The notes beneath the pieces are model-generated. The model saw nothing but the letters and a program-made list of their open reading frames with translations, made no database searches and had not been told where the DNA came from. A stretch of DNA of 60,410 nucleotides from Catajapyx aquilonaris (taxonomy: Eukaryota), in NCBI GenBank assembly GCA_000934665.2, contig KZ537980.1, positions 124,001 through 184,410 of the forward strand. The letters are read 5' to 3'. Shown in pieces: positions 1-60,410 of the stretch. Each line of letters starts with the position of its first letter. Position 1 is the first letter of the stretch. A program made the translations under genes and the position numbers.

Positions 1-280
1 AGATCCCCGATGCTCTTTGTGGTCTTGAAAATGGAGCATGAGGCCATAATTTTATTTTAAAAAACCTTTTATGCAAAAGTGCGTTTACACCAGTCGACTT
101 CTAACACGAAATAAAAGTAACCACCTAGCAGAACTACGGTACTTTAGGACAGTCATTATTATCATAATATTTTAAAATGCAAGAAAATGTTTCAAAATTC
201 AGCCTTATGTGCAGAGTAAATCAGCAAGTGCATTTGACTAATTAACTATCTTCATTTAAACACCACCTGTATAGACTCAC

Positions 281-1261
281 CTCTGTAGGTATGCCTCCCA
301 AAATAACGGTGACCATGACGAGCGTGACAATTTGCACACAAATGTAAACCACATTTGCCCACTTGTCGAACGTGCCTGAATTCGCCGCAGCACTGAAGGC
401 GTAGTAATACAGCGTGGAAATAATATTCGAGAGAAAAGCTGCATAACGAACTGTTACGACGTATCCATAAATCTTTCCTATTTCTCCCGTCACTTCGTAC
501 AGCTCGACAAAAGTTTTGCACGCTGATTTCAGCTCTTTCTCCCATCCTAATTTCTCTCCGTGTCGAGACAAAATGTGCCGGTGTAGTGCACGTACCCTTG
601 AGTTCACCTCACGGAAATGTGCTTTTAAAGCCAGTGCAAAGAAGACCACTTGCATCATTGGTATGTTGATAATCAGGCTGCTATGGACAATCAAAAGCAC
701 CAACGAAACATCGCCCATGTTAATATCCGCGACTGCAGCTATTTCGGTGTAAGTGCCTGTCCAAGATGCAAATGCGACGCAGGTCAAAAGGACAGCACAT
801 GCCACTAATACGCAAGAATATTTACGCAACTTCCGGTTCGTACTTTCAACCGACAATAAACCAGGTTCAATATTGCAAAACCGGTGTATGAGCTTGGGTA
901 CAACCCGTGACTTCGGTTGCATCAGTATGAAGGTAACAATGGGAAACAGGAGCTCTGCTGCATACATAACAGCCTCATTGCAAAGGGTCGTGCTGTCAGC
1001 GTCGTCGTACAATAAGCCCCTCCATTCTTCGGGCAGTGACACGAAGCAGCATATTACGAAGTAGGAAATAATGACAAGTGTGACAACAGCAGAGGGCCAA
1101 CGGCGACAGTGTTTGTCAAATGGTCGTCTAGAATCTGGATCTGAAGTGTACGGCGCCATTCCTCCCGCAATGGACAAGAAAGACACTGGCCTGTATGCCC
1201 ATGCAATAGACATGTCTTGTACGCTCCAAGCTTTTCTACAGCTCGTAACCGCACCTTCCAT
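281..1261 (-). CDS. Gustatory receptor-like 7TM chemoreceptor, long first exon; 3' exons not identified and probably continue past the left edge
   Basis: Multi-TM ORF with insect Gr-like motifs (AYRPVSFLSIAGGMAPY; FFALALKAHFREVNSRV; LYEVTGEIGKIYGY). It ends at a phase-0 donor GAG|GTGAGT at 281/280 after the sixth hydrophobic segment, which is the typical Gr exon layout. The start ATG is uncertain (1261, or the MSIAW ATG). Confidence 0.65.
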
Positions 1262-2259
1262 GGTCAACTCGACCTGTCCACCACACTGAGGCAAAAATTA
1301 CTGCATGATTTCGTGCAAAACGATGTAAAATTGCGCAGGGCATGAAAGACTCGCTTGTTATCTTGAAGAAAACATCTCCAGTACAGACCATGAAAAGCAA
1401 ATTGACAATTTCGTGTGTACAAAGCGAATGAGGTGGTCGTCTTTTACGCCTGCCCGCATCTCATCGGCTCTTGAATGGTCAGTAATTTGGCAGGTATCAA
1501 ATATTCAATTCATCGCAGGCGGCCACAGGTGTAATACATGCCACGTGAATTTTTAAAATGTCATTGATTTATCGAAATGAGGATCACGTGGGTTTATCGC
1601 TTTTATCATTTAGGTAGGGCTTAGTATTTATAATTTATGCTGGGATTCACTGTCCAATGCTGCAATTAAAAATAGTCTCTCAGATGAAAAATGTGTGCAC
1701 CGTTTTATTCACACTGCAAGATCAAAGAGAACATATGACAAGACAGGCAATGGTACAAGCAAAGGAGGAAACAATACTTGAGAAACTTGAAAAATGATTA
1801 CAAAAACTTGCCAATGGTGGTCTGAAGAGACAACTGAAATATGATCAGCTCAGTCAGCTTTGCTGTAGCTCGTAGTATGATTGTGAGTGAAAATCACAGC
1901 TTTGAGGACAGTTTAAGGAACAACTATTCACCTGAATGTATTAGAATCATGCTTGTTATATATTTATTGTGATATAAAACATCAAATTCTCTCCTAACAA
2001 TGTTTTCAAGAGTGTATTCCACAGGTAAAAACTCTAAAAGAGAAGCAGACAAAACAACCTGTGTTAAAACTGAACAGTTTTAAAACATGTTGGTTTTTTT
2101 CCCCACTTAGAAATGAATTTGAACCCAGATACCCCATGAGTATATAAATGCTGTTTGGTATATTATTATGTTACACACAAAAAAAAAAACACTCACACAA
2201 AGCTTGGAATAAAATCGTTACATTGGATATATTTTTTAAACACTTCAACCCAAAATTAA

Positions 2260-5200
2260 CTAAGCCATTATGGCCTGCTGCAAGGCAGAAATGCCCTGGG
2301 CAGCATTTTTATATGGCTTTTTCTGTCTGCCTCCAAGGTCCCACGCAGGGGCCACGAGTGCTCTCGGACCTTCTCTTGCCTGTCCTGGTAGCTTATTCCT
2401 TCTAGCATCTGCCCGCTCCCTCTCAGCTTTTAGGACTGCAGCAGAAGTGTGCAATCCTTTCTTTGCTGCCTGGGCCTTCTTCTCCACACTGTCTGCCACT
2501 GCCTTCCTCTTCTGGCACTTGTCCTCCAGGGCATCAATTCTGGCCATGAGCTCCTTATGTTCTTTTATAGAACGCTTTCGATGGTCATCACCAGTGATCC
2601 AAAACAACCATATTAGAAAGCAGTAGCGGCAAAACACACCAACCTCCTTCATGTGGTAAGATAGCATATGATGTATGGCTAAGGCCACATTAGGCTGCCG
2701 CCAGAATTCAAGCCACACATCCTCCTGGGTCTCTTCGTATTTGGATAGATTAATCAAAATTTCAAGGGCATACTCCAGTGACATAATATCAGCTGGTGAG
2801 CGTAGCAAGCCACGCATAGTGTCAAACAGCAATGGAATCACACTGTTATCTACCAGGGAACGACAGCACCCTGAGAGAAGCCCAGTGCAAGTGGCCATCG
2901 CTTTTAAGGCAGCTCCCAGGTTGGTAACTTCCGACCGATTCATGATCACCCGAAGGGCCCATGCCATTCGATTGCCCAAGCGGTGCGAATCATTAATTTC
3001 ACGGGACACCCGCTGAAGACTGGCACGTACCTCAGAGGCCTCGGGATTACACTTCCGTACCCTATAACCCCGATAGAATGATTGGATAACAGTGGCGGCA
3101 TGGCAAAGCCGCCTGTCCTTCGCCTCCTCCTTTCGCCTCTCCTCTTCCATCTTAGCCTGCCGTACTCTGTATCCCCGAAAGAATGATTGGATGACCGTGG
3201 CAGCATGGCAAAGCTTCTGTTCTTCTTCCTCTCTAAGCCTCCGTTCCTCCTGATCCCTCTTTCTCTGATCTTCCTCTTCGCGAAGCCTCCGTTCCTCCGC
3301 TTCCCTCTTTCTCTGTTCTTCCTCCTCGTGAAGCCTCCGTTCCTCTTCTTCCCTCTTTCTCTGTTCTTCCTCGTCCCTCTTTCTCTGTTCTTCCTCCTCG
3401 TGAAGCCTCCGTTCCTCCTCTTCCCTCTTTCTCTGTTCTTCCTCGTCCCTCTTTCTCTGATCTTCCTCCTCGCGAAGCCTCCGTTTCTCCTCTTCCCTCT
3501 TTCTCTGTTCTTCCTCCTTGCGAAGCCTGCATTCCTCCGCTTCCCTCTTTCTCTGTTCCTCCTCCTCGCGAAGCCTCCGTTTCTCTGCTTCCCTCTTTCT
3601 CTGTTCTTCCTCCTCACGAAGCTGCCTTTCCTCTTCTTCCTTCCTGAGCCGTTCCTCTTCAAGCTTCTTCAGTTCTCTCTCATAGAACTTTCTCTCGAGT
3701 TCCTCATGCAACCTCATCTTCTGTTCTCTCAGTTCTCTAGCCCGCCTTTCCTCTTCCATCTTCCTCTTTTCCTCCTCCTCACGAAGCTTCCTTTCCTCTT
3801 CTTCCTTCCGAAGCTGTTCCTCATGAAGTTTCTTTAGTTCCCTCTCATATAACTTTCTCTTAAGTTCCTCATGTAACCTCCTCTTCAGTTCTTCCAGTTC
3901 TCGAGCTCTTCTTTCCCTTTCTTTCTTCACCCTCTCTTCCTCTTCACGTATCTTTCTTTCCGCCTCCCTCTTCTTTCTCTCCTCTTCCCTTTTCTTCATT
4001 TCCTCTTCACGATGCTTCCTTTCTTCTTCCTCCCTCTTCTTCCTCTCCTCTTCCTCCTGTCGCATTTTCTCTTTTTTCTCCCTCTTAACCCTTTCCTCTT
4101 CTTCTTTCCTCCTAATTGCTTCTTCCCTCCTCTTGGCTGCTAACAATTCCCTCAGTTCCAGCCTCTCCTCTTTAGTCTCTTGCATTTGCCTCCACCACCT
4201 TGTAATTTTCCCAACTGCAGCTTTGGTCTTCAGAAAGGCTAGTCTCCATCTCATACCCAACCACCACCTCTGCAGTTTGGTGGCAGCTGCTTCCATTCTT
4301 GGGCCCTGGTAGCGATGAAGGAGCTGCCAGAGGAGGGATAAGGTCTTTTCCCTGTGTCCATCTACAATGTCACGGGCATCCAAATCCTTCGAAATCTCCA
4401 TCCCGTGACTTCTAAAGGCATTCAGGGCCACTCCAACATTATGGATTTTTTGGCCACGAGACACGGGTGGGACACGGAGGTTTGTTGAGAGTGTCCAGTC
4501 ATTGATTAGGATTTCAGCAATGTGTCTAGGTGAGAAAAAAAACATGAATATGTTAGACTTTGTGGATGAAACATTTACTGTCCTACAAAACTAACATGAT
4601 GATGGTTATTGCATGCACAAAGAGAAAGGCTAACTGTGAGGTGCTTCTCAATACCATCCAAACATCAAATATCATTAAAATCAGATTAGCTGTTGATAAA
4701 TGACAAATGTTACTTCTAGAGAGAAGATATCTGGGTTGCACAATTGCAGGGTTAACACGAAATGCCATGATTACTATCATTTTCAGTTGTCATCCAACAA
4801 TTAATGACATTGTGCAATAATTAACAATGGTAACTCTGAGCAAACCTGTTATGGTGCAACCCAGTCTAACTTGTACAGTCATGCTTCTCCCCACATACTT
4901 GTCCCAGGCAATATTATGGATTGAACAAGGACTTCACAGAACTACAACACTGGCAAATCCTGTGTTCCAATTTAGATATCCATAGTAGTTTAAAACTTTT
5001 TGCACTATCAGCTATCTACAGGGTGGTGCATACGTATGTGTATGATGTTTCACAGGCTGCAGCATTTGAACTACGCATAAAGTATTGGAAGTGGCATGAA
5101 TGTGTGGCCTGAGATTGGGAAAAATGCTGAGCAGCCTCAGAAAACCCCCCATTATTGTGGTAGGGAATGGCAGCGAATCAATTGTCAGAGCAATTGTTGG

Positions 5201-8200
5201 GGCAGCATGTACGTTGTGTGAGTTTATACTACGCAACAAACAATTGAAGACGTCACTTGCCAAAGGCCCAAGTCCCAAAATTTCGAAAAACCGTTTTATA
5301 GTGGATTCCTACTCTTGGAGTCAGGCCTCAGAGCCCTGGTGAAGATGAAGTGCCACAGTCAATCAGAAGTGCTTTAAAATTGAATGTGATGATTATTTTG
5401 CGGTCCATTGCCTACTGCTGGCCTTGGGCCCTTTGGCAACTGACTGGATGTAAATCAGATTCTGATGGGTGTTAATAATAATTAACATAGGATGGAAATA
5501 AAACTGGTTACACCTTTCTTTGTATTACTACTTAACGAATATGATGTGTTGAGATGGACAGGCATGACTATACCACTGAAATTTGAAACATGAAATGTTG
5601 GTGCCGAGTGTCCCCTATAAGGGACACCTGCACAGTTGTTACATTTGAATTTTTTTGCACACGTTCTTCTGCTGCTAAAGAGCTGGCAGTAGTCATGGGG
5701 GCTTCAGTAGAGTCCCAGCTAACGATACAAGTTCAAACCTGCTCAATATTGCTTCAGATTTTTAAGATACAGGTGTTTGAATTTTAACGCAGGAAATAAT
5801 GGCTGCACCTCCACGTTCCGAAGACGATTAGTAATTAATTCTCGAATGTTGATTAGCATTATGAGTTATTTTTTGTTTGTAATACTTAGAAAACTTATGA
5901 ATGATGATGTCGATGTGGAAATATAGGAATATTTTTTACTTTCCTTGTCTGAGAATAGTGTTGAAATCTGGTGTCCCCTCGGGGGAACACAAGAGGCAAG
6001 TGCACCCACTTTTGGACAAGTAATGTATGTGTGCGGATTTTTTACACTTTGTTGAACTGTATTATAATGAATCCATACAATTAAAACGAAATCACATGGC
6101 AACTGATGCAACAATTCTTGATTGTTGTTGATTGTTACTCAATCACCACCCATTGATTCTTTGCACGGCCTGTTTCCATGGTAATGCAATCGACATCAAT
6201 CAATCGTTGGTGATATTATGAAACTATGGATATTGCTGAATGTCACTGTTGCCATGGTAATGTAATCAACAACTGTTATAGCCATACTAGGTTACATTTT
6301 CATGGAATCCCATAATGGGGAAGTAGCCTTCATTTTGGAAACTACATAATAAATTCGCCCATATTTTTTGGATCTTTTTGGCATATTCCGTTTTAAGATA
6401 TCAGTTTCAGTTCCGGAGATATTGGCGTTTTTTCGTAGGCAAATGGTGACGTCACTGTTTGCCTGGAAAATATTGACGTCACGCGAAGTGAAATGAACGC
6501 AAAAATGGTGTTATAGAACGCGCCCCGTCATTGTCGTAAAATGCTTCGCTGTTGTTAGCAACCGTCCCATTCCGTGAGCAAGATAGCGGCCGGGGTGCGT
6601 ATTTATTCCAGGTCGCTCAAGCCGCTTTGTACATGGCAGTGATGCCACCAGGTCGGAATTATCTGTCACCCGAATTCGGCACATGAAGGCCCCCTTTCTC
6701 CACCTCGATGGCCTGCAGCTGCCTTGCGAATGCTTTCCGTCGTGTCCGCGGTTAATTCAAAGTCAAATTCCTCATATCTCGCAGTCAACCAGGCATTTCA
6801 GTGTACCCTTTCGATTGGCACCACCCGGCCGGGGCATTTTTCCCGCCAATTTTGAAGGCACTTTTAAATGTGCCGTAATTTATCCAGTAATGTCATTTTG
6901 ATGCAACAAAGTGATGGAATGTATGTTTACAGGCATGGGCTAGCTAGTTATGAACAAAAATCCCAAATCCCAGACCAAGGCTACTTCCCCATTATAGGGA
7001 ACTGCCATTTTCTCGCAAACAAGCATTCAGAAAAATGCTTTATCTCGATTTTTGTGTTTAGGGAACTAACATGAACTAATAGAAACAAAAAAAGTTCAAA
7101 ATTTCAACAAAACTTTTCCAGACATATCTGGGTTAAGTAGACAGTTCCGTCCTAAGCAAAAAATGCGATCTTAGGATTCATTTTCTCATGGACCATCCAT
7201 GACTCAGTTGTTAAGGATGGCATGTGAGGTCTTGCCCTGGTGGAAAAATCTGGTGTACTTTGAGCCAATACATCACTAATTTTCAGGCAACAGTCTACAC
7301 TACATCATTACTAAATTTGGATCATTTTCAGCCAAGACCTAAATGTGAAGAGCCGCTGATTTTCTTCCAAGCTAAAATTTCAGCATGGCCCAATATGTGA
7401 TAGGGCTCCATCCTTGCATATCACATTTAGGTTGTGGGTGTGTGTGTTCACCCATAATTTTTCAATAAAATGCAAGATCATCAAACACCAACTTCATGAG
7501 ATGAAATGACCCCGACGAGTCATTATGGGTGATATTTATTTCACCTCAGCATCCAGTCCCTGACTAGATATTTTGGGTTCAGATTCGCATCTGTTTCAAA
7601 AGGGAATTGTAGCTCTTGCCCTGCCCAGGTGCATGCCATTCGATTTTACCATAATCAGATGCAGTGGGGAAAAAACCCTCATACCATTTGACAATTTCCC
7701 TAAAATTTTGGAAATGGCAATCCTGTCAGTTGTTTCCTGCATTGTAAGGCATACTCACACTAGGCGCACCCCACAACGAAGGTCCATTCCCAGATTGGTG
7801 ACTGCATACTCAAATTCATCTAGAAATTTTTGTTCGTGAACCAGCTTGTATCCAGTGAAAGACAGTTGTCGGGAAAGGTCACCTCCACCTTTCACTAGGT
7901 CACGAGTGAAAGTAAGCAGCAGATCTCGGCTGGACTGTTAATAAAGAAATGCAGATATTAGCAGGCAATTCCACTCATGAAAATTGCTTTACAGCATGAC
8001 CAGAAAGAGGAAGCAATAATTCCTCTTCACCACTTCATTTCACCATTTCCTTGGCAGCTACTAATATTTCATTGACAACCACACACACTCAGAAATTGCA
8101 TATTGGGCATGGCTGACATCCATTATCATAATCTATGATAAGAAATAATTTTCACAAGCTCCACACACTATTCAAACAATGTGAGAACAGTTATATTGAA

Positions 8201-11126
8201 ATTGTCAGAATTTAATGTAGCACAGTGAAAAATCAGGCTGGCCAACCTAACTGCAGGGAGTCCCAAAAGGAGAGATCTGCCATGCAAAGTTGGTGATACT
8301 AGCCAAACAGTTATGAGCATTAGCCCATATCAGCCCTTCAGAAACAAAATTTCAGACAACATGCACTTGACAGTCAGCTCTTTACCTTGATCGCTGAGGT
8401 CTTCCTAAAGAGACATGGGTCATGTCTGATGAGGTGGCTGGTCTTGGCATGGTCGAGGAAGAAAACAAGCATGAGCACTTTTCGGAATGTGAACTGTTTC
8501 TGTTCCACTTCAAATCCAGGGCCATAGAGATGGGGTACGGTGGGATGGGCATGCTTCTTCCCTAGGGTGGGGTTGTACAGAAGCCTGTTGATAATAAACT
8601 TGGACAAGCCAAGCAAGTCCGAGTTTGACTGAAGAGGGATGATCTCTCCATACACCACTTCCAGTCCTATGCGGAGCCATATGGAGTTGTACGACAGCAG
8701 GGTTGAGAGAACCCCTTGCTTTAGACCTAGAAATACAGAACATGAGGGCATTATGTCTGTTCTGTTAGTTTTCAAACTTAGATGACAAGAGTGATAAAAT
8801 ACACATCTGGAAACCATTCCACTGCATCCCCTTCCTTCTCACCCTGCTTGGCATACCTTTCTCCGACCATTCCTCCAACATCCTTGCCTCACTCTATCAC
8901 CCCAACCCCAGCTGACTTTTGTTACACAAGATGAAAAACTTAAGGTTCGACAACTAAACAAACGAGTTTTTTAAAATTGGGCCTGGCACTGGAATAAAAT
9001 TGAGCTTATCTCTAGGAAAGTGTCCTTGTTAACTGAACAATCATGGGCCTCCTACTTACCAAGATCCTTGTGTAAATCTCGATCACTTCGGATGACATAG
9101 CTCTTATTGTCAATGAGGTGCACAACCTTCTCCAGCACCTTTGCCACCTCCTCAGACTGAAAGGTGCGAATGGCTGCCTGCCTCAGTACATCAAGCCGGC
9201 CTTTCACCTTGTAGGCACTGAGCATCACTGCCTCCTTGCTTGGGGCCGGAATGACATTCTTGCCTTTCATGCATCGCTGCCAGATCTCTACTACATTGTC
9301 AGCTAAGAAGGACATGTGGTTAGAATAGGAGAGTACTAATAGTATAATTTATCACAAAAAAACTCACCTAGAGAACCTGAGTTGTCACAACTGAGTTCCT
9401 CAGGTGGTGTGAGAAGAGCATTAAGCCACTTCAGGAAGTCCGTCTCCTGGCGAGACACCCACTTTTCATCGTAGAACATCGTGCTGGAAGTTTGTAAATT
9501 TTAGCATAAGAAGAATAGCTAAAGAACAAATCCAGTCATCTTACGTCACCAATCAGTGACAGGATGAACAATCACACAATAAAAATAATGATACATGCAG
9601 TTTCAACACACTAATCCAACAACATAACATCATCAGAGCTGCAGAACTTATCTAATGTGCAATAAAATAGCATTGCCACATTCATTAAAATTTAACTACT
9701 CAAATAACATGGGCAAATACTACTCTCGAAAGCCTAAAGTGTTTGAAATACCTGATGGCAAAGGGATCCACAGTGGTTGATGACGCAAATGGGTCCACAC
9801 GACTTGATGTCAGCATAGTCTCAGGATCGTAGAGCTTCACTGGTGGCAGAGGCTGAACACTGTGCAGTGGCTTTACATGATGTGAGAGTGACAGGCGCTG
9901 CTGTCTTGGTGGGCGCTGATATGAGATGCGCCGCTGTGGCGCTGATGATGCAACTGATGTCATGCAGGCCATCTTTCTGCCCTTGGAAGGAGGTGAGATG
10001 GTAAGAAATGACTTCCGCTTTCTTTGGCTGGAAGTGTTTCTTGGTTCTTGTGTAGCAGGTGGCAAATCCCTAGTTAGCAAAAGACGTGGAGGACCCATTG
10101 TGCTGTCAGCGGTCTTGACTTGAGCATCCCGAGCAGCCTCGCTGGCAATACAATCATCATAAGGCCTTTCAAAGATGGTAGAAGCTCTGGAGCGTGGCTT
10201 GTAAGGTGTTTCTGAGGCAATAGTAGATGTTGATCCAAAGCAAGGATAAGGCACTGCTACTCTTAGGGCAGTTGAAGTGAGACGTGAATCAACTGGAGTG
10301 AAATTGAATTCCCGCCTCAAACGTTGGTCAAATGTTGGATGTTCCTCAGTCGGTGTCATTCTGGGAATTACAAACGTCTGGCGGTGCACTGGAGTTCCTT
10401 CAACATCACAAGGTGGCAGATCTGCCTCAATTGGCGACTTCTGGCTAATAGAACAAGTTGCACCTGCCTCCACTTCTGTGGGTAGTGCTTGTGCTACATG
10501 CCCAACAACTGGGGTGAAATCAAACTGATCCAAGTTAAAAGTCCTTGGGTATGGGGAATCATTTTCCTTGTTCCGATCTGATGCAACCAAAAAGGTTGAG
10601 CGACGAGATGGAGTCTCCTCAACATCACAAGGTGGAATTTCGCCCTTTGGACTTACGAAAACTTCATTGACTTCATCCATTTGGTCACTCCTTGCAGGTT
10701 CGATTTGTACGTCACATGGTACACTCCTCGTTGGTGGTTTTGTTTTGATTGTTTCAGACATGCAAGGCAGTGAACCCATTTTTTTCCTTCGAAGAGCCTT
10801 CTTCCTTCCCTGTAAATAGAATACCTTCATTAGGTCATCTGTAATCATGTTAAGCTCATCGGTTTTGCATATGTTATTAGTGGCCCTTGCCAAGACCTAT
10901 TTCTAGTATTCACTTTTCTTGGTATTTGCATGACGGGATCAGCGAACACCAAACATAGGAAAATAATTTCTCGATAATACCCCCGCCTGCAACTCGGAAT
11001 TTTTACATAATGGGATACGGTAGAGTAAATGTGGGTGCATTTGGTGATTTTGTGCAAAATAATTGTGCAAAATAATTGTACCCACATGCCAATGCATCAG
11101 GCGTTCAAAATAGGTCCTGACAGCAT

Positions 11127-11219
<93 letters not shown>

Positions 11220-12298
11220 ATAATAATAATAATAATAATATTAATAATAATTTGTACCCCATGCTAGAGCCATGGGCTCTCTTAGGGGGGGGGTGGGATA
11301 CCACCAGATTTTTTTCTGTCTGGAACTCTTTCTTGCATTTTTACTTTTTCCTTATTGGGGATGGGATAGGGACAGAAGGAAGCGGCTGTGGCCTATAATT
11401 ACGGACACAACCCCGGAATTGTCCTGGTGGGACCATGGAAAACCACAGAAAACCACGGTCAGGGTCGGCGGCCCCTGGGGTTCGAACCCAGGACCTCCCG
11501 ATTAGCAGTCGGATACCATATCCCCTCCGCTACCACTGCTTCGGTTCCTGACAGCATTTAAAAATCACTCAAACATCTGAAGCAACCCTACATAAAATTT
11601 TCTAATAATGTGTCACATTAAAGACATTTTTAAAACATGTACGTAAGACAGTGTTGATCTTGCTATACCTTGGCAGTGCGTGGTTCGACTGCAATTCCAT
11701 GTAGGAAGAACCTGTATCGGGATCCATTCACAACGTTGACATGGACAGATTCCCGAAATTGGACCTCCTTCATTGGAGTCCACGACACTTCGAGTTCCAT
11801 CTTTCCCGAGGCATCGATGTTAAAGCGTTGCTCCATTTGAAATTCATCAGGAACTTTCTCGATGACAACCTTAATTTTAAAAAAGGACCAGGTCAGTTGG
11901 GGGAAAATTAAACGCAAATTATTCCTTACCTCACTAGCATTTTTGGGGCTGAAAATTATAAGCTTCCTAGTGACTTGAGTCCCAACCTTCACCTCTCCAA
12001 AACTAACAGTCGGCTGGGAATTGAACGGAGCCAAAGTCAAAAAGGCAGCTTCACCAACGTCATCTCCCTTTCTAGTCCTCTGCGGTGGCGATATTGTCAC
12101 CTATACATTTAGTGTGTGAAAAGTGACAATAATTAGAACTTGCACTTTCATCACATTGGCACTTGGCATATTTAGAACCATTGTGGGGGGCTATGTACAC
12201 CCCAGGGCAGCTCTCCTCACCTGAAACGCCTTGAGGCTCCTGATCCTAGGCAACTCTGCCTGTGGGTTGGTCACATCCTGGAACAGCCGCTCCTCCAT
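2260..12298 (-). CDS. asp: Abnormal spindle protein (Asp/ASPM orthologue), ~1549 aa, 9 coding exons
   Basis: Exons 12221-12298, 11930-12100, 11669-11869, 9752-10809, 9368-9483, 9060-9302, 8386-8726, 7759-7934 and 2260-4525 are all GT-AG and total 4650 nt in frame. Motifs: ASH-like N-terminus (LTLAPF..VSFGEV), FYDEKWVSRQETDFLKWLNALLTPP, LLSYNSIWLRIGLEVVYGE, CH domain (DLRCGVRL..DIVDGHREKTLSLLWQL), IQ motifs and a C-terminal helical domain (LLRSPAD..ILINLSKY). Confidence 0.93.
3215..4185 (-). repeat. Coding E/R/K-rich tandem repeat region in the last asp exon (24/48-nt units plus a larger duplicated block)
   Basis: Translation shows repeated EEEEQRKREAEERRLR and EEEQRKRD units, plus two copies of ERRAREL..LHEEL.RK.YERELKKL.EE.LRKEEEER.LREEEE. 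The plus strand is pyrimidine-rich with recurrent TTCCCTCTTTCTCTGTTC. Confidence 0.9.
5252..5445. mobile_element. Small MITE-like inverted-repeat element in an asp intron
   Basis: GTCACTTGCCAAAGGCCCAAG (5252) is inverted relative to CTTGGGCCCTTTGGCAACTGAC (ends 5445). Confidence 0.45.
6308..7000. mobile_element. Non-autonomous TIR element in an asp intron
   Basis: TCCCATAATGGGGAAGTAGCCTT on the left and AAGGCTACTTCCCCATTATAGGGA on the right enclose a CpG-rich non-coding core. Confidence 0.55.
11131..11545 (-). mobile_element. tRNA-derived SINE (family A) with (TTA)n microsatellite tail and 16-bp TSD
   Basis: TSD TCCTGACAGCATTTAA at 11115-11130 and 11546-11561. Head ACCGAAGCAG..., B box GGTTCGAACC, central GTGGTTTTCC..TAGGCCACAGCCGCTTCC. 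The tail is the AAT array at ~11131-11250. Confidence 0.88.
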
Positions 12299-12399
12299 GG
12301 CCGGCCCAGACGAAGACGAACGCGGCTGAAGCTGGCTGAAGACGGCCCGTCGAGAGACGAACTCTGCAGAACAGACACAACCGAAACCCGTTCCCAGAT

Positions 12400-12570
12400 T
12401 TGGAACAATAATTCGAACGGGTGACGGTTGGAAGGCGGGAAGGGCCAATCAGGAGGGAGGAAGGAGACCGCGGTGCATCATGGGAGCAGGTCACGTGACG
12501 GGATCAACAAGTCCGTCAGTTGGCCACTTGGCCGCCAGAGGGGTTGTTACCCGCTCTTTTCAAATGCAAC
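12400..12570 (-). promoter_or_regulatory. asp proximal promoter region
   Basis: GC-rich region just upstream of the asp ATG. It has a CCAAT box (~12444), a palindromic E-box GTCACGTGAC (12489-12498 region) and a CHR-like TTTGAA on the minus strand (12559-12564), all typical of cell-cycle genes. Function is inferred. Confidence 0.4.
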
Positions 12571-13490
12571 ATACTCCATGCGTTATTGGGCTGATATTAA
12601 TTAATATTAATTACACGCATGGAAACTGGAGAGGCCACCCTTTTAAACATGACAAATGCTGGGCGACTGAGGTAGCCATCAAAAAGTGGCATATGTTCTT
12701 AGATTCCACATGACTCTTTAAAAAATTACATATCATATCCACTGTTCCGTAGAAATGCCCGTAATTAAATGAAATGAAAAATAAATTAGAACTGCCACAA
12801 TTTTTTTTATTTTGATCCTGAAAATAACGACATAGGGAAACATGACACTTGGTGATTACACTGGCAGACAAAAAAAAACAAAACTGACAATATGAACTAA
12901 TTGCCGTAAAATTAAATTGTACAGAAGGGTGGCTGGTCTGCTAATATGCCACCTTTTTTTATGCAAATCTAATTAACTGGGTCACATAATACCACACCTA
13001 CATACAGTACACTTAAGTGGTGAATCTTTGGTGCTCACTGAAAAACAACTCAAGTCGCACGTTTGGTAAATCCACTTCAATTATGCAGTTCAACTGTAGT
13101 GATTTCATATGTAATAGGTCTGGTCATCATTTTTAAATATATATATAGCCCAACTTCTGCAAATAAATAACTGTACATTGTATAAAGAGAGGTACCCTCA
13201 CAACTGCAGCAAAAGTTTTTCTTTTTGCCAGGTATTAATTGCAGAACTATGTGGTTACAAAAATGTAGGTTGGACAACAGTCAGCTGTACAAACATGAGT
13301 CACTGACAAAATAACGGTTGTAATAATAGTAATGGCTACACGATGAACACAGACTTCCCACATATTAGGCATGACACGAATAATGGAATGCTTTCCATTG
13401 CCACTGATGACATACAGATTTAACTTTTCTCTCTCTCTCTCTCTCTTTTTTTTTTTTTGGTTCCCATCATTCTTGCCTTAAATCTCATAT

Positions 13491-15847
13491 TTAGCCAAAG
13501 CTGCAACAGGAGTTTGTTTTCCTTGCAGTCTTGTAGAATACTTTGGACTGTAGGCTCAAGTCTTCCGACTTCGCCACCAGGTCATCCAGCTTCTCCCCTC
13601 TCTGAAGAACAGCTTCGATTGTGTTGTGCTGCAAATAAATCAAGCTCAGCTCTACTTGTGCTTTCAACCCTTGAAATTCAGCTGACTATGGTGTCAAAAG
13701 TCACGGCTGAAATCTAAACAACACTTTGCTTGCAACATAAGTTTGAACCTGGAGTCAGGTACAAATAGATGCTAAAAGGTGTCAATGGCAATGCTCCTTC
13801 TCGAACATCCAAGTACTAATTAGCTTGTGCAAACAGTGGATTCAATGCTTACAAGTATAATCTTTGTCTCCTCCAAATCATCATTGATTCTGGTGAGAGC
13901 ATCTGCCTCACGCGGGTTCTGATACTTGGCCAGAGTTATTTCCATCCCTGGGAAGTTTACCATTTCCTCCATGCTTGATGGCCATTCCACTGATGGCACT
14001 TTGGTTGAGAAGTCTTCCAGGACCTAAAAGTGAGAGTCACGAGTCAAGAGTAGTCGAAACTCTAACAAGTTACTTCTAACAAATCAGAGGTATGTGCAGA
14101 TCTCTGCATCTTAACTCCAAATTAATTGCAAGTTAAATCCCAACACTAGCAATATAATTAATTTTGGCTTCGTGGATTTCACAAAGCATTTCCAGTTGAA
14201 AGTGCAACTCTCAATACATGCTAGGCATTCCTGGAAATGTAATATGATCCTGTTTTTATCACTGTAATAATGTCATCTTAATTATGCAAGTTCCTCACAG
14301 TTTAATAAATAAGACTTTATCTGAGCTAACAGTAATTTCAGCAGCCCTACAAACATGTCCTTGCTACATTGGCTGAAAATACATGATGCAAACAATTGCC
14401 TGGGTGCAGTTTGCCAAAGTACTTCATTTCCTGACAGCAATCGCATTTATCAATACAGGTATTGAGGTTATGAGATATCGTTTCTTTTTGCCAATGATAT
14501 GCATTGTTGATATTAGGCTCAGACTGACAACATATCAAACAGACAAAATCAAATACAGGGAACTGGTGAATCACTCCTTTTACTATGGAATTTTCACTTC
14601 CATGGACCTTCATCTTTAGTTCCTTTTTTTCTATTCCCAGGAAGTTATCCTAGTTAATGCATTTTAATAACATGCTAATGAGAACTACAGGTGTTTAGTA
14701 TTTACCCTTAACTATACCTACCAATAAGCATAACATCAACAATTTAAACAACACCCTTTTCCTAAGAAGAGTAAGAACACATTTTTTGTTTCCCCTCCTG
14801 GTATAAAACTTGCCATTTACACCAGTCAGTTTAGGCATCCCTATAATGAGGAAAAAGTACTGCCAAATGTTCCTCAAGTAAAAGTAGGGCTCCTGAAAAG
14901 TACGTCTATTGTGAATATGGGACATGAGTAAACTCCACTTGCTCCGCTAAAACAATGGGATTGTTATAAGCTGATGAGGGGAAAAAGACAAACCACTCCA
15001 GATTAGGAACATTCCTCTAGGGATCTGCAGTGTCTACGTGCATGTGGCTAGTGGATCTTCAATTGATGTCACACTTTATTTTATGGCTTATAACTCCATG
15101 GTAAATCTCAAATAACCACAAAAAAGTGATGTTGTTTAAGTCCTCGTAGCTATTGGCCTCAGTGCACTATAGGAATCATTATTGATCAATCACTGTGTAA
15201 TGTCATTGTTTTGTTTGCTTACAATTTTTCATGCTGCATAGCCGCAGGTATAAAGCAGCCTGTGGCAATATTGATTGCTGCCAATGTTGATGAGCTGCAG
15301 AATTTCAGTATGTAGGAACTCAATGCTTGGTGGCCTCAATACTGTATACTGAACATTTTACACTGAACAACTCTTCCTGGCAAAACTTCAAATAACCCTC
15401 ACAGCAGCATTTCTATCAAAGCCCCAATAGCCTTTTCTCATTAATTTCAAATAATTTGGGTTATTTGAGAGGCTTTTTAATGAACTTACCTTAGTAATTA
15501 ATGTGTGTGCTACGCGATGAGGATACTCGTGATCTGATATTAGAACACCTGCCAAGTTGTCTGCCCGCACATACACATGACACATATACTCTGAAAGGAC
15601 ATGAAATTAGGTTAATACAGATTACATGCTAATGGCTAAACTAGTCATTGGTTTTACCTTTTTCCTTAACTGATTGGCGAGTAGCAGGATGAGTCCTTTC
15701 CACTATAATCTTGCTGGTGAGTGAAATGAACTCCTGTACACTGGTACGCTGGAAAAACCCGAAGGAATTCAGGTCATAGGCTGCTTTCAAAAGGTTCACA
15801 CTGCCAGGTCCCTTGTATAGCACACATAAGGCGTAGAGTTTCACCAT
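13491..15847 (-). CDS. Ykt6: Synaptobrevin homolog Ykt6 (longin R-SNARE), 199 aa, 4 coding exons
   Basis: Exons 15658-15847, 15490-15590, 13853-14023 and 13491-13628 total 600 nt. Translation: [79 protein letters not shown]-terminal prenylation motif TNSCCSFG*. A non-coding first exon probably ends at a donor near 17807. Confidence 0.95.
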
Positions 15848-16679
15848 CTTGCAGCAAACCTAGGGATGTGAAAGAAATTAGTCAGTGTGAGTCACCTGCC
15901 AAGTTTATTGATATAAATCAGATTTTAAAGCATGTTTATTTGTTAATTATTATTTTTAACTCAACTGTACATCTTGGCTTCCAAAGGAAGACATCAAGAA
16001 TTATGGACAAACACATTTTAATCTTTTAATGTGGTTGGAGGCTGAATCAGATCAAATCAAAGAGCACTTTCAATAAACCATCAAATTCTTTAAAATCACT
16101 TGTAATGGATATCATTAAAAATGTTATCGGCTCTAGGAAAAAAAACATCATGAAAGATTGTGAGAATCTGTTACAGAGTGAGCATGAGCAAGAAGCCAAT
16201 TCTCACACCCCCAGTTGTTTATTGCTTATGCTAAAATGTCTGGAATTTGCTTGAAAACACCAGTCCTAGCTAGCCTGTGCACACACCTTCATGTCATTCT
16301 GTCTTCAAATCCATAATGAAGTTAGAAAATATCACTGAATGACCATATAAACTCAAGTTCAACTTTGAAGGTCATAGTACAGTGTCTCATAAATCCATAA
16401 TGACCTCAATGTCACCTGAGCACACAATCCGGTTAGAAAAGGGAGAGGGGAATGCGCCACGGCAGGCAGGTGGGATGAAGAGAGAAAAACTATGCAGGGA
16501 AGGTGCATGTTCAGATCTTCTAACAGACTCAGAATGTGTTGCTGGTATAGCAAAGTCCATGGCACTTCAATTTATACGGATTTAAGCTAAATTATGAAAC
16601 ACACAGTATATTACATGCATTCTAATATTGTCCAATTTTATGAGTTACCAGGCACTACATTATTTCTGTCACCAGTTAA

Positions 16680-17269
16680 CCCGTAACTACTTAGGTGTCC
16701 AAAACACCTTTAGTTACTTAGGTGGAGCCCGAGCAGCTCCAACGGTATATTTAAATCTCTGCTTATCAGCAAAATTGTTATATTGGATTTTTCACATACA
16801 GAAAGTGCAATTCAGAGACAATTAGGCTTCCGAAAACGCAAAAATCACATTTGTGACAAATTCACGGAAGGACAGGGGCAAATTTTTTAATTAACAAGTT
16901 ACATCACGTTTAAATAGTGGTTGGAGCAGCTCAGGCTCCACATAAGTATACTAGGGGCAAGATAACTCATGCGTTTGGGGAGGTGGCTTGTGACCTTGGC
17001 AAACCAAATAATTAACCCCGCCCCCTACCGGTCGACCAATCAGGATTTGATTTCAAAGAAGGTGGGCGTTATGTTCTAAAACCTCAAGAACGAGATGAGT
17101 TTGTTTAGACTTACACAATTGGTAACCAAGCAGGGGGAAATATTTCCCCACCAATCATTCTAAATTCCATACAAAAAACTCAGCAGGGGGCGGGGCTAAT
17201 TATGGTTGCCACGGTCACAAGCCACCTCCCCAAACGCATGAGTTATCTTGCCCCTAGAATAGCTAAGGG
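16680..17269. mobile_element. piggyBac-like non-autonomous element (TTAA TSD) containing a nested MITE
   Basis: TTAA|CCC at 16676-16682 and GGG|TTAA at 17267-17273. Subterminal inverted repeat TTAGGTGGAGCCCGAGCAGCTCCAAC pairs with GTTGGAGCAGCTCAGGCTCCACATAA. Confidence 0.6.
16954..17254. mobile_element. MITE with ~40-bp near-perfect TIRs and TA flanks
   Basis: TA|GGGGCAAGATAACTCATGCGTTTGGGGAGGTGGCTTGTGACC on the left and GGTCACAAGCCACCTCCCCAAACGCATGAGTTATCTTGCCCC|TA on the right. Confidence 0.85.
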
Positions 17270-17949
17270 TTAATGATGGCAGGAAGACTCAGACATTATC
17301 ACAATTTCAGACCTCTTTTCATAAGATATGAAGAATGAGATATGCAGACTCGCAGACAATGATGACGCATTTCCTGTAAGATTCCATGTAAAAAATCAAG
17401 AGGCCCATGAACGGTTCTGCGCCTACAGTTGTTTGTTCAGGCCGGTGTAAATGTTGCTATTCATTGCACCCTCTGAGGATCTGAGGTGAATTCAAATATC
17501 ACATAGGATTGTGGTGGAGGCCATTACTCCATGCCACATTCCCACTATTATGTGAATACACGGTGCTTATGAGAAGAACAGCTGCTAACTAAATCCTCCA
17601 CGCAGTCATAAGCTGTGTCATTTTTCCTTCTTCTAACGAGGCCAGTTTGGCACATTTTCGACTCTCCCTTCATTGCTTTCCCTAGCTACCACTATCTGCT
17701 CATTCAACATGACTCTTCATCAGTAATGACTCACGCCAATTTATATTACTAAGCAACAAGAACACTCGTGACTCGTCCCCAGACTGCTGACCCCTTCCAT
17801 CCTCACCTGCGCGTCTCTCCCAGGCAGGGAAGCGACCTCTCCTCTTCCAGTTGCCGGGTCGGTGTTGAAGGCGAGGCCTGGGGCGATGCCCGATGCGCCA
17901 GGCGCACAGAAAGGACACTTGTTAACCCTCCCGACGTGCCTCCGACCCC

Positions 17950-18450
17950 GAGCCCACCTCAACGACTGCTTCTTCAGTAATTTTCCCAGACGTTCATTTG
18001 TTTCATCTCGGGCACGCAGCAAGTGTAGGGCATAGCGTAGTAGCTGTAATAGTAGCTGCTGTGGTTGCAACGGAGCGGAATATTAGGTTTCGGGTAGTTT
18101 TGGGAGATAGGACCAGATGGGGGATGAATGTGAATGTTGGAATGGCTGGTGGCGCGTTAAAATTAAGCGGATGATTTACACTAGTACGGTTCATGCGGCG
18201 TAATTAACCTCTGGCAATTAATAGGAATGAATAAGCTGTTAGTGCACTAATATAACTACTTCTGTTCCCATTGCGTCTTTAAAAATCAGTTGTATTTAAT
18301 ATCATTACTAGTTTAACCACTTTTTAATCCGCATCCGTGCATGACAAGCTTATTATCATCGATTAAAATACAGCTGATTTTTTGAAGGAAAAAAAAAAGT
18401 TTTCAGGTGGCAAGACTGGTGACGAAGTTTAAGGAAGCTTCCAACATGGC
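17950..18450. promoter_or_regulatory. Bidirectional promoter region Ykt6 / ING4-5
   Basis: About 0.5 kb separates the GC-rich 5' exons of two divergently transcribed genes. YY1-like AACATGGC at 18443. Confidence 0.5.
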
Positions 18451-18530
18451 TGCCGAAGAGGAGCTTGGCCTGCAATTTGCGGGAGCTTTTTGCCAGTTGT
18501 GACTGCTCAGGAGGGAGATCGACGTCCGCC

Positions 18531-20035
18531 ATGACGTCTGCTGTCTACCTGGAGCATTACCTGGACAGTGAGTTCTCAGGGCGGCTGCATTCTCGAATGT
18601 TACACAGGACTTTGGGGAGGATCAGAGACAGAAGGCTGTTGAACTTGGCTGAATAATAATAATAATAACCATAACAAAAACAGCAATAATAATAATAATA
18701 ATGATGAAGATGATAATAATAAGGATAATAGCAGGCTTGCAAACAACTTTTATAAAGTTTCTCATTATTTATTTATTTTCATTTTAAGGTTTGGAGCACT
18801 TGCCGATTGAGCTCCAGCGTAACTTTACGTTGATGCGTGACTTGGACACGAGGGCACAGAATTTGATGCAGGAGATTGACACCCTGGCGGACAAGTACTT
18901 GCAGAATGTACGCACCTTCACACCGGACACCAAAAAGGAGAAGATGGAGGAGATACAGAAGCTGTTCAACAAGGCCAAGGAGTATGGGGATGACAAGGTC
19001 CAGCTTGCCATACAGACGTATGAGTTGGTAAGCATCGCAGACACCAGCTGTATGGTGTTTGGTGGGTTTAACAGAAGAAATGCTCATAATTAATGCCATG
19101 AGCATTTTTATTAGAAAAGTAGAGGTTTGAATGGGCAGGAGGTACACAGTAATATGATTGTCATATCAATATAATGGACACGCAAACCTGTTTCATGCCA
19201 CTAGGTTGACAAACATATCCGCCGCCTGGACTCAGACTTAGCTCGCTTTGAAGCTGAGATCAAAGATAAGACCCTGAACAGCACGAGGTCAAAGGACAGC
19301 GAAACTGGACCCAAAAGTAAGTCACTGTTGACGTGCATTATTCTGCGACAATGAAAGAGATCAGGGAAAAGGGGGTGCCATTTTGCTGATTGAAATTTTT
19401 TTTAGGTGAATTAATCAATCATAACTCAAAGTGGAATCTGAAAGATATATTTTCAGGCTATAAGAACTAATTTTTATTCTCCAGCAAATTGTGGCTGCTG
19501 TAGTGTAGACAATCGCTTTTCTTTTAAATTGGGGTTTTCAAACTCGGAGGGCTCTTCTAATGTGCTTTCTCATGTGATAGAAGGCCGCAAGAAGCTGAAG
19601 GAGAAGGAGAAGAAGAGGAAAGGAGGTACTGGTGCGAGTGGAGGTGGTGGCGGTGGGGGCAGTGGTGGTTCAGGAGGTGTGTCTGGAGGTGGGACTGGTG
19701 GTGGGGCCAGCTCTGAAGAGGACTCATCCACACCCAAAGGAGGTGGGGCCCGGAAGAAGCAGAAGAAAGGATCTGGCAGTGGTGCTGGAGAGTCGAGCAT
19801 AGCCGCTGTCCTCTCATTTGGGATAACTCATCCGTCAGACGTGCTGGACATGCCTGTTGATCCAAATGAACCCACTTACTGTCTCTGTCACCAGGTTTCC
19901 TATGGAGAAATGATAGGATGTGACAACCCAGACTGTCCCATTGAGTGGTTCCACTTTGCATGTGTTGGGCTCACCACTAAACCTAAGGGCAAATGGTACT
20001 GCCCAAAGTGCTCTGCAGACAGGAAAAAGAAGTGA
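18531..20035 (+). CDS. ING4: Inhibitor of growth protein (ING4/ING5 orthologue), PHD finger, 280 aa, 4 exons
   Basis: Exons 18531-18567, 18789-19027, 19205-19316 and 19581-20035 total 843 nt. Translation: [56 protein letters not shown], and [58 protein letters not shown]4 and ING5 cannot be distinguished by eye. Confidence 0.93.
18651..18731 (+). repeat. Imperfect (AAT)n microsatellite in ING intron 1
   Basis: Direct reading: AATAATAAT..CAATAATAATAATAATAATGATGAAGATGATAATAAT. Confidence 0.75.
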
Positions 20036-22951
20036 GAGTACTAGGATGAATTGTGAAAATCAAACGGCAGCTGATCTCATGCTGCACTTACTCCACGTTC
20101 AGTTATCTTGCATTTACTGCCTTGAAATCAACGCATCCTTTAAGGGCTAAATGAAAGAAAGGGATGCTATTTTATAAAGTTTTCACTCTGTCGTCATGTC
20201 CGATTCAAAGAAACTGACCTATCATTCTCATTTGACAAACAAAATATTCTGCCAGCGCATGTTTTACGGGCAAGGGGATTTAGAGTCTCAAATGGTTGAT
20301 ACATTTTTGTAGTTGATATATTTTCTTTGTAGTGGCAATATTGCATGAAGACATTGTTCATCACCTTTTAACACTCCGAAGTAAGACAGATGAAAACAAT
20401 GGATCAATTTATTTGACCTCTTAAAGGTGATGGTGTAATCGCTATTTGAAGCAGACAGCCATCGAGTGTGAAATAACGATTATGGTAATATGATGTTGCT
20501 GGTCATCTCATTATACCATTCCTATGATCCACAGCTTGTTGGTGACAGAATTTTTAATGAGTTTTATTATTTAAGATTTTATGGGATTCGTCGCATTACA
20601 CCTTTATGCAAATTGACAACCATTACGATGATAAAGATGAGAGGCAATCATGATGCAAACCTCCTAGAGTGTTCATTATGTCATTGCAAGGTAACATTAT
20701 TATTGTACAGCATTATGGTTATAATAAGCAATTTTAAGTTAATTATAACAAGTCAACTCATGAATCCCAGTGAATTTAGCCCCCTTTTACCTTTGTCCCC
20801 TGTTGAGTACATAGGTCAGTATTGTGGTACAATCTAGGTACGCAATTGGAAGGTCTAGAGTGCAGGTGTGCACCAATGGCATTTTAACATCAGTGGCATT
20901 TGGTCGGAATCTGACTGGTGGTGGTGCAGTCTGCATGTATGAAGGGCTGGTGCTTTATCAAGCATTGGCCCCTCTTTCGAGAAATATTTTTCAAAATTTG
21001 GGCCGTCAGCGCAACTTCCAGTGAATATTTCCATTGAATTGTTGGCACCAATGCTGCCAGTTCAAATGATGGTGGCAAGAATGCCCGTAAACCAGTTACC
21101 AGTGGTGCTGTGCACTTCTCTAGACTAGAATCAGCTCAAAGTTTTAAAAATCTGACTGTCCACAGTAGGTTCCTCTTTTAAAGAAGTCCATGGGACCAAT
21201 TGTTTGGTTCTCAACAATGCATGCATGTTGTTTAGGTGAGAATTATGAGCAGGATTTGTTGTTAGTAGATTCTCGTGTACTTACATGTAAAGATATCAGA
21301 ATTGTCAGACGCACTTGAAAAGTGAAGGGTTGACGTAACAGCTGGCTCTCTCAACACTAGTTTGACATGCACCAAGTGTTTCAGTGAACATTACACTCTC
21401 GGTCCTCTGCTTACGAACTTAATATTGGTTTCATATATTTGTCAACATTTGTCTTTGCCATTTATGTTGTTCGTAGGTTAAGTTGTGCCTTTGAGGCAGA
21501 GGGCATGGAGCATACTCAGCCCCTTTTCCGTAACGGAAAATAATGAAAGAAACTGAAAATTAAAAGACACATGCATTGTACACACATCCACTTGCTTTTT
21601 CCTTAATGGAAAATGCAAGTGGATGGGTGTACAATATGCGGGTATTCTAATTTTTGGAATCGAATTTTTATAAGCAAAGGACTGACAGTGAGAGTGTAGT
21701 TGAATAAATTGTTGAACTGCATTAGTACACGCATGAACCCAGTATTATTATGAGCTCTGAGCGAGTCTCAGAGATTGACCCTGGAGGCCACTGAATTTTT
21801 AACCTGAATAGCAAATGTCTGGAAAGCAGCCAGTTGTAAATACAACCATGCTAATGGAGCAATGGGAAGCATGGAAATAAAATGTTTATGTGCATGTTGA
21901 CAGTGTTATTGTCTCACATTAAGGGTACAAAGTACAATGAACATGTGTTATGGCAAAGGTGTGACCTCACTGCCATTAGGTTACTGCATGGTAATGAATC
22001 ATGGCTAATGACGAATGTGTTATTGTCTGTACATTCAAGTATAATAAAACACGAATTATGGCAAAAGAGATTCTTTACATGTAGACCCTCTTAATTGCAA
22101 ATCACTAGTAATGGACAGCATTTAAAAGACTGTCACTGGTACACTGATTAGTTAACAGAAATCAAGGAACCATTACTACACTTTGTATTGCAAATCGTGG
22201 TACCAAGTTCCATTTCTCTCCCTGTCTGCGAGAAAATGTTGGTAAGCCATGCACAAGGTACAAATATTGAAAGCTATCTTGTGTTCAGTTACATTTTACC
22301 AGGTTTACTACAAGTTTCTGTAATGTTTATGTAATGGCTAAAAGGTACAGAAGTCATTTTTAGTACCAGAGGCACCACTTTGTCTTGTGGAGTCGTTTGT
22401 TTTCACTTGATGTTGCACAAACACATGTAGGACTACATAAATCTGAACAGGGAGATTTCACAAAATGACTAGCTTTATATGGAATGTAGCCAACTCCTTG
22501 TGCATTTATTTGTGCAACATCTGTTCTCATTTACACTGACAAAGCAAGCCGCAAATGAATAAAGTCGCGCTCCAGGTAACAAAAATCCCAGTAACATATT
22601 TGTAGCTGGAATAGGCCAGTTGTTATTTAGCTAATGTCATACTCTACTACAGGAAAGTTAGCCTTGCATATTAATCACAGATTTTTTTCCTACAGTAGTC
22701 AAAATTTCTGCTAGAATTTCTCAAAATTCAATTGTAAAGAAATGGCAGCATTCCCAAATCACATTCAATACATTTATAATTCCAAGTCTGGTTATATGCA
22801 ACACACAGGCACCTGTAATCTTGCACCATATACGTTGAAGTAAAATGGCTTTTGAGATGCCTTGTATTACATTTAGAAAGCAATTCCCCCATCACAGCTT
22901 AACATATGGAAGCAACGGATGTTATTGTCAACACAAAGCACAGCAGCAATG

Positions 22952-24485
22952 TCACGGAACTGATGAATCATTCCTGGTGCAACACTGAGATGGTACTGCC
23001 TTCCAGTCATATTTATACGAATTTCTGATTTTCACTTCCTCTGCGCACAACCTTCCAAGTGTCCTCAAGCTATCATGCTTCTTCTTCATCATCTGTGGCG
23101 TCTGCTTGTGAGTGACCAGGTAACTATTGTGGCATCCCCTTGAACGGTACTCAGTATCAAAGCGTACTTCATGCACCCTCCGTATATCTAGAGGAGCTGT
23201 CCATACTCCAACTGTCACATCTTCACTCTGGTAATGCTTAAGCATATCAGCATTGCGAGCAATGTACCGCACTATATCATGTGTCAGTACGTACCCTCCA
23301 CCCTTAGCATAAGGAAGGTAATGGTCGCATAAGAACCAGTCAGACTCACGCCACCTGCCAGTCCTCTTAACTACGGCCCGCCCATCAAAAAAGCCCCAAT
23401 ACAGGCGAGTATCAAAATTGGCAGCCTGCAACTCTACAATTAAATCTGGCACACGTACATACGTGTCATCATCACATTTTAACACATATTTAAATTGCGA
23501 GTGCTCTATTCGTACAAAAGCAGCAAGTACTTTCCTGGTTAATAACCGGTAATCATCCTCAATGTCCTTCAGCAACAACAAGTCCTGGAAGCGCCGTTGC
23601 TCCGAAATTAAAGTCTTATTCTGCTCAGCCGTGACCCTTTTTGTACCAATCACAAAATAATGGTGCACAGTGCTCACATCCAGCCCATGCTTCAGCCATG
23701 TTTGCCTGAAAATGCAAACGACCATTAACGAAACTATGAACATGTTATAAAACGGGGTGACTCTAAAGTCTGGACGCATCTAGGTAAAATAATATAGTCG
23801 GTTGCTAGAACCAATTGTCAACCAACAGTACAATACACTTACCTATGTGTCATTGAGAGTCACCCCGTACAATAAAACCAAGACATGTAGTGACCTCCAG
23901 TTCCAGTGTAAGCTCTGGTATTATCGCTGTGCATTGCTGTGCCTGCAAATGCGATGTAAGACTTACACCGGGATGTCATTACACTCTGATGCCTATGCAA
24001 CAGCTGAAAAATTAATAGACAGATTGATGCAATTAAATAGCCTATCCACACCTGACAGTAAAGGGCTAATGGGTGTAGCTGGCAGCACTGAAAGAGCGTA
24101 CACCTCTTCCATTCTCCATACAGAGCATGTACTAGAGCTTACACCGGCCATACCAAGAGGTAACCACAGCTTGCGACCCGTTGCGGCCTAAATGACAAGA
24201 GCATGCAAGCATTTGCCTTGAGGCCGTCCTCTGCTCCAGGTTGTCCGGACCCGACAGCACCAGGATGAGCAGCGTGGTGCCCTCCGCCCCCGGCTGGTCC
24301 TCTCCCAGCAGCTGTCCTCCTGCCCCGCACCGCCTTCCGTCCCCTCCTCCGCCACACCTGACGTTGCAGGCGTCCGGGTCCACCAGCACCAGCATCAGGG
24401 TGCTGCCCAGGATGAACGAGAAGAGGGTCACCAGGACCGTCCTCAGGTCCAGGGGGGCCCGGCACCACCGGCAGCACGGCCTCAT
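22952..24485 (-). CDS. B3GALT6: Beta-1,3-galactosyltransferase 6 (GT31, GAG linker GalT-II), 340 aa, 2 exons
   Basis: Exons 24217-24485 and 22952-23705 total 1023 nt and are joined by a GC-AG intron. Type II TM N-terminus, LILVLSGPDNLEQRTASRQTWL, YVLKCDDDTYV, LYWGFFDGRA, CDHYLPYAKGGGYVLT, SEDVTVGVW, RFDTEYRSRGC, YDWKAVPSQCC. Confidence 0.92.
23752..23868. mobile_element. Short MITE-like remnant in the B3GALT6 intron
   Basis: 13-bp inverted repeat ACGGGGTGACTCT / AGAGTCACCCCGT, resembling Tc1/mariner-type MITE ends. Confidence 0.4.
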
Positions 24486-24499
24486 ATCCTCCTCACTGA

Positions 24500-24720
24500 G
24501 GCCCACACCCTCTCAGAGCCTACCCCTCCTTTTTTTTCGTTTTTCCCGCCATTATTTACGGCAATGCGACAAAAATGATACTGCGGGTCGGGAATAGCAC
24601 AGCGGCTACACGGGTAGCAATCAGCGGCTTTTTAAATAAATAGCGGCTTAATTTTGTGATGAGTAAGCAGCTTTTTACGTCACACGGCCTTCTTTTGAAT
24701 CCAAGATGGCCGCCGTTATG
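24500..24720. promoter_or_regulatory. Very short bidirectional promoter B3GALT6 / GPR155
   Basis: The two divergent 5' ends lie within ~200 bp. Motifs: CCGCCATT (24546, YY1-like on the minus strand), TTACGTCA (CRE-like, ~24675) and CAAGATGGCCGCC (24702). Confidence 0.5.
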
Positions 24721-24958
24721 AGGCTGATTTTCGGGGCAATCCCGGGTTTAAAAGGGATTTGCACTAAAATGAGCCTCGTTAGCAGGTAGGAATTACCTGC
24801 AGGACGTTACACGGAAGCTCCCACAGAAGGTAAGAGAAAATGCGATGAGTTAAATCCATGTGGAGCGAATTGGCAGGGAGACGAATGTGGTAAAAAGTTT
24901 CAAGGATGTTGGATGTGACACATATGTTTTGCCCTCCTGTTAGCAACAGACACCAAAG

Positions 24959-27900
24959 ATGAACTCGACTTTGGACATGGACGGGAAGGATGAGGTCCAG
25001 AGTGTGTACTCCGGGGTGGTGCAGAGTTTTGCCATTATCCTGTGCGGATATGTGGCAGCTAAGCTCAAGCTGGTGACAGGGACGGAGGCTAAAGGACTGG
25101 GGACTTTTGTGGGATGCTACTGCCTTCCAGCACTCATTTTTACTTCTCTAGCGCAGCTTGATTTTACGTGAGTTGGGTGGAATGGCAATTTTCGTATTTT
25201 GTTTTTTTTTTGTCCATATATTTAAGAGTGTGCCACATTTCAGGTCTGTCAACTGGACTTTCTTGTTGGCAATCTTTATCTCCAAGGCTGTAATATTTTT
25301 TATGGTGATGGCTGTTTCGGCCATAATCAGCCATCCTCCAAGATTAGGAAAGAGTGGACTCTACCCTATACTGTGCACCCAAAGCAACGACTTCGCAGTT
25401 GGATTTCCAATCGGTAATAAACCAACCGTAAACTAAGCATGTTTGACCCTGGAGCATGAAATGCCATTTTATCGTCAGACCATTTCATTTTTATTGCATT
25501 GATACTCATATATGAGACACTAGCAGGTTACCCGGCGTTGCCCGGGTATGTTGGGGTGCTGGTAAAGATAGGGGTACATATCTGTGATAGATTACCTGCT
25601 TGTCTTATAGCATACAGTCGACACGGATATTCTGATAGGATGTGTAAAAGGAGGACCCTGCATGTTTGACCCCTTGACCCCCCAACCCCACTTCATACCC
25701 CCACCTCGTTCCATATGTTTGCTCTGAATAACTTTAGAAATGTACATACAGATGTATGATGGGAAATTTTGTTTTCAACACGGAGTAATATTTTGCAAGT
25801 ACTGTATTATTTAATTGCATTTACTTTGTCTGGAAGTCTACTTTCAAATCCCACAAAATCCCGGAATTACCATAAGATACGAAGTCACGTGAGGTGGCCA
25901 ATTAGAGTAATTGGTGGATGCGCTGAATTTACGGAGATGGTTTAATTTGCAAGGTATTGTGGCATAAGGGCATTTCCTAGGGGAGACAAAGTGGCGCTGC
26001 GGAAACGTCGGGTTCGATCCCAGCCCGGAGTTCCCTCCTTCATCCCGTGCAGAGTTGGGTCGTCTCTGGCTTCGTTTCGGGTGGAATCTCCTCAGACCCC
26101 GGGGGAGTTCACAAAATATACCGTTTGAGAATTGCACTTGCACCTTGCACATCCCCTCCCAGTCACCCTGCCCGTGGGCCCGGGCGCTACGTCAAAAAGG
26201 TTCCATCAAGACGAAATAAAGGTTCCCCCCCCTGCGGTACGATGCAGGGAGGTAAATAGCTTAAAAAAAAGAGAGGCATTTCCATGGGAATGCAAATTGG
26301 AATTGATGTCAGCTAATTGTTGAGGCAGGAATATGCGTGTTGTGGGAGTTAGGTACATTTTCGGAAGCTGAAACATGCGGCGTTAGATTCCTTGGAAAAA
26401 GTAACCCCCGATATGCTAATTTAAGGCGGTGTAAGGGCCTTCCCCTGGATTTCTATAAGGGACAAACAAACTAACAATGAAGCTTCCTCATTTATAGATT
26501 AAGAAGATTAAAATTTTCAACATTTGATTTGTGTGACATTAAACAGTGGTGTATTTTTTAATATCATGATTACATACCGAAGCAGTAGTGGTGTAGTGGA
26601 TATGGTGTCCGACTGCTAATCGGGAGGTCCTGGGTTCGAGTCCCGGAGGCCGGCGGTCCTGACCTTGGTTTTTTGTGGTTTTCCAAGGTCACCCCAGGGT
26701 AATCCCGGGATCGTACCGTTAAATAGGCCACAGCCGCTTCCTTCCTTCCCTGTCCTGGAGGAGGCACGGTGTTCGGTGGGGAGCTTCCGGCCGCGCCTAG
26801 GGGGGTGTCTAAGCTTGGCCCCCTGAGGGACTGCACATGGCCCCCACCACAGGACAATGCACTGCACCTTTGTTCCTCCCTCCCTATCCCTGCACCAGTG
26901 AGATTGAAAAGCATAGAAAAATGGAGATCTCCTCCCCCTGCATTGACCAATTGGACTCAAGGGGGAACGAAAAATAAAATAAATAAATAAATAAAATATC
27001 ATGATTACATGCACATAAATGAAGTGATGTGCTGTATGCATATTTGTTTAAAGTATTGATATTTCCTTGTAATAAGTGAATTATACCAGTTTTTCTTTGC
27101 TTTGCAGTGTACAGCTTGTACCACTTGAGCAACCCTGACTATGCTCGCTACCTCTACTTAATTGCCCCGATCAACTTGGTGATGCTGAACCCCATTGGAT
27201 TCTTACTGATGGAGCTTGAAAAGGAAAAGGAAAGTCGTCAAAGGGGGCAGCATCGTCACTGGTGTTGTGTAGCCCTGGCTGTCTTCCGTGGTATTCTCCT
27301 AAACCCAGTGGTGCTTATGACTCTGTTGGGGATAGCAGGCAACTTCATCTTTGCCCAGAAAGTGCCTGCACTCCTTTCGGGTGTCCTTCAAGTCCTTGGA
27401 TCTGCCTTCAGTGGAACTGCCCTTTTCCTTCTTGGACTGAGAATGGTATCAAATGCACAGGACTATCGAGCTTCTGGATTGGTGGCCACTGGTGTTCTCA
27501 TAACTATCAAAACGTAAGAAGGGTCACCGAAGTGAGAGTAACGTTAGTCCATGAAGGTGTGTTTTTTCTACAGTGTTTTTCATTTGCAGGTTTCTCCTCC
27601 CAGTGGTAACCCAGGAAGTGGTGTACCTTCTCAACTGTGGTTCCACGCCTAATGAGACACTGTCCTTGAGCAATTTTGGCTTCCTTTATGGGACCTTCCC
27701 AACAGCTCCTGGTGCCTTTGTGTATGCTTCCCAGTACGAGCTGGGAGTTGACATGGCTGCAAGGGCTCTCGTTGGATCCACCTTCCTCTCGGCCCCTCTG
27801 ATGCTCACCTCTGCCAAGATGATCTCCATGGCATCACTTCCACCATCAGACTACATATCTGATTTTCACACCTTTCTCTTTGACCTCTCCATCTTTGGAT

Positions 27901-29650
27901 TAGTGGTCACTGTACGTTCTGATATTAATTAGGGTTACTCATTTAATTTGGTGATAAAAGTACTTAGGTTGTTCTGATTTTATGACAGATATGGGTGATA
28001 CTTGTGTACCTAGTGCTAAAGAAATGGAAGTATTTTCCACACTGCATGACCCTGCAGTTATTTGTGGCTCAGGTACGTCTAATTATTTCATGTTATTTAA
28101 TCAATCTTGTAACCTTTATTTCACTTTCAGGCCATAGCATGCATTGGAGCAATTGTGTCCTGTACATTGGAGCCAACAGGGTGGCATCAACAACTCCGTT
28201 TCTCACTCTTAGTATATGGAGTCTTTGCAGCTCGAACCTGGACATGTGTGACCGCTGTCACTGTGACATATCTGCAGTGCCGCAGCCTTTGCTTCACCAT
28301 GCGCATGCGCACTCTTCTCACCATCTGTGGATGGGGGTAAGTAGAGTCACGAGCACAAGGACAGAAACTTGGGGAGAAGCTCCACCTCCTTACCAAGTTT
28401 GTCTCCTTCAGCAACTGGACATCACCTTTGAAAAGTACCTAGAAACTTATTGGGTCTTACTTTGACAGGGTCCCTGGAGCTCTGCTGGCCATTCTGCTCT
28501 TCATTTCCCCAGACAGTATTAAGCACCCTGTGTTCGAATATGGGCAAGTGGAAGCCATCATCACACTTGTGCTACTTGCAGTTTCATTTTCAGGTGAGCT
28601 TAGGTATATTACTTCTTGTGCACTTTCATCAAAGATTTTTCATGTTTAAAAACGGCAAGAGCTCAGAATTTCATGGTTGAATACTGTTACTAGAAAAATC
28701 GTAGACGCTTTCGCATTCAAGCTTTGAGGTATGAATTGGACATTTCAATTTGCCTGGATGCAAAATGTTACGTAATTTTCTGTAGAAAAGGTAGAATCTG
28801 CTTTGTTGGTGTAAGAGAGGCTATAACAACTCTCTGTGTAATTCTATTTGTAGTTACATTTGGCTGCTTGGTTGTCCAGCAAAGGCACTACAGGAGGCAA
28901 TGTCAACGCACTGAATCAACAGTGGAAGTCTGCCCTGCACTGGAAGAACCACCAGAACATAATGGTATTGTCTTGTAACTTCATATCAATTGTTTATATC
29001 TCACGAGTTTCGTTACAGATACACATGATGAAGTTACTGACATTGAGGATCTGATCCCAAGGCAAGATCGTGCCATCAGGTGGGTTAACTTGTTCTGCCG
29101 CTTTCTATAACTACCAATAAACACCAACTTTTGCATTTGCAGTACCAACATCGTACATGACACATGTCCCCAATCTTTCCCCTGTGATGCAACACAACAC
29201 AAACAATGCGTCCGGATGATTCGTGATCAGCGATCTGCTGGGCTGGGCATTAACAATGACGCATGGAACCATCAGCAGCGCTTTCGGCATATTGTCCTTT
29301 TAGTCCTTTTGTGTTCATCCATGGTTGTGGTAAGAAAAGAAATATTTTTCTAGTACACTGACAAGCTCCGCTTAACTGAATTCACTAAATGTTGATTGTG
29401 TTGTTTGTAATCAACACGCAAAATAATTCAGTGGTGGTTCTTTTTGTTGACTTTTAAGCTGCATTAACTAATGTGCATCCTTTTTTTCTAGGGCATTGCA
29501 ATTTCTCTCTGGACACTTGTTCTTGAAGAAATGTCTGGAATTTATGCAGAACTAGTCTTCCTGGATGCTGCTTTTAACTTTGGACAAGGTTTTATAGCCT
29601 TCCTTCTGTTCGGACTGAACCGACGCATATTCAGTCTGTTCAGACGCTGA
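24959..29650 (+). CDS. GPR155: Integral membrane protein GPR155/LYCHOS (Drosophila anchor-like), ~679 aa, 11 coding exons
   Basis: Exons 24959-25167, 25244-25413, 27108-27513, 27590-27911, 27989-28072, 28131-28336, 28469-28593, 28854-28964, 29019-29079, 29143-29329 and 29492-29650 total 2040 nt in frame. Motifs: QSFAIILCGY..EAKGLGTFVG..LPALIF, ILCTQSNDFAVGFPI, YLYLIAPINLVMLNPIGF, FGFLYGTFPTAPGAFVYASQY, RHIVLLVLL, SGIYAELVFLDAAFNFGQGF. Confidence 0.9.
25520..26498 (-). mobile_element. Non-autonomous Helitron (Lep1-like ends), copy 1, carrying a SINE
   Basis: On the minus strand: A|TCTATAAAT...GTTTGTTTGTCC at the 5' end, and the 3' hairpin ACCCGGGCAACGCCGGGT followed by CTAG|T. It is inserted in an AT dinucleotide with no TSD and is highly similar to 39860-40928. 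Confidence 0.85.
25980..26270 (+). mobile_element. tRNA-derived SINE (family B) inside Helitron copy 1
   Basis: GGGGAGACAAAGTGGCGCTGCGG head, B box GGTTCGATCCC, poly-A end and degenerate GCATTTCC flanks. Homologous to the head and body of 39297-39624. Confidence 0.75.
26576..26994 (+). mobile_element. tRNA-derived SINE (family A) with (AAAT)n tail and 16-bp TSD
   Basis: TSD AATATCATGATTACAT at 26560-26575 and 26995-27010. A box TGGTGTAGTGG, anticodon-like arm TCCGA-CTGCTAA-TCGGG, B box GGTTCGAGTCC. Confidence 0.9.
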
Positions 29651-30802
29651 TTCAGCCTTTGACTTGCTTTTAGACTTGACCATGTGCAATGTCATTTTGA
29701 ATGCGGATGTGATAAGAGGCGTGGTATTAGTGCTGCTTCCGGAATACTTGGCATTGCAATGAGGTTTTTTCCATAGCGTGACTGTCATGCTGCTTTATGA
29801 AAGGAAGTTCATCTTACTGGTCAATAATATTTTGCCCTACTGCTTGGTTTAAAGAATGCCATCACATCTCATGAGTTCAGGGATTATACTGCAGACTTGG
29901 TTGTTGCCAATACCTTTGAAGTCAGTTTCAAAAGCAGATGTTTTGGAAGAAATTTCCAAGTAATTTACTGACATCAAGAATCTCGATCAGTGGCAATCTG
30001 ACATGAACATGAGCCAGAATAGGGTGAACTCCAATGAATAGGTAGTGTTACATTCTGGAAAATGTGGACTTGGAATACACCCCGGATGAAAAATATTTTA
30101 TGAGCCTGTCACCTACTTATTGCTCTTTTTTTTTAAGTAGCTACTTGTACTGCTACTAGGCAAGCTGTGATATTTAGCTTAAAGTGAGAGAATAGTACAA
30201 GGTACACTAAAAGTACATTGAGTTTTTACCTACCTTTTAAAATGCTAGACCTCTTCTTCATGCCTTGCTTTCATTTGGTGATGGTTCAAATCCCATTACA
30301 AGCCAAAAATTTCCCAGCACAATAAATCCAGCCGCACATTAAGAATTGATTTATTTTTGAATCATACGACTGATATTTATTTTCATAAAATCTGGAACAT
30401 TGTCATTTTGGAATAAACAAGGAGATGCAGTTAAGGTATGGGAAGAATTAATTGTAAACTGCTTGACCCCTCCAGTCTGGATTGGGACATTCAAAAGGAG
30501 TTCATGATAATCAAGAAACAGAAAAGTTTAGGGTCTGAGAATTCTATATTTTTCTCTGAGGCATTATTTAAAATTGTTTTAAACAATGCCTTACAGAAAA
30601 ACTGCATTATTTAAATTATCATAAACATCATTGCAAAATATTGCAATTTTTAACGATGAAAAAACCTGTAGATATCTTTAAATTAACACTCCATTTCCCC
30701 TCAGTTCCGAATAATGACAATGTGGATTATATGTCAAGAAATGCAGTCTCTTACTTACAGACGAACAAATAAAAGGAACTTACGGTACAAAAAGTGTTTT
30801 CT

Positions 30803-34357
<3,555 letters not shown>

Positions 34358-34429
34358 CCTTGCTTCAAACCTGCACCAAAAACCGGCCCAAAATGCTACA
34401 AAAACGACGAACCGGCGACGAACGACGCT

Positions 34430-35760
34430 TCACAAGGACGCCATCTTGAACCACAAAGTTGCCAGACCAAACTGACGAATCACCACGCCACTATTTAACC
34501 ACAAACATTTAATGCTTAAACCCAGCTAAATACAACTAGCTGCGCAATATTAAGTCGCACTGCAATTTCGGATTTAAAATAATGTAAAATGTCATAACTG
34601 CGCGTCACACACGTCGCAAAATTATGCGCAATTTTTTAACAACATGCCAGTTGCGGCCAGTTGCATGCCCGACTTTTTAATTATTTCGATATCAACTGTA
34701 ATGATTAAAATGGATAATAATTGATCCGCATGTCACTGATATCCAGCTAATAGGGTGCTACTAGTAGCTAATATATTAGCTTGCCACCTGCGGCCTTGAA
34801 GCGCATTCCCAGTGCTGCCAACAGATGGCGGGAGGACCGTAATCCATTCCAGTATAAAAATTCAATCGGACCGGAACATGCGCAGGGGCCTGGTTAGATA
34901 AATGCCGCGGGGTGGAATAAGGGTGGTTGGAAAATGAGGGGGGCTGACAGCAGGGGGGCGATAGGGGGAGAGAAGCAAGCCCTGACCGAGCTGTGGAGGC
35001 ACCCCACGACCCTTCACTCTAATGGCCACGAGGATAATGATGTGTGTCAGGGACAAACAACAGCGGCTCCGTCTCCCCCCTCGGCCGCGGTTCCCCCCCC
35101 CCCCTTTTTTTTGCGTGACTAGTGACAGCCATTTTATAGAGAGGAAGGAGCAAAATGGCGTGCCTCAAACTGCTCTGGACTTGTCCCCGTGGTTATGTTG
35201 GCGAATTTGCATAAAATTGGGGACTGCATTCGTTGTGGTAAAGCGGGGAAGAAAGAAAACACGGGTGCAATGAAGGGAGAGAAAAAGACACAATGTACGT
35301 AATTAAACTTAGGGCCTACAGTTAAACTCGTTGCGTAACACGGCGTAACATTATCAAGACTCAAAATGGCCGCCGCCTATGTTTCAGCTTCAACAAGATG
35401 GCCGCTTCTTGCACCCCATTGGCTCGTCGCCTATTCGCATTTATCTGGCCCATTGTGCCTTGTTTAGGCCGCGTGTGTGTTAAACTTGATTTTACGTAAA
35501 TGTATGAAGCCCCAGAATGCACTAGTTTCTTTAATAGTTAAAGGAACCGGAAGTACATCCGTAATTGTCCGCCATTTTGTGACCATTCCGTGACGTCACT
35601 GCTTCTAGAACGTTCGCCAGCAGCTTTTTCGTTCCAAGTCGCCTTGACAAGACAGGACATGTCTTCCAGTCGGGTTGTTCAGGCGATACTGGTACTGTAC
35701 CGTGCAGACGTCCAGATGGACATCGCCGGGTACGATTCGTCACGAAGACACCGGCAAGGT
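34430..35760. promoter_or_regulatory. CpG-rich promoter region upstream of EFTUD2 with a YY1/Pho-like motif cluster and a putative divergent first exon
   Basis: Multiple (A/C)A(A/G)ATGGC(G/C)G motifs at ~34439 (-), 34822, 35153, 35363, 35394 and 35570 (-). ETS-like CCGGAAGT at ~35547 and CRE TGACGTCA at 35591. Donor-like CAAG|GTAGGT at 35758/35759. Confidence 0.45.
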
Positions 35761-37707
35761 AGGTGTCAAACGTTGAATCTCGTCACCGAGCAGCGTTGGT
35801 CCCCGGGGCCGCCCAGGGGCAGCTGACAGGGTGCATTCCGGATGCATGAGTTTCGGAAGGAGGGGCGAACACGAACACTTTCGGAGTTTGATGTTGAGTC
35901 ACAGGTCTGCGTTCATTCGGTGATGGAAGCCAAAAAGGGGGGTTAGCCTATTATTATGCTCGAATCGAATGAGCTTCATGGTGGTTTACACAGCACCTTT
36001 GACACTGGATCCGGTCAATATCCGGTCCACTTTTTGGTTGATAAGCACAATATTACCAATACAAATTGCATGTGATGGCATTGATATTATTATTGCGGGC
36101 ACCAACATAATACCTTGGGGACGATTGGCCCAGCCAGCCAGCCTGAGAGAAAAACCAGGTGTTTCCTGCGCGTTTTTCACGACTATATTTCGGGATGTAT
36201 TTTTCGTGGCTTACAGCAGCAAGAGTCAAAGATTTTCTGAAACTGTTTTAAGGAAAGAACAGTCATCCACATTATTTTGCACGTTATCCTTATTATTAGC
36301 GGTTTCATTCGCCTGTAAAATTTTAGCAGTTAGAACTTGAATTTTTCTTGTTCAGTTTCTTACCCGTCCCTATGCTGATGGAGGACCGTATACTTTCAGA
36401 ACCAATGATATACTACTGTATAAATTATCGCCCAGGAGTTTTAGGAAAAAATTAGGCTGAACCCGGACAAAAAGATAATGTAAAGCTGAAAATTTGCACG
36501 CAGGATCTGTTTGGCATGCAGTAATTACAACATATCAAAAGTCCCCGACTCACCCTTGTCGGCGTCTTTTTTGTTTGTTTTTGTTTTTGATTTTGATTTT
36601 TGTTGTTGTTTTTTTGCTCAAGAAGTATACATAAGTGACACACGCCGTGGAATTGGCTATAAAATCGAAACTACTAGTCCAATTTTGCTCGGATTGCTGA
36701 GATGTACAACGTGACTATCAGGCTGGTCACCATACCACCTGCAGCTCAAGGTCATCGTGAAAACGCCCGCCAAGTTTGAATTTTCTCCTTGCACTTTTGA
36801 AAACCTGAAAATAATCCGTTCCGCACAGCAGACTCGACAAAATATGTAGGACGAAAAACGTCTCCGCACATTCTCAGCAGCTTTACAACGATATCCCTGT
36901 CGTATTCGTTGCAAAAGTGGCGATTTTCCTACAACAGACCTCGCGGTTATAACGCAGACCAGGCCTATACATATTATATCCGGATTCAACTGTACATACT
37001 TAGGGCCCTATTAATAGACTGGTCTGGACAACGGAGGAAAGTTACACAGAGGGACAAGCGGCAAGGTATACTAATTCATCAAAGTCGGTCCAACTCCGTA
37101 CAGCGGTACAGTACAGCCTTGAGCCTGTACAGGGACATAATATTTTATACGTCAGGTTGTGCAACTGATAACATTTATGCTGGGAAAGGAACATGTGTAC
37201 AGTTTATTACTATGGAAATTTTACGATGTGCACCTCAGAATTAACTGTGATCAAATGTTATGCTTGAGGCTTTTAGCACATAAAACCTTCACTATACGCT
37301 CGCATTTTTCTAGGCCTACGGCCTGCAGTGCCTAAGTTATACCATATTTTTAATCGCTTCGGATTTTTAGCCAATGTTGATGCCCATTCCCCAATCATAT
37401 GCATACACCCCCGATTCGGTACCCTGCGACCCATCTGCAATCCCACCTTTGCTTTGCATTGGCTGGGAAATATGCATTTTTCACACCATACAACATACCA
37501 ATACCTTTTGAATGTTTAAAAAACCCCAATTATTGTACAGTATGAACAGAAATTCACAACCTCTACTGCTTCTACTCGCATTCCTGTCCCACGTACACAT
37601 CGAGATCTACCATCCAGTGAGAACGCAAAATGCTAGAGCCATCCATCACGTTATGTAGGCCTATAGTTGTGGTTGTGCCTTGTGGCCATCCCATTATACT
37701 TTACACA

Positions 37708-38397
37708 TGCCAGCATTGCGGTTCCAAATTCGTGGGTAGTTTTTTATCACTGATATCGCCCGATAGTAGTTATTTTTTGTATAGCTTGTTGTGCCCATAT
37801 AGCCCATAACCACATGCCCCATTCTATAGCAACGGCAATATATAGAATGGGGCACCTCGTTAGGGGCACAACAAGCTATAAAAAGTAACTCCTATCGGGC
37901 GATATCAGTTATAAAAAACGACCACGAATTTGTAACACCCTGTATACACATCACATCGCCCTACCATATAATTATGTATACGTATATGCTCGATACGCGT
38001 GAGCAGCACTTCAGCATGCTGGTGACATTTATAAAGATGGCACACAACATGCCATTTTATTAGAGGGATTCATCAACCAACGAGAAGTAGTATTCACTCT
38101 TCATCTACCCTCATCATTCTATACGTATACATAATTATATGGTAGGGCGATGGGATGTGTATACAGGGGGTTCCAAATTCGTGGGTCGTTTTTTATAACT
38201 GATATCGCCCGATATGAATTGCTTTTTATAGCTTGTTGTGCCCCTAACGAGGTGCCCCATTCTATATATTGCCGTTGCTATAGAATGGGGCATGTGGTTA
38301 TGGGTTATATGGGCACAACAAGCTACAAAAAAATAACTACTATCGGGCGATATCAGTGATAAAAACTACCCACGAATTTGGAACCGCAATGCTGGCA
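37708..38397. repeat. Long inverted duplication (arms ~279 bp, spacer ~133 bp); each arm contains a mariner-type MITE
   Basis: 37708-37986 is the near-perfect reverse complement of 38120-38397. Within each arm, AAATTCGTGG..TGATATCGCCCGATAG is itself inverted, and the inner MITE end reads CACCCTGTA / TACAGGGG. Confidence 0.9.
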
Positions 38398-39210
38398 GTG
38401 ATGGCACGACAGAATCCATGGGAGCATTGCCCTCCTCCTATACATTAGGTGCCAGAGAGAACATTCCCCTCTCCCTGGGCCTGCGCTGTTTCCCTCCCAA
38501 ACTTTCCAAACTTGCGCCAAAATCCATAATTATACCACTGCTTGTGTTTAGCTCTCGAGAGACACTCTGATGGGCTTATAGAGTTGTATGTTGATTTTTT
38601 AAACTTTGAAATGCTGTGAATAATATTGCATATTCATCGTCACCTCCTAATCTTCCTAGCTAGCACACTTATCTGTAACCTCATCTAATCTAATCTGACC
38701 TTTGGCAGTGATATTACCGTGAAGGTATATGCAGGCGTCCCCAAGGTTGACTTATACGTTCTATACCCAATCATACCGCAAGGTATTATGTCGAGGTCAC
38801 TGCAAATGTCGGTTCGGAGCAGCATCATGGCCACATGAACGAGGACGAGGACATGCTGCTGTGATCCTTGCCAAATCAGTTACATGCAATCTTTCGCCAA
38901 ATCTTTGTTATGCTTGTTATGTTGCTTGTTATGTTGTTGTTGCTTTGTTATGCACTTATGCTTGCACAAGATCAGTAATCAGATTCAGGATGATTAGTAT
39001 AGCCTATATCATTAGCAGTTTTCTAAGTTACTTCATCAATATTATTAACTTATCTATTATCGTCCCGAAATGTATACTGTATATATGATGGGAGGCGTCA
39101 TAGCCCTATAGACAGAAAGTATTGTCCATCACCTTGAGAATTAGGGAATATCTTGCTGGTTATTCAACTTCTAACCACCTGTGCCAACAGGCAACAGCAT
39201 ATTATATATA

Positions 39211-39670
39211 GGGTGGAATTTTCGTCGTACTACTGGTTACTTTTAACTTAGCAGTACCAGGGTAATGCAAGGATACTGCTAAGTTAGTAGTAACTAGGGG
39301 AGGCGGAGTGGTGCTGCGGTAACGCACGCGCCCACGGATGTTAAGGTCTCTGGTTCGATCCCAGCCCGGGGTTTCCCCTTCATCTCGTGCAGAGTTGGGC
39401 CATCTCTGCCTTCGTCTCGGGTGGAAATTTCCGCTAGACTAATCCACCCGGGGGAGTTCACAAAATGACCAATATACGACATTGCACTTGCACTTTGCAC
39501 ATGCCCTCCTATACTTACCCTTTGAACAATTAAAACATGCGCATTATGTACGGTTCCAAACATGGTGGTCTCCCACTCCCCTAACAAGGGACCAGGGCCC
39601 GATAATGGGGTACAGTAAAAAAAAAAGTTAGTAGTAACTATAGTAAGTTAGTACAACGAAAATTCCACCC
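39211..39670. mobile_element. Short MITE interrupted by a SINE insertion
   Basis: TIRs GGGTGGAATTTTCGTCGTACTA and TAGTACAACGAAAATTCCACCC. Confidence 0.7.
39297..39624 (+). mobile_element. tRNA-derived SINE (family B), free copy with 16-bp TSD and poly-A
   Basis: TSD AAGTTAGTAGTAACTA at 39281-39296 and 39625-39640. A-box-like TGGTGCTGCGG, B box GGTTCGATCCC, A-rich tail. Confidence 0.88.
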
Positions 39671-39859
39671 ATTAGTCTAAAACGAGTACTGTATAATGCA
39701 TGTAGTACACTAGTATATACAGTATTATACTCGCAATTGTTCACGTGATATTGTTAACACAGCATATACTGCTGCCTGGTAATCGATCGAAAATGGCGTC
39801 GAGTTTTTGAGAATTCAAGGAAAGCTCATATTACTGACCAGCACCCTCCATATATTATA

Positions 39860-40928
39860 TCTATAAATAAGGAAGCTTGATTGTTAGTTTGTTTGTCCCT
39901 TATAGAAATCCAGGGGAAGGCCCTTACACCGCCTTAAATGAGCATATCGGGGGTTACTTTTTCCAAGGAATCTAACGCCGCATGTTTCAGCTTCCGAAAA
40001 TGTACCTAACTCCCACAACACGCATATTCCTGCCTCAACAATTAGCTTACATCAATAACAATAAATCAATTTGCATTCCCATGGAAATGCTTATCTTTTT
40101 TTTTTAGCTATTTACCTCCCTGCATCGTATACCGCAGGGAGGGAACCTTTATTTCGTCTTGATGGAACCTTTTTGACGTAGCGCCCGGGCCCACGGGCAG
40201 GGTGACTGGGAGGGGGTGTGCAAGGTGCAAGTGCAATTCTCAAACGGTATATTTTGTGAACTCCCCCGGGTGGATTAGTCTGAGGAGATTCCACCCGAAA
40301 CGAAGCCAGAGACGACCCAACTCTGCACGGGATGAAGGAGGGAACCCCGGGCTGGGATCGAACCCGGGACCTTAACATCCGTGGGAGCATACGTTTCCGC
40401 AGCGCCACTTTGTCTCCCCTAGGAAATACCCTTATGCCACAATACCTAGCAAATACCATCTCCGTAAATTCAACGCATCCACCAATTACGCTAATTGGCC
40501 ACCTCACGTGTCTTCGTATCTTATGGTAATTCCGGGAATTTGTGGGATTTGAAAGTAGACTTCCGACAAAGTAAACACAATTAAATAATACAGTATTTGC
40601 AAAATATTACTCCGTGTTGAAAACAAAATTCCCCATCATACATCTGTACGTACATTTCTAAAGTTCTTCAGAGCAAACATATGGAACGAGGTGGGGGTGG
40701 GAAGTGGGGTTGGGGGNGTCAAGGGGTCAAAAATGCAGGGGGAAAAACACATGGCTGTGCAGTCTTTTCCTGGGCCTACTCCATCCGCATTACTCCTTTT
40801 ACACATCCAATCAGAATATCCGTGTCGACTGTACGCTATAAGACAAGCAGGTAATCTATCACAGATATGTACCCCTATATCTTTACCGGCACCCCAACAT
40901 ACCCGGGCAACGCCGGGTAACCTGCTAG
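39860..40928 (+). mobile_element. Non-autonomous Helitron (Lep1-like ends), copy 2, carrying a SINE at ~40096-40419 (-)
   Basis: A|TCTATAAATAAGGAAGCTT...ACCCGGGCAACGCCGGGTAACCTGCTAG|T. Colinear reverse complement of 25520-26498. Confidence 0.87.
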
Positions 40929-43900
40929 TAGGAACTATTTGTGATGATATGGGTTATCTATACTGTTTAGTATACATCGCATCGTGATCAAGGGCAGCAC
41001 TCTATGTTGTACTGTACAGTATATACAGTATAGTACACAGTATACTATACCATACAGAACAATGTGTGCCAGCGTGGCCCATTTCACTCTGCTGGCTGGT
41101 GTATCATGGACATACCGTGGACCACGAACAGCCAATTGTGCTGCTCTATAAAATGGAGTCATGTAGGTCTGTTATAGACGAGTACAATATTATTCACGGG
41201 GAGATGTCAGTTTTTAAATATCATTTTGACGCAGTAATTGCTAATGTGGTGGTCATTATTTTCATTGATTTCCTGATATAGTATAATACGTTGAGGAACA
41301 AACGCCAGAACTGGTCTGCCAGTATATTATTTGCAGTATGTACTTATATTATAGTGGTGATGGGCTGCCATTATCCGCAAGATTTTTATTTAGTCATTCA
41401 TTATTTCTTTGTTTATTTATTTTAGGCGTGGGCAAGGACGGGGGTGATGGGCGGGAGTCAAGTAATAGAAGTGCCTCATACGCGCAATGAGACTTCTGAT
41501 CGGGGTGATATAAGAACTTGACAGGAGGCCATCCAAGAAATTCAGTGATATCACAGAGCACATAATTACTCTGTATTACCGCTGTATTATGTACTACTGT
41601 CACCGGCAAAGATGAATATTGTTGCTCGCTGAGGTTGTTCCCATAACATAGAAGGGATAGAATCATTGGCCCGTCTAATGCTGCATATAATTATGATTCC
41701 TTCCAATGCTATATAATATTGTTTGCGCTTACATTATATTGGAATTCCGTCTGTATAAAACATGTTTATTCTGAATAATTACTTTTCATTTCGTTATGCC
41801 ATTTCCATTCAAGGTCAACTCTACACGCATTATTTATCTATCCCTACTAACAATAAGCATAGTTATTGTATTTTTTGCATCCAATATGAGAGTATAAATC
41901 TGTCCTCTTTGACATGTTACATAATTATATTTGTGCACATGGGGCCCAGCACATTCCATCGAAGTGATATCACGTGCACGTGGATGGTAAACAACTCGTC
42001 AGACCGCCGCGCCGTGCCCTTACGATATGCATAGGCATAAAGTATAGAGTTAGTGTATTGTTTATGAAATTATGAGGCCATCAGTTCAGCGTATCATATA
42101 CGAACTTTTCCTTCATGCTGGAGATCAGCGGCCATAACACGCTGGCTGTAAAATGCTGCAACATTGCTAGATTATGACCCCGAGTCCACATAACACAACT
42201 TCCATGTAAATTACAGGCCTATTAACGAGTAAGTTACAACCAAGGTCTGGGTTGTCCTTGCCAGGAACGGCGGAAGGAATTTTAGTTATGGGGAGGCAAC
42301 CAGCAATCCTCCCAATTGCTGCCTGGGGGCCCCCTCCCTTATTTCACGACCCTCGCTCCAATAAGTTCTAAAACCAGGGTTGCCAAGAAAGCATTTTGCA
42401 CTGCGTAACTTACTAGTAAACAGCTAAACATGTCACATATGTGTCAGGAAACATGACTATATATACCCTCGGTAAAGCAGTAAATGATGAGTGCGCAGAC
42501 GTGTTGTTTGTAATTATCGTTCCCGTTATGTGCATATAGCTACAGTACAGAAGAGCTGCTCATCATCAGCATCCCTTCTGATGAAATTACAGCATCCTAT
42601 ATTCTTACAACAACAGCAGTGTGGTCCAAAATACTTATACTGCTATGGCTATTTGTTAACACTAAGCAGTTAATTTTTACATATAGTAGACATACTTCTA
42701 ATGGTTATCAAAAGTAGGCCTACTGTATTAGTTGCTAATACGTATCAGGTTGCATGCATGTACCCATTCTTTTTTAAAGCCTGCAATGTGGTCTGGCCGG
42801 CAGCATGCACAGAGTAGGTGCAGTCATTGACGTGAATTGTCAATTGTTCATGGGTCATTCCTAATCGGAAATACTTTGCAGTTCAAAGCCTTAGGTGATT
42901 ATTCAATGCTGCATAATATTAGCAGCTAATACGTTTGACAGCCATTAAAAGTAACTGCCAAAAATAAACAACTATAGCCTAGTGCTGCCAACAAATAGCC
43001 ATATACAAGTACTTTGGATCACCCTATGTACGATGTAAGCCTGTATAGCCATGATGCAGAAGGCATTTTGTAATAACTTATTTTAAAATGTGTCGCAAAC
43101 GTCCCCAAACTTCTTCTGAAATATTTGTGTCACGTGTGTGAGAACCTTGGGGACAATGTTTATAGTAAGGAATTTCCAACTGTGCATCTCTAACTGTGAA
43201 GAATCGTATAAATAACATAACGTGTGAAATACGTAAAATCGTAAATGGTCTGAGGAATATAATAAGCACGCCCGGGCTCTGCACTGCTTTGGTAGTCTGT
43301 GTATACCAGTGCACAAAGCACAAACTTGTGCTGAATTGAGTGCGAGAGGCGGAATAGGTTACATGTTATTGGCTGATGGTTATTCTGTACACTTCAGAAC
43401 TTTTATTGTTTCCATCTTGTTTTTATGATACAATTTACAGACTTTTATGCACTTGAAATAGTCGAAAATGTACTTGCAAGGTCAACCTATCTAATTTTTC
43501 TACGTCTATGGCAAGATAGCAACAGCAAGGGGAAGTTTTGGCCAAGCAACGTTGCGCCATGGCCTGTACTGTGATAGGTCGTCGCCCTCGTCGGGAAGTT
43601 GGAGAAAAATTTGATAGGCAAAGAAATAACAAGCAAACCCACAGACAGAAACCACTGCATGGCATTTACGATGCAGGATATATGTCTGAAATGTAATGGT
43701 ATAGGTCTACTGAATTACTGATGAATAAGCTGAACCTGCGATAATAACTTATCCAACATGCAGTGTGTTTATCAGCCCAGAAAGTTGACAATCCGAATAT
43801 ATAGGAGGGGACGGGAATGAGTTGATGGATTATTATTCACCCTTGGCGATGTGAGCAAAATGTAAAGGAAGACCCAAAGCTTGTACCGAGCCTGGATTGC

Positions 43901-45083
43901 GGAGTTCGAGAGAGGTCCAGGATTGACTTCTAATATAATTATTCATCAATGGTTCCCCTTCTCTCTCCTTCGGATTTCCAAAGTGGGCTCAGAAACACCT
44001 TGTACAGTATATATTGTTCGTATTGGTGGCAGAATTTGCCAATTGCCTGGAATGATAAATTTCTGGATATGCTTATTTCAAGACATTTAATTTGCATTTT
44101 CATGAATAGTCTACACAGCAAAAACTTACAATATAAATTGGAAGGTCTACTGTGTACGCAGAATATTCAAGATTTATTGTGGATTATTAATCTCAGTCAG
44201 TATTGTGCAAAGTAATATATTGTAGTTGACATACCGGTACAGTAATAAATTACTGCGCTTATATAAGTTAAGTTGTACTGTACGAGACTGTTGCAAGCAA
44301 CGGGAGTGAGGACGACCAGGCGCAGGGATTTGTCAAGCAAATCTGCACGATAAACCTGTCATTTTTTGCTTCAGTACACTACACTACTGCCTCTATTGCA
44401 CATAATTTTATTTAAAAGGTAGCTAAAACTCATCACTGATGTTAGAATCAATCGTGATCGGCTGATGTTAGAACAAGATTGGTAGAAAATGTGAACAATA
44501 ATAGCCCATCAGGCATATTAGATTTTTACCCTAAAAAAATGATGTAAAGCTTAAAATTTGCACAGACGTTCTATGGTATGTTGTGAACAACATATCAAAA
44601 GTCCCCTAATCTCCCGTGTGTGCGTCACCGTTTTTTCGGGGGGAAATGGCCGCCATCTTGGATATTCCTTTCATTGTCTCTAGCGGGTGAACGGTTTGTG
44701 GTAGAGACATCGTTTTTTCACCGTAGCAATCTGCAGTCATGCACCTTTCGATATGCGATCAGTTTCCTGTGTTACGCAAGTATATGACTGAACAATTTAA
44801 CTTTGAAGTGGAAAACCTGTGTTTTGCAAGGTAAATGTGAGAGAAACGCACGAGGTGGGTATTCTGCCTAAACGGGACCTCCTAGCGGACAATAATCTTG
44901 GCCAGGGCCTTTGAGGCTATGTTAACCCAACAATGTGGTGCAATGTTATCTGGTAGAATCCCTGCGGTATACTCTCTCAACTCGAATAATATTATTGAGA
45001 TTTGAGGAATATTGGTCAGCTCCGAAGAATATTGAAGTCGTAATAACGCATCATGTAAGCCTTCGTTCGTCTGTTAGTCTATA

Positions 45084-45389
45084 AATAATTGATACCCCCA
45101 TTATCAGCCCTTTAGGCTTTATTAGGGGGGGATTTCTCCCAAAAAAATTTTGTCTGGAACTCTTTCCATTTTTACTATACTTTTTCATCGGAATTGAGGC
45201 AAGGATAGGTAAGGAAGGAAGCGGCTGTGGCCTATAATTACGGTAACGACCCCGGAATTATCCTGCGATGACCATGGGAAACCGGCACAGAAAACCATGA
45301 TCAGGGTCGCCGGCCTCCGGGATTCGAACCCAGGACCTCCCGATTAGCAGTCGGACACCATACCACTATACACCACTACTGCTTCGGTG
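45084..45389 (-). mobile_element. tRNA-derived SINE (family A) with 13-bp TSD
   Basis: TSD CTGTTAGTCTATA at 45071-45083 and 45390-45402. Head is nearly identical to the 26576 copy; tail is homologous to the 11131 copy. Confidence 0.88.
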
Positions 45390-46718
45390 CTGTTAGTCTA
45401 TACACTATATACAGTCTCTACACTGTTGTAACTGGGTTCTACCGAGGCGAGGGTTCTACGAGTTCTACTGATTCTTAGTGATAGTATAGGTCTATAGGAC
45501 ATAGGTCATACAGAATTTGATCACTCCCACGATAGCAGCATATACTGCAGGTGTAACTGCTTATGCTAGATTTTTATTCTGGCTCTAAATTATTTCTTAA
45601 AAATTGTTTAACTGTTACACATTTTAAAAATGTATCCATCTCCATCTCGGCATCTGTTATGATGTGTTATTAGAACGCCCCGATATGAATGAGCCCTTTC
45701 GGCAGGCATTTTAGTTGCGGCCCTTACTCTCTGGGCGTCCGCTGAAGTGCCAGATAATGAAGTAACGCTTCTTTACGTCTATACAGTACATTATTATGTC
45801 GCTGCCGATTACGGCACATACTTTTGTTACACAAAGGCTACCTGATCCTGACAGCCTTTCAGGAGGGGTCGAGTACGGTATTTCACCCAACGCCTTCCAC
45901 GCCCCTTCTACCCAGGCCCCCCATAAATTTTTCAATGCCCCCACGGAAACTGACCACTCAGGTTACGAGGGTTGTGCTTGGGGGTTCCCAAGCGAGTTAG
46001 GCCTACGTGGACAGCAAACATTCCCTTCTAAATAATTCACGTACGCGACACGCTATACTCATTATACTGTATACGAAGCGGGCATTACTCGCTATGTGTT
46101 GGCGCAATAAGTTGCATAACCGCCGCCAACTTCGCAACGCTCAAATTATTTATGCCCGCGTCCTTGAGTCGTACAGCCTGCACTTGGCCAATAAGAGTAA
46201 CGGCGCATTACCGCAAGAGGAAAACATCAATCAGACCCCCTTTGCTTGTGTGTCGCCGCAGCCGACCACATTACATGGTACAGAGTCGCGTAGGGGTGCA
46301 TGTAACCGTATCCGGAAGCGCACCTCGTCCGTTCAATCCGTCCGTCCGTGCAGCCACGTAACAGTTGACGTCACTGCGACTTTAATAAATCAATCTGGAA
46401 AGGCATTTTCCCTTTGCCCCAGCTCCTGCCTCACTCTTTGCCCCCCTCCTTCTCTATACTACCCCCCACCGCCTCCCAACCCCAGCCACCCACTCCGGAG
46501 TCCCAACTGCGTAGGGTCCCCGGGTATTGATCATTCCGCTCACGTTTCCGCGCGTTCCTAGGCGAGGGCGTTGTTATCGCTCAGGCCCAAAGTTTCCCAG
46601 AATAGGTCGATATCTCTAATCCCCGCTTCCTACCACCCCCTCACCCTCGCTAAAGGAAGGGGGGGGGGGGGAATGGAATGGGGAACCATGATTGTAAATA
46701 ACCTAGAGGGCCCCTTCC

Positions 46719-46826
46719 NNNNNNNNNNNNNNNNNNNNNNNNNNNNNNNNNNNNNNNNNNNNNNNNNNNNNNNNNNNNNNNNNNNNNNNNNNNNNNNNNN
46801 NNNNNNNNNNNNNNNNNNNNNNNNNN
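46719..46826. other. Assembly gap (108 N) flanked by G-runs
   Basis: Run of N directly visible; poly-G follows on the right and another G-run lies ~50 bp to the left. Confidence 0.99.
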
Positions 46827-47758
46827 GGGGGGGGGGGGATTAAAATTAATGTTGGTGGAAGGTTGGCAATAAATATTTCGTCCGGTGCATTGCGTGCATG
46901 TCAGAAAAAGGAAATAACATAGGTGAGCTTATGTAATGATGATGGATTGATGGTCTCGCGAGATATTGTCGCAGTACATAAATAGTGCCGTCAGCAGTGT
47001 TATTTATGAATATACCTGACACTTTCGGCCATTGTTATGTAGCCAGCTTTATTTAGTGCTGCTTGATCGTCACACGCCAGTATAGATTTTGTTGGTAATA
47101 TTCTGGAAAGAATGCACTAATGCACAGCGTTTTCAAACCCCGCTTTTTGTGTAGGTCCAGACCTCGCTGGCTACTAACGACATGACAGGCAAAAACTTTC
47201 CCTTCCTCCTACTGATAAGATTAATGCTTGTTTGTATAGGAAAGAGAGCCACCATGTATGTTCAGAGGATTTCCCCCTTCTTCAGTGTTTTTCAAAGAGT
47301 AGTTATTGCAAAAGTGCAGATGGAAGCAAGCACATTATTTTTGTAGCATTAGAGAAGTCTGAATGATCAAGAGTACCGTATACACACAAGTGAACTATGG
47401 CGACGTTTTATGATTGGAAGTGGAGGTTGTGCAAGGAGGCGATGTTGATCTTGACTTTTCCATGCCCTGCTGAAGATAGCAGTTCTGAACCAATGATGGA
47501 GGCGTCATGTAATGAAATCTGAGTTCTGCTTTGTCTAATGTGTTGAACTCCAACATAATTGAACACTGCTGAAACCAATCGGATACATTAAAAGTACTTC
47601 AATCTCAAACGTTAATATCAAATCAGGCACATAACCAAAATGACTTTCTTGCAACAGCAGTGCGAAAAGACACAATGTCAAGCTAAACAGCTACCGGTAC
47701 TTTAGTAGTATAGGGGAAATGCAATGGTGGGAAATACTAAACAGCAAACCTTCTTGGG

Positions 47759-48758
47759 AAATCCTGTATGGCTTAGTGCAATATATTTTCTGAAAGGTCT
47801 AATCATAACTATAAGATTCGAGCCAAATATTAGCGGCAGTTCGCCACGCATTCTCGACTTATGAGGGTTTGAAGTCAACATGGAAGTCTATGGGGAGCGA
47901 CGTTATTAGTCACAAAAAGTGTTTCAAAAAGAAAATTTGGTGAAGATTTTAGGCTCAGGGTGTTTTTCTCCACCAACTTTTGTGACTAGAACAGCAGCGT
48001 CGCTCCGGTTTCACACGAGCGTTTTCTGTGTGGTGCGGTCGCCGTCCGGTTATTTTCCGCAGTCTCAGCATAGGACACACACAAGACCTTTCACACGGTG
48101 CGTTTTTTTCCGCACGGTTCGGCTGCCGAGCACGACCGTAATGTGCAGCGGATTTCGGCCGCAGCCGGGCATGTCTCGACAACAGGAAGCAATGGAGCCT
48201 TTCACACGGGCAAAAGATCCGGTGCGGCAGAAGTGCGGCTGGACATTTTCCATCCTTCATTCGGCTTGGCACTATAGCTACACATATTCAATTTGTCCCA
48301 GAAGGTCATCAAATGAAGTCACGCTCATGCGATAGTATCCAAAGAATTTCTTGGGATACCTTCTCAACTCATCATGAAGGATGTAGAATTTCCCTTTCAT
48401 TTGTCTTTGAAGCACTAGGATGCGTCCACCATTCTCTGTTGCGTGGCTTTTTCCTCCTGCGGAACACCAGGACAGTGGCCACACATGCAGCCGTCTGGAA
48501 GTCCATCTCGCAACTGGATTTTTCTCGCCGCATACAAGGCTACCACTACGGTACGACCGCACAAAATCCGCTCGTGTGAAAGGGTCCTCCGGAGCTGCGG
48601 AAAATAACCGGACGGCGACCGCACCGCACAGAAAACGCTCGTGTGAAACCGTCCTATAGACCCCCATGTTGACTTCAAACCCTCATAAGTCGAGAATGCG
48701 TGGCGGACTGCCGCTAATATTTGGCAGCAAATATATTGCACTAAGCCATTCAGGATTT
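47759..48758. mobile_element. Long-TIR MITE-like host element
   Basis: Inverted pairs 47759-47788 / 48729-48758 and 47822-47891 / 48656-48725 (GCCAAATATTAGCGGCAGT.CGCCACGCATTCTCGACTTATGAGGGTTTGAAGTCAACATGG). Confidence 0.8.
48003..48653 (-). mobile_element. PIF/Harbinger deletion derivative with a transposase N-terminal fragment (~48278-48424)
   Basis: ~55-bp TIRs CGGTTTCACACGAGCGTTTTCTGTG.GGTGCGGTCGCCGTCCGGTTATTTTCCGCAG and repeated TTTCACACG subterminal motifs. The peptide QRQMKGKFYILHDELRRYPKKFFGYYRMSVTSFDDLLGQI resembles Harbinger transposase N-termini (GEF..L..ELR...KF..YFRMS...FD.LL). Confidence 0.72.
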
Positions 48759-51700
48759 TACATGTAAGAACAGGCCTGATGCTTGTGACTTTCACTCACT
48801 GGCAGAGTATAAACTCTCGAATACTATACGTACACACTCATTATTGAGTCTATAATTTAAAAAGTTAGACATTGCAGGATGCTGTATACCTACTAAACCC
48901 AGCCCTTATACTGGTAGAGAGTATATCAACTAGACGTTGCAGATTTAACTGTAAAAAGTTAATTGCTGGAAGAATTCGTGAGAAGATGATACAAAATTCA
49001 TAAATAATAATCAAGTTTCTGGCACATGCTCATTGTGATTATACGCCGAGTCCATATTTCACGGGGCATATTGTCGTATGTCGCTCGCGAACACGATGAA
49101 TAAGGACCGAAAAAGGTCATATGAGCTATAGAGACTGATACCTGATATACCTACTTCACAGTTTGGTTGTTTTACTGTGGGGTAGCCGAGAAAACTAAAG
49201 CCATCGTGAAGAAGGAGAATAAAGACAAGTTGGGGACAACTCCAACAATGCTACGTTACCTGCACGAAAATAAGGACTCACATATCACTTTTCCTGATGA
49301 GGAAATAGTAGTGCCAATAGGCCTAGCCATCGTCTACTGCACATATGGAGTTGACCATTGATAATAATAATCTGCAACAAATAGTTCTTTTCCCTGATGT
49401 ATTCCGTTGTGCAATACTGTAAGCCCATCACTGTGATAGGTGCTTTTCGACTTTTATAGATGAGTATTTATCAGCGTTATTCTCTCTGACTCTCAAGATT
49501 AGGTCTAAGCTTATTCATTTCAGGAAGATCTTATGTCAAAGAAAATTCACTACTTTCATTATCATCGCTATAGCTATACTTTTAAATCGAGTAAGTGAGA
49601 ATGAGAACATCTCCAATAACAATTTTGTGGGCCGGCAAAAGGAGTTATTGATTTCAAAATATTCTCCACATGAATGTATACGTGTGCTCATATTTCCAAG
49701 CCCTAATCCTAAAGGATACCTTATAAGTATAGAAGCGTGAGATGAGAGAAGAGTCCAGATTGCGTAATAATCACTGAGTAGACCGCTATTAAAGATCCTA
49801 AGTCCTTACGTGGTGTCGGAAGTGATACGCAGCCAGTATTTTTCAGTTTTAAAAGCAATAGAGGACAGTTTTTTTTTCAACCCAGACACATATCGGTATT
49901 CGACGGAGGTTATTGCTCTGCAATTAGGAAAATGTTGGGTGCATATACTCAAGATGCGAGAGTAGGCAGTACATTTTATGCACAATTCTATAGGCGTGCA
50001 TCTGATTATGATGAATAAAATAATGGGTGTCGTTGATAATCTGTTGTTGCACTTGGTCAAATTCCCTTTGAATATCATTCATTGAAAGACAGACGACGTT
50101 CTCTTTCCCAACTAACAGTAGTTACGTCGCGACGGAACTAGTTGGGAAAGAGAACGTAAAGGGTCCAAGGCTATACGTTACGACAGTGTTAGAAATAAAC
50201 TACATTTATTGGGTAGGACCGGGTAGGACGTTATTCAGTTTTCTTGTGTCCTGAAAAGTAGACTCATTGTGATTACCGACTCTTTTCATTGTTTTTATTT
50301 TATACATATATAAAACGTGAATGTGATTGAGTTATACTTGTTGAGTCTCAGCATAATTATATTATACTGTAAATGGCGCACATCACTTATACACTTCTGG
50401 TACTGTTACTGATAAGATTCGTATTTTGAACATGAAATTTTTAATTACACATTCGGTGAAGATATAGAGAGGTAAAAGAGGAAAAAAAGCTACTTGGTAT
50501 ATAGCCAGAAAGGGTCTCTTTGCACTTGCATAAGGTTTATTCCAACAATGACCATCCGCTTCTCAAGTAAATCGGTAATGTTTGCGTGGATTTGTTTTGC
50601 ACTCCTGTGTAAATACTGTATACATAGGCCTGATAGTTATGCCACATTTAACTTATTAGTGTAATATCGATTATAACGTTTTTGCCGAAACCCGACAAAA
50701 AGGTGACAAAGCTACCTGGTAAACTGAAGTTTTTATAGACCTTTTCTTTGTTTTGGATCGCGTATTATTACAATAACATTCTTAGCAAATAGGATGTTGC
50801 AAAATTGGCCATTTACGCACAATGAAGCCCTGAAATACAAGTAAACGAACTTTCTGACTGCCCAGTAAATTTTCTGATGGAAAAATGACACTGGGTTTCT
50901 GGGTAATTAAAATGACAACATCCCAGGGGGAGTAACTCAATCCCTCATGTCCTAAAATAAGGCATCAGTCATGCTGGCTCTAATCGTGTTCCATTTCAGG
51001 GGTCATAAATTCAGTCTGAAACATGTCGTCATTTCGCCAGTATACTTTCCGGATAAGGGCAGTATTTATTAATCTATGATTATTCCAAGATTATAATAAA
51101 ACGGAATACAAGGGAATAAGAATGCCACACGTTCAAAGTCATTTTGCTGCTATTCCGCTCAAGAACAACGCCGCCGCAGCATCTTAAATGTCAGCAGGTA
51201 TATTCCAAAGCGTCATTAAAAGTATACGAGTGAAAGGGTCTTGTTCAGTATACAGCACTGAAGCATTGTTACCGATTGGTATGCATGTCGGCTTAGTTAG
51301 GTTTGTAACTTACACACATGATGAGCAATGTAAATAAAGCATGTGCTGTGCAAAGCAGCTTTATTTGGGGTATACGGGCTGAGTAAATAATCTGGACATG
51401 GTGCTTACAAATAAATGGGGTGATTTAAGAATCTTGCTTTTTTTTTCCTTCTGATGTTGACGCCCTTCACGACCATTTTGAGCCCAAGCACGAACTGACT
51501 GCGAGAGAGGAAGGGAAGAGAGAGAAACTCATCGGGCAGGTCCTTCTCCCCATGGATCGGCCTGACAAAAAACAAGGTAAAAAAAAGACGGCTTTGGGAA
51601 TCTCTATACTGCTGTGCTTAACTGCCGTTCTATCTTTACGCACGCTCATAACATTCGTGGCTCTCTTCGCACGTGAATCAGGATTTTACAGGTCTGAAAG

Positions 51701-53689
51701 GAATTGCTCTCACCGGAAACCAAACAAAAATTCACAACAGATTATGTGGACACAAGGTATCTGTGAAATTAATCCTCTAGACATTAATTGTAATGTTTAA
51801 ACACTGCAAAATTACAATAGTGAATAAACTGGCGTCCCGTGAAGTTAATGAGAGTATAATTATATGACACCCAGAATGCCATTGCTGATACCATTCATCC
51901 ATGATAATAATCATTACACCAGGAAACAGCATTGTAATTATCACATCCATTATGTGATTCGTAAATGGTATATTTTCCAGCTTTTATCGTTTGAGCAAAT
52001 CGATTTTTAACATAAACAAAAAAAAAATCCGAACTTATTACCAACACTTAATGACATAATTTTGTAACCCGAACTCCCCGATTTATTCAGTCGTATTTAA
52101 ACGATTAAACGTACGACATTGCAGCGTATAGTTCAGTAGGCTCAAAAATGCTTTTATCACACTGAAACTGCGAAGATTATAGAATGTAAATGCGCAGACG
52201 TATGTGCCCGACAATTGTGTCAGTTTGTTTTGTGCCTTTTCATCATATCTCTGCTTTGCATTGTCCATATACAGACCCGGGTGAATTGCAGCAGGTCGTT
52301 AAGTGACCTGAAACTATTTCAGCATGAATATTATGTTATCCAGTTGAGATAGTGATGGTTGAGTGGGAAAGTGAACAAAACGATGAGGGTTGTCCCCCCC
52401 TCCCCTGGTATATAACGACTGCATAGATTAGGCGGCGCTAATGGGCGGGGCATTGTGTCGCCGCTCCACACAAGCTCTATATACACAAAATCAATATTTT
52501 GCTGCTGGTGACGTCATTCATTAGGCGCACCTGAAACCGCGGGGTTGGGGAGAGGGTGGAATTCGTCATTAGCTGACTGTGCATCAGTCGGGAGAAGCTG
52601 ATCAATGCAAAATTAATACGGTAACACTTACGCAACTGCACTTGATGATTGTTCAGTTTGGAGATGAGCACTACGATCCCCTTCAGTTTAGCCCTTATTA
52701 AACTTACAATCCCCTTCAGTGCACACCGATCCGTCCAAAAGCTCAGACACAAAAAGCACCCTCTGAATCCTTTCGGCTGAGCTCAGCTCCGTAAAACTGA
52801 GGCGAGAGAAAAGAAGTTCTTTATTACAGCAATAAATTGTAACAATAGCATCTTTTGGATATTCTATAAGGCGTGTAAAAATAGTGATTATTTAACATGT
52901 GATTGAACATATAAGCTTGTTATTATAATAACAAGCCTCTATGTTCAATCACATCATAGAAACATGGCGACGAGTGGTACATGCGACATGTCACAGCTGT
53001 CTGATGGTATGCCCATCGTAATTAACTGTCCGGGAAGCAATTATGCAGATGATGAAACAGTGTGGGGTGCCGTGCCGGTGGATTATATGAACTGCACAAG
53101 TTATAGAATGGTCGTTCGAGTATTACATACGTATTCCAGGCAGGAGATTCCCAAGTCAGAAAGGCCTATTATACTCTGGATCTATACTATACCACAGAAG
53201 AGAAGAGTCTATATATAAAATATACTTTTATGAGTTTTCATGGGGCCATCTGTCACATAGCACTATAGTTTCGCGAGATCGGTTCATGATGTTCTGATAT
53301 AGTCTTTTTAAAATTGGTATGCCTATTATCTGTTTATCGAAAGCCTACACAAAACTGAACCATCAATTAGGACGGGTCCTTAACTGGTATAGGTCCATAT
53401 ACTGTATACAAGTTATGCATAAGTCTATAAATTAACCGCACAAAAAACATGTGCTAGCCTGCTTTCAGGACTGTCGTTTGAAATTTTATAACTATTTTCA
53501 AGATGAAAATATCTGACATCTTATTTTGAAGTATATATACCGTATAGTATACTATACGGTATACACTGACATGGATAAGTAGTGAGCCTTATACATGTGA
53601 AGGAGTTGTCCCAAGCGAACTATGGCACTTTAACACTTCTCTATACATAGCCCTCCTGGAGTATGATGTACTCCTCCCAAACACAGTAG

Positions 53690-54026
53690 TCCAGCTTTGC
53701 ATCCTTTCTCAAAAACAAGATTTGTCTAGGTCATCACACCATTCACGGACACCCTCCATGACGGCATCATCACTGTTGAAACCAAGAGGTTGAAACGCTC
53801 TTCTTTCAGGTGTCGTTTGACGGTTTGAGTGTTTGGGAACAGGTGACTGTCAGATTGTGACAATTCGGTGGGTGGCACCATCCGACTATCACCCGATCAT
53901 AACATTCAAACGACACCTGAAAGAACAGCGTTTCAACAGTGATGATGCCTTCACGGACGGTGTCCGTGAATGGCGTGATGACCAAGACGACAAATCTTGT
54001 TTTTGAGAAGGGATGCAAAGCCGGGA
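53690..54026. mobile_element. MITE / fold-back element with ~120-bp imperfect arms
   Basis: GCTTTGCATCCTTTCTCAAAAACAAGATTTGTC..GGCATCATCACTGTTGAAAC is inverted relative to GTTTCAACAGTGATGATGCC..GACAAATCTTGTTTTTGAGAAGGGATGCAAAGC. Confidence 0.75.
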
Positions 54027-55240
54027 TGGACAACAACAAGCGGAGCCACTTGATCATTTTTGTGACTTTTTTTCTTCGAAAAAAGTGACCGCCCCCTCCC
54101 ATTTAGCAGGTGTCTTAAAAATTTCCAAAAATTATTCGGATTCGATCCTTCAACCTTCTGCTGGTTACAAAGATAAAGTCTTAACCACTAGACCACTGCG
54201 CTACTTCGATACTGACACTCTCTCCAGCAGCATGTACTTATTGCAAAGAAAGGGCGCCATCACTTCAATATGGGCTAATGACTTGCAAGAATATTTTGAC
54301 ATGTTTTTCTCTGCATAAAACTCCACGACAGTAAAGAGTGCAAAACCAATGAAAAGAAAGAAACACTAACGATATTTTTGGGGGCACATTAAATAGTGTT
54401 CACCTTCAAATCCTGGTTTCGGACACACACCTCATACTTTTTATGAAGGCAATAACGAAGTATTGAAATATTCGACCTGAGAGCATTGTTCTAACAACAA
54501 CAATAACAAAAAAACGACGCAGCTTTGTTGTGAGACTACGAGTATATGTGCAGGAAGCGCTCACCTACAATTCTCTGTAGTGTTGACGAGTACAAAATGA
54601 AGGACTAAAATTGTCAAAAAAAAATTATCTAAAAATATGAACTTGGATCAGTTAACACATAATAATGCTGACTGTTTGAAACATTTATTATGCACATTTA
54701 ATGGGAGGTTCCTGGTTACAATTAAGCATTGCGAATGGTTCAACGAGAGTGATCGTTTCTGATGCAATTGTGAACTGGGTTGTCTGAAAATCAGGTATGA
54801 CGCACATTTTCTAGATTAAATTTTTTTTGGCCATTATTAGCTCCATATTAGCCTCTAGATCAATGCAACACATGGCAAACATCTACTAATCGTAGATTCG
54901 GTTATGATGAAGTAAAAAGGCATATTCAGTAAGGAGTAGACCTACCCGGGAGCATCAATGAACGCCTTAGGCCACTTTCAGTTTATATTCAGCCACGTAT
55001 ATGCATAAGCATACCGAATATCAGTACTGTACAAGTTGCATACTCTGGTGGCGAAAAGCTGTCGGCCAGAGGGAGCGCGCGCACTACCTTCTTCCCTCGC
55101 GCGACGCCATTAGGCGCACCAGGCAAGCGCGGGGAATATGAATTTACACGTAGTTGAATGAGTGTTGGCAGAAACACAGGCTATTATTGTCATGTGGAAG
55201 TGTGCCGGGACCAGCTTTTAAAGCCTGCTATTATCGAGAT

Positions 55241-55361
55241 CTGTTATAGACGAGGTTGTTACGTATATCCGGATTCAATCGTATCATCATCATCATCGAT
55301 GATGATGATGATGATGATGATATTAGTTGAATCCGTATATAACAGCCTCGGCTGTAACAGA
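55241..55361. repeat. Inverted repeat centred on a palindromic microsatellite (ATC)5(GAT)8
   Basis: TCTGTTATAGACGAGGTTGTTA..GGATTCAA - (ATC)5|(GAT)8 - TTGAATCCG..TAACAGCCTCGGCTGTAACAGA. Confidence 0.75.
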
Positions 55362-55930
55362 CTTTCGGTTATAACAGACTGGAAAGGCTGCTCCCTATTT
55401 TACTTGTGAAGAGGCGTTTAAGATACTAATTTCACCTCATATCAACTAAGTTATCTTATAACAAACCATTTTTTGGCCCCTTGGGACTGGAAGCGAGAGG
55501 GACACGAGAGGGAAAAGCTCCTGAAGTTACGAGCATATTTGTTTATTGTCTGGGAGCGCCAAGGAGCACCTGGTAGTACCAAGGAGTACCAAAGAGTATA
55601 CCACTGGAGGTGTACACAGGACTACCGAAGTGAGTACCCCCTTGTGAATGACCCCTCAAGCAAGTTTCAACCAAATGGGAGGGGGCCGACCTTGACCGTT
55701 CCCTTGTTAGTGCTATTCGGATCTGCTCCACAGCAAGGCAGCCGTAAATAATTAAATCCGGATGTCCAATATATATTGGACGTCGGGTCTCAGGAGAATA
55801 TAAGCAGATACCGGTACGGCAAGGTGACCAATGGATTCCTCACACTTTCTCTGTTATCGATATTTTTATGAAGACCTGCCCTTTGCCACATGTGGTACTG
55901 ATGTTGATAAATAGAAACCTATGCTAACAA

Positions 55931-56410
55931 CAATATTGGTTTAAGTTGTTGCATGTACCCCTTGGTATGTACAAGTACCGTTCATAAAGAATGGTACGAC
56001 TCTATACATGGACGAAATGTTTATTCTGTTCCCAACCCCTGTACTGGGTCGCCAGCATGTTTTTAGGGGTCACGAGGAAGTCCGGGAAAGGGGAATCAAA
56101 ATAAAATAAAAAAAGAGAAGAGAAAAAGTGAAAAACAAAGCTGAGTAGGAAAGTTTTAGGGGGGAAATTCACATATATCAAATCGACGTAAGCATTATTG
56201 CATCGGGTTGAACATTTTGGTCATTAAAATTTCAATTTAAAAATCGGGATCGGTCATACGAGTCACCAGAGGTCCAGAAAAGGTTGTCCACTGTCGAATT
56301 AAGGTTGGGAATAATGCTCGATAATCAGGATAAACATTTCGTCCATAGAGTCGTACCATTCTTTATAAGCGGGACCGTACCATTAATAATGACTTTCAAA
56401 CCAACATTGG
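55931..56410. mobile_element. Degenerate TIR element
   Basis: ATAAAGAATGGTACGACTCTA..TGGACGAAATGTTTAT is inverted relative to ATAAACATTTCGTCCATAGAGTCGTACCATTCTTTAT. Outer pair: CAATATTGGTTT / AAACCAACATTG. Confidence 0.6.
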
Positions 56411-56727
56411 GATGTACACAAGATTGTGGTGAGGCTTCAAAGTTTGAAATTACAATATCTCAGTTTCACATGAGGTGGACCTTGATCGTTTTTCTCCCGA
56501 GGTCTTCATATAGCGATGATCCTGGGAAGAGTGATGTCCAGGATGTGCATCGTCCGTGTGTTGTTAGTTTTATTTTTGGTCTTACAAAATAAATGGACCA
56601 TATTCAGAGACATGCGTATATATAATTAGGCAACACAAGTCATGTTCTTTTTCAATGTCTCATTTAATTAGTCATTGCAATATAATGACATCTACACAGA
56701 GCTAATGAAATGAAAGCGCTTAAATAT

Positions 56728-56949
56728 ACTGCGGGTTGGTTCATAAGTCATGGCGCGTATTTTTTAATTCAAAAACGGTAACACATAGAGAGATGAACTT
56801 TATTACCTTCTGAAACTCCGGAAATTACGGGAGCTTGAATTCGAGTGTGGCATAAGTCAGAGTTTCACTATATGCCATCCGTTGCCACATTGTTACTATT
56901 TTTGAATAAATAAATGTGCGCCATGACTTATGAAACAACCCAGCACGTA
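56728..56949. mobile_element. Mariner-like MITE
   Basis: GGGTTGGTTCATAAGTCATGGCGC..ATTCAAAAA is inverted relative to TTTTTGAAT..GCGCCATGACTTATGAAACAACCC, with TA at both ends. Confidence 0.7.
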
Positions 56950-58341
56950 CAGCAGCATGCTGCACCTCGTTAATAGTTGCAGATTCCCTACTACAGAGCG
57001 ACTATGGTATGTAGAAAAATATATCGATTTATTGCTATATATGTACAGGCGGTTAGCTAAATATTAACATTATTTTGTACGAGAGGTGTCCCCCATGAAA
57101 TGTAAACATATCCTTCACATACACTTTTATATAAACCTGTTGGCCATCGATCGACTTCCGGAACTAATCCAACAAAAAAAGACACCCGCAGCATAATTAT
57201 GCTGCATGTGTGATGGATTTGTAATTGCAAAGTGAAAGACTCTGTATATACATAGGCCTATATCTGATATCAGGTTGCTGGCAAAGTCACCATGAGTCAC
57301 AAAACTTGGACAGCATACTTCACCATTAATGATGGGCTTTCTGCAACCGACTTTATTGTGTTTAATGTGGCTTCCCGTGCCTGAAGTTCTGAGAGTCCGG
57401 ATATAATTATATCATGCATCGATTTCAGCTTAGAGATTCATTAGCCTGCCCTTTATTGGCGCAAGAGATTCTGCTTCTTTACTGCGACCATTCCCTCTTC
57501 GCATTTTACACACAGGATATGCATCACCCTGTATAGACCCAGAATTCAGAGTCGTTTTCGTTTTATAGCAATTATATGTACAGTACAGCAATTATTATAA
57601 AGGTGTAGCCCTTAATAACGGTCAGTTAAAGACTGGACACACCAGCCATTAGTGGACTAGCCGCTTTGTGTGTGTTCCCGCATTTGATGCCGATGAAAAC
57701 AGCCCTTGTGTGATGCAAATGCAATAATGTCATGCACGATGATGAGAATGGTGAAGTGGGCTATTGTATAGGGCGCGAGCGATATGAAGGCAGCGATAGG
57801 CAGCTAGGGGGACCACACCAGGTGGGAGGGATGGAGGGTGGGGGGAGATGGGGTGGCCCCCTTCAGCCCTGCTCTCAATGGACCCCAAGGGCCTGGGGGG
57901 CCGCCTGCCCAAAAAGGGTAGGGTGCTCCGGATGGAAGGGAAAAAGTGGGACGGTCACTCGCCACACCCACCTCCATTCTTCGCTCTTTCCCCTCTCGAT
58001 GGTCATCCGCCCTATCGCGAGCTGACCACCACCGCACTGACGCTCGGCCACATGCCACGAGTATTAAATAATTCATCGATCGTGAAGATCGTCCAAAAGT
58101 AAACAGCTGCACTTGCCTTAAAACTGACTAGTTCGACCTTCTTTCATAAGGTGCAAAGGAATAAAAGACACTCACCTTAGTACGGATGGGGAGAGTACGG
58201 TACTTTGTCGAGTATCGAATTTTATTACGGCTGCTCTTCGGGTAAGCTGGCTGTAAAAAGAGGCCGATAAATATATACGCACACTATAATTTGGTAATTC
58301 ACAGATTCTGTAAGTAGGGAGTAGAATACGGGTTCTGAACT

Positions 58342-58658
58342 TCTGAAGTGATTCTGGAACAAAGTGGTGCTTTATTCATTTTCATTTGAATTTTGTGTAA
58401 CAATTTGAGGAGCACAGACTGGATGTCCACTGTATGTCCCAGTGGAGCAGTGTAATGCAACAGTAAATGTCAATTCTTGTATTTGATTAGCTTTTCGTAT
58501 ACAAAAGCTAATCAGAGTCAAGAATTTACATTTACTATGCTACATTACACTGCTCCACTGGGACATACAGTGGACATCCAGTCTGTGCTCCTCAAATTGT
58601 TACACAAAATTCAAATGAAAAGGAATAAAGCACCATTTTGTTCCAGAATCACTTCAGA
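58342..58658. repeat. Near-perfect 317-bp palindrome (hairpin with a 7-nt loop)
   Basis: Left arm TCTGAAGTGATTCTGGAACAAA...TGATTAGCTTTT, loop CGTATAC, right arm AAAAGCTAATCA...TTTGTTCCAGAATCACTTCAGA. Confidence 0.92.
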
Positions 58659-59607
58659 TCATCACAGATCACACAGATCATCACAATTATTGTGGATGAT
58701 GAGATACATTGGCGCGGGGCCTTTATGGTCAGGTCGCCGTAACTCTGATGTGATAAAGCGCTGCGCCACGCCGCGCCAGCTATATAGAGCACTGAAGAAT
58801 GGAACGAAACAGACCTGAGAGAACACGGAGCAATGTTCATTGCAGAATGGACGTGGAATTTTGCTTATAGGATTTGGTTTAGAAGTTGATGATTAAATGT
58901 ATGACCAAAATGTGTACGGGATTTATACCGATACGCTTAAAATTTGAGTATCGTGTCTAAAAGATGAAAACGGTGCAGTTTGCAAGGCTCCAAAGAGGTC
59001 ACTGGAAAACAGGACTTGAGTGCTGCTGCATTGGCGCAAGTCACAAGCTGCTGGAAGTACCCTGTGCCGTATACATTCCCGTTGGAGAACCCATCAGTGT
59101 TTTCCGATGAACTCAATATCTTCCAAAATGGACAGTCTCCTGAATCATATACAGTATCCCGCCGGAACTTTTTGCAAGTCACTATATAAAACCAAATGTG
59201 ATGGGAGAAGAAAGGATTGACCATATATATTTCTGATCCCCAGTAAGTTAATCGAAGATGTAAGATTGTAAGCTATAGGACTATAGTCTATAACTATAAT
59301 TTAATGTTGTTTGGAATAAACCGGAACAAACACCTCGGGTATAACACACTTTTTCCGCGATCTCGTGAAGTTTGTTTTATCCCGATTCAACCATAGTCTA
59401 CTATTAACCCCTTTCGCTGTATACTGTACCTGCTATATTGCCATTGCCAGGTATTACTGGACAACTCTTAAGCTGATTTAATTATGAAATTATGTTACAG
59501 TATGCGGAATATCTACCTTGAGAAACGTGCCAGACGAATTTGCTGAAATCGTCTATAAGTCGAACTTCCCTAAGTCGAAGTTCATGTTGGTGAGCACGGA
59601 AAATCTA

Positions 59608-59643
59608 CTAATTTCCCAGCCGAAGCTTCGGCTGGGAAATTAG
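59608..59643. repeat. Perfect 36-bp palindrome
   Basis: CTAATTTCCCAGCCGAAG|CTTCGGCTGGGAAATTAG. Confidence 0.9.
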
Positions 59644-59706
59644 AAAATTTTCAAGAGTAGGCCACCGCACAGAAAGGCTCAATTTCCTGATCTCGGTCTA
59701 CCAGAC

Positions 59707-60037
59707 CAACGAGATAGAATAGGGTAGAGGCCGTAAAGGTCACGTGATCTTTGGCGTCCATGCCACTTCACGGCAAGAACATGCGCTCATTTGAAATTGC
59801 CGTATTTCTAACCCTGTTCTCCTCTGTCTACACTCCTGCCTCCTGGCGGGGGGTGGGAATAAATAAAAACGTGCCCAGACAGGCTTTTCTTCCTAGTCCC
59901 GCCAGGAGGCAGGAGAGGAGAACAGGGTTAGCGATACTACAATTTCGAAGTTCTTGCCGTGAAGTGGCATGGCCATTTTGCCATTTTGCTTCAAAGATGT
60001 CCGACCTTTACGGCCTCTACCCTATTCTATCTCGTTG
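59707..60037. mobile_element. MITE with 8-bp TSD and 35-bp perfect TIRs (P-element-like or hAT)
   Basis: TSD TACCAGAC at 59699-59706 and 60038-60045. TIR CAACGAGATAGAATAGGGTAGAGGCCGTAAAGGTC. There are further internal inverted blocks (CCATGCCACTTCACGGCAAGAAC; CTCCTGCCTCCTGGCGGG). Confidence 0.88.
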
Positions 60038-60199
60038 TACCAGACGTACCAAAAGAAGTGTTTGACTCGATTGTGACAATTGAATCCTTGAATCTAAGAG
60101 TAGGCAAATGTCCATCACGGAGTTTTTTAAAACACCAAAACAACGAAGAACATTGTAAGTGTGCACACAAAACAATATATGTGTCGAATGACACAGGCA

Positions 60200-60364
60200 A
60201 GGTGTGTCAATCCTGTGCCTGGGAGGACACACATACAGTGTGTCACATGACTATGACACGCATGCCATGTGTCATATTGACACAGTGATGTGTGTCACCT
60301 GACACATATAGGCTAGAAATGACACACTCAAAGTGTGTCGTCCCAGGCACAGAATGACACACCT
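60200..60364. mobile_element. Small MITE-like inverted repeat rich in TGACAC motifs
   Basis: AGGTGTGTCAATCCTGTGCCTGGGAGGACACAC is inverted relative to GTGTGTCGTCCCAGGCACAGAATGACACACCT. Confidence 0.6.
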
Positions 60365-60410
60365 GGGGTTACACATGTATTGCGTGCCATTTCACAGAAG
60401 AAAATCCTAC

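What the first reader, a model, noticed from the sequence alone, without database searches (positions are those of the whole stretch)
3040..4300. Asp/ASPM in which the calmodulin-binding IQ array is replaced by a ~320-aa E/R/K single-alpha-helix-like rod
Seen: after the CH domain there are only two degenerate IQ-like motifs (AATKLQRWWLG, AVGKITRWWRQ). They are followed by ~320 residues of proline-free alternating E-runs and R/K-runs, then two near-identical IQs (LCHAATVIQSF[F/Y]RGYRVR) before the C-terminal domain. Known: Drosophila Asp and vertebrate ASPM carry tens of IQ motifs in this position, and E4(R/K)4 periodicity defines stable single alpha helices (myosin VI/X, caldesmon, INCENP). 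Inference: this lineage swapped a calmodulin-stiffened rod for a self-stabilised helical spacer, up to ~45-50 nm if continuous at 0.15 nm per residue. That would be a natural test of whether the Asp IQ array is mainly a structural ruler.
Basis: partly seen in the sequence, partly recalled or inferred. Interest (0 to 1): 0.8.

Follow-up and report, generated by a model that had tools for sequence, protein, structure and literature searches.

The report
Asp/ASPM with charged helical rod spacer
An arthropod version of the spindle-pole protein Asp/ASPM keeps only the first and last calmodulin-binding IQ motifs, and a 322-residue glutamate/arginine/lysine stretch that looks like a stable single alpha-helix fills the space between them.

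Summary
The minus-strand gene is a real Asp/ASPM orthologue, with an ASH domain, a CH domain, IQ motifs and an armadillo-like C-terminal domain. Its last exon (4525..2263) encodes a 322-residue stretch without proline or glycine (4182..3217) that is 78% charged, with E-runs and R/K-runs alternating every ~8 residues. Opposite charges at i+4 number 88 against 48 in shuffles (z 9.3). AlphaFold2 predicts helix almost throughout.

A spliced contig from an independent run joins 4525 directly to 7759, so that transcript has no hidden IQ exon, and no joint lies inside the rod. The two degenerate IQ-like motifs align to the first two IQs of a beetle Asp. The last IQ aligns to the last IQ of other orthologues. 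The rod therefore sits where the inner IQ array should be. No other ASPM homologue examined (217-218 per scan) has anything similar.

Not shown:
- that the helix is monomeric
- that it acts as a length spacer
- when the change happened; no close relative was available and the genome is not held

The rod DNA is tandemly repeated (48, 72 and 165 bp), so part of it is recent.

Verdict: a new variant of a known family, of moderate to high interest.

The parts
11663..12100 (-). Open frame holding the ASH (ASPM-SPD2-Hydin) domain exon of the Asp/ASPM gene. The exon ends inside this frame are approximate, because this part was not covered by the laid stretch.
   Evidence: Pfam ASH PF15780, E 1.4e-12, 48.1 bits against a cut-off of 27.
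9752..10819 (-). Large exon encoding the low-complexity N-terminal linker. The 3' end at 9752 is confirmed by a joint. The 5' end near 10819 is inferred from an AG acceptor.
   Evidence: The spliced contig covers 9752-10472 and shows joint 9483->9752. The acceptor context was read. The frame stays open through all junctions.
9368..9483 (-). Exon.
   Evidence: Joints 9302->9368 and 9483->9752, both CT..AC on the + strand, which is GT..AG on the minus strand.
9058..9302 (-). Exon.
   Evidence: Joints 8724->9058 and 9302->9368.
8386..8724 (-). Exon of the conserved region that precedes the CH domain. It is the best-conserved part of the protein.
   Evidence: Of 313 candidates, 174 proteins reach E<=1e-3. 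The best hits are named ASPM, at 60-61% identity to oyster and mammals. Joints 7934->8386 and 8724->9058.
7759..7934 (-). Exon holding the N-terminal half of the CH domain.
   Evidence: Joints 4525->7759 and 7934->8386. The spliced protein aligns at 48% identity with human isoform 2 residues 683-1056.
4526..7758 (-). Intron of 3233 nt (GTGAGT...CCTAG) that contains very high-copy repeats.
   Evidence: One contig of run X5 joins 4525 to 7759. DNA runs X1 and X2 have no such joint. Intron ends were read. The strict IQ regex finds no motif in any frame of the intron.
4306..4525 (-). Start of the last exon, encoding the C-terminal half of the CH domain (P0001 residues 23-95).
   Evidence: Pfam CH profile positions 54-108, 22.8 bits. 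This is below the 26-bit cut-off because only half the domain lies in this exon. 40% identity to beetle Asp 749-866.
4234..4290 (-). IQ-like motif 1 (P0001 101-119, AATKLQRWWLG...).
   Evidence: Pfam IQ 20.6 bits against a cut-off of 20.3, E 3.4e-4. Aligns to the first IQ after the CH domain of beetle Asp.
4186..4218 (-). Degenerate IQ-like motif 2 (P0001 125-135, AVGKITRWWRQ), in which the Q is replaced by T.
   Evidence: Pfam does not report it as a separate stretch. It aligns to the second IQ (AAIVIQKWYR) of beetle Asp.
3217..4182 (-). E/R/K rod of 322 residues (P0001 137-458) and the candidate single alpha-helix. It is built from nested tandem repeats: 66 bp (residues 173-218), 165 bp (229-335), 48 bp (317-459) and 72 bp (359-435).
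   Evidence: Composition. Charge-pair and octad statistics. TRF arrays mapped to residues. No Pfam family. AlphaFold2 predicts helix. Listed contigs of X5 cover 3456-4525 and 1803-3331.
3151..3213 (-). Canonical IQ motif 3 (LCHAATVIQSFFRGYRVRQAK).
   Evidence: Pfam IQ, 2 stretches in this 61-residue piece, 49.8 bits. Strict regex hit at 3192.
3109..3150 (-). Short E/R/K-like linker between the two IQs (MEEERRKEEAKDRR). It may be the kind of seed from which the rod expanded.
   Evidence: Read from the translation. It lies within the 105-bp, 1.8-copy tandem duplication at 3055-3241.
3052..3108 (-). Canonical IQ motif 4 (LCHAATVIQSFYRGYRVRK), the conserved last IQ next to the C-terminal domain.
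   Evidence: Best Pfam IQ stretch, P0001 498-513. BLAST alignments to orthologues start here, at P0001 497-498.
2263..3051 (-). ASPM C-terminal domain of 263 residues: an armadillo-like solenoid, then a long helix, then a disordered tail. The stop codon is at 2260-2262.
   Evidence: phmmer finds 99 representatives at E<=1e-3, best 2.4e-10. AlphaFold2 with a 20-row alignment gives pLDDT 80, pTM 0.68. The best PDB folds are ZER1/ZYG11B and designed armadillo repeats, at weak E 0.015-0.1 and TM 0.4-0.47.
1803..2259 (-). 3' untranslated region, at least to 1803.
   Evidence: X5 contig record 17 runs from 1803 to 3331 without a joint.

Best explanation
This is the expressed Asp/ASPM orthologue of an arthropod. 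The inner part of the calmodulin-binding IQ array has been lost, and a 322-residue E/R/K stretch fills its place.

The stretch most likely folds as a stable single alpha-helix (SAH) held together by i/i+4 and i/i+3 salt bridges. If continuous, it is about 48 nm long. It runs on as helix from the two vestigial IQ motifs after the CH domain into the two canonical IQ motifs before the armadillo-like C-terminal domain.

In this reading the rod does what the calmodulin-clad IQ array does as a structure. It holds the N-terminal microtubule-binding half (ASH and CH) at a set, semi-flexible distance from the C-terminal module. Calmodulin control is kept only at the ends, chiefly at the conserved last IQ.

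The rod grew by tandem duplication of purine-rich 24-, 48-, 72- and 165-bp units. The seed may have been an E/R/K-like inter-IQ linker such as the one that still lies between IQ3 and IQ4.

Shown: the identity of the gene, the splicing, the position of the rod, its charge pattern, its predicted helicity and its rarity among homologues.

Inferred: the monomeric state, the spacer function and the evolutionary route.
For: Gene identity:
- Pfam finds ASH, CH and IQ.
- The conserved pre-CH exon is 60-61% identical to named ASPM proteins.
- The spliced protein is 48% identical over about 370 residues to human, spider and oyster ASPM, and 41.5% over 479 residues to beetle Asp.
- The C-terminal domain hits 99 representatives and folds as an armadillo-like solenoid.

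Expression and exon structure:
- One 2667-nt contig of run X5 carries 5 joints with GT..AG ends on the minus strand, among them 4525->7759.
- DNA runs X1 and X2 carry none of these joints.
- No joint lies inside the rod.
- The frame is open through all junctions, 1429 codons with only the terminal stop.

Position of the rod:
- The N-side motifs align to the first two IQs of the beetle protein.
- The last IQ is where alignments to orthologues start.

SAH features:
- 78% of residues are charged and net charge per residue is -0.03. This compares with about 76% charged and balanced in myosin SAHs (PMC5378345, passages read).
- There is no P or G.
- Opposite-charge pairs at i+4 have z 9.3, and at i+3 z 4-6. 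Same-charge pairs at i+4 have z -11.
- Hydrophobic residues are 12%, and a/d occupancy is <=0.25 in most 28-residue windows.
- AlphaFold2 on the single sequence gives mean pLDDT 82 with helices at 3-247 and 269-419 of 420 residues.

Rarity:
- ER/K-like segments occur in 2 of 217 other homologues. One is 47 residues long. The other is 28 residues and N-terminal.
- Other homologues have at most 1 octad per protein (n=218), against 21 here.
- The spacer from CH end to last IQ is 399 residues and 70% charged here. In the 118 of 218 homologues that have both anchors it is 473-2341 residues and 19-30% charged.

Against: - No biophysical test exists.
- The published SAH predictors (Waggawagga, CSAH tools) and real coiled-coil predictors could not be run. 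My scores are home-made.
- Two copies of a 55-residue unit (P0001 about 214-250 and 277-305) carry Leu at 3-5-residue spacing and reach a/d occupancy of 0.5-0.62. They could pair.
- AlphaFold2 breaks the helix at P0001 343-363 with pLDDT 52-58, and pTM is only 0.26. The rod may be two helices or may fold back.
- R outnumbers K by 78 to 43. R-rich model peptides were reported to aggregate (PMC5812594, passage read).
- Differences between repeat copies show no clear purifying selection: 11 synonymous against 12 non-synonymous codons between the 55-residue units, and 0-1 against 3-4 between the 24-residue units. Parts of the rod are therefore recent and could be tolerated rather than selected.
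- Fly Asp needs calmodulin for pole focusing and for stability of its C-terminal half (PMC4674283, passages read). The array is therefore more than a passive rod in at least one species.
- No close relative was available, so the order of IQ loss and rod gain is unknown.
Confidence: 0.6

Rival explanations
1. The E/R/K region, or at least its Leu-bearing middle third, is a dimeric coiled coil or an intramolecular helical hairpin. It would oligomerise Asp rather than act as a monomeric spacer.
For: - The two 55-residue units (P0001 229-283 and 284-338) have Leu/Tyr/Phe at 3-5-residue spacing and a/d occupancy up to 0.62.
- AlphaFold2 splits the rod into two long helices.
- The C-terminal half of fly Asp binds full-length Asp in cells (PMC4674283, passage read).
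- The SAH authors state that one point mutation may switch between SAH and multimeric helices (PMC5378345, passage read).
Against: - Hydrophobic residues are only 12% overall.
- The dominant period is about 8 residues, not 7 or 3.5.
- a/d occupancy is <=0.25 over most of the rod, including the whole C-terminal 140 residues.
- Patterns built from even-numbered motifs are expected to give straight helices rather than intertwined ones (PMC5812594, passage read).
Confidence: 0.17
2. The rod is a selectively neutral minisatellite expansion of a purine-rich coding repeat inside a tolerant linker. It may be helical or disordered, but its length and stiffness have no specific role, and the inner IQ array was lost independently.
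For: - The DNA shows nested tandem arrays: 72 bp x3.2 at 94% matches, 165 bp x1.9 at 85%, and 48 bp x8.9 at 79%.
- Synonymous and non-synonymous differences between copies are about equal.
- IQ number varies widely among orthologues. The review gives 24, 60 and 81 (PMC10047693, passages read), and Pfam finds 4 to 20 stretches in the invertebrate models scanned.
- The spacer here is the shortest of 119, at 399 residues.
Against: - The N-terminal third of the rod (137-228) keeps the same charge alternation while being only weakly repetitive at the DNA level; TRF lists a 66-bp array of 2.1 copies at 81% there. It therefore looks older than the rest.
- The reading frame and the absence of P and G are kept over 966 nt.
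- The i+4 charge pairing is far above what the composition alone gives.
- Whatever the selection, a sequence like this is expected to be helical.
Confidence: 0.18
3. The gene is a divergent paralogue or a minor isoform, and the canonical many-IQ Asp of this animal is encoded elsewhere.
For: No genome is held, so paralogues could not be searched for. Only one spliced contig from one run was seen.
Against: - The ORF is intact through all six exons examined.
- The conserved parts are as similar to human, spider and oyster ASPM (48%) as those are expected to be to a true orthologue.
- Neither the window nor the intron holds another IQ-coding frame.
Confidence: 0.07

Closest known systems
Drosophila Asp / beetle 'protein abnormal spindle' (P0339, Dalotia coriaria) and vertebrate ASPM
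   Same: - The order of parts is the same: ASH domain, conserved pre-CH region, CH domain, first IQs directly after CH, last IQ abutting an armadillo-like C-terminal domain.
- As in the beetle protein, there is only one CH domain.
   Different: - Fly, mouse and human have 24, 60 and 81 IQ motifs (PMC10047693, passages read).
- The beetle protein has about 840 residues between the CH end and the last IQ, 29% charged.
- Here there are 399 residues, 70% charged, with 3 Pfam-level IQs and a 322-residue E/R/K rod.
Myosin levers that combine IQ motifs with SAH domains (classes 6 and 10; class 38 with alternating IQ and SAH)
   Same: A helix of IQ motifs runs directly into an E/R/K single helix. IQ and SAH are treated as interchangeable length modules (PMC5378345, passages read).
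   Different: - This is not a motor protein.
- Myosin SAHs average 37-81 residues, and the longest are about 200 (PMC5378345). This rod is 322.
- Repeated E4(K/R)4-type octads are called extremely rare in natural eukaryotic SAHs (PMC5812594, passage read). Here 21 octads lie mostly 8 or 16 residues apart.
Human ASPM isoform 2 (lacks exon 18, 1892 aa; P0181)
   Same: It is a natural form of the protein with most of the IQ array removed and both ends kept (PMC10436222, passage read). The spacer from CH1 end to last IQ is 562 residues.
   Different: The shortening is by exon skipping, and what remains is a second CH domain plus IQ motifs (29% charged). Nothing replaces the lost array.
C. elegans ASPM-1
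   Same: An Asp orthologue that works with very few IQ motifs.
   Different: No E/R/K rod is known to me there. I did not examine the sequence.

Membership tests
Asp/ASPM | N-terminal ASH (ASPM-SPD2-Hydin) domain | tested here: met
   Pfam PF15780, E 1.4e-12, 48.1 bits against a cut-off of 27, in the frame 11663-12100(-).
Asp/ASPM | Conserved central region ending in a CH domain | tested here: met
   48% identity over about 370 residues to human isoform 2 (683-1056), spider and oyster ASPM. Pfam CH on the half-domain in the last exon scores 22.8 bits, below the 26-bit cut-off.
Asp/ASPM | Second CH domain, as in human, spider and oyster | tested here: not met
   IQ-like motifs follow the first CH directly, and the transcript contig has no further exon. 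The beetle Asp likewise shows a single Pfam CH followed by IQ. This feature is therefore not universal in the family.
Asp/ASPM | Long array of calmodulin-binding IQ motifs between CH and the C-terminal domain | tested here: not met
   Only 3 Pfam IQ stretches and 1 degenerate motif. The strict regex finds 2. The rest of the spacer is the E/R/K rod.
Asp/ASPM | Conserved C-terminal armadillo/HEAT-like domain preceded by an IQ | tested here: met
   99 representatives at E<=1e-3, 21-34% identity. Of the 10 looked up, those carrying a protein name are ASPM, Asp or CH/IQ-domain proteins. The AlphaFold2 model has pLDDT 80 and pTM 0.68, and its best folds are armadillo repeats at weak E values of 0.015-0.1.
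Asp/ASPM | Calmodulin binding and spindle-pole function | not testable with these tools
   Needs pull-down, localisation or knock-down experiments.
Stable single alpha-helix (SAH / ER/K motif) | About three quarters of residues charged, with acid and base balanced and only helix-favouring residues | tested here: met
   130 acidic and 121 basic of 322 residues (78% charged, net charge per residue -0.03), no P or G. The benchmark of 76% comes from PMC5378345.
Stable single alpha-helix (SAH / ER/K motif) | Dense network of opposite charges at i+3 and i+4 | tested here: met
   At i+4: 88 and 88 pairs against 48 expected (z 9.3). At i+3: z 4.0 and 5.9. Same-charge pairs at i+4: 16 against 96.
Stable single alpha-helix (SAH / ER/K motif) | No heptad hydrophobic seam | tested here: inconclusive
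   a/d occupancy is <=0.25 in most windows but reaches 0.5-0.62 in P0001 214-250 and 277-305.
Stable single alpha-helix (SAH / ER/K motif) | Uninterrupted predicted helix | tested here: inconclusive
   AlphaFold2 gives helices at 3-247 and 269-419 of 420 residues, with a low-confidence break at P0001 343-363.
Stable single alpha-helix (SAH / ER/K motif) | Published predictor score (Waggawagga SAH-score >=0.25) | not tested
   The predictor is not available here, and its score table is in a PDF supplement that I could not read.
Stable single alpha-helix (SAH / ER/K motif) | Monomeric, helical and non-cooperatively unfolding in solution | not testable with these tools
   Needs CD, SEC-MALS or AUC, or force spectroscopy.
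Dimeric coiled coil | Heptad (a/d) hydrophobic core along the segment | tested here: not met
   12% hydrophobic residues. The charge and hydrophobic periods are about 7.85 residues, not 3.5 or 7. The feature is met only locally in the two 55-residue units.

The most novel reading that the evidence does not exclude
This is a natural IQ-array-to-SAH swap outside the myosins. A spindle-pole protein would have replaced about 20 calmodulin-clad IQ motifs with one self-stabilised helix of about 48 nm. That helix is built from repeated E4(R/K)4-type octads, it is longer than any myosin SAH reported (about 200 residues), and its pattern is said to be almost absent from natural eukaryotic SAHs. If the protein still focuses spindle poles, the bulk of the Asp/ASPM IQ array is a length and stiffness element, and calmodulin is needed only at the terminal IQs.
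Probability: 0.3. Interest if true: 0.75.

Novelty: new variant of a known kind. Interest (0 to 1): 0.55.

Why it matters
What the very long and variable IQ array of Asp/ASPM does has not been settled. The gene is the one most often mutated in human primary microcephaly. The array could be a calmodulin-regulated switch, a scaffold, or simply a stiff spacer.

An orthologue that keeps the homologous end IQs but fills the middle with a calmodulin-independent charged helix offers a ready-made test construct. The rod could be put into fly or human Asp/ASPM in place of the inner IQs, to ask whether pole focusing, centrosome attachment and calmodulin dependence survive.

For helix biophysics, it would be an unusually long natural example of a repeated-octad ER/K helix.

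Neither use has been shown here. The finding is a sequence-level architecture with transcript support.

Tried and rejected
1. The look-up of sequencing runs: no RNA holder is listed. Five runs from 2 studies hold the stretch, and none is on record as RNA. I infer that X5 is RNA-derived only from its spliced contig.

2. Read laying: the listed contig pieces do not cover 3332-3455, the 94%-identical 72-bp repeats, in any of the 3 runs. The copy number there could not be checked, and I draw no conclusion from it.

3. Complex prediction with two copies of the rod (after 13 queue refusals): the verdict was 'no answer', score 0.00, and the controls were not folded. This is not evidence either way.

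4. The search for homologous proteins with the C-terminal domain against longer proteins: 1 hit among 1461 candidates, a bird ASPM at 30% identity. This was too insensitive, and one search replaced it.

5. The search of solved structures with the rod: 1 match, a bacterial secretion substrate, E 1.7e-5. I judge it a low-complexity match and uninformative.

6. The search of earlier findings: nothing.

7. The genome search 'own': no genome is held, so paralogues and other E/R/K expansions in the genome could not be sought.

8. IQ-less ASPM models (P0173, P0186, P0215, P0217) looked at first like precedents. They end right after the CH domain, so they are truncated gene models and were dropped as comparators.

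9. Papers: no paper in the library holds both 'ASPM' and 'single alpha helix' (32 papers with 2 or more of 3 terms), and none holds 'abnormal spindle' together with a charged-single-helix term (16 papers, 12 listed). Subscription journals are not covered. The supplementary tables of PMC5378345 (an old .xls file and PDFs) were not opened, so a listing of ASPM-like SAHs there cannot be excluded.

10. + strand frames over the rod (for example 3187-3837) are open only because the complement of a purine-rich repeat lacks stop codons. The splice joints show that the gene is on the minus strand.
Full report
**What is there**

The window carries a multi-exon gene on the minus strand. Its last coding exon is one long open frame (2260-4590), translated as P0001. 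Pfam finds IQ (E 5.3e-12, 3 stretches) and the C-terminal half of a CH domain in it, and an ASH domain in the frame 11663-12100.

Between AVGKITRWWRQ and the first LCHAATVIQSF lie 322 residues (P0001 137-458, window 4182..3217) made of E 125, R 78, K 43, L 27, Q 16 and A 9, with no proline or glycine.

**Is it more than chance?**

I compared the rod with 2000 shuffles that keep its composition.
- Acid-to-base and base-to-acid pairs at i+4 number 88 each, against 48±4.3 (z 9.3).
- Pairs at i+3 have z 4.0 and 5.9.
- Same-charge pairs at i+4 number 16 against 96 (z -11).
- The strongest charge period is 7.85-8.05 residues.
- Octads with at least 3 of 4 acids followed by at least 3 of 4 bases number 21, against 5.9±1.9 (maximum 13). 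They lie mostly 8 or 16 residues apart, and 18 acidic runs are exactly four long.
- Charged residues make up 78%, and net charge per residue is -0.03.

**Gene model and expression**

No run is on record as RNA. One 2667-nt contig of run X5, from a different sample and study than the DNA runs, lies on the window with five joints:
- 4525->7759
- 7934->8386
- 8724->9058
- 9302->9368
- 9483->9752

All are CT..AC on the + strand, which is GT..AG for a minus-strand gene. DNA runs X1 and X2 show none of them (intron ends read). I infer that X5 is RNA-derived.

Joining these exons gives one open frame of 1429 codons with only the terminal stop. The intron 4526-7758 is thus joined directly, and no IQ exon hides in it in this transcript. 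A strict IQ regex over all six frames of the window finds four matches. Two are the known IQs of this gene, and the other two are unrelated hits at 24369 and 51203, outside the gene and its introns.

X5 contigs cover 3456-4525 and 1803-3331 without any joint inside the rod. The window's N runs are far away, at 40717 and 46719-46826.

**Family membership**

- The exon 8386-8724 finds 174 proteins at E<=1e-3 among 313 candidates. The best are named ASPM, at 60-61% identity to pearl oyster and mammals and 56-58% to spider and copepods.
- The spliced protein aligns at 48% over about 370 residues to human isoform 2 (683-1056), spider and oyster, and at 41.5% over 479 residues to a beetle 'protein abnormal spindle'.
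- The last 263 residues hit 99 cluster representatives at E<=1e-3 (best 2.4e-10, 21-34% identity). Of the 10 I looked up, those carrying a protein name are ASPM, Asp or CH/IQ-domain proteins from fish, bivalve, annelid, beetle and Capsaspora.
- Folded with a 20-row alignment, this domain is a helical solenoid followed by a 50-residue helix and a disordered tail (pLDDT 80, pTM 0.68).
- Its best solved look-alikes are ZER1/ZYG11B and designed armadillo repeats. The scores are weak (E 0.015-0.1, TM 0.4-0.47). They agree with the 'HEAT/Armadillo-like' label in the review PMC10047693 (passages read).

**What kind of animal**

A neighbouring gene is a 7tm_7 chemosensory receptor. The EFTUD2 exon in the window is at best 78% identical to cockroach, katydid and termite proteins, and 74-75% to myriapod and chelicerate proteins. 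I read this as an arthropod with no close annotated relative in the collection. I went no further.

**Where the rod sits**

The two degenerate motifs after the CH domain align residue for residue with the first two IQs of the beetle protein: AVISVQMWWRS and AAIVIQKWYR. The second has lost its Q here.

The last IQ is the point where BLAST alignments to beetle, spider and other orthologues begin. In the spider protein it also coincides with the best Pfam IQ stretch, at 1405-1421.

The rod plus one duplicated IQ therefore stands exactly where the inner IQs stand elsewhere. The first IQ-like motif just passes Pfam (20.6 against 20.3 bits), the two C-side IQs pass strongly (49.8 bits), and the rod hits no family.

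**Is this the norm?**

It is not, as far as the data reach.
- With a window-based ER/K filter, 2 of 217 other ASPM homologues show any segment. One is a 47-residue piece in an unnamed 2222-residue protein, and the other is a 28-residue N-terminal piece in the oyster. A stricter filter finds 1 of 100.
- No homologue has more than 1 octad (n=218).
- For the 118 of 218 homologues in which both anchors could be placed, the spacer from CH end to last IQ is 473-2341 residues and 19-30% charged. Here it is 399 residues and 70% charged.
- Four models without IQ hits proved to be truncated after the CH domain and were dropped.
- The review gives 24, 60 and 81 IQs for fly, mouse and human (PMC10047693). 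Human isoform 2 lacks exon 18 (PMC10436222, passage read).

Variation in IQ number is therefore known. A charged-helix replacement is not in the papers I could search.

**Structure**

AlphaFold2 on P0001 96-515 (single sequence) gives mean pLDDT 82 and pTM 0.26. It predicts helices at 3-247 and 269-419, running through the IQ-like motifs into the rod and from the rod through both IQs. There is a low-confidence break at P0001 343-363.

Hydrophobic residues are 12%. a/d occupancy is <=0.25 in most 28-residue windows but reaches 0.5-0.62 in 214-250 and 277-305.

The SAH literature describes the following:
- about 76% charged residues, with acid and base balanced
- average lengths of 37-81 residues, with the longest myosin SAHs about 200
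- IQ and SAH as lever modules usable in any order (PMC5378345, passages read)
- repeated E4(K/R)4 octads as extremely rare in natural eukaryotic SAHs
- aggregation of R-rich model peptides (PMC5812594, passages read)

The rod fits the SAH description. It is unusual in its length and its octad regularity, and its R:K ratio of 1.8 is a caution.

**Origin**

TRF finds nested arrays in the rod DNA, which I mapped to residues:
- 66 bp x2.1 (residues 173-218)
- 165 bp x1.9 at 85% (229-335)
- 48 bp x8.9 (317-459, unit REAEERRLREEEEQRK)
- 72 bp x3.2 at 94% (359-435)
- a 105-bp duplication that made the two C-side IQs (450-512)

Copies differ by about as many synonymous as non-synonymous codons. The rod therefore grew by slippage or unequal exchange, partly recently. 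What is kept is the composition and charge pattern, not the individual residues. The 14-residue E/R/K-like linker between IQ3 and IQ4 shows what a seed could have looked like. That last point is inference.

**Verdict**

I give 0.6 to the reading that this is the working Asp orthologue, with an SAH-type helical spacer in place of the inner IQ array and calmodulin sites kept at both ends.

The rivals are:
- a coiled coil or hairpin in the Leu-bearing middle (0.17)
- a neutral low-complexity expansion without a length function (0.18)
- a paralogue or minor isoform (0.07)

The monomeric state, the function and the timing all need experiments or data that I could not reach.

Noticed in passing
window 4186-4525 (-) and exon 7759-7934: This Asp has a single CH domain followed at once by IQ-like motifs, as in the beetle protein P0339. 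Spider, oyster and human homologues have a second CH domain about 60-130 residues further on.
   Followed up: partly
window 5166-7307 (inside intron 4526-7758): Very high-copy repeats. The summed word depth of DNA contigs reaches about 450 to 100,000, against about 30 on the flanks, in runs X1 and X2. Some copies are also present in X5.
   Followed up: no
window 242-1297 (-): Open frame of 351 residues matching Pfam 7tm_7 (chemosensory/gustatory receptor), E 8.5e-21. It lies immediately downstream of the asp 3' end.
   Followed up: partly
window 3580: The window and X5 have T, while the DNA-run contigs of X1 and X2 have C. This is the third base of Lys codon 337 in the rod (AAA/AAG), so the variant is synonymous.
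   Followed up: yes
window 2179: All three runs have contigs lacking one base relative to the window, in the 3' UTR. This may be an assembly error or an indel allele.
   Followed up: no
window 11341-11529 (-) and 26570-27047 (-): Two stretches translate to near-identical peptides (for example ...RKEAAVAY... and ...SNPGPPD) in the ORF lists. This looks like a dispersed repeat, perhaps SINE-like. ARAGORN finds no tRNA in the window.
   Followed up: no
window 11114-11300: A long AAT/ATT-type microsatellite, read as poly-N on the + strand and poly-L on the - strand in the ORF list. It lies in the intron between the ASH exon and the next exon.
   Followed up: no
window 19442-20035 (+), 22952-23779 (-), 27080-27517 (+), 31061-33856 (-): Other genes in the window: a PHD-finger exon (ING-like by its sequence, which is my reading), a Galactosyl_T gene in a single open frame, a Mem_trans exon, and EFTUD2/Snu114 exons (GTP_EFTU, EFG_IV, EFG_C).
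   Followed up: partly
window 2263-2560 (-), C-terminal end of Asp: After the armadillo-like part, the model has a single 51-residue helix (C-terminal-domain residues 166-216) and then a disordered tail with pLDDT below 50. Pfam gives only sub-threshold coiled-coil-type rows there. It could be an oligomerisation helix.
   Followed up: no
P0095 residues 1166-1212 (unnamed JGI protein, 2222 aa): The only other ASPM homologue with an internal ER/K-like piece, 47 residues long and just after its CH domains. It may be a small-scale parallel to the rod.
   Followed up: partly
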